NCBI GenBank assembly: GCA_035389185.1 | Contig: DAOORK010000001.1 | Coordinates: forward strand, 576,218 to 629,414 | DNA length: 53,197 bases | Direction of reading: 5' to 3' | From: Candidatus Woesebacteria bacterium | Lineage (GTDB): Bacteria; Patescibacteriota; Microgenomatia; UBA1400; MFAQ01 | Shown here: one piece after another, positions 1 through 53,197 of the stretch | Layout: each line of letters starts with the position of its first letter | Position numbering within the stretch: the stretch's first letter is position 1 | Translations under genes and position numbers: made by a program | The notes under the pieces: generated by a model | What the model saw: only the letters and a program-made list of their open reading frames with translations | Told to the model about the DNA's origin: nothing | Database searches by the model: none

Positions 1-133
1 GCTGGTAGACTCTTTTTGGCATAGGTTATTTTATCATTGATGAACGAGGGCAATTATACCTTAAGGCCAGCAATATGGCTACCTGAGGCGTAGTTGATAT
101 TATGTGATGTGTTTCTGTTGGGTATTTTGGGGG

Positions 134-150
134 TTGTGGATTGTGGATAA
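134..150. promoter_or_regulatory. Two adjacent DnaA-box-like 9-mers upstream of dnaA (TTGTGGATT, TGTGGATAA)
   Basis: TGTGGATAA at 142-150 is the exact reverse complement of the consensus DnaA box TTATCCACA. A one-mismatch copy abuts it at 134-142. Confidence 0.6.
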
Positions 151-183
151 CGTGGTAAAAATGAACTACACCTGCCCTAGTAG

Positions 184-1575
184 TTGAAAATAAATATGGA
201 TATTAACGCCGGTAATTTATGGCATAGCGTCTGCGGTGAACTGGGGGTGACTTTGTCTCCGGCAGGTTTTAATGGTTGGATTAAGCCTTGTTTTGTTAAA
301 AGTGTCACTCCAATTGACGAGCAGAGAATAATTGTTGAGTTGGCTGCTCCTACAGCCTATCATGTGAAGACAATAGACGAAAAGTACTACAGTATTATCA
401 AACAATCTTTAGAAAAGGTATCCCAAAAAAAATGCGACCTGGCTTTGGTGGTATCAGAGGAAAAGAAGCCGGTAAAAGAAAATACAGGAAAGAGTCCTAA
501 AAAAGAAGAGGTAAAAATTGATCTTTTTGCCCCATCTGAGCCAGACAAAGAAGCAGGCAACAATTTAAATCCTCGATATAAGTTTGATAGTTATGTTGTC
601 GGAAGTTCAAATCGATTAGCTTTTGCCGCAGCAAAAGCAGCGGTAGATTTTCCCGGTACCAGACATAATCCTTTGTTTATTTATGGAGGAGTAGGTGTCG
701 GAAAAACTCATTTGATGCACGCTGTCGGACATGAGCTTGCAAAAAAGGGTATTGGGAAGGTGGTTTATGTAACTAGTGAACAGTTTACAAATGACTTGGT
801 AAATTCACTCCGATCAAAAATGACCGAGGCTTTTAAAAAGAAGTATCGTCAGGTTGGGGCTTTGCTGATAGATGATGTGCAGTTTTTTGGAGGCAAAGAC
901 TCAACTCAAGAAGAATTTTTCCACACTTTCAACGAACTAACAAACAAGTCGTCACAGATTGTGATGACATCAGACCGGAAGCCTCAGGATATTGAAGGGT
1001 TGGAGGATAGACTCAAAAGCCGCTTTTTGGGCGGAATGGCTGTTGATATTGGTTTGCCTGATTATGAAATGAGGGTGGCCATTCTCAAACAAAAAGCCGC
1101 GGAAATTAAAATTGAGGTCGAGGAAGAAGCGTATGCTTTAATCGCAAATAATCAAAATACAAACGCTCGTGAACTTGAAGGGGCTTTTGTGAAACTGGCA
1201 GTAGGCGCAAGCTTGGAAGGCGGAAGATTAACAAAAGAGATGGTTCAACAGACAATGGGTTTGCCGGCGAACTTGGTGAGAGAAGTGAAGGTCAGACCAA
1301 TAAAGGTGATTTCTACTGTGGCTAAATATTTTGATTACCGAAATAAAGATCTTTTGGGTTCAAGTAGGAAAGCTGATTTGGTGGAAGCTCGTCATATTGC
1401 GATGTATTTATTAAGAGAGGCTTTGAATATTCAACTAGAAAAAGTAGGGGAGATCATGGGAGGCAGAGACCATACTACAGTAATGCATGCGGTAGAAAAA
1501 ATCCAAAAAGAAGTAAGTGATAATAACGATGTGAGGCGCAAAGTTACAGCAATTAAACAAGCGTTATACACCTAA
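184..1575 (+). CDS. dnaA: Chromosomal replication initiator protein DnaA
   Basis: AAA+ Walker A (GGVGVGKTHLMHAVG) and Walker B (LLIDDVQF). C-terminal DnaA-box-binding helix region (RHIAMYLLRE...GGRDHTTVMHA). The ORF opens at TTG 184; ATG at 196 (MDINAGNLW) is an alternative start. Confidence 0.97.
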   Translation: MKINMDINAGNLWHSVCGELGVTLSPAGFNGWIKPCFVKSVTPIDEQRIIVELAAPTAYHVKTIDEKYYSIIKQSLEKVSQKKCDLALVVSEEKKPVKENTGKSPKKEEVKIDLFAPSEPDKEAGNNLNPRYKFDSYVVGSSNRLAFAAAKAAVDFPGTRHNPLFIYGGVGVGKTHLMHAVGHELAKKGIGKVVYVTSEQFTNDLVNSLRSKMTEAFKKKYRQVGALLIDDVQFFGGKDSTQEEFFHTFNELTNKSSQIVMTSDRKPQDIEGLEDRLKSRFLGGMAVDIGLPDYEMRVAILKQKAAEIKIEVEEEAYALIANNQNTNARELEGAFVKLAVGASLEGGRLTKEMVQQTMGLPANLVREVKVRPIKVISTVAKYFDYRNKDLLGSSRKADLVEARHIAMYLLREALNIQLEKVGEIMGGRDHTTVMHAVEKIQKEVSDNNDVRRKVTAIKQALYT

Positions 1576-1881
1576 ATATCCACAGGTTATCCCCATACGG
1601 TGGATAACTAACAAAAAGGTGGATTAATAAAGACAAACAAAGAATGACGGTGGAAAAACAAGAAAGTTATCCAGAAAATTATCAACACAAAAACAAAGTT
1701 GTGAGGAGCTTCTTACGCACAAAAACGCGGTTTTGATGAGTAAAAAGACTCGACATATCAGTTAAAAAAATGATATCAGCAAAACTTTTAGCCGTACGAC
1801 AAAGCTATAATCAACAAATCAACAGCGACTACAACTACAGTTACTAAATTTTAGATTAAAATAATAATTAGAAGGAAATCT
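1576..1881. promoter_or_regulatory. Candidate oriC: DnaA-box cluster followed by an AT-rich stretch in the dnaA-dnaN spacer
   Basis: Box-like 8-9-mers: TATCCACA 1577-1584, TTATCCCCA 1588-1596, GTGGATAAC 1600-1608, GGTGGATTA 1618-1626, GGTGGAAAA 1649-1657, TTATCCAGA 1668-1676, TTATCAACA 1679-1687. An AT-rich tract follows at about 1840-1875, just before dnaN. Confidence 0.7.
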
Positions 1882-2994
1882 ATGAAAATAATCGTTCAAT
1901 CAGGGGATCTAAAAAAATGTTTAGGTATTGTGTCTCGCGGAGTAAGTTCCAGACCTCAGTTACCAATATTATCTGGATTACTGTTGAAGGTGACACAAAA
2001 TGAAGTTTCTTTGGTGTCTACCGATTTGGAGGTAAGTTTTTGGTTGAAGCTGCCTGCGAAAGTGGAAGAAGAAGGAGAGATTGTCCTACCGGCAAAATTA
2101 TTTTCGGAGTTGGTGGCGAGTTTACCTTCCGGAAATGTGTCTTTGGAGTCAAAGAAACATATTGTTAAGGTAGAAGTTGATGGAATTAATTCAGAGATTG
2201 TAGGCCAAGAGGCTGATGACTTTCCCGGAATACCTAGAGCCAGTAAATCTCAAATTGTGATTAAGAGCGGAGATTTTAGACAAAAAGTGGATCGTGTGTG
2301 TGTGAGTTCTGCTAGAGACGATACCAGACCTGTCTTGACCGGTGTTTTGTGGGAGATCAGTGAAGATAAAGTGTCACTGGTGGCAACTGATGGCTATCGT
2401 TTGAGTGTAGACAAGATAAATTTGACAAAAACCGGTCTTGAAAAGGAGACAAGATTGATTCTTCCGGCCAGATCATTACAAGAAGTTTCGAGAATGTTAG
2501 GTGAGACAGGTGATGATGATTTTTCAATGGAGTTTGATAAAGATAATCAACAAGTGATTTTTAAAGTAGGGGAGATTGAAGTGACATCAAGACTAATTGC
2601 AGGAGAGTTTCCTCCTTACCAACAGATCATGCCGAATACTTACTCGGTTAGGGCTGTAGTTGGCAAGGAAGAGGTATTGGAGGCCGTTAAAAGAGCCAGT
2701 TTGTTTGCTCGGGACAATGCAAATATTGTAAAACTACAGATTAAGAAGGACGGGGTTGTCGTGAGAGCAGAAAGTTCTCAGGTAGGTACCAGTGTAACTG
2801 ACTTGACAGCGGAGACTGAAGGAGACGAAATGACAGTTGCTTTTAATGCACGATACTTACTAGATTACTTAGCCATTTGTGAGTCAGAAAAAATTATTTG
2901 GGAAACTGAAGGAGAACTAAAACCAAGTGTGTTTAGATCTGAGGATGAGACAACTTGGGTGCAAGTGGTAATGCCAGTGAGGGTACAAGACTAA
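1882..2994 (+). CDS. dnaN: DNA polymerase III beta sliding clamp
   Basis: 370 aa with three-domain clamp length. Typical DnaN sequence (LPILSGLLL, ATDGYRLS, RLIAGEFPPYQQIMP, MPVRV C-terminus). Canonical position after dnaA, with AGAAGGA ahead of the ATG. Confidence 0.95.
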   Translation: MKIIVQSGDLKKCLGIVSRGVSSRPQLPILSGLLLKVTQNEVSLVSTDLEVSFWLKLPAKVEEEGEIVLPAKLFSELVASLPSGNVSLESKKHIVKVEVDGINSEIVGQEADDFPGIPRASKSQIVIKSGDFRQKVDRVCVSSARDDTRPVLTGVLWEISEDKVSLVATDGYRLSVDKINLTKTGLEKETRLILPARSLQEVSRMLGETGDDDFSMEFDKDNQQVIFKVGEIEVTSRLIAGEFPPYQQIMPNTYSVRAVVGKEEVLEAVKRASLFARDNANIVKLQIKKDGVVVRAESSQVGTSVTDLTAETEGDEMTVAFNARYLLDYLAICESEKIIWETEGELKPSVFRSEDETTWVQVVMPVRVQD

Positions 2995-4064
2995 AAGGTA
3001 ATAGCTCTAATCTGATACTCTTTAGTGTTTTGATTGTAGGTTTTTATAAACAGATTATCTCCATTGAGATACTTTTCGATATAGGTTTCTTGAGGGAAAA
3101 GATTGACCTTTTTATTGATGAGAAGCTTCTTTGCGACGGGATCAAAAAAGTTTAAAGTGAGACTGTCAGTAAATGACTCAAGGGTAATAATGGTGTTTGT
3201 TTTGGGGTAGTAGATGGTTTCAAGATTGAGAGAATCAACAGGAGCAATTTGATATGTTTGCATATTTTCCAGCGAGAATGATTCTAAAGTGCTGTTTTGA
3301 CTATTGATGAAAAAGAGATTTTTTCCGGAAGTGTCGAACGAGAGAGATTTTTTGACGACAGGATATTCTTGAAGAAGATATTTCTGATTTACAGTAGAGT
3401 ATAAAGAGATCCAATAATTAGGCTCATTTTTGTCGAGACTTTTACCTAAGATGACAGCATCCTCGTCGATCCATTTGACATAGTTGGCAGATACGTTTTT
3501 CAAAATAACTGTGGTTTGGTTGCTATTGATTTTGTAGGTAATGAGATTGGAAGTGAAACCTTTGGAGCGATATTGTCCGAGAAGTGCTAGGGTGTTTTTG
3601 TCCGAATTAAGAGAGTAAGAGATAACCGGGGCGACAGATGAAAGATTAAGGGGAGTGAATTGACTGTCAACAAGATCGAAAAGATAAAATTGGTTGTTGG
3701 AGTTTGCATAAATACCAACTTCGTAAACAACAAGATCGCCTGTGGGCTCGTAGTTAACGACGTTAGACCCTTCGGGACTGATGAATATTTCTCGACCATC
3801 AGTGTTGAGAACAAGACGATGGTCTTTGTTGACGGAGAGAACTCGGCCAGAATCCGTAATCTTGATTTGGGAGATGTCTTTAAAACTTTGAGTGTAATTT
3901 GAAGGCAAAGACTGAGAAGGGGTAACTTCAATTTTGGGTACGGTTACAGTTGTTTGAGGAACAGTCTTTGATGAGTAAGAGTTGAGAATAACAGCAATAA
4001 TAACAAGAACAAAAAGAATTCCTAGAAAGTAGATATTTTTGATAAACCAGGATTTTATAGGCAT
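2991..4064 (-). CDS. Membrane-anchored hypothetical protein; first gene-sized ORF at the downstream end of the T4SS-like cluster
   Basis: A single N-terminal TM helix (IYFLGILFVLVIIAVIL) is followed by a beta-rich, Asn/Ser/Thr-rich ectodomain. Only 37 nt separate it from the M23 fusion gene on the same strand. Confidence 0.6.
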   Translation of the reverse strand: MPIKSWFIKNIYFLGILFVLVIIAVILNSYSSKTVPQTTVTVPKIEVTPSQSLPSNYTQSFKDISQIKITDSGRVLSVNKDHRLVLNTDGREIFISPEGSNVVNYEPTGDLVVYEVGIYANSNNQFYLFDLVDSQFTPLNLSSVAPVISYSLNSDKNTLALLGQYRSKGFTSNLITYKINSNQTTVILKNVSANYVKWIDEDAVILGKSLDKNEPNYWISLYSTVNQKYLLQEYPVVKKSLSFDTSGKNLFFINSQNSTLESFSLENMQTYQIAPVDSLNLETIYYPKTNTIITLESFTDSLTLNFFDPVAKKLLINKKVNLFPQETYIEKYLNGDNLFIKTYNQNTKEYQIRAITF

Positions 4065-4101
4065 GTTGGTGATAGGAATATCAGCAAATTAATAATAGTC
4101 T

Positions 4102-6777
4102 TTAATAACCAACATGGGAACCGCACATACCTAGCTTGATACAAAAATCATCCCAGGGGGCTTTTAGGTGAGGATAATTTTCCGGTGTGGTAACCATGTT
4201 TTCTTGATCACTAATTTGAAAATGAAGGTGTTCAGGGGTAGTGATGGCGTTTCCTGAAGAGTCCATGCCGGCAATGACATCACCAGCGTTAACTGTTTGA
4301 CCGTTGGTCACGAGATTACACATGTTGTGGGCATAGTAATAGTACATACCGTCGACACCTTTGATAGTGAAAGAGTAGCCTCCAAGACTGTCGTTTTCAC
4401 TAATCCAGGTAACCGTTCCGGCAACATAGGCGAGGATAGGTATAGGAATATCGTCTTCCGATCCGGCAATGTCGCCGTTTCTAAAGATGTCTGCGGCTGG
4501 ATATTCGTGATGCTCCGTGGCGTAGTTGAAAGAGCTTGCGTCGTTGACGGGGAAACAGTATTCGATGTTGTTGTAACTACGACAGATTTTTTTGTCGTTG
4601 GTGAAGGTGGCTTGGCTACAGTCCACAGACGTAGTTGTGGTGGCTTGAAGCTGAACAAGAGTTGAGATGAGAGGAGCGGTAACAATAGAAGTGATGTAGA
4701 AAAAGAGACCAAGAATTGAGCCGGCAACAGTGATGGTCAGGGCAGAACCGGCAGCAGCAACAGTGGCTGTTCCAAAAGCGGTAAGAACACTTCCAACACC
4801 GCCAAAAACAGCAGAGATACCGGCGGCCGGAAGAACTAGAAGATCTCTGGCTTTTATTTCTTCACCGTAGAGTGAAGTACTTAGCTTTTTGACGAAACCT
4901 TTTATTTTGTCGAATAACCAAGAAGCAACTTCGATAACGACGGCGATTAAAAGGCCAAGACCAGGAACTACGTTGGCAGCTTGAGCAGCAGCTTGAAGGG
5001 CAACTTTGGCTCCAACTTTGGCGGCAATTTTGACTGCCACTTGTTGGGCAAGTTTTTTAACTGATTCTTTGAGACCGTTTTTGAGAAGCATTTCAGCCCC
5101 CTTTTTGAGAGTTTCGTTAGTGAGACGTTGGGCGAGTCGTTTGACAATATACTCACCAGCTTTTCGACCAACAAAAGATCTTATGGCTCCCCAAGGATCG
5201 GAAGCAAAATGCATGACAGTGCCAAAACCGCCCGGAATCTTATCTGATATTTTGCTAAAAAACCCGGAAATAGAACCAAAGGCTTTTCCAATTCCGGTTT
5301 TGACGGAGGATATTTCTTTTCCTAATGGTGATTTGGCGATTTTTCGAAGCTGTGTGCTTGTGGAGTTAAAAATATCTGGTCGAGATTTAAAGAGTTTACC
5401 CAAGGAAGAATCAGGATGATCTTGAGCAAATTGACGAGCCTTGGCAAATAGGTCGGGGGTGAGCTTTTCTCCATAGAGAAGAATTGATTCCGGTGAAAGT
5501 TCTTCATTTTGGGTTTTGGGGTCTCGAAGAAGAGCGGCGGCATACTCGGCATCATAACCAGCATGAGGACTAAGAACTCCCGGTAGATCACGACGAATTG
5601 CTTTTTCAAGTAAATCAGCGTCGTCCATGGGAGTGTAGATATGAGGTTGGACACCGTTATTTTCGAGACTACTTTGAATAGTGGAAACGGTCTGGTTGGC
5701 ATTTTCGATTAGATCTCTAAGGTCTGGATCGCTGGAAAGCCTCGTTTCACGATCTTCAACAAAAGCTTTGAAGGTGGCCGTTTGGTTTGCAATTTCGTTG
5801 TTTAATTTTGTGGATTGATTTTCGTTGTAGGCAAGAAGATGTTGATTTTCTTCAAGGAGAGATTTTGCCTCTTGGATTTTTCCTTGTTCTTGAAACTGAA
5901 GAATCTTTTCTTCGTTGGAGGAGATTTGGGTTTCGTTTTTGAGGATTTCTTGGTCTGATTCGATAATGGTTTTGTATATTGCCGATACAAAACCTCCAGG
6001 AATGGCGGCAACTTGTTTTTGGGTGGAGTCATCTAATGTGGATGTGTCTAATTCAAGTGTGGCGGCTTGGATGGCGGTGTCGATATCGGTGATACCAACT
6101 GTGTTGAGTTCAACGGCAGAGGAAATAATTTTATTTTGAACTTCTGAAGGAAGTTGAGAGAAGGCGCCGTAGGTAAGGGCTACTGCCTGAACAGCCTTGT
6201 ATGAAGAAGAGAGAGCAACATCAGACGAGGATGATTTTGGTGATCCTTTGGAGACAAGCGTTTCTTCAATAGTGGCGATTTTTTCTCCTTGTTCTTGACG
6301 GCGATAACGATTGTTAAGAGCTCTTTCTTGAATTTGGTGATGTTTGATGGCGATTTTTACTTGCTCGGCAACTGATCTTTGGCTGTTATTTTTGATTTCT
6401 TCTTGTTGGAGAAGAGATTGATTATTTTTATATTCAGCGACAAGAGATTCCAGTTCCGGAGGAATGGAGGCCTCTTGTTTTTTGGTTTTTTCTTGGGACT
6501 CTTCGTCACTACCAGATTGGATTTCGAGAAGCCCAGAGATTAGATCGTTGATCTCGGAAACGGCGACATTTTTGTGGAAACTTTGGACATCGGCAATACT
6601 CGGATTAACCTCATAGCCAAGAATACTTTTACAGTAGGCGAGGTAGATAGAGTAAGCTGCATTAAGAATCTCCAGATCTCTTTGATTCAGTTTTTCTCCC
6701 GGAATTTGATAAAGAGGGAGGGAAATTTTAAGTGAACGAATTGTCGGTGACAAGTCTGGTCTTTCTTTTTTAGCCAT
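4102..6777 (-). CDS. Large coiled-coil / multi-TM protein with a C-terminal M23 (LytM-type) metallopeptidase domain; candidate T4SS cell-wall hydrolase
   Basis: The C-terminus has M23 hallmarks (HHEYPAADI..., GGYSFTIKG, YYYAHN, PEHLHFQIS = HxH). About 550 aa of Gln/Glu-rich coiled coil comes first, followed by Ala/Gly-rich TM helices. It lies directly downstream of virB4-like with a 5-nt gap. Confidence 0.8.
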   Translation of the reverse strand: MAKKERPDLSPTIRSLKISLPLYQIPGEKLNQRDLEILNAAYSIYLAYCKSILGYEVNPSIADVQSFHKNVAVSEINDLISGLLEIQSGSDEESQEKTKKQEASIPPELESLVAEYKNNQSLLQQEEIKNNSQRSVAEQVKIAIKHHQIQERALNNRYRRQEQGEKIATIEETLVSKGSPKSSSSDVALSSSYKAVQAVALTYGAFSQLPSEVQNKIISSAVELNTVGITDIDTAIQAATLELDTSTLDDSTQKQVAAIPGGFVSAIYKTIIESDQEILKNETQISSNEEKILQFQEQGKIQEAKSLLEENQHLLAYNENQSTKLNNEIANQTATFKAFVEDRETRLSSDPDLRDLIENANQTVSTIQSSLENNGVQPHIYTPMDDADLLEKAIRRDLPGVLSPHAGYDAEYAAALLRDPKTQNEELSPESILLYGEKLTPDLFAKARQFAQDHPDSSLGKLFKSRPDIFNSTSTQLRKIAKSPLGKEISSVKTGIGKAFGSISGFFSKISDKIPGGFGTVMHFASDPWGAIRSFVGRKAGEYIVKRLAQRLTNETLKKGAEMLLKNGLKESVKKLAQQVAVKIAAKVGAKVALQAAAQAANVVPGLGLLIAVVIEVASWLFDKIKGFVKKLSTSLYGEEIKARDLLVLPAAGISAVFGGVGSVLTAFGTATVAAAGSALTITVAGSILGLFFYITSIVTAPLISTLVQLQATTTTSVDCSQATFTNDKKICRSYNNIEYCFPVNDASSFNYATEHHEYPAADIFRNGDIAGSEDDIPIPILAYVAGTVTWISENDSLGGYSFTIKGVDGMYYYYAHNMCNLVTNGQTVNAGDVIAGMDSSGNAITTPEHLHFQISDQENMVTTPENYPHLKAPWDDFCIKLGMCGSHVGY

Positions 6778-6782
6778 AGAGA

Positions 6783-8627
6783 TTACAGTTTGGCTTGTTG
6801 TTTTCTAGCTTCAAGAATTTCTGAAGGTTTACTGGTGGCAAGCGCATGTTCGTCAGGAGAAGAGATAACCTTGATAGCAACGTGATTTTGTCCGGCAAAA
6901 AAGATACCCTCCCCAACGCCAGCAGATAAAAGAAGTTGCCTTTCCCCTTGTGAGAGATAGAAAACCTCTGAAATTTGGTTGATGGCGGCAGATGATTGTT
7001 TGAGGAGAAGTTTGAGGGCCGAGTTGGTGATGATGGCTTTGCCGTAAGCTGAGGATAAGAAGTCGTCGACGTTTTGGGAGATAACAGTAACACCGAGGTA
7101 GTATTTTCGAGCCCGTTTGACAAAGCCTTGGAGAATTTTGGCGGAGTCTTCATAACGCATGAGATACCAAGCTTCGTCTACAACAAGCATGCGTTTGCGC
7201 AGATTCTTACGAACTTCTGTCCAGACAAAATCAAGAATCATAAACATGACAATGGGACGGATCTCATCAGCAAGATCTCGAAGAGAGAAGACGGTAACCG
7301 GAGCGTCGATATTGATGTTTGATTGTTGATCAAAGATACCCTTGATACTTCCCATAACGTAACGTTCAACTCGGGCCGCAAGGATTTTTGCAACAGGATC
7401 TTCCATACCGATTAAGGCTCGATAAAGATCTTCCATGCGTGGGGTTTCTTGGGTGTGAGTTGACGGATCATCGGAGATGCCCTTTTGACGATAGGTGAGG
7501 ACAAGAGCTCGATTCATGGCGGCTTCTTCCATAGGGTTCATTTCACCGATCATGATTTTTAACAGGGACATGAGAAAGAGATATTTGTACCCCATTTCAT
7601 CTTCAGTGCTTTCTTTGGGGCGAGCGATTGAAAAAGGATTAATTTTGTGGGGTGAAGTGGCAGAGAAAGAGATGTAGTTACCGCCGACTGCCTTAGTAAC
7701 CATCTCGTACTCGTTTTCAGGGTCGAGAATAATGATTTGAGTGTCAAACATCAAGGAGCGTAGGATTTCGAGCTTTATGGCATAAGACTTGCCGGCACCA
7801 GATGTGGCAAGAACGAGCATATTGGCATTTTCGAGAGAGAAACGGTCGAAAATAACTAAAGAATCGTTGTGGGCGTTGATGCCATAAAGGATACCTTGGT
7901 TGTCGGAGAGTTCGGATGAGGTAAAGGGGAAGGTTGTTGATAAAGCAGTGGTGTCCATATTACGGGTGATCATCAGTTTGTCTTTGCAGTAAGGCAGAGT
8001 TGTTTTGAAGGCGTCTTCCATGGAGAGAGAGGCAATTTTGCTGATGATTAAAAGCGAGGCGAGCATACTCTGAACTTGGGAGGTGACGGTATCGAGCTCC
8101 TTTTCCGATTCAGCAGAGATACTGATGTAGAGCGAGAATTGAAAAAAACGTTCGGCGCCTTTGACTAACTGATCCTGCAGAGCCTTTGCGTCTTCAAGAG
8201 CGGCTTCAGTTGCCGCTTGTGGAATGCGACCTCTTTCGATGTCGGTGTTTATCTCGGCTTCCATTTCAGCCAGGCGTCTTCTGAGATTGTCGAGAGTGTC
8301 TTTGGAGTCGCTGGGATAAACATACATGGAGATATCAAGAGAATGATTGAAGTTGATAAGCGGAGCGAGCCAGTTGGCAGAGACATAACGAGGATAACCA
8401 GTAATAAAAAGAGTCCGAACGTAGTTGTTGTCAATTTTGATGTACGAAAAATCGACTTCGATAGCCGATGGAGCAATGACATCTTGAATAGAGGTGGAGT
8501 TGGCAGGGTCTTTTGCAGGAGAGGGAGAAACGTTGGTTTTTTCTTCAAGAGACGCGTTTGGAGTGGCCGGCGTAGTTGCGGCTTGTTGTGTCTTTTTGGC
8601 GCCAAGAGAAAAGAGATTTAACCCCAT
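6783..8627 (-). CDS. virB4: VirB4/TrbE/TraE-family type IV secretion ATPase
   Basis: Walker A (LATSGAGKSYAIK) and Walker B (MLVVDEAWYLM). The length and the N-terminal domain preceding the ATPase are typical of VirB4-like proteins. Confidence 0.9.
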   Translation of the reverse strand: MGLNLFSLGAKKTQQAATTPATPNASLEEKTNVSPSPAKDPANSTSIQDVIAPSAIEVDFSYIKIDNNYVRTLFITGYPRYVSANWLAPLINFNHSLDISMYVYPSDSKDTLDNLRRRLAEMEAEINTDIERGRIPQAATEAALEDAKALQDQLVKGAERFFQFSLYISISAESEKELDTVTSQVQSMLASLLIISKIASLSMEDAFKTTLPYCKDKLMITRNMDTTALSTTFPFTSSELSDNQGILYGINAHNDSLVIFDRFSLENANMLVLATSGAGKSYAIKLEILRSLMFDTQIIILDPENEYEMVTKAVGGNYISFSATSPHKINPFSIARPKESTEDEMGYKYLFLMSLLKIMIGEMNPMEEAAMNRALVLTYRQKGISDDPSTHTQETPRMEDLYRALIGMEDPVAKILAARVERYVMGSIKGIFDQQSNINIDAPVTVFSLRDLADEIRPIVMFMILDFVWTEVRKNLRKRMLVVDEAWYLMRYEDSAKILQGFVKRARKYYLGVTVISQNVDDFLSSAYGKAIITNSALKLLLKQSSAAINQISEVFYLSQGERQLLLSAGVGEGIFFAGQNHVAIKVISSPDEHALATSKPSEILEARKQQAKL

Positions 8628-8655
8628 GTTTTAAGTATAACCGAAAGGTGTCTTT

Positions 8656-9309
8656 TTAGGGATTAAGAGAAGTTTTTACTTGTGCGGGATTAAAAGCAGT
8701 AGAGCCTTGGTTGTAGATGGTATAAAAAAGAGTGACAAGTTCATTGGTAGTTAGTTGTTGAGCTTTAAGACCGATACGAGCAAACTGACGGATTAGATGG
8801 TCTCGGCGAGGATAAAGAGTGGTAGCGGCTTTTTCTTCGATATAAGAAAGATCAAATGGAGGTTTTTGGGGTGATTGGGCAAAAGGGTTGAAGGTGGATT
8901 TGGAGAGACCGAGTTCGATGGTGGAAAAAGGAATAATAATATAGAACTTTTTTTCCAGAACACGATTTTCTTTAACGAGAGATTTAACGAACTGACGATA
9001 GGCGAGCAACTGTTCCTTGACCTTTTGGGAAGTAACTGATTGGATACGAGTGTCGATTAAATTAAGATAGTCAGAAATAATTTTTCTTTGTGATCGAAGA
9101 AGTATTTGTATTGGAAAAGAGAGAGAGTTGAGGAGTCCGGCGTAGGCATAAATGGTGGCATCTTGCTCTTCTTCGGAAAGAAGATTGAAGTTGATGGCTG
9201 TGGTTTTGAGGACAAGGGCGGCAGAACCATCTTTGAGGAAGACAAGATGGTCTTTTATGGCATAAATATCCAGATGTTCTTGAGTGGAGGCTTTGATGTT
9301 GTCGGTCAT
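8656..9309 (-). CDS. T4SS-associated hypothetical protein, possibly a stand-alone VirB4 N-terminal-domain-like protein
   Basis: 217 aa and soluble. The pattern IKDHLVFLKDGSAALVLKTTAINFNLLSEEEQ...LNSLSFPIQILLRS parallels the N-terminal region of the adjacent VirB4-like protein (VDFSYIKIDNNYVRTLFITGYP...HSLDISMYVYP). The similarity was judged by eye only. Confidence 0.55.
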   Translation of the reverse strand: MTDNIKASTQEHLDIYAIKDHLVFLKDGSAALVLKTTAINFNLLSEEEQDATIYAYAGLLNSLSFPIQILLRSQRKIISDYLNLIDTRIQSVTSQKVKEQLLAYRQFVKSLVKENRVLEKKFYIIIPFSTIELGLSKSTFNPFAQSPQKPPFDLSYIEEKAATTLYPRRDHLIRQFARIGLKAQQLTTNELVTLFYTIYNQGSTAFNPAQVKTSLNP

Positions 9310-9314
9310 AGGTT

Positions 9315-10163
9315 TTATTTTTGAGCTTGAATTTTGAGAGGTTTGACAATTTCTCCGGTAAGTTCGAGAGAGTAGGGAACAAATGTGAAACCTTCTTTTT
9401 CGGCGAGAATTTGATACAGACCTGATTCTAGGGGGCGCGCAAACATAAACTGTCCAAGCTTGTTACTTCTGGTTGCTCGAAGAGTAAGGTTATCCTTTTT
9501 GATTTCGACTAGGACGGTGTCAAGAATATTACCCGGTGCGGTAAGAGTGAGACCGACAAGAGTGTTGGGAGTGGTGGGTGTAAAAGGAATAGGAAGATTA
9601 ATGGTTGGTGCGCTGGCAGAAGAGATGGGGTGAGAAGTCGGTGCTGGTGTAGCAGAAGGGGTGACTGATGGAGCAGGTGCATTGGGGGTAACCTCTTGGG
9701 GAGAGGAGGGTTGGGTGATGGGCGTAGCAGGAACTGGAGCAGAAGAAGAGGCTGGCATTGGTGAAGTCTGGGGAGCCTCGGTAATCTGAATTTGAGGGTT
9801 GGAGACAGGAGAGACTGAGGTAGAACTCCCCCTTGAAGGCATAGAGGTTTCACCTGCTTGATTTTGGTCGGTAGATTTTTTCCAGGTATATTGAGTTGGA
9901 GAATAAATAGATTTGATGAAGGCGACTAACCAGATATCTAAAGAACGACCCTGAACGGGGACAAAAGCCATCCCGACGCCAAGAAGGAGAAAGAGGAAAA
10001 TGAGGGGATATTTAAAGAAAAAAGGCAGGGGAAGACTGTAGGTAATGATGGCTAAAACGATACAAATACCAAGAGAGGCGAACTGTTTAAGAGTCATATC
10101 GCCGATTAGCCGGAAACGGTAACTGGTGATGTCTTGAGGTAGCGGATGTTGTTGGATAGCCAT
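9315..10163 (-). CDS. PrgI/VirB3-like two-TM protein fused to a Pro/Ser/Thr linker and a C-terminal beta-sandwich-like domain
   Basis: The N-terminus (ITSYRFRLIGDMTLKQF, then two TM helices) matches the PrgI-family layout that precedes VirB4 in Gram-positive-type T4SS. A P/S/T-rich tract of about 90 aa follows. The C-terminus (GLYQILAEKEGFTF) resembles carboxypeptidase-regulatory-like folds. Confidence 0.65.
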   Translation of the reverse strand: MAIQQHPLPQDITSYRFRLIGDMTLKQFASLGICIVLAIITYSLPLPFFFKYPLIFLFLLLGVGMAFVPVQGRSLDIWLVAFIKSIYSPTQYTWKKSTDQNQAGETSMPSRGSSTSVSPVSNPQIQITEAPQTSPMPASSSAPVPATPITQPSSPQEVTPNAPAPSVTPSATPAPTSHPISSASAPTINLPIPFTPTTPNTLVGLTLTAPGNILDTVLVEIKKDNLTLRATRSNKLGQFMFARPLESGLYQILAEKEGFTFVPYSLELTGEIVKPLKIQAQK

Positions 10164-10252
10164 AGATCAATTTAAGTATAGCGAATTTGCGGAGAAACGG
10201 GAGATTGGTGATATAATTTGAACAGTTATAGGGCTCAATATTTATATTTAAA

Positions 10253-12628
10253 ATGGGAATTGAAGGATTTTCTCCAAAAGTTGTGTTTGACGCTGATAAA
10301 GGTTTTGGTGGTGAAAAAAATGAAGGTGTTTCAAAAAATGACAAGGTAGAGTCTTTGCATACAGTACTTGCCCCTGTATCATCAGAGATACGCAATAACG
10401 GGGAAAAGTATTTTGAGTATTTAAATAAAATTGCAGAAGAAACAAAAAAATTAAAAGATCAAGGAATAGATGTAGAAAAGTACACAAAAGTTGGTTTGCC
10501 CAGTAAAGGAGAGGAGTCAAACAAAGAGCTTGGAAAGAGAAAACGCGACTTGAGACAGTTGATAAATAAGGCGATCGATGACGAGCCTTGGAGTGAGGAA
10601 GAGAAAAAAATAGCAGAGACGATTAATTTAAGCAGAGACGATGTGGCCGGAAAAAAGGGAGAGATTGAAACTGATAAAGGTGAACCAGTCAGGTTGGGTA
10701 AACCTTGGGAGGAAGAGTTAAAAAGAATTGAGCTGATAAAAGATCCGGTGTTGCAAAATAAGATAAGAGGGTCGTGGCTGATAAAAAATACAACAAATGC
10801 AAACATACCCTTTTCAGTAATAGAAGAACAAAGCAATAAGTTGGCTACCCCTGATCAATTGAAGGGGGCGGATCGAGGAAGAAGAGAGCCTTTTGAGATA
10901 AAAACAGAGGACGATCTGAACGCCGCCTTGGGAGAAATGGACAAAATTACAGATCCTGTGGCAAAAGTAGGAAGACTGGGGAGGCTGGCAAATTATTTAT
11001 ATGATACGGGAAAATTGGATTGGGCAAATCAAGTATCAGAAGTAAAAACAAAACAGCAAGAAAAGAAGAATGTGGCAAATATCGAAGGACTGCCAAAGGA
11101 CATTTCCAGCAAAAAGGAGTGGAGAAAATGGACAAGAGCAAGGTTGGCAAGTTTGTTGGACCCCACCGTAACTGAGGTAAGAAGCCCTCGAGATGTTTTT
11201 GGAGTGGTTTCGGAAACAGCGTTTGGTAGACAGCCGATTGATGGAACAGTGTACATGCCTTCGGATCTGCGCGATGAACTGGTGTCAGGGAAAATGGGTT
11301 CTGATGGAAGAATCGAAACTACGAGTGAGCTACAAGTATCCCAGGAGATAGGTAAGCTTTATACCGATTGGCGGGAAGCCCACAAAAAATTAGGATTTAT
11401 GGTAGCGGCGATTGATGGGGGCAAGTATAGACTGCCAAGCAATGATTTAAATTCTCGATTGCTAAATAGTTTGAAGAGTGAGGATGGCCGTGATCCTGAG
11501 GGCGGTTCAAAAAAGATTGCCAAAGCGGTGCAAATTTACTGGGGGATGGCTCATTCAAAGGAAGAGGAGGGACAAAAAATTCTAGAAAATTTTGGATTGA
11601 CAGGAATAAGAAATATTTTTGATTCGCAGTTAACAACAGGAGATGTTGGTGATATCAGAGAGAAAATTGCAGATAAGGTTGGTGGAACATATTACGAAAA
11701 TATTGGTTTGATGTATGCCAGTTTCTATGGAGTATCCGCCTACGGAAGTGACAGTACTCTTCCGGGAATTGAGTATTGCGACGCAATGGGTAATCTGGTT
11801 CACTCGGAGATTAATCGCTACAAAAATGATAATGAACGAAACAACTCAACGAGAAGAGGCTATAGATATCTTGATGATATGGTGGCCAACATGTTTTATG
11901 AAGTAAAAGAAGGGAAGCATTTGGTGAAGGATGATGGTTCTCCGGTGCCGATTGAGCTAAGTGTTCACTCGGGAACCTTACAAGACCAAGCGGAGACAAA
12001 AGAACCGAGGGCTTTTTACTTATTGAGAGAGAAGGGGGCAAAGGGAAAGTTCAGGATGGTGAAGAAAATTGGTTTGGAAGGAACGGATTATGCTATTGAT
12101 ACCTCAGAGAAATTTATGCGGTTAGATACAAATAAATATGAAGAGGTTTTGTTTGAGAATTTAATTAAGGAAGGGCGAATCAATGAGATTGATTGGGCTC
12201 ACAGTCAGGATATTTCCAGAGTAATGGTTTCGAGAGAGAAGGGCGCAATCTATGTTTACAAAATGTACAAAAACTTAGACGATGACCCCGGAAAGTTAAC
12301 AGATGCGGCCTTGATTGCCCGAAGAGAGAACTTTGAAGATGCAATTCCTCAGTACAATTTGGAGACACAGCAACACGCGATGTATCTGTGGCTTCACTCT
12401 TTGATTAATAAAAATGATGACTGGCTAAAAACAAAAGAAAAGAAGGATGAGGTTATAAGAATGGTGGCATCAGCTGAGAAGCACAAGCTGGTATCGAGCT
12501 CAGATGCCAATAACCTGAGAAAAGGTTTTGGCTTGGGACTTTTGGGGTCATACGGCAAGCTGTTAGGTAATGAGTATGGAAAGGAAATTTTAAGTTCTTT
12601 TGGGGACGTGTTTAAAAATCTAAAATAA
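10253..12628 (+). CDS. Large hydrophilic hypothetical protein (791 aa); the only plus-strand gene inside the T4SS-like cluster
   Basis: A long uninterrupted ORF with normal amino-acid composition. It has no TM helix, no signal peptide and no motif I recognise. Confidence 0.7.
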   Translation: MGIEGFSPKVVFDADKGFGGEKNEGVSKNDKVESLHTVLAPVSSEIRNNGEKYFEYLNKIAEETKKLKDQGIDVEKYTKVGLPSKGEESNKELGKRKRDLRQLINKAIDDEPWSEEEKKIAETINLSRDDVAGKKGEIETDKGEPVRLGKPWEEELKRIELIKDPVLQNKIRGSWLIKNTTNANIPFSVIEEQSNKLATPDQLKGADRGRREPFEIKTEDDLNAALGEMDKITDPVAKVGRLGRLANYLYDTGKLDWANQVSEVKTKQQEKKNVANIEGLPKDISSKKEWRKWTRARLASLLDPTVTEVRSPRDVFGVVSETAFGRQPIDGTVYMPSDLRDELVSGKMGSDGRIETTSELQVSQEIGKLYTDWREAHKKLGFMVAAIDGGKYRLPSNDLNSRLLNSLKSEDGRDPEGGSKKIAKAVQIYWGMAHSKEEEGQKILENFGLTGIRNIFDSQLTTGDVGDIREKIADKVGGTYYENIGLMYASFYGVSAYGSDSTLPGIEYCDAMGNLVHSEINRYKNDNERNNSTRRGYRYLDDMVANMFYEVKEGKHLVKDDGSPVPIELSVHSGTLQDQAETKEPRAFYLLREKGAKGKFRMVKKIGLEGTDYAIDTSEKFMRLDTNKYEEVLFENLIKEGRINEIDWAHSQDISRVMVSREKGAIYVYKMYKNLDDDPGKLTDAALIARRENFEDAIPQYNLETQQHAMYLWLHSLINKNDDWLKTKEKKDEVIRMVASAEKHKLVSSSDANNLRKGFGLGLLGSYGKLLGNEYGKEILSSFGDVFKNLK

Positions 12629-12656
12629 ACGGTAGGTAGTTGAGAGAGGGTGGAGC

Positions 12657-14447
12657 TTATTTGCCGACTGGAGGCTTACCTGCTGCAGGAGTAGTACCTG
12701 AGGTTGATGAAGGTGTTCCCCAAGGTTTCCCCGCTTTTTGGTTGAAGGTTTCTGAAGCCTTCTTATACCATTCTGAACCGCCGATAGCCGGATTGACAAC
12801 ACCAGCACCGGTCCAGCCACTCTTTAGGGCATCTCCGATGGCTGTGCCATATTTAAATGGAGGAACCTTGAGAGTATCTTTGATCATGTCGACGTATTTG
12901 GGAGCCATAAGGAGTAGACCAACTCCGAGAAGAGCAAGAAGATCTCGGGCACCAAAATTACTGAGTCCTCCAGAAGGAGTGATGAGGGGAATATTGCCAA
13001 TTTTTGTACCAGTATCTGAAGTGACGAGACTACGAACGCCGAAGAACGCTTCACAACCTTCGAGAGTACCTTTGTCTTGAGTAGCTCCAAAAAGTCCGGT
13101 AACCATGTCGGTGGCGTCGGTACAGATACCAACAATTGGCTGAATCATGAACAAATAAGAAAATAAAAGCAGGATGATTGTGGCTGGAAAAACCATAACG
13201 TTGGCAAGAATGTTGCGGAACCAGTTGCCGATAACGTTTGACCCGGGAAAAGCATTGCCCAGAAGAGTCAGGGGACCGGTAATGATGGAGATAACCAAAG
13301 AAATAAAACAGCCAATGAGCTTAACAAAAAGCTTAACATAAGCGATCAAGACGGCGATCATGAGGATGATAGCGATAATAATATCGATACTGCCTGCGAA
13401 GGCAACGGTTAATACTCCGCCGATAGCAGAACTAGTTCCACCAAGAACAAGATTTAAAACACCCAAGATGGTGGCCTGAACAGAGACGAGATAGTTGATA
13501 AAAAAGGAACCGACCAGACCTACAGAGCCAAAGCCTGAAGCGGCGACTGCCGGGCGCCAGGTTGTTCCGAGAATAATCAGTTTTTGACTGGCAAGATAGT
13601 TGAGGACGAGATAGATTACGACGTACATCATGTCAAAAAGGAAGCCGGCGATGGCGTATGAAAAAGTAATAATGAGGAGAGTAACGACAAGTTTGGGGAT
13701 GGCTAGCTGAACAGAGATAACAGTTTTTTGACCGAGATTAACACGAAGCATCATCATAAAACCATAGATGATAAAGAAAATAACCATGATAAAGTAGGCG
13801 AGATTTCTGACTGCTAACCAAATAGATAGAAAAGGGGAAAAGGTGTTGAAACCAACACCACCTTCGTTGGCGGCAAGGGCGCTAGGGATAATTTTGTGTT
13901 TTTGAAGATTTTGACTGACATGAGCGAGATAAGAAGTTGAGGCGGCAGGTTGATATTTAAAGAGAGAGGCGATGAGATTGGTGGTACCCTGAAACAAACC
14001 GTTGGTAGAAGAAGAGAATAGTTTTTGGCGAGCCGTATTTAGAGCAAGATATTCGTCTTCCCCTTTGGACATAGCCTCGCTGTAATCCTTTATGGCGCTG
14101 TCGATCTGTTGGGTATAGGAAAGATCGGAGTTTTTGGCGCCACCAATTCTTTCGGCCAGGTCAAGAAGAACGATATCGGAAAAGCCAACACCATCACCAT
14201 TGGTGGAAGTAAAAGTATCGGTTGAAGTGGGACATTTTCCCGAGTACCAGGTTTCGAGATTCATCTGATTCCCTTGACGTTTTTTGCAGAATTCTTCAAG
14301 ATCTCCAGTACTGGTGCTTTTGATAGCTGTGTCGAGAGCGTTTAGGGTAGTAATTTCTTCTGCCTTAACAATACTCGCTGAAAAAAACAGGGAGAAAGCA
14401 AAAATACAGATAGCGATGATTGGGCCAAGGCGGCGTGGCATATGCAA
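12657..14447 (-). CDS. VirB6/TrbL-like polytopic membrane protein
   Basis: A signal or anchor helix is followed by an ectodomain of about 190 aa, at least 7 TM helices and a Gly/Pro/Thr-rich tail. This is the usual architecture and genomic context of VirB6/TrbL-type channel components. The assignment rests on topology and context, not on a sequence motif. Confidence 0.6.
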   Translation of the reverse strand: MHMPRRLGPIIAICIFAFSLFFSASIVKAEEITTLNALDTAIKSTSTGDLEEFCKKRQGNQMNLETWYSGKCPTSTDTFTSTNGDGVGFSDIVLLDLAERIGGAKNSDLSYTQQIDSAIKDYSEAMSKGEDEYLALNTARQKLFSSSTNGLFQGTTNLIASLFKYQPAASTSYLAHVSQNLQKHKIIPSALAANEGGVGFNTFSPFLSIWLAVRNLAYFIMVIFFIIYGFMMMLRVNLGQKTVISVQLAIPKLVVTLLIITFSYAIAGFLFDMMYVVIYLVLNYLASQKLIILGTTWRPAVAASGFGSVGLVGSFFINYLVSVQATILGVLNLVLGGTSSAIGGVLTVAFAGSIDIIIAIILMIAVLIAYVKLFVKLIGCFISLVISIITGPLTLLGNAFPGSNVIGNWFRNILANVMVFPATIILLLFSYLFMIQPIVGICTDATDMVTGLFGATQDKGTLEGCEAFFGVRSLVTSDTGTKIGNIPLITPSGGLSNFGARDLLALLGVGLLLMAPKYVDMIKDTLKVPPFKYGTAIGDALKSGWTGAGVVNPAIGGSEWYKKASETFNQKAGKPWGTPSSTSGTTPAAGKPPVGK

Positions 14448-14472
14448 AATTATTATACACGAACGAAGGTGT

Positions 14473-14988
14473 TCAAGGCAGGAGATTAAGCGTCTTTATC
14501 CAGGTTTCGGCAACATCGCGGATGTATTGACGATGACTCAAACTAACATGGAGATCTTTGATATTGACACCGTTTTCGGTAAGAAGGGAGATGGCCTTTT
14601 GAAATGACTCTTGATAAGCGACCATGTAAGGATTGGTAGAAGGGTCATTTTGGTTGGGAATGTAGTCAATGCCATAAACTTCTATGCGGACAACATCTGG
14701 ATCATCGTTGGGGTATGAACTGATAGAAATGTCGGTATTGATGCCCACAGAGGTAGGGAAACTTTTGATGTTGATTGGAAGTTTGGGAAGAAGTGCTGTT
14801 TTGGTTTTTGTGGCGACATCACTACTTGATTGGCGAAGAATGGAAACAGTTGGGGTAGTTGTCGGAACAACAGGAATGGTTTGGGTGGTGCTGGTCTCTT
14901 TGGGTGCTGGGGTCAAGAAAGCAATAATCAGGGCGACAAAAAGTAAAAGCGCGAGAATAGTGAGAAGGATTTTAATTTTTTTGGACAT
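14473..14988 (-). CDS. Small membrane-anchored hypothetical protein (T4SS cluster)
   Basis: N-terminal TM helix (ILLTILALLLFVALIIAFL), a Thr-rich linker and a globular C-terminus. Its start directly abuts the stop of the upstream 836-aa gene. Confidence 0.6.
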   Translation of the reverse strand: MSKKIKILLTILALLLFVALIIAFLTPAPKETSTTQTIPVVPTTTPTVSILRQSSSDVATKTKTALLPKLPINIKSFPTSVGINTDISISSYPNDDPDVVRIEVYGIDYIPNQNDPSTNPYMVAYQESFQKAISLLTENGVNIKDLHVSLSHRQYIRDVAETWIKTLNLLP

Positions 14989-17499
14989 CTAGGGTAGTGA
15001 CTGATAATAGTTTAAAGCAACTGTAAAGGCCCCTGGGCGATTAAAGAGAACAGCTGAAGAACAGTCGTAGTCTTTTTGACAACGAAGATACATAGTGGAG
15101 TGTTTTTGGCCGAGTTTGTTGGTAGCATAGGGATCATCTTCGCCTATAAAAGCGGCAGGACAGTAAAGGTACTGAGGAGAGATGTCCGGGTGCAGACCCC
15201 AGTCAATACGACAGTTGGAGTTACCACCACCATTATAGTTGGAGAAGGCGGTGATAATATCTTTGAAACTAGCTCCGGTAGCGCCCTTTTGAGCAATTTC
15301 GTATCCAGCGTCGATGGCCGTTTCGAGTAGAGTGCTATAGACTTTTCCTCCATTATCAGGTTCGGGCACACCAATTTTACGACCACTAATAAGCGACCCG
15401 CAGGGATTATTGTTGGCTTCCAGAAAGTGGACTGCGGCCAGAATAACACAAGAAACCCCGGTTTGTTTTTCGGCTTCGGCATAAACTGCCGATAGCTCAG
15501 GAGTGACGAGGGGAATAAAGGGATCAAGAGTGGCACCAAAACCACCACTCAAGTAACCGTTGGCGTATTTGGTAAATGAGCCTTTTGAACAACTGCCGGT
15601 GAGAGGTTCTTCGGAAATAGTACACTCTCCAGATACTTGGGGAACAGCCCCCCCGCATTTTGAAGATGATTGTTGATCGGAAGGAACGAGCCAACAGTTC
15701 TGAAGCAGATGCATGGCGTTTTGGGCGAGATTATTTTCGCGATAGATAGGACTGTTGCCATTGCTTATAGTGGTATCCGGATCATCGGTGCTAGTTTTGC
15801 TTGAGGGTGCACTGACAGTGGTTTTTTCGACTGCTGGGGCGTAAGAAGGAGTAAAAAGACGGTAAAAGGAATCTTCACCTGGTTGGCCAGTACCGACAAT
15901 CTGTTCGTTTAGAGTGTTGATGAGAGGATTATTGAGAACAGTGATATTTTTCCCAGTGGCTTCCCCAATAAGTTTGTAGGTTGAGGTGCCTTCAACAAAA
16001 GTACAACCAAGATTGGCTCTGGCCTCACAACCAGTTTGGTCTTTACTGTAATAAAAACAGTGTCTTTTAAGACAACCTTTGGTGACACCATCGCATTCGC
16101 AACGGTCGGGAGTAGAGGAAACAAATTCACTGTTAAGAGGAATGGTAATTGATTGAGAGAGTGAAGAACCGTTGGGATATGTTTGGGGAGAAGTTTGCGA
16201 GGAAGTTTTTGATGGGACAATACAAGTGGCGAGGAGTTCTCTTGAGGAAACAGAAGAGTAGAGAGTTGATTCTGAAGAAGAGGAAATAGTGGAGTTTATT
16301 GCGGGAGACTTTATAAATGAACTGGGAGTATAGAAGCTAAATAGCCCGTAACTTCCTTGTATTGCATTAACAATGGCTCGAAGGTAGGGGATTGATTCGC
16401 TGGAAACATTTCCATTTACCGTTAGGTAACCACGACTATTGTTGAAGTCAAAAGGAAGTAGGGTGTCGTATTTGGTTTTGATTTCCTGACTGAGACTTTG
16501 ATATTTTTTAACATAATCATCACAAACCGGATACTGGCGGAGACAACTTGGAAGTTGGAAGTATAAAGTTTGGGTATCTGTTTCTTGTTGGTTATTGTTT
16601 GAGTCGAGATAATAGTAAGTCAGCTTGGTGTTGTTGGTATTGGCCGAACTAAGGTAGATTGCCTTAACATTGGCTTGTGCAAGACTACTGAGCATTCTCC
16701 AGTAGGTTCTGAAAAATTCCCGAGAGGTGTTGCTTTTTGAGTAAGAAGGTCGATCAAAAAGACCGTTGAAGAGGTAACTCTGGGCAATTTTATCGGGATT
16801 TGCTGAGCTGAGAATACTGGCACTGGGTCCGAGGAAACCAAGGGTAGCTTCGGAGAGATTTGCCGTGGCGGTGACGGTTATTTCTGAAGGAGGAGAGTCA
16901 AAAATAGTAATGGATTTTTCATAGCTGGCTTTGGGGGCAGGGATACAGGTTAGAGGGTACTGATCAATTGCTGACTCAACCTGTTTTACTTCGGCATAAC
17001 AGGAACTGTTTGGCGGGTAAACAGTGTTTTTACCGGTTGAGGAACATGGTTGGCCAGTTGATTCAATGGGGGCAAGAGTGGGGGCGGGAGTGATTGTTGA
17101 GGTGACTGAAGATGTGGTGGTTGAGTTTGTGTTTGATGTGGACGGAGAGACAAAAGTACACGAACAGGTCTGCTCGTTGGTAATGATGGATAGATTTTCT
17201 GTAATATCTTGGGGAAGACAGTAGTTATTGGTACCACAAGAATCGCCGACCTTTTTGTTTTGACATGATTGATCAGAGCTTGTTGAACAAGAGGATGCAG
17301 GTAGGGGGCATTTTTGATAGTTGGTAGTACAAACACCCCACTGATACACTTCATCTTTTTGACACACCTCTCCAGCTTTACATCCGGCATCTGTACCACA
17401 AGCATCAATCTTGACACAAACAGTGTCGGCAAAAACGTTGCCAGAAGAAACAAAAAAGAAAATAAATAAAAATAAGATAGAAAAGACGAGTTTCTTCAC
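14989..17499 (-). CDS. Large secreted Cys-rich protein (836 aa); candidate surface or adhesin component of the cluster
   Basis: Signal peptide (MKKLVFSILFLFIFFFVSSGNVFA), a Cys-rich N-terminal module, Ser/Thr-rich linkers and more Cys-rich modules at the C-terminus. No confident catalytic motif was found. Confidence 0.7.
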   Translation of the reverse strand: MKKLVFSILFLFIFFFVSSGNVFADTVCVKIDACGTDAGCKAGEVCQKDEVYQWGVCTTNYQKCPLPASSCSTSSDQSCQNKKVGDSCGTNNYCLPQDITENLSIITNEQTCSCTFVSPSTSNTNSTTTSSVTSTITPAPTLAPIESTGQPCSSTGKNTVYPPNSSCYAEVKQVESAIDQYPLTCIPAPKASYEKSITIFDSPPSEITVTATANLSEATLGFLGPSASILSSANPDKIAQSYLFNGLFDRPSYSKSNTSREFFRTYWRMLSSLAQANVKAIYLSSANTNNTKLTYYYLDSNNNQQETDTQTLYFQLPSCLRQYPVCDDYVKKYQSLSQEIKTKYDTLLPFDFNNSRGYLTVNGNVSSESIPYLRAIVNAIQGSYGLFSFYTPSSFIKSPAINSTISSSSESTLYSSVSSRELLATCIVPSKTSSQTSPQTYPNGSSLSQSITIPLNSEFVSSTPDRCECDGVTKGCLKRHCFYYSKDQTGCEARANLGCTFVEGTSTYKLIGEATGKNITVLNNPLINTLNEQIVGTGQPGEDSFYRLFTPSYAPAVEKTTVSAPSSKTSTDDPDTTISNGNSPIYRENNLAQNAMHLLQNCWLVPSDQQSSSKCGGAVPQVSGECTISEEPLTGSCSKGSFTKYANGYLSGGFGATLDPFIPLVTPELSAVYAEAEKQTGVSCVILAAVHFLEANNNPCGSLISGRKIGVPEPDNGGKVYSTLLETAIDAGYEIAQKGATGASFKDIITAFSNYNGGGNSNCRIDWGLHPDISPQYLYCPAAFIGEDDPYATNKLGQKHSTMYLRCQKDYDCSSAVLFNRPGAFTVALNYYQSLP

Positions 17500-17530
17500 T
17501 GAGATAATTATAAACAGATGATCGATAGTG

Positions 17531-17899
17531 TTAAGAGCCTGTTACGGTGAAGGTAGAAAGGTTGGCTCCTGTGAAACGCTCAATAAGGATAATAATGAGC
17601 CAAGCGGCAGAGAGGAGGATTAGACCAATAATAGCCCAGGTGAAAGTTTTCCAAGCGGCGGCGTAGGCTTTGGGGTCGGAACCGGCCATCAAGAGACGGA
17701 TACCGGCAAAAATAACCATACCAACGGCAACGACAGCAAGCAAAGCCGGGGCTGGTTTGATTAGATTACGGAAAAGACATTCGACTCCTTTGAGTGTGGC
17801 CACATTGGCTTCGACACCAAGATCGTTATAAGTGTAAACACATTCATCAGTCCAGGCAGACTCGGCAGCAAGCACTTGGGGAATGAGATTCAAAAACAT
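17531..17899 (-). CDS. VirB2/TrbC-like mini-pilin paralog 1 (divergent)
   Basis: Short leader (MFLNLIPQVLAAES). Two TM helices flank the loop LLMAGSDPKAYAAAWK, giving the same layout as paralogs 2-9. Confidence 0.7.
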   Translation of the reverse strand: MFLNLIPQVLAAESAWTDECVYTYNDLGVEANVATLKGVECLFRNLIKPAPALLAVVAVGMVIFAGIRLLMAGSDPKAYAAAWKTFTWAIIGLILLSAAWLIIILIERFTGANLSTFTVTGS

Positions 17900-17930
17900 A
17901 ATTTGATTATATATTAACCAATCAAAACTA

Positions 17931-17952
17931 AAACCCCGGTTACCCGGGGTTT
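17931..17952 (-). terminator. Hairpin terminator between pilin paralogs 2 and 1
   Basis: Perfect palindrome AAACCCCGG-TTAC-CCGGGGTTT with A/T flanks, 18 nt after the paralog 2 stop. Confidence 0.6.
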
Positions 17953-17969
17953 AGAATAATTTTTGTTAC

Positions 17970-18311
17970 TTAGTAGGGTTTGGGGATGGTGATATTACCA
18001 CCAAGGACGTCAATGCCAAAGAAGTAGGAGATAAGCTGCATTAAAGCCCATGAAGCGGCGATGATGGCTAAGCCAACAAGAGCGGCAGTAATACGGTTTC
18101 TAGCTTGTTCGGTTTTGGTTTTGTCTCCACCTGAGGTAAGCCATTCGATACCACCGATGACTAAAAAGGCGAAGGTGAGAATACCGGCAACAATAAAAGC
18201 AACGGAGATGGCACTAGAAATGAGTTTACCGATATCGGTAATTTTCATGGTTGATGGTCTTTCTACTCCGAGACTGCTAGAAGCGGCGTAGACTTGGGGA
18301 ATTAGGGACAT
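17970..18311 (-). CDS. VirB2/TrbC-like mini-pilin paralog 2
   Basis: Leader MSLIPQVYAASS. TM1, loop WLTSGGDKTKTEQARNRITAALVGLAIIAASWA, then TM2. Confidence 0.8.
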   Translation of the reverse strand: MSLIPQVYAASSSLGVERPSTMKITDIGKLISSAISVAFIVAGILTFAFLVIGGIEWLTSGGDKTKTEQARNRITAALVGLAIIAASWALMQLISYFFGIDVLGGNITIPKPY

Positions 18312-18379
18312 ATTCTTTTTTTAGTTTATTAATGACTAATTAGTTTTATTATTATGATTTTTTGGGAGCTTGTCAACTT

Positions 18380-18727
18380 CTAGACAGGATTGTCGGTGCA
18401 AATTTTGCTGATATCAATACCAAGGAACTCGAGAACGAGGGTGTAAATAGCCCAAGAAGCGGCGATGATGGCCAGGCCAATAAGAGCATTGGTGATTAAT
18501 TTTTGGGCACTTTCGAGTTTGGCTTTGTCACCTCCTGAGGTGATCCAAGTGACACCGCTAACAACAAGAAGGACAAAAACAATAATTGCGGAGAGAATAA
18601 AAACGACGTTGACAGCGTTACTGACGAGATTCCAGATGCAGGTGTATCCAAAAAAGTTATTTTTACTTACTTCGCCACCGATATCGACGACTTCGTCGGC
18701 AAAAACTGGTTTGATGAGGTTGATCAT
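18380..18727 (-). CDS. VirB2/TrbC-like mini-pilin paralog 3
   Basis: Leader MINLIKPVFADE. Loop WITSGGDKAKLESAQKLITNALIGLAIIAASWA. Confidence 0.8.
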   Translation of the reverse strand: MINLIKPVFADEVVDIGGEVSKNNFFGYTCIWNLVSNAVNVVFILSAIIVFVLLVVSGVTWITSGGDKAKLESAQKLITNALIGLAIIAASWAIYTLVLEFLGIDISKICTDNPV

Positions 18728-19065
18728 AGGTTGCTGGGAAATACGGGAGCCATAATATTAATCTTAAGAGCATTTTGAATAAATAAGGCAATGGCATAAG
18801 AGCCAATCAAGACGGCTAACCCGATAAAGGCATTGGAAATCATGCTTTGAGCTGTTTGAACACGATCTTTGTTGCCTCCGGCAGTAAGCCATTCGACGCC
18901 ACCCCAGATGAGAAAAATGATAAAAGCGAGACCGCCAACAGTGACAACTGAGCGCCAAAGAATAGCAACATAAAAGGCTAATCCTTGACCGGCACTCATT
19001 GCCTGAACGTTGGAAGGAAGAGAGGTATTTACAATTTCGTTGGCTGCGTAGACGGAGTTAATCAT
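18724..19065 (-). CDS. VirB2/TrbC-like mini-pilin paralog 4
   Basis: Leader MINSVYAANE. Loop WLTAGGNKDRVQTAQSMISNAFIGLAVLIGSYA. A 4-nt ATGA overlap with paralog 3. Confidence 0.8.
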   Translation of the reverse strand: MINSVYAANEIVNTSLPSNVQAMSAGQGLAFYVAILWRSVVTVGGLAFIIFLIWGGVEWLTAGGNKDRVQTAQSMISNAFIGLAVLIGSYAIALFIQNALKINIMAPVFPSNL

Positions 19066-19067
19066 AA

Positions 19068-19460
19068 TTATTGAACATTACCGAATAATGTTTTGAAAGG
19101 ATTAAGAATATCAATACCCAGAACACTACCAACAATACCAACAACGAAGAGACTGGCAACCACGGCTACCAAACCAATAACTCCTTGAGTCATTTGCTGT
19201 TGGGCTTCTTGGACCTTGCTTTTGTCACCGCCAGCGGTTAGCCATTTTAGACCTCCAAGAGTAAAGAAGATAACGAAAGCTAAACCACCAACGACACTAA
19301 GGGCGGTGATGACATTGGAAATAATATTGCCAAACTGGGAACCAACTGTCTGTTTGGTGATATCTGTGTTTTCAAAACCATAAGGGCCGATACCGGTTAC
19401 ATTGCCGACATCAATGTCGGCAGCATGGATGGGTTTGATAAGAGTATTGAGGAAGTTCAT
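19068..19460 (-). CDS. VirB2/TrbC-like mini-pilin paralog 5
   Basis: Leader MNFLNTLIKPIHAADI. Loop WLTAGGDKSKVQEAQQQMTQGVIGLVAVVASLF. Confidence 0.8.
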   Translation of the reverse strand: MNFLNTLIKPIHAADIDVGNVTGIGPYGFENTDITKQTVGSQFGNIISNVITALSVVGGLAFVIFFTLGGLKWLTAGGDKSKVQEAQQQMTQGVIGLVAVVASLFVVGIVGSVLGIDILNPFKTLFGNVQ

Positions 19461-19832
19461 TTATTGTACTGATTGAAATTTGGGTGATAGGATGGCCGTA
19501 AAGCTACCAAAGAGGAGTTGACTGACAATGGCGATGACGATAAAACTGGCGGCAATGACGACTAGACCTACAATGCTCATGGTGAGCCTGTTGGTGGCTT
19601 CTGAAATCTTGGCTTTTTCACCGCCAGCGGAGATATATGTGAAACCGCCACTTAAAAACTGCCAAAGAGTAAAAAGACCAGCGATGATGATAAAGGCGCG
19701 AATAATGATGCTGATGAAATTACCGGTTTGACCGACTTCAGAAGGGATTCCAGAAGGAACAGCAATAGTACCGACAACATCGTCGGCATAAACAGTTTTA
19801 ACGATGGAGTTTATGAGTTGAGTAACAATCAT
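19461..19832 (-). CDS. VirB2/TrbC-like mini-pilin paralog 6
   Basis: Leader MIVTQLINSIVKTVYADD. Loop YISAGGEKAKISEATNRLTMSIVGLVVIAASFI. It abuts paralog 5 with no gap. Confidence 0.8.
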   Translation of the reverse strand: MIVTQLINSIVKTVYADDVVGTIAVPSGIPSEVGQTGNFISIIIRAFIIIAGLFTLWQFLSGGFTYISAGGEKAKISEATNRLTMSIVGLVVIAASFIVIAIVSQLLFGSFTAILSPKFQSVQ

Positions 19833-19834
19833 AG

Positions 19835-20152
19835 TTATATAAAATTGAAGCCGAAAATGGAGCCCATTAGGCGAGTAAGAAGGAAGGCTCCTACCACGAC
19901 GACTAATCCAATTATGCCATATGTTAGCATTTGTGACGCTTGAGCTGTTTTGGCTTTGTCACCGCCGGCGGAGATGAAGGCAAAACCAGCAAAAAGGATA
20001 ACAACCAGAGCGGCAAGTCCAGAAATGATAAGAACGTTGGTGATGATGGGATTAATGAGAGTGGAAAGAGTGGCCTTTTCTCCCCCAAGAGCTGATGCGG
20101 GGGCGTATTCCTCGGAAATATTGACGGCGGCGTAAACGTTTTCGACTAGCAT
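19835..20152 (-). CDS. VirB2/TrbC-like mini-pilin paralog 7
   Basis: Leader MLVENVYAAVN. Loop FISAGGDKAKTAQASQMLTYGIIGLVVVVGAFL. Confidence 0.8.
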   Translation of the reverse strand: MLVENVYAAVNISEEYAPASALGGEKATLSTLINPIITNVLIISGLAALVVILFAGFAFISAGGDKAKTAQASQMLTYGIIGLVVVVGAFLLTRLMGSIFGFNFI

Positions 20153-20226
20153 TGATGTTATTTTACAGTAAATTCCATAGAGTGATATGGAGGAAAGTTG
20201 AGAGCATTTGGAAGAAAACGGAGACT

Positions 20227-20637
20227 ATGATGATCTTCATGGAAGTTCCAAAACACTGGAGAGAAATGCCAATAAATGCCGGATTTATGGGGGTGGATAT
20301 TAAACCGACAGTAGATAAAGACGGTAGGGTAATCGGGAAACCGAGCTTTAAATATCCAGGAGGGGAAATAGTTTTGGCTGGATCTTTTGGAGAAATATAC
20401 GAGAGATTTGTTGACAAGGGTTTTACCGCCGAAGTAATCGAGAAGATTTTATTTAATATTTATGGCGCTGTCGCCTCCGAAGCGGCGGTCTCTTTTGAGA
20501 AAATCGTCAATAGCAAGGAGGAGCTGGTCGGGAGTGAAGTCGGGGAAAAGAGTGGGGGTAAAGAAAAGCTCAGAGTAAACAGATTGCCAGGGGAGATAAC
20601 CAGAAAGACGCTGTTCTCCGCCCGTGCGAATAATTAG
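20227..20637 (+). CDS. Uncertain small ORF in the 296-nt gap between the pilin array and uppS
   Basis: The first roughly 75 codons (MMIFMEVPKHWREMPINAGFMGVDIKPTVDKDGRVIGKPSFKYPGGEIVLAGSFGEIYERFVDKGFTAEVIEK) look protein-like. The last 189 nt run antisense through the 3' end of uppS, so the true end, or the reality of the gene, is unclear. Confidence 0.25.
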   Translation: MMIFMEVPKHWREMPINAGFMGVDIKPTVDKDGRVIGKPSFKYPGGEIVLAGSFGEIYERFVDKGFTAEVIEKILFNIYGAVASEAAVSFEKIVNSKEELVGSEVGEKSGGKEKLRVNRLPGEITRKTLFSARANN

Positions 20638-21159
20638 GTCCGGATCGGGTATTTCGGCTGTATCCAAGTAAGAAGAAAAAAGATCCTCGTTTATTTGTTC
20701 GGAAGGAATTTTTTCAGAAACGATTTTTTTGACAGCTCTTAAGATTTCATCACGGCCACCGTAGTTAAGTGCAAAAGTGACAGTAATTTTGTGATTTTTG
20801 GCGGATTTGTTGACAATGTCAGCGGTTGTTTGAGCTATGTCTTTGGGAAAACGATTAACATCACCAAGAATACGAAGCCGAGCACCTTTTTTGATGAAAC
20901 GGAGAGCAAGAGATCCAAAAGCGAAACGAAAGATATTGAAGAGACCTTTTAATTCGGCCTCATCTCGTTTCCAGTTTTCGGTTGAGAAGGCCCAAAAAGT
21001 AATGTAGGGAATACCAAGCTCGCCACATTTTTCGACTAAGGGTTCAATGGCATTTTGGGCAGCGTATTCGTGGCCTTTGACAGGATCGAGATTGTGAGCT
21101 TTGGCCCAGCGGCGGTTGCCGTCCATGATGATGGCCACATGTTGAAGAGGGGGGTTCAT
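20449..21159 (-). CDS. uppS: Isoprenyl transferase / undecaprenyl-diphosphate synthase
   Basis: Cis-prenyltransferase motifs HVAIIMDGNRRWA, ITFWAFSTENWKR and IRTGGEQRLSGYLPWQ. Confidence 0.93.
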   Translation of the reverse strand: MNPPLQHVAIIMDGNRRWAKAHNLDPVKGHEYAAQNAIEPLVEKCGELGIPYITFWAFSTENWKRDEAELKGLFNIFRFAFGSLALRFIKKGARLRILGDVNRFPKDIAQTTADIVNKSAKNHKITVTFALNYGGRDEILRAVKKIVSEKIPSEQINEDLFSSYLDTAEIPDPDLIIRTGGEQRLSGYLPWQSVYSELFFTPTLFPDFTPDQLLLAIDDFLKRDRRFGGDSAINIK

Positions 21160-21182
21160 GGGTAGATTATAACAAATCGAAC

Positions 21183-21587
21183 CTAAATTAAGTTTCCAAG
21201 ACCAAGAACGTTGGTGACAAGGCGAACGATAATGAAGGCGGCGACAACCATAATGATGCCAATAATGCCATTCATTAGTCTAGTGGTTGCGGCGGAGATT
21301 TTTTTTGCATCACCGGAACTCATCATGTAGTCCCAGCCGGCCATAATAAGATTGGCAAAAAAGAAAAGACCAACAATAATAAAAATAAAGTTGATGAGAT
21401 TAAAGCCTCCTTCTGTGAGGATCTGACCGATGTTAAAAGTGTTGGGTATTTTGGTAGCGGTGGTAGTAATGGTTGAGATATCTGCACCGGCGGAATAAGA
21501 GGTGTCTCCTTCGGCAAAACAGGGTTTAACAACAAAAGCGAATTGAAGGAGAGCGGAAGTAATAACAGTTAACGATGTAAGTTTCAT
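21183..21587 (-). CDS. VirB2/TrbC-like mini-pilin paralog 8 (with a classical signal peptide)
   Basis: Signal peptide MKLTSLTVITSALLQFAFVVKPCFA. Loop YMMSSGDAKKISAATTRLMNGIIGIIMVVAAFI. Confidence 0.75.
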   Translation of the reverse strand: MKLTSLTVITSALLQFAFVVKPCFAEGDTSYSAGADISTITTTATKIPNTFNIGQILTEGGFNLINFIFIIVGLFFFANLIMAGWDYMMSSGDAKKISAATTRLMNGIIGIIMVVAAFIIVRLVTNVLGLGNLI

Positions 21588-21630
21588 TGATGAAACAATT
21601 TTAACACGGTACTTTGGGGTCGATGAATGA

Positions 21631-22437
21631 CTAATTTAACCCCGGAATACCGAGAATATTTATGCCGATAAGATTGACGATGAAGATAGAGAGAATAATA
21701 AATATTAGTCCGACAACGGCGGAAGTAATAATTTCACTGCCAGCCTTGAGCTTGTCTGGGCTACCGGCTGAAGTAGTGACGATGAAGACTCCATAAAGGA
21801 TTAAGGCGAGAGCAATACCGCCTCCTATTCCGGTGGCAATACGAAGGATGTTGGTAATGAAACTTTGGGGTGAGCTGACATTGATACAACCAAGGGCGGT
21901 ATTAATGCTTTTGTCATCGGCACAAAGAACACTTGTTTTTGATTTTTCAAGATAGACAGTTGGGGCATGGCTGGGTGTACTTAAATCGACACAAGTTCCT
22001 GGCGAAAAAGGCTGATTCATTTGATCAATACAGTGTAAGGAACTGTTGTTGCATGTATACAAAACATTAATAGTGTCACCACCTACATATACAGAAGGAG
22101 AACAACAGTCTTGATTTAGGTTTCCACAAGTTGAGCTGGTTGGAATGGGGGTAGAAGTGATTGTTGTGGTGATTGTTGGTGTTGTGTTGGTGTTAGAAAC
22201 ACAGATTGATCCACTACAGATTTCGTCGGCTGAACAGTTTGTTGGTAGCGATGGGTAACCTCCTGGAGCAGTATAAAATGAATTACACGCATTATATAAA
22301 GCTTCGTATTTATATCCTAGATCATTGCCATCGGTGTCGTATTGAGGGGTGCAACAAACTTGACCTACAGCATAGGAATTTGATGAGAAAAGGAAGAATG
22401 AGGAAATAAATAAAATAGTAATAAACAGATGTTTCAT
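21631..22437 (-). CDS. Secreted Cys-rich protein with a C-terminal mini-pilin module (paralog 9)
   Basis: A signal peptide is followed by about 170 aa of Cys- and Thr-rich ectodomain. The C-terminus has TM1, the loop TTSAGSPDKLKAGSEIITSAVVGLIFIILSIF and TM2, homologous to the whole of paralogs 1-8. Confidence 0.75.
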   Translation of the reverse strand: MKHLFITILFISSFFLFSSNSYAVGQVCCTPQYDTDGNDLGYKYEALYNACNSFYTAPGGYPSLPTNCSADEICSGSICVSNTNTTPTITTTITSTPIPTSSTCGNLNQDCCSPSVYVGGDTINVLYTCNNSSLHCIDQMNQPFSPGTCVDLSTPSHAPTVYLEKSKTSVLCADDKSINTALGCINVSSPQSFITNILRIATGIGGGIALALILYGVFIVTTSAGSPDKLKAGSEIITSAVVGLIFIILSIFIVNLIGINILGIPGLN

Positions 22438-22476
22438 GAACAGATTAATTTTAGCATGGGGTAAACTAATATAGAG

Positions 22477-24153
22477 ATGAAATGGAGGTATTTATTAGTT
22501 GTGGTTGTGGTTTTTAGCTTTTGGGCTGGAGTGACTTATGCGGTGGATTGCGGTGGAGATACGGAGTGTGTAAATATTCAAAAACAGATAGATGAGCTTG
22601 AATCTTTGTTAAACACAAACAAAGGAGAGGCAAGTAAGATTCAAGCAAAATTGAAGTCAATTCAGTCACAAATATCAGTAGCTAACCAAAAATTAAAAGT
22701 AACGGAAGCAAATATCAAAGATAGAAGTGACAAAGTGGCGACACAGTATGTGGTTTTGCAGATGAAGGTGAGAGAACTATATAAAAGGATGAGGTCAGAG
22801 CCTACCTGGGCTGTGTTGGTGACGAAAACCGATATGGGAGAGATACAGAGAGAGATGACTTATCGGGAACAAAGTAATGAAGCAGATAGACAGACAATTA
22901 TCAGTTTGGTTTCTGAAATTGGGACTTTAGAAAATGACAAAAAAGCTTTGGAAAAGCAAAAGGCACAGTTGGCTAAATTGCAGGCTGATTTAGATAAACA
23001 AAACGCTGCATATCAAGCAACGATAAAGGATTTATCTTCGCAGATTGCGGCGTTATCCGCCAAACAGCAGGCAATCCTTGCCGAAAAACAGGGAACATTT
23101 ACAACAACGGTTGGAGATGTGCCGTTGGCAGATGACGCCAATGCAAGACCAGATTACAATCCTGGATTTTCGCCTGCTTTTGCTGTTTTTTCCTTTGGAG
23201 CACCACATTTTAAGGGAATGAGTCAGTATGGAGCTTTTGGAAGAGCCAAATCCGGACAGAGTGTTGAGACGATTTTGCATGCATACTATGGAGGTATTGA
23301 GATAAAGAAAGACTATCCGGCGGATAAGAAAATTACGGTTCAAGGATATGGAGAGATGGATATTGAAACATATATGAAAAGGATTTACGAGGTGCCAAAT
23401 TCTTGGGGAGATGAGGGTGGTTTTGAGGCTCTGAAAGCTCAGGCTGTAGCGGCAAGATCTTATGCATTGGCATGGACAGATGAAGGACGGGGTGGAGCAA
23501 TTTGCACGACACAGTCGTGTCAGGTGTATAAAAACTCAAATAAGGGAGGAAAATGGGAAGAAGCGGTAAACGCAACTAAGGGTTGGGTGCTTTGGAATAA
23601 TGGTAAACCGTTTAAAGCATGGTATGCATCGACGTCCGGAGGATATCAAAAGTCATATACAGACAGTTATTCTGGATATACAACACCATCTCTTTGGGAC
23701 ACTGCAAATGGTCGATCGGGATGGACATCTCAGGCATATGAAAAAATCGCCGGGAGCCCGTGGTTTTATAAGGGTTGGTATAAAGGAAGTTCGGGAGATA
23801 CATGCGGAAGATCTCATCCATGGTTAACGGCGGAAGAGATGGCAGATATTTTGAATGCTTGGGTTGTTTTGAAAAATGGATCCGATGATAGAGTGTCACC
23901 AATTGGAAGTTGTTGGGGAGGAAATCCATATTCGATGTCAGAATTAAAATCAAAGGCTGGGGGAAACGCGTATTCGAGAGTCACTGGAGTATCTGTGTCT
24001 TATTCTGATGGTGGTTATACTTCAACGGTGCATTTGGATACGGACAGAGGCAATGTGGACATTTCCGGAAGCGATTTTAAAGAAATGTTTAACTTGAGAG
24101 CACCTGGAAGAATTTCTGTTAAGAGTGCACTGTTTAATATTGAGAAAAAATAA
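22477..24153 (+). CDS. SpoIID/LytB-domain protein with an N-terminal coiled coil (peptidoglycan remodelling)
   Basis: N-terminal TM or signal sequence and a coiled coil of about 190 aa. SpoIID-type block (GMSQYGAFGRA ... EALKAQAVAARSYAL ... CTTQSCQVYK ... WYASTSGGY). Confidence 0.8.
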   Translation: MKWRYLLVVVVVFSFWAGVTYAVDCGGDTECVNIQKQIDELESLLNTNKGEASKIQAKLKSIQSQISVANQKLKVTEANIKDRSDKVATQYVVLQMKVRELYKRMRSEPTWAVLVTKTDMGEIQREMTYREQSNEADRQTIISLVSEIGTLENDKKALEKQKAQLAKLQADLDKQNAAYQATIKDLSSQIAALSAKQQAILAEKQGTFTTTVGDVPLADDANARPDYNPGFSPAFAVFSFGAPHFKGMSQYGAFGRAKSGQSVETILHAYYGGIEIKKDYPADKKITVQGYGEMDIETYMKRIYEVPNSWGDEGGFEALKAQAVAARSYALAWTDEGRGGAICTTQSCQVYKNSNKGGKWEEAVNATKGWVLWNNGKPFKAWYASTSGGYQKSYTDSYSGYTTPSLWDTANGRSGWTSQAYEKIAGSPWFYKGWYKGSSGDTCGRSHPWLTAEEMADILNAWVVLKNGSDDRVSPIGSCWGGNPYSMSELKSKAGGNAYSRVTGVSVSYSDGGYTSTVHLDTDRGNVDISGSDFKEMFNLRAPGRISVKSALFNIEKK

Positions 24154-24189
24154 GGGATATAAAATGGCCGTGTTTGGTACAATTAAGAC

Positions 24190-24846
24190 ATGGCGGAGAT
24201 TTTTAATTCAAGCGAACAAATTGAGGAAGTGCCTGAGATAAGGGATTTGGAGAAAAAAGGACAGTTTAAGAGTATTTTGGGAGCTTTGGTAGTGAGTCCT
24301 GAAAAGACTAGTTTTGAGTCTCAAGATAACGATGAAAAGGTGATTCTTTTGGGAAGAAAACATTTTGCAACTAATTTTGGATGGATTGCTTTGGCTTGTT
24401 TGGCTTTTTTTGTTCCTTTCTTTTGGGGTGAGTTTCCGATGATGAAAGCGTTAACGACAAATGTGAATTTTATGATGTCTATGGCATGGTATTGTTTTTT
24501 GCTGTTTTACGTAATTGAAAAGTTTTTGTTGTGGTTTTATGGAGTGTATATTGTGACAAATGAGAGATTGGTGGATGTAGATTTTTTTGGTTTGCTTTAT
24601 AAGAATATAAACGTGACACAGATAAATAGAATTGAAGACGTAAACTATTCACAAAAAGGAATCCTTTCAAGTATTTTTAATTTTGGAAATGTGGTGGTAC
24701 AAACTGCTTCGGAACAGAGATCCGATGACAAAACCGAAGGGGCTGCGTTTAGTTTTGTTTCGGTAGCAAATCCTGCTTTAGTAGTAAAAATTATTTCAGA
24801 ATTAATGGAAGTTGTTGATAAGAACACGGAAAGGAGAAGGAGATAA
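24190..24846 (+). CDS. Membrane protein, possibly bacterial PH-domain (YdbS/YdbT-like)
   Basis: Two TM helices followed by a small beta-rich domain (ERLVDVDFFGLLYKNINVTQINRIEDV). The family assignment is tentative. Confidence 0.6.
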   Translation: MAEIFNSSEQIEEVPEIRDLEKKGQFKSILGALVVSPEKTSFESQDNDEKVILLGRKHFATNFGWIALACLAFFVPFFWGEFPMMKALTTNVNFMMSMAWYCFLLFYVIEKFLLWFYGVYIVTNERLVDVDFFGLLYKNINVTQINRIEDVNYSQKGILSSIFNFGNVVVQTASEQRSDDKTEGAAFSFVSVANPALVVKIISELMEVVDKNTERRRR

Positions 24847-24847
24847 A

Positions 24848-25078
24848 ATGGAAAACATTGACACAATAATAAATAGTCAGATAACAGTGAGTTCGATTGT
24901 GGGAGTTTTGGTGAAGCTGATGATGTTGCTACTTTTGACCTTGTCCGCGGTGATGGTCCGTCAATGTATTCTGATGAATCGAGTGGTTAAGTTACCTATC
25001 GGAGGAAGTGTTCGGTTGCTGACTTGGAGCTATTTTGTTTTAATGTTGTTTTTGACTGCTATAGTAATATTAGCGTGA
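24848..25078 (+). CDS. Small two-TM membrane protein
   Basis: The ATG at 24848 lies 1 nt after the upstream stop. There are two hydrophobic helices, and the stop overlaps the next gene's GTG (GTGA). Confidence 0.5.
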   Translation: MENIDTIINSQITVSSIVGVLVKLMMLLLLTLSAVMVRQCILMNRVVKLPIGGSVRLLTWSYFVLMLFLTAIVILA

Positions 25079-26979
25079 ACACAAGTCTAGGAATTGAATT
25101 TCTGAGGACAGTAAATGAGGAGGGGTCCAGAGGTTGGGCCCAAGTTTATGCTAGAGTTCCCTTTGACGACTACGAATTACTTGAAAAAGGAGCTTTGTTT
25201 GGTGTCTTTGGGGGAAAAACGGCGGATAACTGGACGGAGATTGAAGGAGAGCTGATGGAGTGGGTTGATGAGTATTTTAATAAGACAGAAAAAGCAGGGG
25301 AGATGACATTTTTTTCGGCTGAACTTAGAGAAAAATATCCTGATATTGATGGTGTTTGGATGTGGGTGGTGCCGAGCTCTTCTGGCAAGAGAGACTTAAA
25401 AATGATTAAGTGGGGAGATGCGGGGGTTTTGCTGGAAAGAGAAGGAAGAGAGTACAACTTGACTGAAGAAGAGAACCGCGTCATTGTCGGAACTGCAGTT
25501 GAGGGAGATATTTTAAGGATGTGGTCCGGAGTTTTAGGGAGTATGTTTACCGAGGAGGAAAAATCAGAAAAGATCAACGAAGAAGTGGTAATGAAGTATG
25601 GAAATAGAATGACGGAAGCACGAGAAGCCGGAGCAGGCCTATTTTTTGTTTTTGGAAAATATTTGCCAGAAAAAACGAAGATTGTCGAGGAAGTCCAAGT
25701 ACCAGAAAAGTTGGAAGTAGTGGATGAGGTTAAAGAAGAACAAGAAGTAAAAGAAGAGTTGGAGAAAGTGGATGAAGATTTGGCCGGAGATTCAATTGTG
25801 GGTAAAGTCGGAGTGAAAGAAAAAATTGTTGGTTGGTGGAGAAAAAAGGGCGCAATGAGAGGATCGGAAATAAGAGTTGATCGGGAAGGCGTGGACAAAA
25901 GAAAGAAGTGGGCGGTGTTTTTGGGAATAGTGTTTTTGTTGATACTGTGTGTGAGTTTGGTGACCGGTTCGATAAAAATAAAAGCTGATCGAGAAGCAAA
26001 GAAATGGAACGATTTTTCTGAACCAATTACAAAGAGTATTCAGGAAGCAAAAGACTTAGCAAGTATCAATCCTTCGGGAGCAAAGAAGATTATGGAGGAT
26101 GTAAAAAGCACTTTTGCGGTACAAAAAGCCGAGTTTGTTAACGGAAAATATAAGAATGAGGTGGTAAGGCTGGAAGAGGAGATAAATGGTGCTTGGGTGA
26201 TTGCTTCGGGAGAAAAGCAGAGTCAGATAACTGAATTGGTAAACATTCAGTTGGTAAGAGAGGGCTTTGTGGGTGAAAGAATGAGTTTAATTAAGGATAA
26301 TACCTTGTTGGTTACAGACAGTAAGATGGGGATAGTAGCATCGGTAACAACGACGAGTAAAGATATTAAGGTGGTAGCCGGTAAGGGAGAAGGTTTGGCT
26401 TGGATTGATGCTATGAGCGATGGCAGTAGAGTTATGGTGATGAATGCGAAGGGAGTGAGTGTTGATGGAAAAGAGTCAGGCGGAATCGTGTTTGATTCGG
26501 CTGTAAATAACCCGGTGACTTTGGGAAAGTTTGGATCAAATGTTTATATTTTGGATGCGGGAAACAAAGAAATCTTTAAATATGGAGCAATTAGCGATGG
26601 TTATGGAGATAGAACAAGATGGCTAAAACAGAACCAGTCGATCAGTGTAATGCCGGTAGATATGGTTTTGGATGCTAATGTTTGGGTGTTGGGGAATGAC
26701 GGAACAGTAGAGAAATTTTTGAGAGGAGCAAAGGAACAGTTTATCTTGAACGGAGTACCAGAAGGGACAAAAGCGACAAGGATTGCAATCCAACAAGAAG
26801 GAGACGGTATGGCCATTTTGGACACGACAAATGGAGTGGTAGTGCTTTGTGGTAAGGAGACGGGGAACTGCAGTCAACAGCTGAAGTCAGAAAAACTTAA
26901 AACAGCCAGTGATATCGAGTATGACGGTAGTGGAAATCTGCTGGTATTAATTGCCGGCGTGGTGGCAAGTTTGAAGTAA
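25075..26979 (+). CDS. Hypothetical single-pass membrane protein with a beta-propeller-like C-terminal half
   Basis: The long ORF has an in-frame GTG at 25075 that overlaps the upstream stop (GTGA). Central TM helix (WAVFLGIVFLLILCVSLVTGSI). The acidic Glu/Lys-rich segment before the TM is low-complexity. Confidence 0.7.
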   Translation: MNTSLGIEFLRTVNEEGSRGWAQVYARVPFDDYELLEKGALFGVFGGKTADNWTEIEGELMEWVDEYFNKTEKAGEMTFFSAELREKYPDIDGVWMWVVPSSSGKRDLKMIKWGDAGVLLEREGREYNLTEEENRVIVGTAVEGDILRMWSGVLGSMFTEEEKSEKINEEVVMKYGNRMTEAREAGAGLFFVFGKYLPEKTKIVEEVQVPEKLEVVDEVKEEQEVKEELEKVDEDLAGDSIVGKVGVKEKIVGWWRKKGAMRGSEIRVDREGVDKRKKWAVFLGIVFLLILCVSLVTGSIKIKADREAKKWNDFSEPITKSIQEAKDLASINPSGAKKIMEDVKSTFAVQKAEFVNGKYKNEVVRLEEEINGAWVIASGEKQSQITELVNIQLVREGFVGERMSLIKDNTLLVTDSKMGIVASVTTTSKDIKVVAGKGEGLAWIDAMSDGSRVMVMNAKGVSVDGKESGGIVFDSAVNNPVTLGKFGSNVYILDAGNKEIFKYGAISDGYGDRTRWLKQNQSISVMPVDMVLDANVWVLGNDGTVEKFLRGAKEQFILNGVPEGTKATRIAIQQEGDGMAILDTTNGVVVLCGKETGNCSQQLKSEKLKTASDIEYDGSGNLLVLIAGVVASLK

Positions 26980-27000
26980 ACGGTAAGGTACAATATATCC

Positions 27001-27441
27001 ATGCTGTCGGAGAACAAAAAAGCCCGGTTTGATTACGAAATTGTGGAGGATTTTGAGTCCGGTATTGTTTTGAGTGGATCAGAAGTAAAAAGCGTTCGAG
27101 GAGGAGGAGCATCTATGGCGGGTGCAAGAGTGATATTTGAGGGAGATGAGGCCTATGTAATCGGATTAAATATTCCTAAGTATCGTTTTGATAGTCGTGA
27201 AGATTACGAGCCTGGAAAGAGGCGAAAATTGTTGTTACATCGAGAAGAAACAGTAGAAATTCAGACAAAAATGAAGTCGGCTGGGTTGACAGTTGTGCCT
27301 ATTGAGATGTATAATAAGGGCAGTCTCGTTAAGGTAAAGATCGCTTTAGTCCGGGGCAAGAAGAAGTTTGAAAAAAGAGAAATCATCAAAAAGCGTGAAA
27401 GCCAATTAGAATTGGCGAGACGATTAAAAGTAGCTAACTGA
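27001..27441 (+). CDS. smpB: SsrA-binding protein SmpB
   Basis: Typical SmpB N-terminus (NKKARFDYEIVEDFESGIVLSGSEVKSVR) and basic C-terminal tail. The tmRNA gene lies 300 nt downstream. Confidence 0.95.
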   Translation: MLSENKKARFDYEIVEDFESGIVLSGSEVKSVRGGGASMAGARVIFEGDEAYVIGLNIPKYRFDSREDYEPGKRRKLLLHREETVEIQTKMKSAGLTVVPIEMYNKGSLVKVKIALVRGKKKFEKREIIKKRESQLELARRLKVAN

Positions 27442-27452
27442 AAGGACCTAAA

Positions 27453-27695
27453 ATGGACCTATTTTGGAGTAAGGTTATGCCTGCCAGCATCGTTAATTAT
27501 TCATGGAGTAAGGATTTTTCCGCCGGCATGAGCGCGAAAAAGTGGCAGGATGGAATTAGAGGTAAAATTGCGACGATGGATGATGACGAGTTTGATTTAT
27601 TTCTTGCTGGTGTTGTGATGGCTTCGGCCAAAGAGCAGATCATGGGTAAAGATTTGACAGAAAAGATTGAATTTTTTCGAACCCTGAGATCCTAA
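27453..27695 (+). CDS. Small hypothetical protein (80 aa)
   Basis: The ORF starts 11 nt after smpB. No recognisable motif. Confidence 0.45.
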   Translation: MDLFWSKVMPASIVNYSWSKDFSAGMSAKKWQDGIRGKIATMDDDEFDLFLAGVVMASAKEQIMGKDLTEKIEFFRTLRS

Positions 27696-27745
27696 TCTGA
27701 GTTGATTTTAGCTTCGATTTGTGGTATATTATAGGTGTTTCTATT

Positions 27746-28161
27746 GGGGACGACCGGAATCGATGGACTAGTACATTTACAGGTGCAAGCCTCCTTTGGT
27801 AAAAGGAGTAAAAAAGACCAAAATACAACTGTCAATAAAGAAGACAAGTTACTTGGTTCTATCGTTAGTGGAGTCAAATCCATTTTCGGTGAAGCCAACT
27901 CTTACGCCCCTCTTTACGCTAACGCCTAAAGTCGAGCTTTAAGACGTCTTGTGGAATACCGGATCCCGGGGTATCTGCAAGGCGAAAAAACACCGGATTG
28001 AATGCTCTAAGGTATGATTTAGACCTTGGAGACTAACTTTTTCTAAATCGACCATAAAACGTTCTTGTTTGCCGGGGAGTTTTATGGAAAATCGGCAAAC
28101 TAAGCTTGTAGAAACTGTAGATTTATTATTTCAGACGAGGGTTCAATTCCCTCCGTCTCCA
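27746..28161 (+). ncRNA. ssrA: tmRNA (SsrA)
   Basis: The 5' GGGGACG pairs with the 3' CGTCTCC. The 3' end carries a tRNA-like T-arm (GAGGGTTCAATTCCCTC) plus discriminator A. An internal tag frame encodes ANSYAPLYANA-stop (27894-27929), resembling ANDENYALAA-type tags. Located next to smpB. Confidence 0.9.
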
Positions 28162-28169
28162 CAATTAAA

Positions 28170-28194
28170 CACCCTCCGTTGCGGAGGGTGTTTT
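28170..28194 (+). terminator. Rho-independent terminator after ssrA
   Basis: CACCCTCCG-TTG-CGGAGGGTG followed by TTTT. Confidence 0.85.
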
Positions 28195-28240
28195 GGTATT
28201 AATATGAATACAAAAAACTCCCCAGTGAGGGGAGTTGTTT

Positions 28241-28681
28241 TTAATTTTTTGTTTGAGCGGGTGGATTGATTTTTGGTTTATCGGAGTGAAGAAGACCCTC
28301 AATTTCATTTGTGGGGACTTCGTAAAGACCACCCAAAATACTATAATTTTTAGCGATAGTAATATTGCAGGGCGGAATAGCAAATTGGGTTTGAACTTCG
28401 ACTAATATCTCGATGATTATCTGTTCAAAGAATGCTTGAAAATCCTGCCACTTAAGTAAGTCGCCGGTAATAATAAGTCGGGCATATCCGTCGTAATTTT
28501 CTTTGTCTGGTTGAAAATTGAGATGATAATCACGAAATTTTGGCTCGATTTTTTCAACCATAACCTTAACGATTTCTGGGCTGAAGGAAGAAAAAATATC
28601 GAGGGCAAGGCGAGGGTTATCTGAAGTTAATCCCCAGTAATCAATAAGAACGTGAATAATGTTATGGTAGTTGTATTCCAT
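28241..28681 (-). CDS. Hypothetical protein
   Basis: The ORF is trimmed to the internal ATG (MEYNYHNIIH...). No motif recognised. Confidence 0.55.
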   Translation of the reverse strand: MEYNYHNIIHVLIDYWGLTSDNPRLALDIFSSFSPEIVKVMVEKIEPKFRDYHLNFQPDKENYDGYARLIITGDLLKWQDFQAFFEQIIIEILVEVQTQFAIPPCNITIAKNYSILGGLYEVPTNEIEGLLHSDKPKINPPAQTKN

Positions 28682-28749
28682 GAACACTCCTTTTGAATGT
28701 GCTGGGAAGATATTAACACTTATAGGACAAAATATCAACTAGAAGGATC

Positions 28750-29427
28750 TTGTACAATTTGAATGTGCTGGAGATGATCATTGATTTTTTACTGCCAAAA
28801 CAGTGTGCTGGTTGCGATGAAGATGGAGACAGTATTTGTGAGCAATGTTTGAAAGAAATTCCTATTGCGGAGCAGATCTGTCCGGAATGTGGTGAAAGAT
28901 CACCAATGGGGTGGACCCATGAAAAATGTAAAATGCCCTTGGGAATGGATGGGCTGATAGTAATTTATGATTATCAAGACGAGCTGATGAGAAAAATTGT
29001 GAAAGAGATTAAATTTGGTTTTAATCGAGAGTTAATTTACAAAGTGTTAGAAAAAACGGAATTTGAAGAAGGCGAAAAGTTTGATTGTTTAGTGCCGATT
29101 CCTTTGCATTTTTATCGGGAAAATTGGCGGGGATTTAACCAGGCTGAAGAAATATCCAAAGTTGTAGGGAAGAAAACAAAAATCGAGGTGACAAGGGTAT
29201 TGAAAAGGACAAGGAGAACAAAACAACAGTCAATGATTTTTGATAGAAAAGAGAGAGAAAAAAATGTAAAGGGGGCGTTTGTAGTGGTAGAAGGATTTGA
29301 GTTGAAGAATAAAAAAATCCTGTTGGTGGATGATATTTTTACGAGCGGAGCGAATATGAGGGAGTGTACTCGAATATTAAAAAAGGCGGGGGCGGAGATT
29401 GTTTGGGGTTTGGCACTGGGGCACTAG
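28750..29427 (+). CDS. comF: ComF-family phosphoribosyltransferase
   Basis: N-terminal Cys4 zinc-finger pattern (CAGC...CEQC...CPECG). PRTase motif LLVDDIFTSGANMRE. The ORF opens at TTG 28750; ATG at 28774 is an alternative start. Confidence 0.85.
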   Translation: MYNLNVLEMIIDFLLPKQCAGCDEDGDSICEQCLKEIPIAEQICPECGERSPMGWTHEKCKMPLGMDGLIVIYDYQDELMRKIVKEIKFGFNRELIYKVLEKTEFEEGEKFDCLVPIPLHFYRENWRGFNQAEEISKVVGKKTKIEVTRVLKRTRRTKQQSMIFDRKEREKNVKGAFVVVEGFELKNKKILLVDDIFTSGANMRECTRILKKAGAEIVWGLALGH

Positions 29428-29472
29428 AGTATAATTCTGGAAAAGCAAATTTAAAAAATAAGGAGGAATGTT

Positions 29473-29691
29473 ATGCCAGAGTATCGTTTGGATTTGAGCA
29501 GAGAAACTGATGCAACTATTACGATTGGAGCACAGAAACTGGGAGTTAGAAGAAAAGATTTTTTGTCGACAGCGATTTGGTTGTTTGCTGAAGTTGTTGA
29601 TCTTCTTACTATAAACAAAGGATGGAAATTGGCAATTGTTGATGAAAATGGTGTGGTTAAAACAACATTTTCTAATTTGATGAAAAAATAG
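29473..29691 (+). CDS. Small hypothetical protein (72 aa)
   Basis: AGGAGG lies 7 nt upstream of the ATG, and a strong terminator follows. Confidence 0.55.
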   Translation: MPEYRLDLSRETDATITIGAQKLGVRRKDFLSTAIWLFAEVVDLLTINKGWKLAIVDENGVVKTTFSNLMKK

Positions 29692-29703
29692 TTGTTGTAT
29701 TAT

Positions 29704-29730
29704 GACCCCCTATGATGGGGGGTCTTTTTT
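29704..29730 (+). terminator. Rho-independent terminator
   Basis: GACCCCC-TATGAT-GGGGGTC followed by a T7 run. Confidence 0.8.
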
Positions 29731-29732
29731 TG

Positions 29733-29816
29733 CGGAGGAGGTGGGATTCGAACCCACGTGTGCCGAAGCACATTTGCTTTCCAAGCAAACGGAATGGACC
29801 ACTATCCGACTCCTCC
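29733..29816 (-). tRNA. tRNA-Ser (anticodon GGA)
   Basis: Hand-folded cloverleaf: acceptor GGAGGAG/CTCCTCC, 3-bp D stem, anticodon loop TTGGAAA, 15-nt variable arm, T-arm GTGGG-TTCGAAT-CCCAC, discriminator G. CCA is not encoded. Confidence 0.88.
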
Positions 29817-30212
29817 AAAAACTTTGTCTATTATACCTTGTAGCCTTAAGAAGTGTTCTTTGTGCGTATATCTAATTTTTATTGTTCCAAATGGACTTGT
29901 CTTAAATTTTGTCTTACCATTTAATACTATCGACTTATTGAACCTAGATTTTGGTATTCTTGTTATATTTGACCAATATGCGATTACCCTTTCTTCATTA
30001 AGGTCGGGATAAATGAACATTTCTGCCTTTACTCTATTTTCAACACAGTCAATTATTTCTCTTAAGAAACTCATAAATATACGTATTATTCTTGGGTCTG
30101 TGTTGGTCATTTCGATGGCGTAATATTTTCTACCGCTATCATATTTTCTAGCCTTAGTACCTTCACATAAATATAATGATGCACCCAGTAATTTAAGATT
30201 ATTTGGTGTCAT
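29802..30212 (-). CDS. LAGLIDADG-like (homing-endonuclease-like) protein; short paralog of 33405..34028
   Basis: LLGASLYLCEGTK resembles a LAGLIDADG motif with an acidic Glu, followed by beta and helix segments (YYAIEMTNTDPRIIRIFMSFL). Collinear similarity to the C-terminal 135 aa of the 207-aa paralog. The stop codon TAG lies inside the D-arm of tRNA-Ser(GGA). Confidence 0.6.
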   Translation of the reverse strand: MTPNNLKLLGASLYLCEGTKARKYDSGRKYYAIEMTNTDPRIIRIFMSFLREIIDCVENRVKAEMFIYPDLNEERVIAYWSNITRIPKSRFNKSIVLNGKTKFKTSPFGTIKIRYTHKEHFLRLQGIIDKVFGGVG

Positions 30213-30246
30213 AATTTATACTAACAAAACCCGAATAAGTTGTCAA
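30213..30246 (-). promoter_or_regulatory. Sigma70-type promoter for the LAGLIDADG-like ORF (leaderless-type spacing)
   Basis: The minus strand reads TTGACA-ACTTATTCGGGTTTTGT-TAGTAT-AAATT-ATG. It is near-identical to 33371-33407. Confidence 0.6.
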
Positions 30247-30993
30247 CTAGACGAGTTTTTGGACTGCATCCCAAAAGTCTGAGATTCGATTGAGAATGAC
30301 GGTTTCTGAAGGATAGTCACCTTGATTAAAGACTCCCCAAGGGCTTTTGAGGCCAAATGATTTTGCACCGAGAGCAACGGCTGGACGAATGTCTCCATGG
30401 AGACTGTCTCCGGTGATGAGACATTGTTCGGGTGTTACTTCAAGAAGAGACATAGCTTGTAACCAATGACTTTCATTTTTGGAATCATAGACATCAGCGG
30501 TGATGATGGCGTCAAAGTAGCTGGTGATGCCGGATTGATCGTTTTTCCTTAAGGACCAGTCGGTCTCGCCATGGGTAACTTGACCAAGGAGAAAACCCTC
30601 TTTTTGAAGGCCAGAAAGCACCGATCTTATACCGGGAATTGTTTGCGGTTCTGAGATATAGATATCTTGAATAATTGGGAAGTGTTTGAGAACTGTTTGA
30701 CTATTTCCTAGTTCTTGACCCAAACAATCAACAATAGTGAGCCACCTGGAAGGTTCGACGCCAGGGCGCTGATGTTCTTCGGTGTTTATTTCGTGCAAGC
30801 GGTGAAATACTTTTTCTGGATCGAGGTGAAGGTCGATAGCGACGGCCTCGGAAAAGGAGCGCATGTGATCAATAAACATGGAGTGAGTGTGAATGCAGGT
30901 GTCATCCAGATCAAAGAAAACTGCTTTGACACCAAGATGTTTTAGATGTTCGCAAGAATGATGGACATAGGGATCTCTTTCGATCTCGAGCAT
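30247..30993 (-). CDS. HAD-superfamily hydrolase
   Basis: Motif I FFDLDDTCIH (DxDxT). Motif IV-like ITGDSLHGDI. Confidence 0.8.
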   Translation of the reverse strand: MLEIERDPYVHHSCEHLKHLGVKAVFFDLDDTCIHTHSMFIDHMRSFSEAVAIDLHLDPEKVFHRLHEINTEEHQRPGVEPSRWLTIVDCLGQELGNSQTVLKHFPIIQDIYISEPQTIPGIRSVLSGLQKEGFLLGQVTHGETDWSLRKNDQSGITSYFDAIITADVYDSKNESHWLQAMSLLEVTPEQCLITGDSLHGDIRPAVALGAKSFGLKSPWGVFNQGDYPSETVILNRISDFWDAVQKLV

Positions 30994-31020
30994 GCCATAT
31001 GATAGCAGATGAAAAAATAC

Positions 31021-31048
31021 AAAAAATACCCTGCCTTTTGGGCAGGGT
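31021..31048 (-). terminator. Rho-independent terminator
   Basis: ACCCTGCC-TTTTG-GGCAGGGT, with a T-run on the minus strand (A-run 31021-31027). Confidence 0.75.
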
Positions 31049-31053
31049 AGAGT

Positions 31054-31422
31054 TTACCAAACAAAGACGCGATTCATGTGACCGTGGAAGGAAAGATCTT
31101 CAAGGGAAAACATGTCACCCTTTCGGATCGAGATGGCCTTTTGTTCTTCTTCCATCCACTGTTGATGGTCAATGAGGTCCTCTTCGGTCATTTTTTGGGC
31201 CTCTTCATCTGAAAGAGGAGGAAAGTCTGTCCAGGGAACGAAGGCATAATGATCAACGATTGGGGACTGAGGGTTGAATTGATCGTTAGCCAGTTTTTGG
31301 GTCTTGAGGACATAGATATCGTCAAGGGCATCCGTTTGTAGATCTTCCTTTTCGACAATAACGTACTTGTCGGGTGAAGGTCCAAATGAAACGACATCGC
31401 CAACAACAGGAACATTGTCCAT
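31054..31422 (-). CDS. Hypothetical protein (122 aa); probable distant paralog of 31544..31999
   Basis: The two share an N-terminal GDV motif (VVGDVVSFG vs GVGDVITSK) and a C-terminal xSxxGHMxxxF motif. Confidence 0.55.
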   Translation of the reverse strand: MDNVPVVGDVVSFGPSPDKYVIVEKEDLQTDALDDIYVLKTQKLANDQFNPQSPIVDHYAFVPWTDFPPLSDEEAQKMTEEDLIDHQQWMEEEQKAISIRKGDMFSLEDLSFHGHMNRVFVW

Positions 31423-31509
31423 ATTGCCTCCTTTTGAGATAGGGAATGTAAAGATTGCGAAGACCTATATAATAACAGGATTAAAGTACTTTGTCAACGG
31501 TCTTGGTTT

Positions 31510-31536
31510 AAAAAAAGCCCACGTTTTAACGTGGGC
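31510..31536 (-). terminator. Rho-independent terminator
   Basis: GCCCACG-TTTTAA-CGTGGGC, with a T7 run on the minus strand. Confidence 0.75.
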
Positions 31537-31543
31537 AAAGAGA

Positions 31544-31999
31544 CTATTTGAAGTACATTTCCATGTGGCCAACAAGAGAAATTTCACTAGAGGTGATCAA
31601 TGGGTCAGTGTCTCCAGTCATAAAGAAAACAATGATCTCTCCTTTGGGGTCCCAGAGGCCGTTTTTGTCGAGACGTTTGGCAGTGACAAGCCACCCCGGT
31701 GAGTAACCTTGATCAACATTGCCACCTGCCATTTCAGCATCGATGACAACAAATTTGTCAAAGGCACGAGATGGATCGGGGACACCGATGTCGATGTTCT
31801 TCATTCTTCCCGGAGGTATTTTGCCGGTTTTAAGTACTTCGGCGACTATATCATCTTCAGTAAGTGGAATGGAAATGATGTAACTGGGAGATTCCAGGCC
31901 AACGTAAATATGGTTTGTGTTTGTGAAGCCTCGGTGACCATAGATAAACCTTTTTGAGGTGATAACGTCACCAACACCAAGTAATCCGTCATGAGACAT
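31544..31999 (-). CDS. Hypothetical protein (151 aa)
   Basis: An ORF with its own terminator. No recognised domain. Confidence 0.55.
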   Translation of the reverse strand: MSHDGLLGVGDVITSKRFIYGHRGFTNTNHIYVGLESPSYIISIPLTEDDIVAEVLKTGKIPPGRMKNIDIGVPDPSRAFDKFVVIDAEMAGGNVDQGYSPGWLVTAKRLDKNGLWDPKGEIIVFFMTGDTDPLITSSEISLVGHMEMYFK

Positions 32000-32078
32000 G
32001 AATCGACTCCTTTCATTTCATTGTTAAGGTAGGCTGAGTGACTCGGATTGTATATTAGGTTGATTTATAAAGCAAATG

Positions 32079-32153
32079 TGCACCTGGTGCGATTCGAACG
32101 CACGACCTTTCCCTTCGGAGGGGAACGCTCTAATCCAACTGAGCTACAGGTAC
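32079..32153 (-). tRNA. tRNA-Arg (anticodon CCG)
   Basis: Cloverleaf: GTACCTG/CAGGTGC acceptor, D-arm GCTC-AGTTGGATTA-GAGC, anticodon loop CTCCGAA, T-arm GTGCG-TTCGAAT-CGCAC. Confidence 0.88.
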
Positions 32154-32160
32154 AACAAAG

Positions 32161-32168
32161 ATATTTTA
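32161..32168 (-). promoter_or_regulatory. TAAAATAT box 7 nt upstream of tRNA-Arg(CCG)
   Basis: The minus strand reads TAAAATAT-CTTTGTT-G(+1 of the tRNA). Confidence 0.45.
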
Positions 32169-32199
32169 TGTCTTTAGCACTTAGAAAGGGAGAATAAAG

Positions 32200-32207
32200 T
32201 AAAATAT
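32200..32207 (+). promoter_or_regulatory. TAAAATAT box 7 nt upstream of tRNA-Ser(CGA)
   Basis: TAAAATAT-ACAGGTT-G(+1). Confidence 0.45.
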
Positions 32208-32214
32208 ACAGGTT

Positions 32215-32296
32215 GGAGGATGGGCAGGACGGTAATGCGTTGGTTTCGAAAACCAATGAGCGCAAGCTCTAACAGGTTCGACCCCTGTATCCTCCG
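32215..32296 (+). tRNA. tRNA-Ser (anticodon CGA)
   Basis: Acceptor GGAGGAT/ATCCTCC, anticodon loop TTCGAAA, 15-nt variable arm, T-arm ACAGG-TTCGACC-CCTGT, discriminator G. Confidence 0.85.
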
Positions 32297-32306
32297 CATA
32301 ATAAAG

Positions 32307-32380
32307 TGAGCCCGGTGCGATTCGAACGCACGACCTATTGCTCCGCAAGCAATTGCTCTATCCAGCTGAGCTACGGACTC
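32307..32380 (-). tRNA. tRNA-Arg (anticodon GCG)
   Basis: Acceptor GAGTCCG/CGGGCTC, anticodon loop TTGCGGA. The T-arm is identical to that of tRNA-Arg(CCG). Confidence 0.85.
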
Positions 32381-32422
32381 ATAACCTACAGAGTGTATTT
32401 TACCCTATAAAGGCTAATTTCT

Positions 32423-32926
32423 CTATTCCAAAGGAAGTTTTTCACCAAGCCATTTGACGAGACGGTCCAACCAGGTAATGGGAGGCTCTTGATAAACGAT
32501 TTTTTGTTCGAGCATAAGCTCTTTTAATTGTTTCTCTTTCTCTGGATTGATGAGAATAACAATATGCCAGGGTGCTTGGGCAAGATTAACACGCATTAAA
32601 CGGCTACCCCATTTTGTTTCGAACCAAAATTGATTGATACTTTCGTAACGAAAAGTTCGTTCAGTGGTCTTGAGACCCCAAGTGGAGACAGCATATTTTT
32701 CCATTCTTGGTTCAGTACGACTCATGGCCCAAAGCATAAAAACCAAGGACCAGATGACTAAAACGGGCATGATTCCTTCGATGGAGTAGAAGATGATACT
32801 GGCAAGGATGGCCATAACAACAATGGTGCTATAAAACTCTTTACTCCATTTTTTTTGAGGTCTTTCGAAAGCATCCCATTCAAGGATGATTTTTTCTTCG
32901 AAGTTTTGTCTCTCGTTATTGGGCAC
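32423..32926 (-). CDS. Membrane protein (two TM helices), unknown function
   Basis: TM helices (VVMAILASIIFYSI and PVLVIWSLVFMLWAM) followed by a soluble C-terminal domain. Confidence 0.6.
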   Translation of the reverse strand: MPNNERQNFEEKIILEWDAFERPQKKWSKEFYSTIVVMAILASIIFYSIEGIMPVLVIWSLVFMLWAMSRTEPRMEKYAVSTWGLKTTERTFRYESINQFWFETKWGSRLMRVNLAQAPWHIVILINPEKEKQLKELMLEQKIVYQEPPITWLDRLVKWLGEKLPLE

Positions 32927-32969
32927 GTTTCATCTTAGCATATTCGACGATGTCTTTAGAAAAATTTTG

Positions 32970-33085
32970 TGCGGAGGGGGCGGGATTCGAAGTCTTCGGT
33001 CTCGCTTGCTAGCTCGCCTCGGACCGCGACTCGGCAAGATCACTGGAGCTTGCCTCCGTCAGGTTCGAATCCCAAATTTGGCATT
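32970..33085 (-). pseudogene. tRNA-derived fragment or pseudo-tRNA carrying an exact 22-nt copy of the 3' end of the neighbouring Ser-type tRNA
   Basis: 32970-32991 (TGCGGAGGGGGCGGGATTCGAA) is identical to 33119-33140. The upstream part cannot be folded into a complete cloverleaf (there is no T-stem 5' strand). A second TTCGAATCCC motif sits in inverted orientation at 33064-33073. Confidence 0.5.
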
Positions 33086-33115
33086 AAAAAATACTCACAC
33101 AAGGTGAGTATTTTC
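33086..33115 (-). terminator. Hairpin terminator after the Ser-type tRNA(ACU)
   Basis: ATACTCAC-ACAAG-GTGAGTAT flanked by A5 and T4 runs. Confidence 0.7.
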
Positions 33116-33120
33116 TTATG

Positions 33121-33205
33121 CGGAGGGGGCGGGATTCGAACCCGCGGTGCCTTGCGACACGGAGGTTTAGTAAACCTCTGCACTAGACCACTATGCGACC
33201 CCTCC
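33121..33205 (-). tRNA. Class II (Ser-type) tRNA with anticodon ACU
   Basis: Acceptor GGAGGGG/CCCCTCC, 3-bp D stem, anticodon stem GAGGT/ACCTC with loop TTACTAA (U33-ACU-A37), 16-nt variable arm, T-arm GCGGG-TTCGAAT-CCCGC, discriminator G. Confidence 0.75.
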
Positions 33206-33213
33206 TTATTGAG

Positions 33214-33221
33214 ATATTTTA
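33214..33221 (-). promoter_or_regulatory. TAAAATAT box 8 nt upstream of the Ser-type tRNA(ACU)
   Basis: The minus strand reads TAAAATAT-CTCAATAA-G(+1). Confidence 0.45.
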
Positions 33222-33255
33222 ACAGCTTTATATGCTGTTGAGGCTAATTGAATGA

Positions 33256-33263
33256 TAAAATAT
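33256..33263 (+). promoter_or_regulatory. TAAAATAT box 7 nt upstream of tRNA-Ser(UGA)
   Basis: TAAAATAT-ACGAGTT-G(+1). Confidence 0.45.
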
Positions 33264-33270
33264 ACGAGTT

Positions 33271-33354
33271 GGAGAGTTGGCCGAGTGGTTTATGGCGCAA
33301 GTCTTGAAAACTTGTGGGCGCAAGCCCTCAGAGGTTCGAACCCTCTACTCTCCG
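33271..33354 (+). tRNA. tRNA-Ser (anticodon TGA)
   Basis: Acceptor GGAGAGT/ACTCTCC, anticodon loop CTTGAAA, 15-nt variable arm, T-arm AGAGG-TTCGAAC-CCTCT, discriminator G. Confidence 0.88.
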
Positions 33355-33370
33355 CAATATTGTGCCTACC

Positions 33371-33404
33371 TTGACATTTCATTCGGGTTTTATTAGTATT
33401 AATT
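33371..33404 (+). promoter_or_regulatory. Sigma70-type promoter for the HTH/LAGLIDADG-like ORF (leaderless-type spacing)
   Basis: TTGACA-TTTCATTCGGGTTTTAT-TAGTAT-TAATT-GTG. It matches the promoter at 30213-30246 at 13 of 17 spacer positions plus both hexamers. Confidence 0.6.
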
Positions 33405-34028
33405 GTGAGAGATACTTTGCTCGTAAAACAAGTTCAAGGTCTATATAAATCAGGATTCTCTGTCACAGATATTTCAAATAAACTTGGTATAAGTAGTAGT
33501 AATGTTAGCCGTTGGTGTAGAAAAGCGGCGGAAGGAGATCTTGACAGAAAACCATCTGCTCAAGATAAAAGACGTCAGCTTTGGTTTGACTTTGACAAAA
33601 TCAATATGGAAAAATTGGATGTCAAAAAATGCAGAGAGTTAGTTTCAATCTTGTATTGGTGCGAGGGTGCAAAGTATCCTTCGACCGGAGAATTGGCTTT
33701 TACTAGTAGTGACGGGGAAATGCAAAGGGTCTTTATTAAGCTATTGAGAAAAGCGTATCCAGAAGAAATTGATGAAAGTAAATTCCGCGTAGTTTTACAA
33801 ATTCCTGCTACATACAACATTGAAGAAATCAGAGAATATTGGTCAAAATTATTGAATATTTCAATCACACAATTTTATAAACCGTATATTACAAAGACAC
33901 AAGGGAATAGATTTAGAAATACTTATAAAGGAACTTGTGGCTTAAGATACCACGATTACCGTATTCTTTTACGAATAATGGGAACGTATAATCAAATTGC
34001 AAAACAAATAATTGGAGACGTCCGGTAG
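33405..34028 (+). CDS. HTH + LAGLIDADG-like (homing-endonuclease-like) protein
   Basis: N-terminal helix-turn-helix (FSVTDISNKLGISSSNVSRWCRK). LAGLIDADG-like motif LVSILYWCEGAK. Paralog of 29802..30212. GTG start. The stop codon TAG lies inside the D-arm of tRNA-Ser(GCU). Confidence 0.6.
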   Translation: MRDTLLVKQVQGLYKSGFSVTDISNKLGISSSNVSRWCRKAAEGDLDRKPSAQDKRRQLWFDFDKINMEKLDVKKCRELVSILYWCEGAKYPSTGELAFTSSDGEMQRVFIKLLRKAYPEEIDESKFRVVLQIPATYNIEEIREYWSKLLNISITQFYKPYITKTQGNRFRNTYKGTCGLRYHDYRILLRIMGTYNQIAKQIIGDVR

Positions 34029-34098
34029 TGGTTTATCCGAACGGTTCGCTAAACCGTAGCCCGAAAGGGCCTCGTGGGTTCGAATCCCACCGTCTCCG
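34014..34098 (+). tRNA. tRNA-Ser (anticodon GCT)
   Basis: Acceptor GGAGACG/CGTCTCC, anticodon loop TCGCTAA, 16-nt variable arm, T-arm GTGGG-TTCGAAT-CCCAC, discriminator G. Confidence 0.88.
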
Positions 34099-34191
34099 CA
34101 ATTTTAAATTTGTTTATAAAGAAGAATGAATGGAGGAAGTGATTGTGTTAGAATTGTTACATAGTGAAGATGTTACGACACGACGGGTAAT

Positions 34192-36654
34192 ATGGATAAT
34201 AATTTGTTTTTAGGATTGGTTTATAACGCTTCTTTGTTGTTGGCGATGGTTTTGATCTTTGATTTGTTGACGGAAAAATTCGAAACAAATAGACCTATTG
34301 TTTGGAAAATTATTGCCGGCTTAATTTTGTCGGGGGTTGGTTTGGGAGTAATGCTGACAAATTGGGAGTTAATAAAGGGAGTTGTTTTTGATACAAGATC
34401 GGTTCTGATTGGGGTTATGGGACTGTATTTTGGTTGGATCCCAACGCTGATTGTGATGTTGATGACATCGGCCTTTAGGATATATCAAGGTGGAGCAGGA
34501 GTCTTGATGGGTGTACCGGTAATTTTGGTGTCCGGTTTGATTGGGTTGGTGTGGAGAGCTTTTAGATTTAATAGTCTCTACAAATTGTCTTGGATTGAGT
34601 TATATATTTTTGGGCTGATTGTCCATGGAGGAATGTTGCTGTGCACCCAACTACTTCCAGGAGACCTTAGACAAACAGTGCTCTCGCAGATTTGGTTTCC
34701 GGTAATGACTATCTATCCTATGGCAACAATGATGTTGGGAGTATTACTGTCAAACAGGCTTAAAAGGGATTATGTAAAAAGGGAACTTGAGTTAAGTGAA
34801 GATAAGTACCGAACTTTGATTGATCAAGCGGTTGATGGAGTTTTTGTTTTGGATAGAGACGGATATTTTTCATTGGCAAATAAAAAACTGTGTGAGATGT
34901 TGGGTTTCTCTCACGATGAAATTACAAAATTAAATATTGTAGAAACCTATGTTCCTGAAGAAAGAGAGTCAGCAAAAAAAAGATTGTCCCAACTGAATAA
35001 AGGGGAAGAGCTGAGGTTTTCAAGAAAGCTTCTAAGAAAGAATGGAGAAATATTATTAATTGAAGCGAATGCTAAAAAATTATCCGATGGAAGATTACAT
35101 GCTGTGGTGCGTGATGTGACAAGCAGAGAACAAGCACAAGAGTATTTGAGGGAATCGGAAGAAAAATTCTCAAAAGTTTTTAAAACTTCTCCATACATCA
35201 TAATTATGACAAGGGCTGATGATGGAAAAATTGTAGAAGTAAACGATGCCTTCAGTAGATTATCCGGATACACAAGGAAGGAAGCTATGGAAGGTACTTC
35301 TATTGGATTAAACCTTTGGGCGGATATACATGACAGAGAGGCTGTATTGAAGGAAATAACGAAAGGAAAAGTAATTACCAATAGAGAATATAAGTTTAGA
35401 AAGAAAGACGGTGAGGTGTTGGTTGGTTCGTTTTCGTCTCAGATCATTATTGTGAAAGGGATCCCGTACATTTTGGCGATTATTGAAGATATTTCCAAGA
35501 GAATTGAGGATGAAACAAAATTGGCCAAAGTAAATAGTGAAATATTAACCGAAAAACGAAAACTGGAAGCGATATTGCGGGATATGGGAGACGCTGTCTT
35601 TGTGACGGATAGCAATAAGAATATTATCTTGGCGAATAAGGCAATGGAACGATTGTTTGGTTTGAAGGAAAAGGAAATGATAGGAAGGAATATTGAGGAA
35701 GCATTGGCCCTGTCCTATGAGTCAACCGGCGAGAAGCCGACGGACTTGATTAGTACTGTTTTTGAAAAACGAAAACAGGCAAAGCCTGTGGAAAAGTTGG
35801 TGATAAACAACAAAAGCGGATCATCGGTGTCGGTCGATGGAGTGGCTTCACCAATCATTGATGAAAAAAAGAACCTGATTGGAACGGTGTGGGTGTTGCG
35901 GGATGTAAGCAAAGAGAGAGAGCTCCAAAAAATGAGAGCTGACTTTATTTCGATGGCTAGTCATCAACTGAGAACCCCATTAACGGGAATTAAATGGTTT
36001 GTTGAACTACTGGGTGAAAATGCGACAAAAATGCCCATTGGTCAGGTGCAAGAGTATGTTCAAAAAATTGGTGAAAGCAGTAATCGAATGATAGACCTAG
36101 TGAACGATCTATTGACTACTTCAAGAGCAGAAAGTGGAAGGTTGGAAAAAGAGATTTTGAGTTATGAGGTGAAGGAACTATTAAAGCAAGCTGTTGAAGT
36201 TGAAAATAAATTACTTGTGGATAAAAAGATGAAGGTGATGGGATTAGAACAAGTGCCAGATAATTTAAGGGTAGAGGTGGATAAAGTCCAAATATTACAA
36301 GTGCTGGGCAATTTATTGAACAATGCAGCGAGTTATTCATTTGAGGGCGGAAAAATTGAGATCGGGGCGAAACAAAAAGAAGAAAAGGTAGAGATCTGGG
36401 TGACAGATTATGGTGTGGGGATACCCGAAACTCAGAAAGATAAAATATTTAGTAAGTTTTTTAGGGCAGACAACGTGATGAAGACTGTTTCAGGATCTGG
36501 TTTGGGTCTTTATGTAGCTAAAAGTATGGTGGAATTACATGGAGGAAAAATTTGGTTTAAGTCTAAAGAAAACGAGGGAACAACGTTTTACATCGACTTG
36601 CCTATGAAACAAGAGACGGAAGTAATTGAGAGTAAGAAATTAGCCAAAGATTGA
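34192..36654 (+). CDS. Sensor histidine kinase (multi-TM N-terminal sensor, tandem PAS domains, HisKA, HATPase_c)
   Basis: About 190 aa with 5-6 TM helices, then PAS-like repeats. H-box FISMASHQLRTPLTGI. N box LLNNAASYS. G boxes DYGVGIP and GSGLGLYVAKSMVELHGG. Confidence 0.9.
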   Translation: MDNNLFLGLVYNASLLLAMVLIFDLLTEKFETNRPIVWKIIAGLILSGVGLGVMLTNWELIKGVVFDTRSVLIGVMGLYFGWIPTLIVMLMTSAFRIYQGGAGVLMGVPVILVSGLIGLVWRAFRFNSLYKLSWIELYIFGLIVHGGMLLCTQLLPGDLRQTVLSQIWFPVMTIYPMATMMLGVLLSNRLKRDYVKRELELSEDKYRTLIDQAVDGVFVLDRDGYFSLANKKLCEMLGFSHDEITKLNIVETYVPEERESAKKRLSQLNKGEELRFSRKLLRKNGEILLIEANAKKLSDGRLHAVVRDVTSREQAQEYLRESEEKFSKVFKTSPYIIIMTRADDGKIVEVNDAFSRLSGYTRKEAMEGTSIGLNLWADIHDREAVLKEITKGKVITNREYKFRKKDGEVLVGSFSSQIIIVKGIPYILAIIEDISKRIEDETKLAKVNSEILTEKRKLEAILRDMGDAVFVTDSNKNIILANKAMERLFGLKEKEMIGRNIEEALALSYESTGEKPTDLISTVFEKRKQAKPVEKLVINNKSGSSVSVDGVASPIIDEKKNLIGTVWVLRDVSKERELQKMRADFISMASHQLRTPLTGIKWFVELLGENATKMPIGQVQEYVQKIGESSNRMIDLVNDLLTTSRAESGRLEKEILSYEVKELLKQAVEVENKLLVDKKMKVMGLEQVPDNLRVEVDKVQILQVLGNLLNNAASYSFEGGKIEIGAKQKEEKVEIWVTDYGVGIPETQKDKIFSKFFRADNVMKTVSGSGLGLYVAKSMVELHGGKIWFKSKENEGTTFYIDLPMKQETEVIESKKLAKD

Positions 36655-36728
36655 AGAATCTGTTATTTTCGTGTTAGAATTATTACAGGTTGATAGGTGT
36701 ATTGTGAGATTACAAATTAGTTTATAAG

Positions 36729-37103
36729 ATGGAAAAAAAGAAAATAATGATCGTTGAAGACGATACGGTATTGGCAAATGCGATCAAACTATCACTGGAG
36801 AATGAAGGCTATGAATTGAGTTTGGCAACTGATGGGGAAGAAGCTGAGAGAATGATAAAAGAAGAAATTCCTGATTTGGTATTGTTAGACTTATTGTTAC
36901 CAATTAAAAATGGTTTTGAGATCCTCAAGATAATACGACAAGATCCAGCCACAAAAGATATTTCGGTTGTGGTTTTGACAAATTTTGAACAAGAGACAAG
37001 TATTAATGAGGGAAAAAAGTTGGGAGTAAAAGACTACATTGTTAAGGCAAATATTGATATTCAAGATATACCAGCCATAGTAAAAAAGTATTTACCTGCC
37101 TAA
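36729..37103 (+). CDS. Single-domain response regulator (receiver only)
   Basis: CheY-like motifs: IMIVEDD, phospho-acceptor context LVLLDLLLP, VVVLTN, KDYIVK. No output domain. Confidence 0.9.
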   Translation: MEKKKIMIVEDDTVLANAIKLSLENEGYELSLATDGEEAERMIKEEIPDLVLLDLLLPIKNGFEILKIIRQDPATKDISVVVLTNFEQETSINEGKKLGVKDYIVKANIDIQDIPAIVKKYLPA

Positions 37104-37181
37104 ATAGTTTCAAAATTAAGCGATGAGTAGCTCTAGAAATAGAGTAAAATTGGTTGGAGTTGATACCAATAAAACCCAAAG

Positions 37182-38948
37182 ATGGAAGATCAAGTTGAGG
37201 AAATAAAGAGAAAAACAGATATTGTGGGAGTGGTGGGCACCTATGTAGCATTGAAGAAAACAGGAAGACATCACAAAGGTTTGTGCCCTTTTCACTCTGA
37301 GAAAACACCATCTTTTATGGTTAATGAAGAGATGGGTTTGTACAAATGCTTCGGTTGTGGTGCAGGAGGAGATGTAATTAAGTTTTTGATGGAGATAGAA
37401 GGAATTGAATTTCGAGAGGCCTTGGAGCGATTGGCCGAGAAAGTGGGTGTGAAATTGGTGTATAAGAGGAATGAGGCGGATGACGAGAGATCCAAGATGT
37501 TGGAGGTGATGGATTTGGCGTCTCGATATTACCATTGGCTATTAACTGAGGGGAAGGTGGGACAAGCAGCAAGAGAGTATTTGAAAGACAGAAAAATAAA
37601 CGAGAAATTAATTGAGACTTTTAATTTGGGATTTGCCATGCAGAGCTGGGATGGCCTAACAAATTATTTAATAAAGAAAAAGGGATATAAGGAAGAATTA
37701 CTGGAGAAAGTGGGTTTGGTGAGCCGGAAGAACCAGGGAAGCGGAGTTTATGATAAGTTTCGGGGAAGAATAATGTTTCCTTTGCAAGACGCCGGAGGAA
37801 AAGTGGTTGGTTTTACCGGGAGGATATTACCTAGTTTGGCAAAAGAAGATGAACCAAAGTATTTGAATTCTCCGGAAACAGCGCTGTATCACAAAGGAAG
37901 AATGCTTTACGGATTTTCTCAGGCGAAAAAAACAATGAGAGAAAAAAGAAGGGTAGTCTTGGTTGAAGGACAAATGGATTGTATTAGTTCTTTTGGGGCG
38001 GGAGTAACGGAAACGGTGGCAGTAGGAGGGACGGCATTAACTGAAGATCAGGTGGAAATGATTGCTCGACTGGCAGACAAAATTTGGTTGTCTTTGGATG
38101 CTGATGATGCCGGAAACGTAGCTATGAAAAGGTCGGTAGAGCTAGCTGAAAAGAGAGGTTTGAATATAAAAGTTGTTCAAATCGAAGGAGGTAAAGATCC
38201 GGATGAAATTGCCCGAAAATCTCCTGGTAAATGGAAGGAATTAGTGGAAGATGCTAAGGATGTTTACGACTATGTAATGTCGAGAGCTTTTGAGAAATAT
38301 GACAGTGAAAATATTGATGGAGTAAAAAAAATAATTAGCGAAGTAATTCCCTTTTTGGCGAAAATTGAAAATAATATTATCAAAGAAAGATGGGCAAAAA
38401 AATTGGCCGAAAAACTGGGGGTCGAGACAAAAGGAGTGTTGGACGAAATTGATAAAAACAGTAAAGGAAAAGCGAGTGCAGTTGAGAAAACGGATAAAAA
38501 AGAAATAAAAGAGGAGGAAACAAGAATCACAAAATTAACAAAGAGACTGGCCGGTTTACTTTTTCTGGATAGATCGGATAGTGAAAAGATAGCGCCTTGG
38601 TTTTTGGGATTAAACGCTCCAGGAGCAGAGGGGAAGTTGTTAACTTGGTTGATTAAAGATCAAGAAAAAGAGCCGGTGGAAAAAATGATTGAGAGTTTGC
38701 CGATGGAACTGAAGGAGATCGCCGGTGAAGTTTATATGGCAATTGGAGAGGCCGAGATGCCAGGACAAGGTGAGGTAGAGGAGATTACCGGTCAACTTCT
38801 AAGGGAGATAATTCGAGAAAGAAAGAAGGTTTTGATGACCAAGATGAATAATGGAAAAAATGAAAAAGATGAAGAAGAGGAGAAGATATTTAAAGAAATT
38901 AACGAACTAAACAAAAAAGAAGACAAAATTAAGGTGCTTTTGGGTTGA
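37182..38948 (+). CDS. dnaG: DNA primase DnaG
   Basis: Zinc-ribbon [11 protein letters not shown]...[15 protein letters not shown] motifs VLVEGQMD and SLDADDAG. Confidence 0.95.
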
Positions 38949-38985
38949 TTTTGGGCACTTTTGTGGTAAGCTTAGGGAGTTAATT

Positions 38986-40089
38986 ATGGCCGAAAATAAA
39001 GGAACTCTCCCAATTCAACAAAAAGTAAAGGAAATTTTAGAGCTCGGACACGAGCAGGGTTTTGTGACACAGGATGACATTTTGGAGTATTTTCCAGCGG
39101 CGGAAGATTTTGTGAATGACTTGGACTATCTTTATGAACTGCTTTTTAAGGAAGATGTGGATGTATTTGAGAGTGTATTGTCCGGACAAGACGCCGAGAT
39201 AATTGAGGCGACCAGTGACTTGGAGAAAGAACTTGAGTCTCTATCAAAGATGGAAGAGACCGAGGTTAATGATCCGGTGAGAATGTATCTTAAGGAAATC
39301 GGCAGAATCCCGTTGTTGAAACGAGAACAAGAGATTTCTTTGGCTCAAAAAGTGGAAAGAGGAGATCAGCGGGCAAAGGATATGCTGACAAAAAGTAACT
39401 TGCGTTTGGTGGTTTCTATTGCCAAGAAATACATGGGTCGAGGAATGAGTTTTTTGGACCTGATTCAAGAAGGTAACAAGGGCTTGATTCGTGCCGTGGA
39501 AAAATACGACTGGACAAAGGGATTTAAGTTTTCGACTTATGCTACCTGGTGGATTCGTCAGGCGATTACTCGGGCTATTGCCGATCAGGCGAGAACAATT
39601 CGTATCCCCGTGCACATGGTGGAGACGATCAACAAACTGATTAGAACTCAGAGAAAACTGATGCAAGATTTGGGTCGTGAACCGACTGATGAAGAAGTGG
39701 CCACAGAACTAGAAACAACCCCGGAAAAGGTGAGAGAGATTCTGAAAATTGCTCAAAAGACGACTTCATTGGAAACTCCAATTGGAGACGACGAAGACTC
39801 AATGCTTGGTGACTTTATTCCTGATGAACGTCAGGCAACCCCATATGAATCGACTTCGAAACAACTGATGCATGAAAATCTGGAGGAAGCTTTAGGAAGT
39901 TTGACAGAGCGTGAAAGTAAAGTATTGCGCATGAGATTTGGACTTGACGGCAGTAAACCAAGAACTTTGGAAGAAGTTGGACAGGTGTTTGGGGTAACTC
40001 GTGAGCGTATTCGCCAGATAGAGAGTAAAGCCTTGAGGAAGTTAAGACACCCTTCACGAAGAAGAAAACTTCAAGATTATTTAGATTAA
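38986..40089 (+). CDS. rpoD: RNA polymerase primary sigma factor (sigma-70 family)
   Basis: Regions 1.2 to 4.2 are present ([66 protein letters not shown]). It follows dnaG as in the classical operon. Confidence 0.95.
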
Positions 40090-40757
40090 TTTTTGGGAAA
40101 CTGAGGACCTGGTTTTTCTGGTACTTGGTAGTGTTTTTGACAGCGGGCAGTATAACTTTCGGCCGCGCCAACAAGGATGATGGGGTCGGTGTATTTGGCT
40201 GGCTGGCCATTGATTAGGCGTTGGGTGTACTGAGCGTTACGAGGACTACCTTTGGGACATTCTTTGCAGACGGCGGTGAACTTATTGACCTTGTTGGCGA
40301 TGGCGAGGAGTTGGGGCATGGGACCGAAAGGTTCTCCGCGAAAGTTCATGTCGAGCCCAGCACAAAAAATATTAATACCTTGATCAAGATTTTCCCGATA
40401 AAAACGATCGATAAACTCGACTATTTGAGGGAGATTGGAGTCAAAAAATTGGGCTTCATCAATGAAGAGATTGGAGAGAAGTTCGCGGCCTGGTTTGAGG
40501 GTGATATTGTCTTCGGTGTCGAGGTCAAAGATCATATCAAAAATAGCACGTGAGTCCTTAGCGGCAATGGCTTCTAAACTGATGTGGCCGTGAGATCCAA
40601 TAACATTTTCTCCGTAGCGAGTATCTGAGGCGTGGTTAAAAACGAGAAAGTCGATTCCTTGAACTTCTCCGGCGATGAGGAGACGATTTGCCTGATCGAG
40701 GAGTTCGGAGGTTTTGCCTGAAAACATGGGGCCGGTTTCGACTTCAATTGGTGCCAT
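40086..40757 (-). CDS. tdk: Thymidine kinase
   Basis: P-loop [20 protein letters not shown] and a C-terminal zinc cluster (CKEC...ARC). Confidence 0.9.
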
Positions 40758-40819
40758 GGGGACATTATTCGTCTTGTTTTCTAATTTGACAAGGGGGAGT
40801 TTTTAGGTAAAGATGAGTT

Positions 40820-41146
40820 ATGTTGATACAGCTGATAATTAATGCGTTGGGCTTTTTCATTACTGCTAGGATTGTTCCAGGGATTGTGATTGCGGATTGG
40901 CAGACTTTGGGTATTTTGGCGGTAGTTTGGGGAGTGCTGTCAATTATTTTGAAGCCGATATTGATTCTATTGACTTTGCCGGTAAACTTTTTGACACTGG
41001 GAATGTTTACTTTTGTGATTAATGCCGGGTTAATAATGCTGATGACACGAATAGTGCCTGGTTTTGCGGTAAAGAACTTCGGAATAGCCTTGCTGGCTGC
41101 GGTGGTGCTGGCTTTGCTAAATGTGGTGTTGGGCAAGCTGAAGTAA
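40820..41146 (+). CDS. Phage-holin-family (four-TM, YvlD-like) small membrane protein
   Basis: 108 aa with four hydrophobic helices. The N-terminus (LIINALGFFITARIVPGI...) and the second ...RIVPGF... repeat are typical of this family as I recall it. Confidence 0.7.
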   Translation: MLIQLIINALGFFITARIVPGIVIADWQTLGILAVVWGVLSIILKPILILLTLPVNFLTLGMFTFVINAGLIMLMTRIVPGFAVKNFGIALLAAVVLALLNVVLGKLK

Positions 41147-41215
41147 CCCATAACTTGCGTTTTACTGGGGTAAATGATAGAATATGGGTTGAAAATTCTC
41201 TAAAGGAGGCGGACG

Positions 41216-41626
41216 TTGAAAATAACACAAGATTTGGTATTTGTGAAGATTCTTGTCGGTAAATTGACAAGACCGGTGGAACTTAAGATCGCAAGCCGCG
41301 TATTTAAGTTTTCTAATTATCATCGTGGTTATTTGGAAGTCGAGTGTATCGAGACCAAAACATTTGATGTGGTGAACTCTCCAAGAGAGTTAGTTAACTT
41401 CTTGATCAACAACACCACTTACATGCTCGACACGACGAACGATGGGATCTATGAATTGTTCGTCAAGGAATTGTTCAAGGCCGTGATGAGCCCGAAGGTG
41501 GGTGTTACGTTCGAAGATATCGAAGCAACAATTGCTTCGATGGTGGTTAATCGACCGGAAGAAATGGCTCGGTATTCTGAGTTTTTGCGACTGGCGAGAC
41601 ACGAACAACTGGCTGGAGCAAAGTAG
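41216..41626 (+). CDS. Hypothetical protein (136 aa)
   Basis: An ORF followed by a strong terminator. No motif recognised. The start codon is non-ATG (TTG) in the track. Confidence 0.5.
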   Translation: MKITQDLVFVKILVGKLTRPVELKIASRVFKFSNYHRGYLEVECIETKTFDVVNSPRELVNFLINNTTYMLDTTNDGIYELFVKELFKAVMSPKVGVTFEDIEATIASMVVNRPEEMARYSEFLRLARHEQLAGAK

Positions 41627-41632
41627 TAGTTA

Positions 41633-41658
41633 AGGCGCCCAATGGGCGCCTTTTTTTT
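41633..41658 (+). terminator. Rho-independent terminator
   Basis: AGGCGCCC-AAT-GGGCGCC followed by a T8 run. Confidence 0.85.
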
Positions 41659-41699
41659 GTGGTGTGCTAGAATGTGGCAAAGAACGTTGATAAGGAGAG

Positions 41700-41942
41700 A
41701 TGATGAGGAAAGAAATACCGACGAAACAGACGGTGACCAAGAATGTTGAACATTGTTTTTGTAACAAGTGTGGCGAAGAAATGAATAAACCAGACAGTGT
41801 ATACAATGAGGGTAATGGAGTTGAGGTAAGGTTAACCTTGTCACAAAAGTTCATCAACTTTGATCTGTGTTTGAAGTGTATATATGAGTTGATGAGTAGT
41901 TTTGTGATTCCGGCTGAAGAAATTGACAGAAGAGAATATTAG
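41700..41942 (+). CDS. Small Cys4 (zinc-ribbon-like) hypothetical protein
   Basis: CxxC pairs (CNKC ... CLKC) and a terminator immediately downstream. Confidence 0.5.
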   Translation: MMRKEIPTKQTVTKNVEHCFCNKCGEEMNKPDSVYNEGNGVEVRLTLSQKFINFDLCLKCIYELMSSFVIPAEEIDRREY

Positions 41943-41947
41943 TTATC

Positions 41948-41970
41948 AGGCGCCCAAAGGGCGCCTTTTT
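41948..41970 (+). terminator. Rho-independent terminator, a near-copy of the one at 41633
   Basis: AGGCGCCC-AAA-GGGCGCCT followed by a T-run. Confidence 0.8.
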
Positions 41971-42126
41971 GCTGGTTTGTCTTTACTATGTTAGCCTCGT
42001 TTGGTAAAATAAGAGCTTGCTCGCCTTTCTTTCAATAACAATAGTTATTGAAATGGCAGAGCTGTGCTTCCTCTTATATCTACGCCCATAATCGTAAAAC
42101 CATTATGAGCTTGATATAGCCAGGAT

Positions 42127-42134
42127 TAAAATAT
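42127..42134 (+). promoter_or_regulatory. TAAAATAT box 6 nt upstream of tRNA-Asn
   Basis: TAAAATAT-TAATAT-T(+1). Confidence 0.4.
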
Positions 42135-42140
42135 TAATAT

Positions 42141-42216
42141 TCCCCTGTAGCTCAGTTGGTAGAGCGCCTCCCTGTTAAGGAGGATGTCCGTGGTTCGAGC
42201 CCACGCGGGGGAGCCA
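42141..42216 (+). tRNA. tRNA-Asn (anticodon GTT), with CCA encoded
   Basis: Acceptor TCCCCTG/CGGGGGA, D-arm GCTC-AGTTGGTA-GAGC, anticodon loop CTGTTAA, T-arm CGTGG-TTCGAGC-CCACG, G-CCA 3' end. Confidence 0.9.
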
Positions 42217-43788
42217 GATGGGACGAGAGGGCAACAAAGAGTCCTTTTGTCCCGTAACATCGCTCTTTTTCGTAAGTTCGAATTTTCCGTTTTCAAAGTC
42301 GTCAATTTTATCTACTTTCGAACCGTTGGTTGCTTCAACTGCCTCGGAGAGGATTTTGAAGGTTTTAGAGTAGGTGTAGCTTAGCTTCCCCTCGTCAACC
42401 GTTAAGGTGGCAAAGATAAACCTGATTAAGGCTCTTTGTTCGTCTATCATGCCTTTTGCTCCAGCTTTCAGGTAAAGTTCCTTTGCTCTCTGGGAGAGTT
42501 CATATATATTTACCCCTAAGTTGATGTAGCCTGTGCTTGCCTGGGAGTGCTTTTTTATCGATTCTGTGATCTCATCTTTCTCGTCCGAGTATTGTTTAAA
42601 TTTCCTGTTATAAAAATCTGGCGCAATCTTCTCATCCAGTTTATCGTCGTATAGTTTGTCCATGCGCTTCTGAATTGCCTCGTAGCGGGCTTCTAGTTCG
42701 CCAACGGTATTGTTGTGGTATTCGACCTCGTCTTGATGGCTTTCCTTGAGTGCCTTCTTCAGCCATCCAACTATACGACTATTTTTAATTTTTAAGGTTT
42801 CAAAGCCTTCTAAAAGTTGGGCTTCGACTTCAGGTTCTTTAACCCAAGTCGTTTGCGGACATTCGTGGTAGTGATTGCAATGCCCATAGATATGTCCCTT
42901 AGCCGTCTCAAAGGTAATTGAGTTGTGGCAGCCAGCGCACTTAATTAACCCTCGGAAGAGGAAGTTGTGCTTGCGGTATTTGGGTGTGGTTCTGCTTGTA
43001 AGCATAGCCTGAACTTTATTAAATTGCTCGACAGTAATCAACGGCTGGTGTTTACCTTCATACAAGTCATCGTTCCATTTAATTTTACCAATATAGAAAG
43101 GTTCACGCAGCAGGGAGTGAATACGGCTGTGCGGTAGTTTGTGTCCTAGTTGTGAGCGCATCCCCTCGGCATACATCTTCTTAGATAGCCTTTTGGTTGA
43201 GTAGTTCCCTGTGAGGTATAGTTCAAACATTTTTCTCACAAAAGGAGCTGTGTCTTCATCAATGACATGGATTTTATGCCCAGTCTCGCCAATGGTCTTG
43301 TAACCGTTTGGGGGTTTGGTTGGTAGCCAACCTTGTGCAATCTTTTCTTTTTGCCCCTTCTTCACATTTTCCGAGAGGAGTCGGACATAATATTCGGCGG
43401 TTGCTACCTTTACCCGCCACATAAACCATTCGTGGGATCGGGAGGTATTATGGAGAATGCAGCCTTCTTTTGCCAGGTGAACTTGATGATTCTCATTTTC
43501 AGTAATCCATAAATCAATCGTCGGGACATCCGCAAAGTTCCTGGTTAAGCGGTCTGTAGTTTCAACGATAATCGTGGGGATGTCGTGCTTACGGACATAA
43601 GCGATCATTTCAATAAAGATCTTCCTCTGGACTTTGCCTGCTGCGGATTCGGAGACAGCGAAGACTTTAGCGACTTCCAGTCCCTGTTTATCGGCATAAT
43701 CCCTCAAAAATTTCTCCTGTGCTGGTAGGGAGTAACCCGTCTCCTCTTGTTCTTTACTGCTTACTCGGCAGAATATGGCAGTTTTCAT
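42175..43788 (-). CDS. Large serine recombinase (integrase)
   Basis: Resolvase-type catalytic N-terminus (AIFCRVSSKEQ ... TTDRLTRN), a recombinase domain, a zinc-ribbon (CAGCHNSITF...HCNHYHEC) and a coiled-coil C-terminus. Start trimmed to MKTAIF. The last 14 codons are antisense to the 3' half of tRNA-Asn. Confidence 0.9.
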   Translation of the reverse strand: MKTAIFCRVSSKEQEETGYSLPAQEKFLRDYADKQGLEVAKVFAVSESAAGKVQRKIFIEMIAYVRKHDIPTIIVETTDRLTRNFADVPTIDLWITENENHQVHLAKEGCILHNTSRSHEWFMWRVKVATAEYYVRLLSENVKKGQKEKIAQGWLPTKPPNGYKTIGETGHKIHVIDEDTAPFVRKMFELYLTGNYSTKRLSKKMYAEGMRSQLGHKLPHSRIHSLLREPFYIGKIKWNDDLYEGKHQPLITVEQFNKVQAMLTSRTTPKYRKHNFLFRGLIKCAGCHNSITFETAKGHIYGHCNHYHECPQTTWVKEPEVEAQLLEGFETLKIKNSRIVGWLKKALKESHQDEVEYHNNTVGELEARYEAIQKRMDKLYDDKLDEKIAPDFYNRKFKQYSDEKDEITESIKKHSQASTGYINLGVNIYELSQRAKELYLKAGAKGMIDEQRALIRFIFATLTVDEGKLSYTYSKTFKILSEAVEATNGSKVDKIDDFENGKFELTKKSDVTGQKDSLLPSRPIWLPRVGSNHGHPP

Positions 43789-43898
43789 AGTTATTTTGCA
43801 ACACACAACATAAACAAACTTTTAAGCAATATCAAACAATGATTAGTTTTCGCTTTCATTAGTCTTGATCCTCCTTAATTTCATCCTTATTTTGTCCA

Positions 43899-44405
43899 TC
43901 ATTTGTTCTTTTTTTTACCGTCATTCTGCCGAAGCGTTGCCGCTATTCCACCGTCAATTTTGGAGAAGCTTTGGGGAACATTTGGAGAATTCTTACCGCC
44001 GTTTTCTGGTGTATGTTTGGTGTAGCCTTGGTCTGGTTTTACCGCCATTAAAAATGAGGGGTTATTGCGTCTTTGATCGGTAAACCAGGAATATGTTTCC
44101 CTGCATCGTTCTCTCGTCCATTTTTCTTTCCTTTTAACCCAGTGGAACTTACGGCACCAGCGGTCTAATGTCCTGCGGTTTGGCAATCCTCCTCTCCTCG
44201 TAAAAAGAAGGGTCTGTTTGTCAGTGCTTAGTGTTTCGAGTTCAGAGCGTAGTTTAACTAAACTTCCTGATTCGCAGTAAAACTTAAAAACGCCATATTG
44301 GGCTTCAGACTCGTTATCCAACCTCATAACGACTTGCTCAAAGGGTCTAGCTTTATACAAAATTCCGCTCGCGTTTTTTCTTGTCTGTTTTATTCTGTTT
44401 GCCAT
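43899..44405 (-). CDS. Basic hypothetical protein, possible HTH DNA-binding protein (regulator, RDF or small-terminase-like)
   Basis: Trimmed to MANRIKQ. Contains a Trp/Arg-rich helix (RTLDRWCRKFHWVKRKEKW) and a Lys-rich tail. The function is an inference only. Confidence 0.5.
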   Translation of the reverse strand: MANRIKQTRKNASGILYKARPFEQVVMRLDNESEAQYGVFKFYCESGSLVKLRSELETLSTDKQTLLFTRRGGLPNRRTLDRWCRKFHWVKRKEKWTRERCRETYSWFTDQRRNNPSFLMAVKPDQGYTKHTPENGGKNSPNVPQSFSKIDGGIAATLRQNDGKKKNK

Positions 44406-44504
44406 AATCTTCGTATAGTAACTATATAAATACATTTCCTCTTAAAGGGAAAAATTGTTACTATAAATGTTCCTTTATAAATCCCTATATAGTTACTATG
44501 TGTT

Positions 44505-44858
44505 TTATATGTTGATGTCATCTAGATTTACCTCCTCAGTTGATACAGGTTCTTTGGTTCCGTAATTAGGGTCTTTGCTTCTGGCAAGGTGATAAGCGTC
44601 GTAGATCTTCTCCACAACCTGATCAAACAGCTTACTATCGTCAATAAAGACGATCTCATTCCATTTACCAATAAACTTATAACTAGGAGCTTGAATCCAA
44701 ATATAATCTTGAAATTGGGGGTGAAGCCGATCCGACTTTAAGATTTTCCAACCATGTTCTTTCCAGACATCGAATAGAATAACGGTTGCCTGAGCCAGGA
44801 TAGTATCGGATTTTAGTAATTTGACTTTGACAGTAATATCGTTAATCGTGATTGTCAT
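44505..44858 (-). CDS. Hypothetical protein, tentatively SpoVG-like fold
   Basis: By eye, the pattern ITVKVKLL....ILAQATVILFDVW...GWKILKS.....YIWIQAPSYKFIGKWNEIVFIDD parallels SpoVG (VRLRRV...MKAIASITLD..FVVHDIRVI.....FVAMPSKR..GEFRDI). Confidence 0.45.
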   Translation of the reverse strand: MTITINDITVKVKLLKSDTILAQATVILFDVWKEHGWKILKSDRLHPQFQDYIWIQAPSYKFIGKWNEIVFIDDSKLFDQVVEKIYDAYHLARSKDPNYGTKEPVSTEEVNLDDINI

Positions 44859-44883
44859 AATTATTTTTATTTAAGATTTTTCG

Positions 44884-45042
44884 CTAACTGGTATTCATCT
44901 TTTTTCCTTCAATCTTGAGTAATGTCTCGGTGAACCCTAATAAAGTCATCGCAACTTCCATCACTTCCTGGAGAGTTAGCTTGAGACGGTAGTCTTCTTC
45001 CAAGATTTGCTTTAGTTCTAGTAATAGGTTTCTGCTTATCAT
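44884..45042 (-). CDS. Small unlisted ORF (52 aa), apparently translationally coupled to the upstream gene
   Basis: My own translation: MISRNLLLELKQILEEDYRLKLTLQEVMEVAMTLLGFTETLLKIEGKKMNTS. Its ATG begins 2 nt after the TAA of 45045..45290. It falls below the 60-aa cutoff of the ORF track. Confidence 0.35.
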   Translation of the reverse strand: MISRNLLLELKQILEEDYRLKLTLQEVMEVAMTLLGFTETLLKIEGKKMNTS

Positions 45043-45044
45043 AG

Positions 45045-45290
45045 TTATCCGTTGGCGTAGAGCCGCGCCTTCACGACTCGTAATTGGTTGAAATAAACCT
45101 GTGGCGATATCTTGATTTCGTCGTGGTAATACTCGGCAACGAGATCCTGAAGTTTTTCTGTGTTTTGGAAAAGAAACAATGCTTTACGAGGATTTGATCG
45201 GTCAATATCTTCGATGGGATACCAAAGTGAAAGAGTGGTGGCTAGTGATAGATCGCTGGTTGAGTAGTAATCGTTATTAAGTGTATTCAT
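45045..45290 (-). CDS. Small DUF5659-like protein
   Basis: STSDLSLATTLSLWYPIEDIDRSNPRKALFLFQNTEKL...YFNQLRVVKARLY matches my recollection of the DUF5659 pattern common in CPR and phage genomes. Confidence 0.55.
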   Translation of the reverse strand: MNTLNNDYYSTSDLSLATTLSLWYPIEDIDRSNPRKALFLFQNTEKLQDLVAEYYHDEIKISPQVYFNQLRVVKARLYANG

Positions 45291-45548
45291 AGTTATTAGG
45301 CAACAAAAAAGGGGCTGTAACTTCTAAATACACGCAGATGCGTATACTCAGAAGCCACAGCCCCGATCGTTTCGTTAGGCTTTACTTCCTAATCTATTAT
45401 CATTCAAACAAACTAGAGAGTTACAGTCAAGATAACTTTTGTTTACATTTGTTCATATTATCTCCATATTTGTTTATTTCTGATTGTTATTCCCAATTTG
45501 TCTGGAGATTGGTAAAATATATCTAACGACCTAAACCCAGTAATGGGC

Positions 45549-45636
45549 ATGGTTAACAAGTCCTCGTGAGCAATAAGCTCTCCCTAGAGCGCTCACGAGG
45601 CTGTCTCCCGAAAGGGTGGCAGGTGGTGCAAACCAT
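45549..45636 (+). ncRNA. Candidate structured RNA element (closing helix with two internal hairpins); strand uncertain
   Basis: ATGGTT (45549-54) pairs with AACCAT (45631-36). This encloses hairpin 1 (CCTCGTGAGC...GCTCACGAGG, 10 bp, with an inner GCTCT-CCCT-AGAGC) and hairpin 2 (CTGTC-TCCC-GAAA-GGGT-GGCAG, with a GNRA loop). Confidence 0.3.
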
Positions 45637-45741
45637 CGCTGGGGGGAGCTTTTTGGTTTGATTTGACAATCTCCCTTCAATGAAGTTAATATGCAACACC
45701 TCTAGGGTAAGGTTATTAATTTAGCCTATGAGGAGATAAAA

Positions 45742-46614
45742 ATGATAATGAAACACAAAAACAAATCTCGAATAGTCCCTGCCATCCTTTTCCTCTCTGT
45801 GCTTATTGTTCTGGGAGTTGTGTTTGTTCCTCGTTTCCTGACTCAGTCAAAAATCGTTCAGTCGGTGCAGCAAAGCTCCAAGGACAAAGAAATAGCCGCA
45901 CTCTTGGCAACCATGAGTGAGAATCCCAATAAAGACTCTCAGGAGTATCAAGAGGCTCAACAGAAATTTTGTCTGCTAACTGCGCGTCCAGTCGCCGAGA
46001 GGGAGAAGACTGTCGCTAACATCCGTGAATATCTAGGTATGCCTGACATTCCTGTAGAATTTCTCTGTAGTCGGTTTAACAACAAGCCTGGTGATAGTGG
46101 TACCGACTATAACAGTCCCGCCTCTGAACACTACGAAGCTGCTCAGTTTGCCTTCACTATAGACCCAAAGACCAACTATATCGTTGAAGTTGGTGAAGCC
46201 GAGCGCAGGTGGGGAACAAAAGATGACGGCACACGCTGGTTTGAAAATATGCCTGAATACGATAATACTCCCCGCTACACCACTAAGGAGGAGATCCGTA
46301 AGGTCGCGGAAGACTTCATGACCAAGCACAAGGATATTTTTGGTGTTGATATCACCAAAATGACTTACGAGTTTGAAGGCACAAAACCAGGCAATTTCTT
46401 TGTAAAGTGGTATGACTACACCAAACCCTTCACCAAGGAGACTGAGGAATGCGGGGATGCTGACAAGACCCGTGAGGGTGCTTATCAGAATAATCAGGGT
46501 GTTTGGTGTCTCAAGACCAAATCGACTCGTTACCCAATGGTTAATCTCACCATCACCCAGGGTGGGCAAGTAGCTGTTTACGACAACGAAGGCTGGGATA
46601 TTGAGAAGCTATAA
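45742..46614 (+). CDS. Membrane-anchored or secreted hypothetical protein (290 aa)
   Basis: AGGAG lies upstream of the ATG. N-terminal TM or signal helix (IVPAILFLSVLIVLGVVFV). No motif recognised. Confidence 0.65.
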   Translation: MIMKHKNKSRIVPAILFLSVLIVLGVVFVPRFLTQSKIVQSVQQSSKDKEIAALLATMSENPNKDSQEYQEAQQKFCLLTARPVAEREKTVANIREYLGMPDIPVEFLCSRFNNKPGDSGTDYNSPASEHYEAAQFAFTIDPKTNYIVEVGEAERRWGTKDDGTRWFENMPEYDNTPRYTTKEEIRKVAEDFMTKHKDIFGVDITKMTYEFEGTKPGNFFVKWYDYTKPFTKETEECGDADKTREGAYQNNQGVWCLKTKSTRYPMVNLTITQGGQVAVYDNEGWDIEKL

Positions 46615-46734
46615 AACGAATTCCTCAACATAGCCCCCAACAAGGCTTCTGAAGCTAAATTAAGGTAATCTTATGCCACCTCAGGCACGAAAGCCTCACA
46701 CAAGCCGCTACGCGCGGTCACACTGTGGTTGAAG

Positions 46735-47784
46735 CTATTTACCTTCTGTAAAAGCTAGGATTTCTTTCTCAATAGGAGCAAACTTATCTTTTATTTCGTC
46801 CCCAGAGTAAAAAGCAAGGAGATCTGTCTCTGTAAGTTTTCCATCTCTTAGGAATTTAACTAAATATTTTTGATTGAATTCCATGAGAAGCAACGATTTT
46901 TCCAAATGTTTTAATATTTCCTGGTTATTTTGTATGTTGCCCTGCACAAGCCGTTTAATTTCAAAGAAGGTATCAATATCTCTAATGATTCGTTTCAATA
47001 TAATTGTTAAAGTTTTGTCGTCAAATTCGGGTTGAGTAGCATTTAGAACAATATCTCTGGCGAGGTTGTAAGCAATTATAAGATTGGAATAATCTCCTTT
47101 TTGGGAGTCTACTACCGCTACAAAACCTATGCCGTTAACAAAGCCTACAGATTCTGTGAATTTTAGGATGCTTCCATCAATTAGAGAGATGTCAAAAACT
47201 ATGATTCCAACTTTTCCTTCTCGGTTAGCTTTTGCTTCTAGAATTTGGCTCCAGGCAGTATCCTGCTTTTTGGTAAAAATATCTTTATCTTCAATACCAC
47301 CAAGTTTGAGAGATTTATCAAATTTTACCTCGATAGCGATCTTTTTATTTTCTTCTCCATCCACAAAGCACACTACATCACCAGTCTTGTTCTTGGGAAG
47401 TTTACCTTCCGTAGTTCCTGTTGTTTCTGCTCGATCTTTTAGTTTTTTCTCGGCAAAGTAGTTATTGAGAAATTCAGCAATATCATCTTCCGCAAACATT
47501 CCTTTAACTGCAGTTTTGAAGAAGACTTCTTTCTTCATCTCATAAATCATCTTAAGACTCTCTAGTTCTGTCCCAAGTTCATTCTGGGTTTTTGACAAGA
47601 ATGCTGATAGGCGGTCTTCCATTAGTGCAAGAACGCCAATGTAAATTGCTCTGAGTAGAGCATTGTCCCGTTCGCCAATAGAAAGCTTATCAAGGTAGTT
47701 GAAAACAATTTCGTTATCTAATTCAAAGTTACCAACCTTAACTCTTTTTAATTTTTGGTCTAGAGATATGATGTTATTTGCCAT
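46735..47784 (-). CDS. Hypothetical protein with a PD-(D/E)xK nuclease-like core; partner of the OLD-family protein
   Basis: GDVVCFVDGEENKKIAIEVKFDK gives D...E-x-K with typical spacing. It is preceded by a helical or coiled N-terminal region. The start overlaps the OLD gene stop by 11 nt. Confidence 0.65.
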   Translation of the reverse strand: MANNIISLDQKLKRVKVGNFELDNEIVFNYLDKLSIGERDNALLRAIYIGVLALMEDRLSAFLSKTQNELGTELESLKMIYEMKKEVFFKTAVKGMFAEDDIAEFLNNYFAEKKLKDRAETTGTTEGKLPKNKTGDVVCFVDGEENKKIAIEVKFDKSLKLGGIEDKDIFTKKQDTAWSQILEAKANREGKVGIIVFDISLIDGSILKFTESVGFVNGIGFVAVVDSQKGDYSNLIIAYNLARDIVLNATQPEFDDKTLTIILKRIIRDIDTFFEIKRLVQGNIQNNQEILKHLEKSLLLMEFNQKYLVKFLRDGKLTETDLLAFYSGDEIKDKFAPIEKEILAFTEGK

Positions 47785-49654
47785 TTTTCTTTATTGCCTC
47801 GAATAATTTTATTATATCCCCTGGTATATCTTTTTTATCTAAGATGTAAGTAGTCATGTATTTTGCACAGTCTGTTTTGGATGGTAAGAAGTCTTTTTTA
47901 CTGCTCGTTCCTGCAATCTTATCTCCTAATAATTTATGGAATTTCTGATCAGAATTCGCAGCTAATTGACCCCTTATGTCTTTCAAATCCTGTGCGGTTA
48001 ACTCAATTCCACACTTGTCCTTAACTAATTGTAACCAAAATTTGTCCTCGATGCTGTCCTCAATGTCAAATGCCCCAACAAGATAGACATTACTGCCAGA
48101 GGCGTTAGTATCTTTGTCCAAAACATAATATACACAGTCGTTTGGATCTTTGAAGTCCTTTAACATTTGCTCGAATAACTTTTTGTTCTCAGTTCTCCTA
48201 TGCCCACCACCAAGACATACAAATTGAACTGAGTCATCTTCAAAAGTCCGATCAAAATAGAGTTTATAAAAGTATGGAATTAGTATCTGATCCGAGTCTC
48301 CTTCACCAGCAATAAAGATGTCATAGAACAAGAAGTCACTGTTCCTAATACCCAAGCTTTCATGCACATCAGTAACCGATGAGCACATTGATACCGTCGT
48401 ATATTTGTCGTCAAGTTGAACTTTCCTAATTGTTTCAATTTGAGATTTGTCAACGAAAACCGTTGAGTGAGTGCTTATGAATGTCTGAAAGACTCCTCCT
48501 GATAACTGCTTTATGGTTTCGTAGAAATCCCGTTTTTCTGGAGGATACAAATGTGCTTCAGGTTCATCAAATCCCCACAAGAATTTCTTTGTTTTAACTT
48601 CTTCGGTCACTCCCTCAAGAGCTGCCAACCGCATAAAAGCAAAACCTATTTGTTTTTTAACTCCATCGCCTTGTGATTCTAGTCTCACACTTCCATCTGA
48701 TGTCCCTTTCTCGACAGAGATTTCAGATATGGTTTCGTCAGACCTGAAAAACACCCTCGCTTTTATTGCAGTTACCGTTGGCATCCCAGCGAGAATTTTT
48801 GATATCTTTTTTTCTAATTCAGTGTTAACCTTTTCAGTTGCTTCTTTACCTAACCTGTCAGCTTCACCCTTGAGTTTTGTGGAATATTCTTCAACTACTG
48901 TAGACATCGTGTCTCTTGCCATTTCCTCGACACTCTTAAGTGTTATTTCTCTCCAGTCAATATAACGGTAAATCGGGAAGAATTTCCTGTCTTTTTTCCC
49001 AAACTCATCATATGGAGACCATTGATCTGATGTTTTTAGTCTGTTATATATTGCCCTAAACTTCTCAACATTCTTAAACCTACCTGTTTTATTATCGTTG
49101 GTGATATCTTCTTTGGTTATTTTTAATTTTTTAATAAGATTATCAAGTGTTGTTTGATTCTGTTTCCAAAGCTCTTTTTTATCGGTAGTGTCTTCTTTCG
49201 AACAAAGCAAATATCTGCCATTTGGATACTGGTTATTAAATTGCCTGATGATGGCGATATTGTCGGCGGAGTAGCTTTCTATTGACCACTTAAGGTGGTT
49301 TGAAGCTATGTCGTCAAAGTCTCCCTCAAAATCACCATCTTGTTTGCTAAATATTGCAACCAAAATGATCGATTTATCTGTTCCTGGATCAAAAAAAGGA
49401 AGACCAAGTTCCTCAAATATTTTTTTGTATTTTTCCTCGACAATTGGTGTTGTAGAAATATCCGATGTTTCGTGACCCTCTTGGATCATATTGGGAAAGC
49501 TTTTTTCATCCAACAATAAACCCACTGCTTTCAAGATGGTAGATTTACCAGCGTCTGTCCGACCAATAAAAGTATTGGGAAGGTTCTCGTTAAATTCTAA
49601 AACCAAATCCCTACAACTTTTGTAGTTAATGATTGCTATTTGCTTTAAATACAT
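47774..49654 (-). CDS. OLD-family ATP-dependent endonuclease (ABC-type ATPase + TOPRIM)
   Basis: Walker A GRTDAGKST, signature-like ESQGDGVKKQ, Walker B FLWGFDEPEAHL, H-loop FISTHS. C-terminal TOPRIM motifs (IFIAGEGDSDQ, VLDKD). Confidence 0.85.
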   Translation of the reverse strand: MYLKQIAIINYKSCRDLVLEFNENLPNTFIGRTDAGKSTILKAVGLLLDEKSFPNMIQEGHETSDISTTPIVEEKYKKIFEELGLPFFDPGTDKSIILVAIFSKQDGDFEGDFDDIASNHLKWSIESYSADNIAIIRQFNNQYPNGRYLLCSKEDTTDKKELWKQNQTTLDNLIKKLKITKEDITNDNKTGRFKNVEKFRAIYNRLKTSDQWSPYDEFGKKDRKFFPIYRYIDWREITLKSVEEMARDTMSTVVEEYSTKLKGEADRLGKEATEKVNTELEKKISKILAGMPTVTAIKARVFFRSDETISEISVEKGTSDGSVRLESQGDGVKKQIGFAFMRLAALEGVTEEVKTKKFLWGFDEPEAHLYPPEKRDFYETIKQLSGGVFQTFISTHSTVFVDKSQIETIRKVQLDDKYTTVSMCSSVTDVHESLGIRNSDFLFYDIFIAGEGDSDQILIPYFYKLYFDRTFEDDSVQFVCLGGGHRRTENKKLFEQMLKDFKDPNDCVYYVLDKDTNASGSNVYLVGAFDIEDSIEDKFWLQLVKDKCGIELTAQDLKDIRGQLAANSDQKFHKLLGDKIAGTSSKKDFLPSKTDCAKYMTTYILDKKDIPGDIIKLFEAIKKNGK

Positions 49655-49660
49655 AGCTTT

Positions 49661-49873
49661 TTACGCAACTTTCGTGTCACCATAACGACCTTTGATGTTT
49701 TGGGAGAAGTAGCTTCCATGAGAGGAAGCTCCCATCAATCCTTGATAAAGGCTTTGCTGGACACCGTAGTATTGGTAGATACTTCCAGAGTGGAACTCAA
49801 TCTCAAGAGTTTGTGTCTGGGGGTCGTAGCCAATCGAAGCTATGTTTGATGAGCTTACTGGTTGTCTTGTCAT
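49661..49873 (-). CDS. KTSC-domain protein
   Basis: VSSSNIASIGYDPQTQTLEIEFHSGSIYQYYGVQQSLYQGLMGASSHGSYFSQNIKGRY matches the KTSC-domain pattern. AGGAGA RBS. The stop lies 6 nt before the OLD gene start. Confidence 0.8.
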   Translation of the reverse strand: MTRQPVSSSNIASIGYDPQTQTLEIEFHSGSIYQYYGVQQSLYQGLMGASSHGSYFSQNIKGRYGDTKVA

Positions 49874-49903
49874 TTTAATTCTCCTTTCTTCATAGTAATT
49901 TTT

Positions 49904-49930
49904 AATAAAACTGCCCTATTCTAAGGGCAG
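49904..49930 (-). terminator. Rho-independent terminator after the mod gene
   Basis: CTGCCCT-ATTCTA-AGGGCAG, with a T-rich run on the minus strand. Confidence 0.7.
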
Positions 49931-49962
49931 TAAAATTCTAGTTGAGGCTAGGCACTAATGCT

Positions 49963-51762
49963 TTACACCTCTTTTGTCACGAGAACCTCCTCTCCTAACA
50001 TGTCAATGATTTTGATTGCCACCTTGGTTGGTTTTTCTGTTATCTCAAGCTCGTATTCTCCTTTGACCAGATCGCTTTGTTTCTCTGGGACATCGGAGAA
50101 GCCAATCTTGAACACTTCACCGTCGTAATTTGTATCCACCAGGACGACATCAATCATTGATCTAAAATCTGGGATTTTCTTCTGCAGGAGTCCTGGTTCA
50201 AGTTCTAAGCGTTTAATGATGGTGGGGGAGATAAAGGATGTAATCTTGATCTTTGTCTTATCCTTGCCTGTTCTGGTAATTTCGACCTCTGCCTTAGAAG
50301 GTTCGTAGCTGACAAAGTTCTTGTCTTTAAGATCAAAGACCACAAACTGCCTCATGCGCTTACTGGTGCGCGCATCTTTGTGAGGTTGTTTTTTATTCCA
50401 CTCCTCAACCCAGGAATCAACCTTTGTCTCTCTGCCCAGGCAGATCACAACAATATCTCTGTCTTCGTCAGGTCGTTTATCAAGCTCATCTTTGATAAGT
50501 TGCAGGTCAAGGAGTGTTAGCGGGTGATTGAAGTCGATTATTTTTACCAGTTCGCCGCTATCTCTTAAGCCGTCAAAGAATGCTTCTGTTTTGGTTCTGG
50601 TAATGCCATATTGCTGAATTGCCAGCTCCTTTGCCTCTGTTTTTAGGATTCTTAAGTCGTAATTGTTGACCTTGTAGATTCCAAAGGCTTTACTAATTTG
50701 TCCATCAATAAGTTTCTTTTGCTGTTCCTTGACAATCTTCTGCAACCTATGACTTGCTTGTTGAACTGCACCTTTGTTAATGTCTACACCAACCCACCGT
50801 TTACCTTCTTGCTGGGAAACTGCGCAGGTTGTTCCTGATCCCATGAAGCAATCAAGCACAAGACCATTGCTCGGCGCAGATGCTTTGATAATTCTTTCGA
50901 GTAGGGCTTCTGGTTTTTGAGTAGCATAATTAGTTTTCTCAATAGCGTTCCCTTGAACAGGGTTAATGTCACTCCACACATCACCAGGGTTCTTTCCAGA
51001 TTTTTCAAGTTCTTCCGCCTCAACCCCATACCGTGCTTCACCCCTTTTGGCTCTTGCGATAGTTTCTGGATTATATGGGACTCTAACAGGATCAAGGTTA
51101 AATTGATATTTATCACTCTTAGAGTAAAAAAGTATATTTTGATGCTTTCTTCCCCATCTTTCATTTCCGCTAGCACCCATGAAGTAGTTCCAAACAATAT
51201 CGTTCTGGAAGTTATCTTCGCCAAATACCTCATCCATTAAAACTCTCATGTAATGCGTCATGTGGTAGTCGAGATGAACATAAATACTACCTGTCTCGGA
51301 GAGCAATTCCTTGAGCAGAATCAACCGCTCATACATGAATTGGAAATACTCATCCCTTTTCCAAATATCCTCATACATTGTCTGTTGGATAATCGATTCG
51401 CTATCCTCTGCGATTTTTCCTAGGGCTTTTAGTCCTCGTAATTCAATCTTCCGCATATAGTCTTTATTGCTTGCAAAGGGAGGATCAATATAAATCAGAT
51501 CAACTTTGCCCCTGAAGCCTAGTTCCAGGAGGGAGGCGAGGACTTCTTTGTTATCACCATGGAAGAGGAGGTTGTGCCAGTTCTTTTCTAGCTTGCTATA
51601 TTCTGGAACCTTGAGAGCTTCTTTGTCTCCAAAACTCTCGGTGAGTTGGGTGGGATAGCCTATGACGAATTCCAAGGGCTTCTTATTAACCCAGGTCAAC
51701 ATTGGTCTACCGTTTGGTGTGCCGATTTTTATTTTTTTGTTTGTATCGTTTGTCATAGTCAT
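49963..51762 (-). CDS. mod: Type III-like DNA methyltransferase (Mod; beta-class N6/N4 MTase)
   Basis: Motif IV DLIYIDPPFASN precedes motif I VLDCFMGSGTT. The start is set at the ATG that forms an ATGA overlap with the res stop; the ORF track start at 51783 is an alternative. Confidence 0.85.
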   Translation of the reverse strand: MTMTNDTNKKIKIGTPNGRPMLTWVNKKPLEFVIGYPTQLTESFGDKEALKVPEYSKLEKNWHNLLFHGDNKEVLASLLELGFRGKVDLIYIDPPFASNKDYMRKIELRGLKALGKIAEDSESIIQQTMYEDIWKRDEYFQFMYERLILLKELLSETGSIYVHLDYHMTHYMRVLMDEVFGEDNFQNDIVWNYFMGASGNERWGRKHQNILFYSKSDKYQFNLDPVRVPYNPETIARAKRGEARYGVEAEELEKSGKNPGDVWSDINPVQGNAIEKTNYATQKPEALLERIIKASAPSNGLVLDCFMGSGTTCAVSQQEGKRWVGVDINKGAVQQASHRLQKIVKEQQKKLIDGQISKAFGIYKVNNYDLRILKTEAKELAIQQYGITRTKTEAFFDGLRDSGELVKIIDFNHPLTLLDLQLIKDELDKRPDEDRDIVVICLGRETKVDSWVEEWNKKQPHKDARTSKRMRQFVVFDLKDKNFVSYEPSKAEVEITRTGKDKTKIKITSFISPTIIKRLELEPGLLQKKIPDFRSMIDVVLVDTNYDGEVFKIGFSDVPEKQSDLVKGEYELEITEKPTKVAIKIIDMLGEEVLVTKEV

Positions 51763-53197
51763 TTTTGGTCTTGGTAAATCCAATTAAAGACTGGTGCTAC
51801 TTTACCAAACACCGATTCACCTTCCTCTAAGAGCAGGAGTTCATATTTAATTTTATCAGGATTTATCGCCTCTAGTTGTTTCATTTCTTTTTCTGCCGCT
51901 TCGTTTCTGAATGGTTTACCTTTAACTTCGACTATAAGCGACTTGCCATCCTTCTTTCTGATCAAGAAATCAGGTGTATATGAATGCCAGTCGCCTTTAT
52001 TGTCTTTATACTCAAACGCAAAGTCGGTTTTTTCCCTATCCGTAAGTGCGCCTGTAAAATAAATGTCCTCAACATTATCTGGATCTTCGCCGAGTTTGTC
52101 TAGCATTTGCTCAAAGAAGGCTCTTTCGTCTTCCGAGTCAAAGTTGTAAGGGTCGTAGTGAAACCCAAACAACGGCATCTGTCCTGCCTTCTTTTTGTAG
52201 GTCTTGGTATCTAAGACATACTTTTCTAGATTGTCCTTATTGACCCTGATATGAGTAACATAAGAGGTCTTGCCGTCTTCTACTTCTTCCTCAAAGCCTT
52301 TAGTTTTGATAAGCGCCAATGCTTCTTCGACTGTCTCAGTAGTTACTTTGTATTTAATAACCTGCTTTTCTAGTTGTAGGCGGACAAGCTCTAGGTCAAT
52401 TGCAGACATCTCTCCTTCTGGATAGAGAGGGGCAAGAAGCTTATAAACCTCTAGGGAATCAAGGCGATAGGTGTGAGTCAGTAGGACAGCTGCCTGGTAT
52501 AAATCGACCTTTACATCCCTGGGTTTCGATTTTTCGCTGTCAACTTCAACCAGGACACCTTTCCTCTGGGTTTTGGACATGGTGTAAATAGTCTTCTCAA
52601 GCCCTTCTATGGCGTCAGATTTGGGCTTATCGACCTTCAAGGCGGTAGATGTGTTGTCTTCGGGCACAATCTTTTGGATGAGTTTCTTGATAATAACTGG
52701 CTCAATCTCTAGTTTTTTGAGAGTTATCTTAACTGGGTAAGTATCGGTCTTGGCTCGGTTGAGATCATCTAAGCCTTCTCCAAAAGTCTCCTGTAGCTGG
52801 CGGTCAAGCACAGAGACATTGGCTTTGGAGAGATAAATCTTGGCTTTCTTGGTATTGCCGTTCACCTGTCTTAAACACCTGCTTGCTGCCTGAAGCACGA
52901 AGTTGTTGCTCGACGAGAGTTTTCTAGCAAGCGCGGTAGCAAATAAGGATAAGCAGTTCCATCCCTCAGTTCCCTTGTTGACCAGCAAAAACACTCTATA
53001 AGGCAGATGTGGGTCGTTGATGCGGTTGTCAAAGAGATCTTTGATATCTTCTGGTGATTTATTATGGACTGGTAAGACGACTGATGGGTCAAGTTTCAGG
53101 GAGATGAGAGTTTGTTCGACAATTGGTTTAGCTTGATCCAAGTCATCAACCTGGGGGAAGTAGATCGCCAGTTTTGCGTATTCGCCGTTATTGACTC
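51759..53197 (-). CDS. res: Type III restriction enzyme Res subunit (C-terminal part; N-terminus lies beyond the window edge)
   Basis: Helicase motifs V-VI (LLVNKGTEGWNCLSL, QAASRCLRQ). C-terminal PD-(D/E)xK endonuclease motif (YTPDFLIRKKDGKSLIVEVKGK). The frame stays open from 53141 to position 53197. Confidence 0.8.
   Translation of the reverse strand, partial: VNNGEYAKLAIYFPQVDDLDQAKPIVEQTLISLKLDPSVVLPVHNKSPEDIKDLFDNRINDPHLPYRVFLLVNKGTEGWNCLSLFATALARKLSSSNNFVLQAASRCLRQVNGNTKKAKIYLSKANVSVLDRQLQETFGEGLDDLNRAKTDTYPVKITLKKLEIEPVIIKKLIQKIVPEDNTSTALKVDKPKSDAIEGLEKTIYTMSKTQRKGVLVEVDSEKSKPRDVKVDLYQAAVLLTHTYRLDSLEVYKLLAPLYPEGEMSAIDLELVRLQLEKQVIKYKVTTETVEEALALIKTKGFEEEVEDGKTSYVTHIRVNKDNLEKYVLDTKTYKKKAGQMPLFGFHYDPYNFDSEDERAFFEQMLDKLGEDPDNVEDIYFTGALTDREKTDFAFEYKDNKGDWHSYTPDFLIRKKDGKSLIVEVKGKPFRNEAAEKEMKQLEAINPDKIKYELLLLEEGESVFGKVAPVFNWIYQDQK

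Follow-up and report, generated by a model that had tools for sequence, protein, structure and literature searches.

Nine genes on the minus strand of the analysed DNA stretch (the window; 53,197 nt) are a VirB2-like (Pfam T4SS_pilin) pilin array of a chromosomal, origin-proximal, monoderm-type T4SS in a Ca. Collierbacteria-like Patescibacterium (Microgenomatia), and are a further example of the pilin arrays already published for Patescibacteria. The best explanation as one whole, joining this identity to a predicted mode of membrane insertion, leader removal and assembly, has a probability of about 0.68.

Pilin genes and their T4SS neighbourhood

The original prediction of nine mini-pilins, seven of them tandem, was borne out. 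All nine ORFs are present on the minus strand at the positions claimed, with gaps of -4, 0, 2, 2, 68 and 70 nt within the tandem seven. A profile search assigned 9/9 to PF18895 (T4SS_pilin; E from 4e-12 to 1.6e-4): c1 (17531..17899, 122 aa, E=4.4e-12), c2 (17970..18311, 113 aa, E=3.6e-8), c3 (18380..18727, 115 aa, E=1.9e-6), c4 (18724..19065, 113 aa, 25.4 bits), c5 (19068..19460, 130 aa, E=3.3e-11), c6 (19461..19832, 123 aa, 22.1 bits), c7 (19835..20152, 105 aa, E=5.5e-9), c8 (21183..21587, 134 aa, E=1.7e-6) and c9 (21631..22437, 268 aa, E=2.7e-7 over residues 188-257). Seven exceed the gathering cut-off of 26.6 bits and c4 and c6 fall below it; both are matched by an HMM built from the nine copies, which, run against every window ORF of 60 aa or longer, recovers those nine and no others. 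Such homology far exceeds chance. The first gene of the tandem seven, c7, also has a weak CagC (PF16943) match (E=0.0099). No window copy itself reaches TrbC/VirB2 PF04956, which is matched by 6 of 29 c2 orthologues (best E 3e-6). These Pfam matches and the VirB4/PrgI surroundings support the mini-pilin reading.

The nine ORFs are paralogous two-helix hairpins with low identity (~24% between copies); only the start Met and one Gly (of IGL) are invariant across all of them. The inter-helix loop motif claimed for all nine matches 0/9 in its literal form, its spacing before (V/I)-G-(L/I) being off by one. Once the spacing is corrected and the motif relaxed, it fits copies 2-7 (in c2, WLTSGGDKTKTE) and leaves out copies 1, 8 and 9, with homologous yet diverged loops (AGSDPK, SSGDAKK and SAGSPDK). 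An AF2 model of c2 predicts a helical hairpin (H24-59/H64-98; pLDDT ~88-91 over the hairpin). Foldseek comparison with solved conjugative pilins gave no significant match (best E-value 1.2; the Aeropyrum pernix conjugation pilus 8dfu ranked 8th, with a probability of 0.60 and TM 0.53/0.68), and a profile search of PDB sequences gave no match. The N-tail of c1 holds a conserved Cys pair (C20, C41), and in c9 the signal peptide is followed by ~170 aa of Cys-rich ectodomain, including a Thr-rich linker, before the pilin hairpin at the C-terminus.

The array is interrupted by one non-pilin gene, uppS (undecaprenyl-diphosphate synthase; 20449..21159, minus strand; PF01255 E=5e-73), which also lies between c8 and c7 in the related loci L001 and L002. 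The rest of the T4SS cluster (2991..17499, minus strand except 10253-12628) was annotated from Pfam matches, orthologue Pfam labels and a TM scan. It encodes a bitopic 357-aa protein (2991-4064), an M23 peptidase with 3 TM segments (4102-6777), a VirB4-like ATPase (6783-8627), a 217-aa protein whose orthologues match TraC-like PF26593 (8656-9309), a PrgI/VirB3-like protein (9315-10163), a 791-aa soluble protein on the plus strand (10253-12628), a polytopic VirB6-like candidate with a signal peptide and 6 TM segments (12657-14447), a bitopic 171-aa protein (14473-14988) and a secreted Cys-rich 836-aa protein (14989-17499). The VirB4-like, PrgI-like and M23 genes adjoin the array, gene order is the same in L001 and L002, and dnaA/dnaN at 184-2994 make the cluster dnaA-proximal. 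Among the window ORFs scanned, no coupling-protein, relaxase or VirB5 family was matched. This context matches published accounts of Patescibacteria T4SSs with pilin arrays (PMC12102498, PMC10633639, PMC12857230).

Leaders of differing length around one junction

Seven copies begin with short leaders (slash, junction): c1, 11 aa, MFLNLIPQVLA/AES; c2, 9 aa, MSLIPQVYA/ASS; c3, 10 aa, MINLIKPVFA/DEV; c4, 7 aa, MINSVYA/ANE; c5, 13 aa, MNFLNTLIKPIHA/ADI; c6, 16 aa, MIVTQLINSIVKTVYA/DDV; and c7, 8 aa, MLVENVYA/AVN. ORF calls start at the first ATG/GTG/TTG following a stop, and the short leaders are real in the DNA, since upstream in-frame sequence has stops or no start codon. Inspection showed classical n/h/c signal peptides in copies 8 (MKLTSLTVITSALLQFAFVVKPCFA/EGD) and 9; calls of signal peptides and TM segments otherwise follow simple hydropathy rules. 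Rather than the two leader types first proposed, there is one type of differing lengths, the short leaders being homologous to, and alignable with, the c-region found in the classical Sec signal peptides of their orthologues. Among 405 orthologues, leaders are short in 223, full in 76, absent in 53 and unclear in 53. Position frequencies around the junction are similar in short leaders (-1 A 94%; -3 A/V 74%; -2 Y/L/A/H/F) and full leaders (-1 A 98%; -3 A/V/S 90%; -2 F/L/Y/H). Graded series occur within positions: c2 orthologues run from MSLIPQVYA/A through MKNKLISALSLIPVTYA/A to MKKLAALTSAALGLLAQATPAFA/Q, with Ala -1 invariant in the 29-sequence alignment; c1 orthologues range from no leader (MAVWT) up to a full MVKISAFLLSLVLVFFSFLSLAKPAHA/A; those of c3 from leaderless (MNVDIQSQV) through 10-13-aa leaders; and for c6, the full signal peptide of the L001 orthologue (MKKIKISLITTLAYLVSLKPVFA/Q) is lacking in the L002 orthologue. 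Full signal peptides are found in 27/31 c9 orthologues and in 15/292 orthologues of c1 and c3-c8. In the window, c8 carries a full signal peptide, in contrast to the short leaders of its nearest relatives (9-10 aa in most relatives at this position), so leader length shifts both ways.

Because the short leaders align with classical c-regions, the junction looks like an ordinary signal-peptidase-I-type site; the dedicated maturation site originally suggested gives way to a generic -3/-1 (Ala/Val-x-Ala) pattern, the same as that of classical leaders at the same loci. It is probably the true maturation point, as -1 Ala hardly varies and the N-termini of leaderless orthologues lie 0-4 residues from it (for example, MNEIVNN, or MDEIVNN, against MINSVYA/ANEIVN in c4). 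The usual substrates of signal peptidase I are signal peptides anchored in the membrane, and a 7-16-residue leader is too short to span it; in vitro, the enzyme cleaves short peptides only inefficiently. An unlikely alternative is that the short N-termini are uncleaved remnants or products of start-codon drift, such that Met-x(n)-VYA-A stays in the mature N-tail, TM1 drives insertion, and the motif is kept because the sequences share a recent ancestor or because it matters to tail structure, not as a protease site. This would fit leaders that lack an h-region, the short, low-confidence AF2 helix at c2 residues 6-11, and the 53 orthologues that lost the leader altogether and are still under selection in conserved arrays. 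Against it, -1 Ala reaches 94% over 223 sequences in eight orthogroups older than the split of the sampled genomes, -2 and residues past +1 vary freely as in the classical pattern, leaderless orthologues begin at the junction rather than randomly, and leader length is group-specific and conserved.

Several VirB2-family pilins (RP4 TrbC, T-pilin and TrhA) are cyclised once the leader is removed, which lends something to a dedicated maturase; a TraF-like S26 peptidase, for instance, could also cyclise the pilin head to tail, with the short leader as its recognition tag. The strongly conserved c2 C-terminus IPKPY could be read in this way, as could the conserved c3 Cys in the N-tail (C30) and C-tail (C110), a pair also present in L001 and L002 that could link both ends. 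We nevertheless consider a maturase improbable: the site is indistinguishable from the Sec c-region of c8, c9 and orthologues, leaderless orthologues would have an N-terminal Met, and the scanned window ORFs include no S26 or TraF-like peptidase. The window holds no signal peptidase gene. Returning to signal-peptidase-I-type processing, the existence of natural leaderless orthologues indicates that it is non-essential for the family, and the short leaders may be no more than remnants that are tolerated.

A fixed subunit set with c2 as candidate major pilin

The nine positions are 1:1 orthogroups with order retained across relatives, c9-c8-c7-...-c1 being found in 12/12 fully syntenic genomes tested. 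In the tree, 8/9 positions form single clades and position labels need 8 changes, the lowest number possible, compared with 78.5 in shuffles. The c1 orthogroup is monophyletic (100/99) on a long stem, c3 clusters with c2 (100/97), and support for c4 to c9 is 100/96, 100/95, 99/90, 82/51, 97/97 and 100/99, respectively. All nine are under purifying selection (dN/dS 0.08-0.27), and strain SNPs in the pilin genes comprise 25 synonymous and 3 non-synonymous changes, with 0 indels and 0 rearrangements. The 1:1 orthogroups, conserved order and purifying selection favour fixed and specialised subunits over a variable filament. Of the heteropolymeric or variable filament originally envisaged, the heteropolymeric half is thus favoured. 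In Bartonella and Anaplasma, VirB2 paralogs have been proposed to provide a variable filament, which would alter antigenicity or host range through differential use of the paralogs or their rapid diversification. The same was suggested for such arrays (PMC12102498), and the ~24% paralog identity could be taken to agree. Here it is very improbable, given dN/dS well below 1, the SNP spectrum, the shared order and a paralog divergence that is ancient rather than recent in the tree.

We regard c2 as the candidate major pilin. It has 369 homologues, and its orthogroup is the most conserved (mean pairwise identity 72%) with the lowest dN. The 68-nt c3-c2 spacer contains a promoter-like site (TTGACA-17-AATAAT, 11/12; 18348..18376, minus strand), although the region as a whole holds no more such sites than shuffles do; the spacer is AT-rich with a -10-like box in 14/14 loci listed and has TTGACA in 6/14. 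Directly 3' of c2 is an intrinsic-terminator-like hairpin (17931..17952, minus strand; 9 pairs, 6 GC, T-run), and a hairpin plus T-run follows c2 in most relatives, with differing stem sequences. Within the cluster, the c2 promoter is near-consensus and the c2 terminator the strongest, both being conserved in relatives; c1 has its own promoter-like TATAAT after this terminator. Within positions 1-22600, c2 is the only gene with 100%-identical contigs in two activated-sludge metatranscriptomes, although assembled contigs are a poor expression measure and may include DNA.

In another unlikely alternative, the hairpins form no extracellular filament; instead they are embedded in the membrane or span the wall as structural parts of the T4SS channel or stalk, or make up an envelope scaffold independent of the T4SS, the nine paralogs holding fixed positions within one complex. 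A fixed, ancient and non-redundant set would suit such a complex, monoderm T4SSs are generally without pili (PMC12102498), and the published accounts of Patescibacteria T4SSs and pilins that were consulted report no pilus or filament for any Patescibacterium. A polymer is instead suggested by the apparently far higher expression of c2, as for a major subunit, by family homology to pilus-forming VirB2/TrbC, and by the large c9 ectodomain, which suits a distal position.

Comparison with known systems and a proposed assembly scheme

Published arrays contain 2-11 such pilins of ~25% identity (Wang 2023, PMC10633639; Quinonero-Coronel 2025, PMC12102498), are especially abundant in Microgenomatia (PMC12102498, PMC10633639), and include a pilin series that is essential in Ca. 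Southlakia epibionticum ML1 (Wang et al. 2023, PMC10633639). Nothing essential distinguishes them from the window array: both have PF18895 pilins in tandem or split by one non-pilin gene and adjoin virB4/prgI/virB6-like genes near dnaA, with relaxase and coupling protein unmatched in the window. The term 'signal peptide' is absent from the text of PMC12102498 and PMC10633639; new relative to both are the series of full, shortened and absent leaders, the 1:1 orthology of nine positions, and the c2 promoter, terminator and RNA.

With VirB2/TrbC/TraA, the window pilins share a small two-helix hairpin, a basic inter-helix loop, termini both predicted outside, a membrane pool that would feed a VirB4-containing machine and, in some c2 orthologues, PF04956 matches. 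Those systems differ in having Sec-type leaders of ~36-51 aa and a single, often head-to-tail cyclised major pilin plus VirB5, whereas the window has 7-16-aa leaders in seven copies, nine paralogs, a monoderm host and no significant fold match. M13 procoat has a leader that signal peptidase I removes, and Pf3 coat is leaderless. These small membrane proteins, whose short acidic N-tails can cross the membrane whether or not a cleavable signal peptide is present, are a functional analogy, but they are single-helix, with an unrelated fold and assembly machine, and we know of no description of an intermediate mini-leader state. Type IV pili and T2SS minor pilins or pseudopilins offer a further analogy, in which an abundant major subunit is encoded together with conserved non-interchangeable minor paralogs, one with an extra domain. 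Their fold, leader and peptidase differ (class III signal, G/F-x-x-x-E, PilD), and inspection found this motif in none of the nine N-termini.

We propose that each product forms a two-helix membrane hairpin with N-tail and C-tail outside and the Lys-rich GGDKxK loop cytoplasmic, following the positive-inside rule. The N-tail, of ~15-40 aa, is short and either acidic or neutral, so TM1 could insert it with no need for a Sec signal peptide. Only c9 would need and keep one, because its ~170-aa ectodomain must be exported. Orthologues have either a complete n/h/c leader, a remnant of 7-16 residues or no leader at all, the remnant corresponding to a c-region of two hydrophobic residues, K/P/S, Q/P/T, A/V (-3), Y/F/H/L (-2) and Ala (-1). 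Ordinary signal peptidase I most likely still removes this remnant by cutting at ...V-Y-A/(A, D or Q), which would yield a defined mature N-terminus. From a membrane pool of mature pilins, a VirB4/VirB3/VirB6-like machine may then assemble a structure resembling a pilus or stalk, with c2 as abundant major subunit, the other eight as fixed, non-interchangeable minor subunits and c9 as candidate adhesive tip. If TM1 suffices for insertion, the signal peptide would therefore be evolutionarily labile in the T4SS_pilin family.

The nine pilin genes and their surroundings

All nine ORFs of the original prediction lie on the minus strand exactly where it had placed them: c1 (17531-17899), c2 (17970-18311), c3 (18380-18727), c4 (18724-19065), c5 (19068-19460), c6 (19461-19832) and c7 (19835-20152) in tandem, with intergenic spacings, read from c7 to c1, of 2, 0, 2, -4, 68 and 70 nt, and c8 (21183-21587) and c9 (21631-22437) beyond uppS. 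With E values between 4e-12 and 1.6e-4, each of the nine matched the Pfam family PF18895 ('Type IV secretion system pilin'), which upholds their identity as mini-pilins. The gathering cut-off of 26.6 bits was reached by seven copies (28.3-46.3 bits); c4 (25.4 bits) and c6 (22.1 bits) fell just under it, yet PF18895 was the best and sole credible match for both, and both matched an HMM built from the paralogs, which, run over every window ORF of 60 aa or longer, retrieved exactly these nine. PF18895 was also found in 120/120 of the c2 homologues listed, and in NCBIfam the matches, all sub-threshold, were to a 'pilin-like conjugal transfer protein' of a Mycoplasma ICE. Holins, the unrelated class raised as an example by the original prediction, are ruled out, as no holin family appeared among Pfam or NCBIfam matches at E ≤ 0.1 and the surroundings form a type IV secretion system (T4SS) cluster rather than a phage lysis module. 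The paralogs are 16-26% identical to c1 (mean column identity 24%), and a hydropathy scan found two transmembrane-like segments (TM1 and TM2) in most copies. The shared loop motif needed revision: as first written it matches no copy because of a one-residue error in its spacing, and c2-c7 fit once it is corrected and relaxed; c1, c8 and c9 have homologous loops that have diverged.

The window begins with dnaA and dnaN (184-2994), followed on the minus strand by a cluster that includes an M23 peptidase, a VirB4-like ATPase (6783-8627; P-loop_TraG, AAA_10, CagE_TrbE_VirB) 8.9 kb from c1, a protein of 217 aa with orthologues that carry a TraC-like label, a PrgI/VirB3-like protein, a polytopic VirB6-like candidate with a signal peptide and six TM segments, a bitopic protein and a secreted Cys-rich 836-aa protein. 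The pilin genes are next in order, interrupted by uppS, and then a SpoIID gene. No relaxase or coupling-protein (T4CP) family was matched among the window ORFs scanned, and this dnaA-proximal chromosomal T4SS fits an MPF_FATA-like type. A faint SLT_3 label on one orthologue was not confirmed in the window's own 836-aa protein (Pfam, E ≤ 1). In a distant relative (DBS2-1.bin48, locus L040, 7673-10627), an ORF of 984 aa shows homology (..NGGGNSNC.. region) to the Cys-rich secreted protein that comes before the array, and its C-terminal end is a pilin hairpin (HMM match at residues 910-977), so the large secreted protein and the pilin module can be fused. uppS lies between c8 and c7 in the window (20449-21159) and likewise in two syntenic related loci, L001 (6116-8176) and L002 (7293-7991); L001 has an extra polyprenyl synthase (PF00348) at this position. 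A polyprenyl-lipid gene has been kept inside the pilin array.

Such arrays have been described before. A search of 3,035 genomes with PF18895 and PF04956 defined Patescibacteria VirB2-like pilin arrays as 2-11 pilin genes, in tandem or with one non-pilin gene between them, near virB4 and with low paralog identity (Quinonero-Coronel et al. 2025, PMC12102498); they were particularly common in Microgenomatia and Saccharimonadia, had a mean identity of 25% and were frequently near dnaA/dnaN, findings restated in a 2025 review (PMC12857230). The seven plus two pilin genes split by uppS correspond to this definition. In Ca. Southlakia epibionticum, a predicted pilin series within the T4SS cluster was essential, and the T4SS and pilin array were needed for epibiotic growth in this sole Patescibacterium tested genetically (Wang et al. 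2023, PMC10633639); a 2024 perspective called the function of the Patescibacteria T4SS and pilin array completely unknown (PMC11665869). The present array belongs to this published T4SS and is not new as such, and the additions made here are modest: a leader series, nine-fold orthology and the singling out of c2. Homologues carry the names Ca. Collierbacteria, Microgenomates or Patescibacteria, and the sequence is present in activated-sludge, wastewater and bioreactor metagenomes.

Elsewhere in the window, a 167-aa ORF among tRNA genes (32423-32926) gave a sub-threshold VirB3 match (PF05101; E 0.0015, 19.2 bits versus a gathering cut-off of 23.9) that may come from chance hydrophobic similarity. 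At 42175-43806, overlapping the last part of tRNA-Asn (42141-42216), is a large serine recombinase; after it come an OLD-family AAA/TOPRIM nuclease (47774-49654), a DNA methyltransferase (49963-51783) and a protein with a TnsA-like endonuclease domain (51759-53141). GC skew falls to about zero at 42 kb, and 42141-53197 as a whole has the look of a defence island or integrated element. In one metatranscriptome contig (X15), the 3' part of tRNA-Ser(GCU) (34090) is joined to the start of tRNA-Asn (42147) with 25 other letters between; the contig probably derives from a different organism or strain, one whose two tRNA genes are neighbours.

A probable fixed set of subunits, with c2 as candidate major pilin

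The number of paralogs had been taken to suggest a heteropolymeric or variable filament, and comparison with related loci favours the first of these. In 82 such loci (2 found by exact-protein look-up and 80 from named GTDB genomes) plus the window there are 617 pilin ORFs, with 7-9 per locus in most, and the gene order c9-c8-(uppS)-c7-c6-c5-c4-c3-c2-c1 was kept in 12/12 fully syntenic genomes examined. In a maximum-likelihood tree of 108 hairpins, every position but c3 forms a single clade (UFboot 82-100), c3 being paraphyletic around c2, and the position labels require 8 changes, the minimum possible, compared with 78.5 when shuffled; the duplications are therefore older than these genomes. 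Measured against the three nearest genomes, each copy has a dN/dS of 0.08-0.27, a rough ratio because dS is 1-3; it was computed on orthologue pairs instead of paralogs, as the paralog comparison first proposed is meaningless at ~24% identity. Near-identical strains in two other metagenomes differ by 33 placed SNPs, of which the 28 in pilin genes comprise 25 synonymous and 3 non-synonymous changes, and show no indels or rearrangements. Together, the fixed order, the clades, the low dN/dS and the mostly synonymous SNPs favour nine non-interchangeable subunits, as in a fixed heteropolymer under purifying selection, and speak against antigenic or host-range variation through rapid diversification.

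One subunit stands out. The c2 orthogroup is the best conserved (mean pairwise identity 72% versus 44-61% for the others) and c2 has the lowest dN among the copies. The 68-nt spacer upstream of c2 holds the region's best promoter-like match (TTGACA-17-AATAAT, 11/12), and the strongest terminator-like hairpin immediately follows its stop codon. An AT-rich spacer with a -10-like box occurred in 14/14 loci printed, and a hairpin plus T-run follows c2 in most relatives, with differing stem sequences. In two activated-sludge metatranscriptomes (X6 and X15), the 100%-identical contigs within 1-22600 cover c2 alone (17990-18306 and 17984-18149); these data are non-quantitative and may include DNA, and the case for RNA is that few loci were matched and that tmRNA depth exceeded 1000. 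Beyond 1-22600, matches in the 42.5 kb tested were confined to tmRNA and four small-ORF regions. These regions (28241-28738, 31054-31422, 31544-31999 and 41208-41629) are the main stretches identical in both metatranscriptomes besides tmRNA and c2, and their ORFs of 165, 122, 151 and ~131-136 aa have no Pfam match. On its conservation, its own promoter-like and terminator-like sites and its transcript contigs in situ, c2 is likely the bulk subunit among the nine paralogs and a candidate major pilin.

An AlphaFold2 model of c2 (29 orthologues) is a helical hairpin (residues 24-59 and 64-98; pLDDT ~88-91 there, mean 73.8) with disordered tails. Foldseek returned nothing from the PDB at E ≤ 0.001, the Aeropyrum pernix archaeal conjugation pilus (8dfu) ranking eighth (E 3.1, TM 0.53/0.68), and a profile search of PDB sequences found nothing; the fold of a helical hairpin is too simple for a match to reach significance. 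The canonical VirB2/TrbC family PF04956 was matched by 0/9 window copies at E ≤ 0.1 and by 6/29 c2 orthologues (best E 3.1e-6), so the sequence link of the array to canonical pilins runs through orthologues only; c7 has a weak CagC match (E 0.0099). Canonical VirB2/TrbC pilins form extracellular pili by polymerisation, and phospholipid binding or cyclisation is common among them. In c3, the hairpin is flanked by a Cys immediately ahead of TM1 (..GYTCI..) and another immediately behind TM2 (..KICTDNP..). The two have a predicted location outside, are shared with L001 (9636-9947) and L002 (9596-9931), and could form a disulfide that would staple the hairpin ends, a possible analogue of VirB2/TrbC head-to-tail cyclisation. 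A further conserved Cys pair, ~20 residues apart, lies within the N-tail of c1, between the leader junction and TM1 (window 17531-17899; L001 10451-10834; L002 10530-10832).

Leaders and the junction

Canonical VirB2/TrbC pilins have a long, cleavable Sec-type signal peptide, whereas 7/9 copies here (c1-c7) have leaders of 7-16 aa with no positively charged n-region and no h-region. These short leaders are real at the DNA level, because no in-frame ATG, GTG or TTG lies upstream before a stop. Like canonical pilins, c8, c9 and many orthologues have a full signal peptide, n- and h-regions being present by inspection in the two window copies. The original prediction saw two different leader types, a distinction that did not survive comparison across genomes, which points to one type at different lengths. 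Among c2 orthologues, the closest have MSLIPQVYA/A (9 aa; the slash marks the junction between leader and mature N-tail), more distant ones MKNKLISALSLIPVTYA/A (17 aa) and those more distant again classical signal peptides such as MKKLAALTSAALGLLAQATPAFA/Q; all 29 sequences of the alignment have Ala at -1. The c6 leader reads MIVTQLINSIVKTVYA/DD in the window and MKKIKISLITTLAYLVSLKPVFA/Q in L001 and is missing from L002 (MSS-IIGT), and the graded series is seen position by position in two syntenic genomes too. Mini-leaders of the form M-x-x-L-L-A/Q also occur in arrays labelled Woesebacteria and Beckwithbacteria. Leader length changes both ways: c8 of the window carries a full signal peptide, and its nearest relatives have 9 aa.

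Among 405 orthologues at ≥40% identity, 223 had short leaders lacking an h-region, 76 had full signal peptides, 53 were leaderless and 53 were unclear. Leader lengths are upper bounds because they were counted from the longest possible ORF, and are characteristic of each orthogroup (c1, 11; c2, 9; c3, 10-12; c5, 10-13; c6, 14-15; c7, 8; c8, 9). Short (n = 223) and full (n = 76) leaders have like residues at the three positions before the junction: Ala at -1 (94%, with Ser 4% and Gly 1%, in short; 98% in full), Y/L/A/H/F and F/L/Y/H, respectively, at -2, and Ala (38%) or Val (36%) and A/V/S (90%) at -3. Further upstream, short leaders have Q/P/T/S at -4, K/P/S at -5, and L/I/F and I/V at -7 and -6, and the most frequent residues in full ones are P, T/S/K, and S/F/L and A/S/V at the same positions. 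Both classes therefore show the -3/-1 pattern of signal peptidase I. Leaderless orthologues begin 0-4 residues from the junction (for example, MNEIVNN versus MINSVYA/ANEIVN, and MAVWT versus ...QVLA/AESAWT), which independently marks it as the functional N-terminus. Extracted tails were incomplete for several groups in a per-column comparison of leader and N-tail conservation, from which the near-invariant -1 Ala alone was used.

The dedicated maturation site of the original prediction thus needs correction: the junction is probably a true maturation site, but of the ordinary signal-peptidase-I kind, and we infer cleavage there. Other processing signals were considered. In a type IV pilin signal, a short basic leader with Gly as its last residue leads into a hydrophobic helix that has Glu at +5; this is absent here, the class III motif G/F/M-x-x-x-E (cleavage after Gly, then F or M) occurring in 0/9 copies and the junction preceding a hydrophilic tail of ~15-40 aa, not a helix. 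A lipobox (..VVKPCFA of c8 is not one) and a sortase signal (no LPXTG) were also ruled out from the sequences.

An internal control is provided by c9, which must export an ectodomain of ~170 aa and retains a full signal peptide, present in 27/31 genomes compared with 15/292 orthologues of c1 and c3-c8. This comparison replaced one of N-tail length with classical signal peptides across the 617 pilin ORFs, which was dropped since over-extended ORFs and locus edges confound it. TM1 may be enough to insert the hairpin and translocate a short, acidic or neutral N-tail, in which case n- and h-regions would be dispensable and repeatedly lost, and selection would keep the peptidase site while any leader persists.

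A tentative model and its meaning

We tentatively propose, with a probability of roughly three in ten, that the 7-16-residue leaders are a functional and undescribed class of mini-propeptide, a signal-peptidase-I c-region without n- or h-region, which would be carried across the membrane by TM1 of an N-out hairpin and clipped outside to give a defined N-terminus. They would serve a fixed nine-subunit T4SS appendage, in which c2 would be the major subunit, the other eight would be specialised minor ones and c9 would form the adhesive tip, organised like the minor-pilin sets of type IV pili and type II secretion systems and unlike any characterised conjugative pilus. Leaders or signal peptides are not mentioned in PMC12102498, PMC10633639 or PMC12857230, the term 'signal peptide' having no occurrence in the first two.

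For the study of these systems, c2 is offered as the subunit to pursue, being the most conserved, with its own promoter- and terminator-like sites and transcript contigs in situ, and the probable mature N-termini located here are useful for antibody or peptide design, structure modelling and heterologous expression. The leader series is a natural experiment, and suggests that small N-out hairpin proteins can dispense with a Sec signal peptide while tending to keep the peptidase site.

Follow-up and report, generated by a model that had tools for sequence, protein, structure and literature searches.

The window, a 53,197-nucleotide stretch from a Candidatus Woesebacteria bacterium (contig DAOORK010000001.1), carries three minus-strand genes arranged head to tail: a small KTSC-domain gene, a gene for an OLD-family ATPase/TOPRIM protein, and a gene for a 349-residue protein, here called P349. 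All three open reading frames were found at the coordinates given by the first-pass annotation (Table 1). The OLD start codon lies 6 nt past the KTSC stop, and the P349 ATG falls within the final OLD codons, producing an 11-nt overlap with the OLD stop. The good ribosome binding site proposed for the KTSC gene is present (GAAAGGAG at 49888-49881, 7 nt ahead of the ATG). Its description as promoter-proximal was not confirmed, as no sigma-70-like site was found on the minus strand in the interval separating mod from KTSC; promoter-like sites across the region occur about as often as in shuffled sequence (20 vs. 17.2).

Table 1. Features of the KTSC-OLD-P349 locus and its surroundings (window coordinates)
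Feature	Position	Strand	Remarks
tRNA-Asn	42141-42216	+	Abuts the large serine recombinase
Large serine recombinase	42175-43806	-	Resolvase, Recombinase, Zn_ribbon_recom
P349 (349 aa)	46735-47784	-	N-terminal beta/helical region, predicted PD-(D/E)xK (Mrr-like) core, C-terminal helices
P349 putative catalytic codons	E99 47490-47488; D136 47379-47377; E152 47331-47329; K154 47325-47323	-	
OLD-family ABC ATPase + TOPRIM nuclease (626 aa)	47774-49654	-	AAA_15, OLD-like_TOPRIM, PADLOC models
KTSC-domain gene (70 aa), first of the unit	49661-49873	-	PF13619, full length, E=4e-28
Terminator-like hairpin with T-run	49910-49931	-	8-bp stem with 5 GC pairs; between Type III mod and KTSC
Type III methyltransferase (mod)	49963-51783	-	N6_N4_Mtase 5.3e-55; PADLOC MTase_III 6.6e-66
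Type III res, C-terminal part	51759-53197	-	Frame open up to the window end

The Type III mod gene lies upstream of the unit on the same strand, and the res product is an 860-aa protein with a ResIII domain in identical contigs. According to blastn boundaries, the block common to other genomes starts just past the terminator-like hairpin, at about 49914, leaving mod outside. On the other side, the tRNA-Asn gene and serine recombinase (42141-43806) probably form the left boundary of an island carrying the trio, and the cumulative GC skew curve levels off at around 42 kb. The earlier placement of the trio downstream of an R-M system, in a defence island, is supported; at other loci, too, KTSC-OLD-P349 units often sit directly behind R-M genes.

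The OLD protein joins an ABC ATPase (residues 1-401, AAA_15, E=1.8e-28) to a TOPRIM domain (residues 442-496, OLD-like_TOPRIM, E=2.9e-5, scoring 24.9 bits where the cut-off is 23.2). The Walker A/B, signature and H-loop motifs are all present, with G31/G36/K37, G329/G331, E364-P365-E366 and H396 invariant across the 32 relatives compared. The TOPRIM catalytic residues E451 and D513/D515 (the DxD motif) are equally invariant in this set, and on this ground the idea that P349 stands in for a dead TOPRIM domain was rejected. The PADLOC models AriA, Old and GajA match the protein, the best match to the ATPase part being AriA (3.1e-31), while sequence comparison with solved structures gave a single match, a weak one to the Class 1 Ts OLD (6p74).

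Comparison with the described OLD classes supports the proposal that the protein lies outside the Gabija, retron and PARIS arrangements. Class 1 OLDs, such as P2 Old, Thermus scotoductus OLD, Vibrio cholerae OLD and E. coli YbjD, likewise carry the ABC ATPase and TOPRIM in one polypeptide and likewise have no UvrD-like helicase gene downstream. With no helicase downstream, the published operational rule would place the window's protein in Class 1, although most members of its clade do not stand alone (see below). Gabija (Class 2, GajA+GajB) also pairs an OLD-family ATPase/TOPRIM protein, whose PADLOC model GajA matches here, with a downstream partner that appears obligate; membership was rejected, as P349 is predicted to be a PD-(D/E)xK protein with no helicase domain, and not a UvrD/PcrA-like GajB. 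The retron-associated Class 3 was likewise set aside, given that the neighbours are KTSC, P349 and the Type III mod, with no reverse transcriptase domain among those scanned. PARIS (Class 4, AriA+AriB) is similarly an ABC ATPase-based defence-island system, and AriA is the best PADLOC match, but here the ATPase and TOPRIM share a single 626-aa reading frame and are not split, and the additional partners are unrelated to AriB. Membership of the Lamassu-like systems (LmuB with LmuA and LmuC) was rejected as well: no LmuB or LmuA model scores better on the window's proteins than the OLD, GajA and AriA models; LmuB-like ATPases do occur in some other P349 loci.

P349 is, judging by its structural model and conserved residues, a predicted PD-(D/E)xK nuclease with an intact catalytic motif. 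In an alignment of 67 sequences (representatives at 50% identity, reaching down to about 21% identity), D136, E152 and K154 of the D...E-V-K motif noticed earlier are, together with E99 and G135, the sole invariant columns. An initial AlphaFold2 run with 15 close homologues (pLDDT 52.9, insignificant PDB matches) was replaced by one based on the 67-sequence alignment, which reached a pLDDT of 88. This model places a helix at residues 71-112, strands at 118-121, 137-140 and 148-154, a second helix at 177-188 and a strand at 192-198, so that model and motif together display the alpha-beta-beta-beta-alpha-beta order and D...(D/E)xK signature of a PD-(D/E)xK core. Full-length matches to viral Mrr-domain proteins were found in BFVD (E=1.4e-5 and 6.8e-5). 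The invariant motif and the modelled nuclease fold agree with the nuclease-like partner proposed in the first-pass annotation.

At the level of sequence families, P349 is less easily placed. The window's sequence matches nothing in Pfam, PADLOC, NCBIfam or PHROG; a profile search of PDB chain sequences returned nothing, and Foldseek of the final model against the PDB gave nothing significant (best Bax1, E=0.21, then McrC and EcoRV). A PD-(D/E)xK core is common to P349, Mrr-type (Type IV-like) nucleases, PDDEXK_15 and DUF2130, the last of which has been counted among the PD-(D/E)xK families (PMC3424549). Unlike members of PDDEXK_15 and DUF2130, the window's P349 is matched by no Pfam model; among the 67 relatives, 10 match PDDEXK_15 (PF24608). 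Comparison with the DUF2130 profile (PF09903) gave E=0.0035 at a probability of 9%, and homology is not claimed. Across different phyla, homologues share 63-73% identity with the window's P349, and a second search with a diverse profile recovered mostly the same close clade. No P349 was found in GenBank phages and only 2 matches among 2.9 million IMG/VR contigs; a phage origin of the KTSC-OLD-P349 unit was considered and rejected.

The protein encoded by the first gene of the unit spans the KTSC domain of about 60 residues and contains the central YxY motif (IYQYYGV). It is homologous to the solved KTSC proteins 7x8c (3e-17) and 4rgi, and it matches residues 628-692 of the Paenibacillus HerA structure 8wiv (3.4e-16), in which KTSC is fused to HerA. 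In the solved HerA from Paenibacillus sp. 453MF the domain belongs to the "C-terminal arm" (PMC11472057), and nucleic-acid binding has been described for KTSC in the literature. A 72-aa small protein, c4, compares to KTSC at E=0.002 and a probability of 14%, and was left as "KTSC-like?".

The three genes have moved together. Between the window and three other loci (L091, L094 and L095), blastn homology sets in about 40 nt ahead of KTSC and ends near the P349 stop, with unrelated flanks on both sides. Since the same order recurs in unrelated flanks, it does not reflect chance. The trio is conserved at L008, L091, L094 and L095 within the window's OLD clade and at about 12 loci of a second OLD clade. 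None of the three outcomes named beforehand as counting against a new system (a trio not conserved elsewhere, a P349 without a nuclease fold, an OLD protein inside a known type with the same partners) was found outright.

The first-pass annotation regarded the trio as a dedicated three-component OLD system, which would make KTSC, OLD and P349 one machine and a new class of OLD. Transfer as one block in fixed order, the 6-nt gap and 11-nt overlap, and recurrence with two OLD clades all favour this idea, as do the correlated KTSC, OLD and P349 distances in the four loci of the window-type group (r 0.71-0.83, six pairs). In addition, almost all sampled members of the clade to which the window's OLD belongs have an adjoining partner with a PD-(D/E)xK domain, either downstream or, once, upstream. 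The exceptions are L105, which has no such partner, and L093 and L090, which are too short or lack one. Many members are also preceded by KTSC or WYL. In these respects the clade differs from Class 1 OLDs, which PMC12392090 and PMC13261556 describe as working alone in single-gene systems, whereas the clade's members nearly always have P349, DUF2130 or Mrr_cat-nSTAND3 (Mrr-STAND).

The identity of the partner, on the other hand, is not fixed. The nearest OLD relatives, 72-86% identical, have neither KTSC nor P349; located downstream of a Type ISP enzyme, they are paired instead with a DUF2130 gene encoding a coiled-coil PD-(D/E)xK protein. This gene replaces P349 at the exact gene boundary after the same OLD, and at L089, L102 and L103 only the OLD reading frame is shared with the window. 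Such a gene-precise exchange suggests a functional slot, which P349 and DUF2130 would both fill. KTSC-OLD pairs without P349 also occur in this clade, WYL takes the place of KTSC in the OLD-P349 loci L070 and L099, and the seven loci of the second OLD group show no co-variation (r -0.15 to 0.30).

A wider view of the partners was obtained by our own ORF calling and clustering around the best 80 of 257 genomic P349 matches, giving 79 tabulated loci biased to Bacteroidota and relatives more than 63% identical. SIR2-HerA-KTSC precedes P349 in 31 of the 79 loci, whereas OLD, represented by two clades, does so in 13 (plus 2 that also have SIR2-HerA). The other upstream genes encode AAA_13/PDC-S06 (9/79), SMC/LmuB-like ATPases (6/79, plus 2 also with SIR2-HerA), PDC-S46 (4/79), BREX BrxL (1/79) and GmrSD (1/79); the remaining loci, classed as "other", consist for the most part of short contigs or gaps in gene calling. 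P349 genes standing alone are rare among the surveyed loci, one locus (L100) has P349 without an adjoining ATPase, and many lack KTSC.

In 27 SIR2-HerA-KTSC-P349 loci, distances correlate strongly between KTSC and HerA (0.78), KTSC and SIR2 (0.81), and HerA and SIR2 (0.83), while those of P349 correlate with the other three at 0.16-0.23. P349 is the most conserved gene of its loci, with a mean identity of 0.78 compared to 0.57 for KTSC, 0.54 for HerA and 0.45 for SIR2, and its missing co-variation may in part reflect this low divergence. Its tree does not follow partner type, as all partner types are mixed inside one P349 clade. Given its co-variation with HerA and SIR2 and its fusion to HerA in 8wiv, KTSC elsewhere appears to behave like an accessory of an NTPase. 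A KTSC-P349 toxin-antitoxin pair was rejected, given that P349 also occurs with WYL or without any small protein and that the two do not co-vary. With KTSC and P349 found far more often beside SIR2-HerA and other ATPases than beside OLD, with OLD relatives of up to 86% identity lacking both, and with KTSC tracking HerA and SIR2 but not P349 where this can be measured, the dedicated three-component system appears distinctly improbable, although the correlated distances in the window-type group may point to a trio-specific relationship confined to that small group.

The decoupling of P349 from every partner is consistent with the opposite view, in which P349 works by itself as a Mrr-like (Type IV-like) restriction nuclease, OLD is an ordinary single-gene Class 1 system, and the two are co-transcribed only through island packing. 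The best fold matches of P349 are Mrr-domain proteins, its occurrence once each behind BREX and GmrSD and without an ATPase at L100 fits such independence, and Class 1 OLDs are described as acting alone in the two papers cited above. Moreover, of the genes that follow P349 on its own strand, 46% likewise lie within 20 nt of it, and the loci are densely packed overall; tight spacing is thus weak evidence for linkage at these loci, and P349 may be no more than an unlinked neighbour. The two sides of P349 nevertheless differ: its upstream neighbours fall into 19 clusters among 77 (Simpson 0.81) and its downstream neighbours into 64 among 75 (Simpson 0.995), with median gaps of 2 nt and 32 nt, respectively. 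Together with the scarcity of solitary P349 genes and the gene-precise replacement by DUF2130, this asymmetry makes mere neighbourhood unlikely.

The constant downstream position of P349, with spacing resembling that of translational coupling, would also be expected of a guard or back-up triggered by inhibition of the upstream module, or of an addiction gene stabilising defence cassettes. Its extreme conservation, its indifference to the identity of the upstream system and the frequent location of the unit behind R-M genes are in line with such a role. The AAA_13-type ATPases include PrrC, the guard of a Type I enzyme, and one partner family gives a weak match to the PADLOC PrrC model (1.6e-8). 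The loci do not share a constant antitoxin-like partner, however, and KTSC is absent from many P349 loci and does not co-vary with P349, so a guard or addiction role is considered very unlikely. A housekeeping role in DNA repair or the cell cycle, as reported for the archaeal OLD-family ATPase Cran1, is more doubtful still, to the point of being scarcely credible: one OLD-family class is reported in PMC12796447 to act in the cell cycle and not in defence, but the unit described here is patchily distributed, horizontally transferred across phyla with different flanks in every genome, located on a tRNA-linked island adjoining R-M genes, and partnered by known or candidate defence genes.

On balance, the locus is probably a mosaic defence operon, likely on the tRNA-Asn island, composed of exchangeable OLD, KTSC and P349 modules whose function we infer from context, with R-M, BREX, GmrSD, SIR2-HerA and PADLOC candidate families among their neighbours and partners. 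In such an operon, the OLD ATPase would detect invading or damaged DNA and nick it via its TOPRIM domain, possibly helped by nucleic-acid binding of KTSC. P349 would act as a second, generic DNA-degrading effector placed after NTPase-based defence modules. Its trigger may be something common to all partner systems, for example a lesion or particular structure in DNA, or else a certain energy or nucleotide state, and it would probably have no partner-specific protein interface. A common trigger without such an interface would explain both the conservation of P349 and its free exchange.

A bolder version of the mosaic reading is possible, though we hold it only tentatively. P349 would then be a portable "universal" effector or guard nuclease, activated by a signal common to its partner systems, not by contact with one specific partner, and recruited independently as the following gene by more than seven unrelated systems (SIR2-HerA, two OLD clades, AAA_13/PDC-S06, PDC-S46, SMC/Lamassu-like, BREX and GmrSD), with KTSC and stand-alone WYL as small, interchangeable sensor or adaptor subunits of NTPase modules, and OLD with a PD-(D/E)xK partner as an undescribed OLD class. 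A precedent exists in Hachiman, AVAST, Lamassu and DRT, which have gained nuclease-protease pairs on repeated occasions; the trees of these pairs indicate transfer of a portable nuclease between unrelated defence systems (Tuck et al., 2025, PMC12799240). Those pairs consist of an MBL-fold pro-nuclease and a trypsin-like protease with matching trees, whereas here a predicted PD-(D/E)xK nuclease accompanies KTSC or WYL and P349 does not co-vary with KTSC. If P349 serves many systems as effector or guard, it would join these pairs as a second example of a nuclease module that unrelated immune systems have taken up again and again.

The claim that the system is undescribed largely stands, given that earlier literature contains almost no trace of it; the exception, and the sole mention of P349, is a remark in a 2022 paper on HerA, KTSC and an endoDNase, given as an "unpublished observation". 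The current scheme of OLD systems (stand-alone, Gabija, retron and PARIS) misses a clade habitually paired with PD-(D/E)xK partners, and P349 is the last gene in many operons of defence systems, both known and candidate. KTSC and P349 occur together most often as SIR2-HerA-KTSC-P349, although the window itself has neither SIR2 nor HerA, and the published SIR2-HerA system (Paenibacillus sp. 453MF, 8wiv and related entries) comprises two genes, with no P349-like nuclease described. If P349 has a shared role as effector or guard, it would supply a gene missing from the SIR2-HerA, PDC-S06 and PDC-S46 loci, which are now annotated and tested without it, and the KTSC domain of the HerA arm would gain a defence context. 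The SIR2-type arrangement is also found on a plasmid, pPZ02, which carries SIR2-DUF87-KTSC-P349.

Within OLD-based defence, the locus is probably a variant not described before, and its more interesting side is P349, an unannotated and portable predicted nuclease. The three co-directional minus-strand ORFs, encoding the small protein KTSC, the ABC ATPase/TOPRIM protein OLD and P349, are present exactly where the first-pass annotation had placed them, with GAAAGGAG 7 nt ahead of the KTSC ATG and the OLD start 6 nt past the KTSC stop. KTSC had also been called promoter-proximal, which is unproven because no convincing promoter was found. In PADLOC, OLD matched the AriA, Old and GajA models. Across an alignment of 32 OLD relatives, Walker A G31, G36 and K37, signature G329 and G331, Walker B E364-P365-E366, H396, and TOPRIM E451 and D513/D515 are all invariant; from these intact active sites, both the ATPase and the TOPRIM activity are predicted to be retained. 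A GC-rich stretch of ~110 nt separates the P349 stop from a convergent 290-aa gene. No terminator-like hairpin was detected in it, and it is partly conserved in the metagenomic locus L095, where the blastn block runs ~110 nt beyond the P349 stop.

Features of the window and of the compared loci (L-numbers, each in its own coordinates)
Feature	Location	Strand	Remarks
KTSC	window 49661-49873	-	70 aa; full-length KTSC domain, PF13619 E=4e-28
OLD	window 47774-49654	-	626 aa; AAA_15 1.8e-28; OLD-like_TOPRIM 2.9e-5, barely over threshold
P349	window 46735-47784	-	349 aa; start 11 nt ahead of OLD stop
Hairpin and T-run	window 49931-49910	-	between Type III mod (upstream) and KTSC
GC-rich stretch	window 46623-46734		
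tRNA-Asn	window 42141-42216		abuts large serine recombinase
Large serine recombinase	window 42175-43806		3' end overlapped by tRNA-Asn
Probable integration end	window 42141-45290		
tRNA-Ser/tRNA-Arg group	window 29732-34099		
tmRNA gene	window 27746-28162		
DUF2130 partner of OLD	L089 4376-5566		
DUF2130 partner of OLD	L092 1800-2933		
DUF2130 partner of OLD	L097 1470-2789		
DUF2130 partner of OLD	L102 5945-7204		
DUF2130 partner of OLD	L103 5877-7064		
DUF2130 partner of OLD	L096 2179-3456		
Mrr_cat-nSTAND3 partner of OLD	L104 5873-8149		758 aa
Four-gene set at P349 stop	L029 9026-15588		
Four-gene set at P349 stop	L072 9039-16031		
Four-gene set at P349 stop	L010 9045-15167		
Four-gene set at P349 stop	L041 9025-15141		
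c13 protein	L010 7001-8035		
71-aa ORF	L065 3058-3273		
Protein with C-terminal KTSC	L049 773-2620		615 aa

P349 has no match in Pfam, PADLOC, NCBIfam or PHROGs. Its homologues number ~2,300-2,500, and an exhaustive profile search resolved the family into 337 clusters at 50% identity. Relatives 63-73% identical occur across Patescibacteria, Bacteroidota, Ignavibacteriota, Cloacimonadota and Planctomycetota, with farther members in Bdellovibrionota (57%) and Alphaproteobacteria (56%). Among 67 full-length representatives, reaching down to ~21% identity, the sole invariant columns are E99, G135, D136, E152 and K154; ten of the 67 match PDDEXK_15 (Pfam), and in nine there is a SAP domain (Pfam) at the N-terminus, which is DNA-binding according to the literature. 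In the AlphaFold2 model from this 67-sequence alignment (pLDDT 88, pTM 0.60), a beta/helix element at the N-terminus precedes a long helical hairpin (36-112) and a motif-bearing alpha-beta-beta-beta-alpha-beta core (118-248), and the C-terminal part forms long helices. Foldseek returned no significant match in the PDB, the non-significant list being mostly PD-(D/E)xK enzymes (Bax1, McrC, EcoRV, EcoT38I), and two full-length giant-virus matches among viral models (E=1.4e-5 and 6.8e-5), one of them annotated with an Mrr restriction-endonuclease domain. The invariant motif, the modelled core and the Foldseek results therefore bear out the earlier description of a PD-(D/E)xK-like partner. Given the Mrr-domain match, P349 might alternatively be an independent Mrr-like restriction enzyme, a reading to be weighed against its placement tightly behind other modules.

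In a survey of 79 loci, the window and 78 others from genomes or metagenomes, in which ORFs were called and their products clustered, P349 lies directly downstream of interchangeable modules. These are SIR2-HerA-KTSC (31 of the 79), OLD (13, plus two also with SIR2-HerA), an AAA_13 ATPase corresponding to the PADLOC candidate defence family PDC-S06 (5e-172; nine loci), LmuB/SMC-like ATPases (six, plus two also with SIR2-HerA), the PADLOC candidate PDC-S46 (1.5e-255; four), and BREX PglX-PglZ-BrxL and GmrSD (one each). The arrangement SIR2-HerA(DUF87)-KTSC-P349 is also annotated on Paracoccus plasmid pPZ02 and one IMG/VR contig, and the P349 orthologue of Limibacterium is likewise linked to SIR2-HerA. 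Upstream neighbours fall into 19 clusters among 77 (Simpson 0.81), with a median gap of 2 nt and 87% of gaps <=20 nt, and downstream neighbours into 64 clusters among 75 (Simpson 0.995), with a median gap of 32 nt. In the P349 tree, every partner type is mixed inside a single clade. The nearest conceptual precedent for such a portable protein is the MBL-nuclease/protease pairs, which are recurrently acquired by unrelated systems (PMC12799240).

Four loci have four-gene sets (~440-490, 190-215, 1080-1160 and 310-390 aa) that start 3-18 nt past the P349 stop or overlap it by 4 nt, and tight P349 spacing is therefore not confined to upstream partners; judging by product sizes, these sets may be Wadjet (JetABCD)-like operons. 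In L010 and loci with homologues, proteins of ~344 aa (cluster c13) that match MukF_M weakly (E=0.0037) and have an N-terminal membrane segment predicted by sequence are encoded between an 826-aa LmuB/SMC-like ATPase and P349, the c13 gene overlapping P349 by 35 nt. The c13 loci are a Lamassu-like arrangement with P349 as the last gene. In L065, a 71-aa ORF between KTSC and P349, behind two large ORFs taken as hsdM and hsdS, matches the first ~45 residues of AAA_13 only and looks like a decayed remnant of PDC-S06-type ATPase cargo.

Among 27 SIR2-HerA-KTSC-P349 loci, mean identity is 0.78 for P349, 0.57 for KTSC, 0.54 for HerA and 0.45 for SIR2. Distance correlations in these loci are 0.78-0.83 among KTSC, HerA and SIR2, and 0.16-0.23 between P349 and any of the three. 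KTSC co-varies with HerA and SIR2 but not with P349, and it is therefore part of the NTPase module. In agreement with this, the solved HerA of Paenibacillus sp. 453MF (8wiv chain A), from an experimentally active SIR2-HerA system, has a KTSC domain at residues 628-692 (E=3.4e-16 to the window KTSC), inside its authors' 'C-terminal arm domain'. The 8wiv paper is absent from literature matches for the word KTSC; in the literature text available, a link between KTSC and defence was found only in one sentence of Iyer et al. 2022 (PMC9503650), which names HerA, KTSC and an endoDNase together as an unpublished observation; the P349 loci here differ from that remark in keeping the sirtuin. A HerA-KTSC fusion stands ahead of P349 in L063 and probably also in L076. 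In L049, a separate KTSC gene and P349 lie just downstream of a gene whose product joins SLFN/AlbA_2, HATPase_c_4 and Fic-like_C to a KTSC domain at the C-terminus.

By blastn, the window and three metagenomic contigs (L091, L094, L095) have one block in common, which begins ~40 nt ahead of KTSC and ends near the P349 stop. Its flanks are unrelated, with Type III R-M in the window versus other genes in the contigs, among them an integrase-like ORF in L091 (judged by sequence alone) and two large ORFs taken as R-M subunits in L095. The same three genes occur in a Dojkabacteria genome (L008; OLD 44% identical), and ~12 more genomes, mainly Bacteroidota, have an OLD of a second clade followed by P349. 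The first gene of the set in these genomes encodes either KTSC or a 96-aa WYL-like protein, and a gene for a 72-aa protein may stand between it and OLD. The trio thus stands as a unit of transfer, by virtue of the shared block, but probably not as a dedicated three-part system, the modules ahead of P349 being interchangeable; the earlier observation is confirmed and its interpretation supported in part. A dedicated complex of the three, which the shared block favours and the partner exchange speaks against, is a less likely alternative.

The window OLD belongs to a small clade (94 proteins at E<=1e-10). Among named organisms, Candidatus Amesbacteria and Pacebacteria have the nearest OLD relatives. 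Neither KTSC nor P349 occurs in the loci of the closest clade members (L089, L092, L097, L102; 72-86% identity). A DUF2130 protein comes after OLD in these four loci and in L103, while in L096 the gene is upstream instead; the OLDs so paired are 59-86% identical to that of the window, and DNA homology with the window (L089, L102, L103) spans exactly the OLD ORF. A Type ISP-like R-M enzyme directly precedes OLD in all four loci with the upstream gene visible (L089, L090, L102, L103). PMC3424549 counts DUF2130 among the PD-(D/E)xK families, and a weak alignment links the DUF2130 profile to the catalytic region of P349 (E=0.0035); no defence literature on DUF2130 was found. Besides a coiled coil, the DUF2130 partners have an N-terminus resembling a Zn ribbon. 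In L104, the gene for an Mrr_cat-nSTAND3 protein lies 4 nt downstream of an OLD 44% identical to the window's and adds a third kind of PD-(D/E)xK partner. OLDs of this clade are thus as a rule found with one or another PD-(D/E)xK protein, and both partner and OLD gene are exchanged at gene boundaries. One member, 36% identical, has KTSC-OLD and no P349. The claim that known OLD classes have no PD-(D/E)xK or KTSC partner holds for the available passages of the reviews and recent papers defining Classes 1-4 and the archaeal Cran1 class.

OLD would sense and nick foreign DNA, as is reported for a Class 1 OLD (PMC12392090). KTSC would be a nucleic-acid-binding accessory of the NTPase, and P349 would act as a generic second DNA nuclease. 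P349 may be triggered by a feature that its many partner systems share; this would account for its being so conserved and for its failure to co-vary with them. That P349 is instead a guard or addiction gene is a much less likely alternative.

The tRNA-Asn abuts the recombinase, and cumulative GC skew goes flat at this point; an integrated island thus probably carries the trio together with the Type III R-M genes, with identical copies in metagenomic contigs of 460-900 kb. With this defence context, a housekeeping role for the operon is an improbable alternative. The integration end of the island probably comprises the tRNA-Asn, the recombinase and the small ORFs after it, including a DUF5659 protein; the other end lies beyond the window. 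Elsewhere in the window are a tmRNA gene and, within 4.4 kb, two tRNA-Arg and five tRNA-Ser genes (GGA, CGA, ACT, TGA, GCT). A tRNA-Ser with anticodon ACT is unusual among bacteria; this one could be a pseudogene or a miscall.
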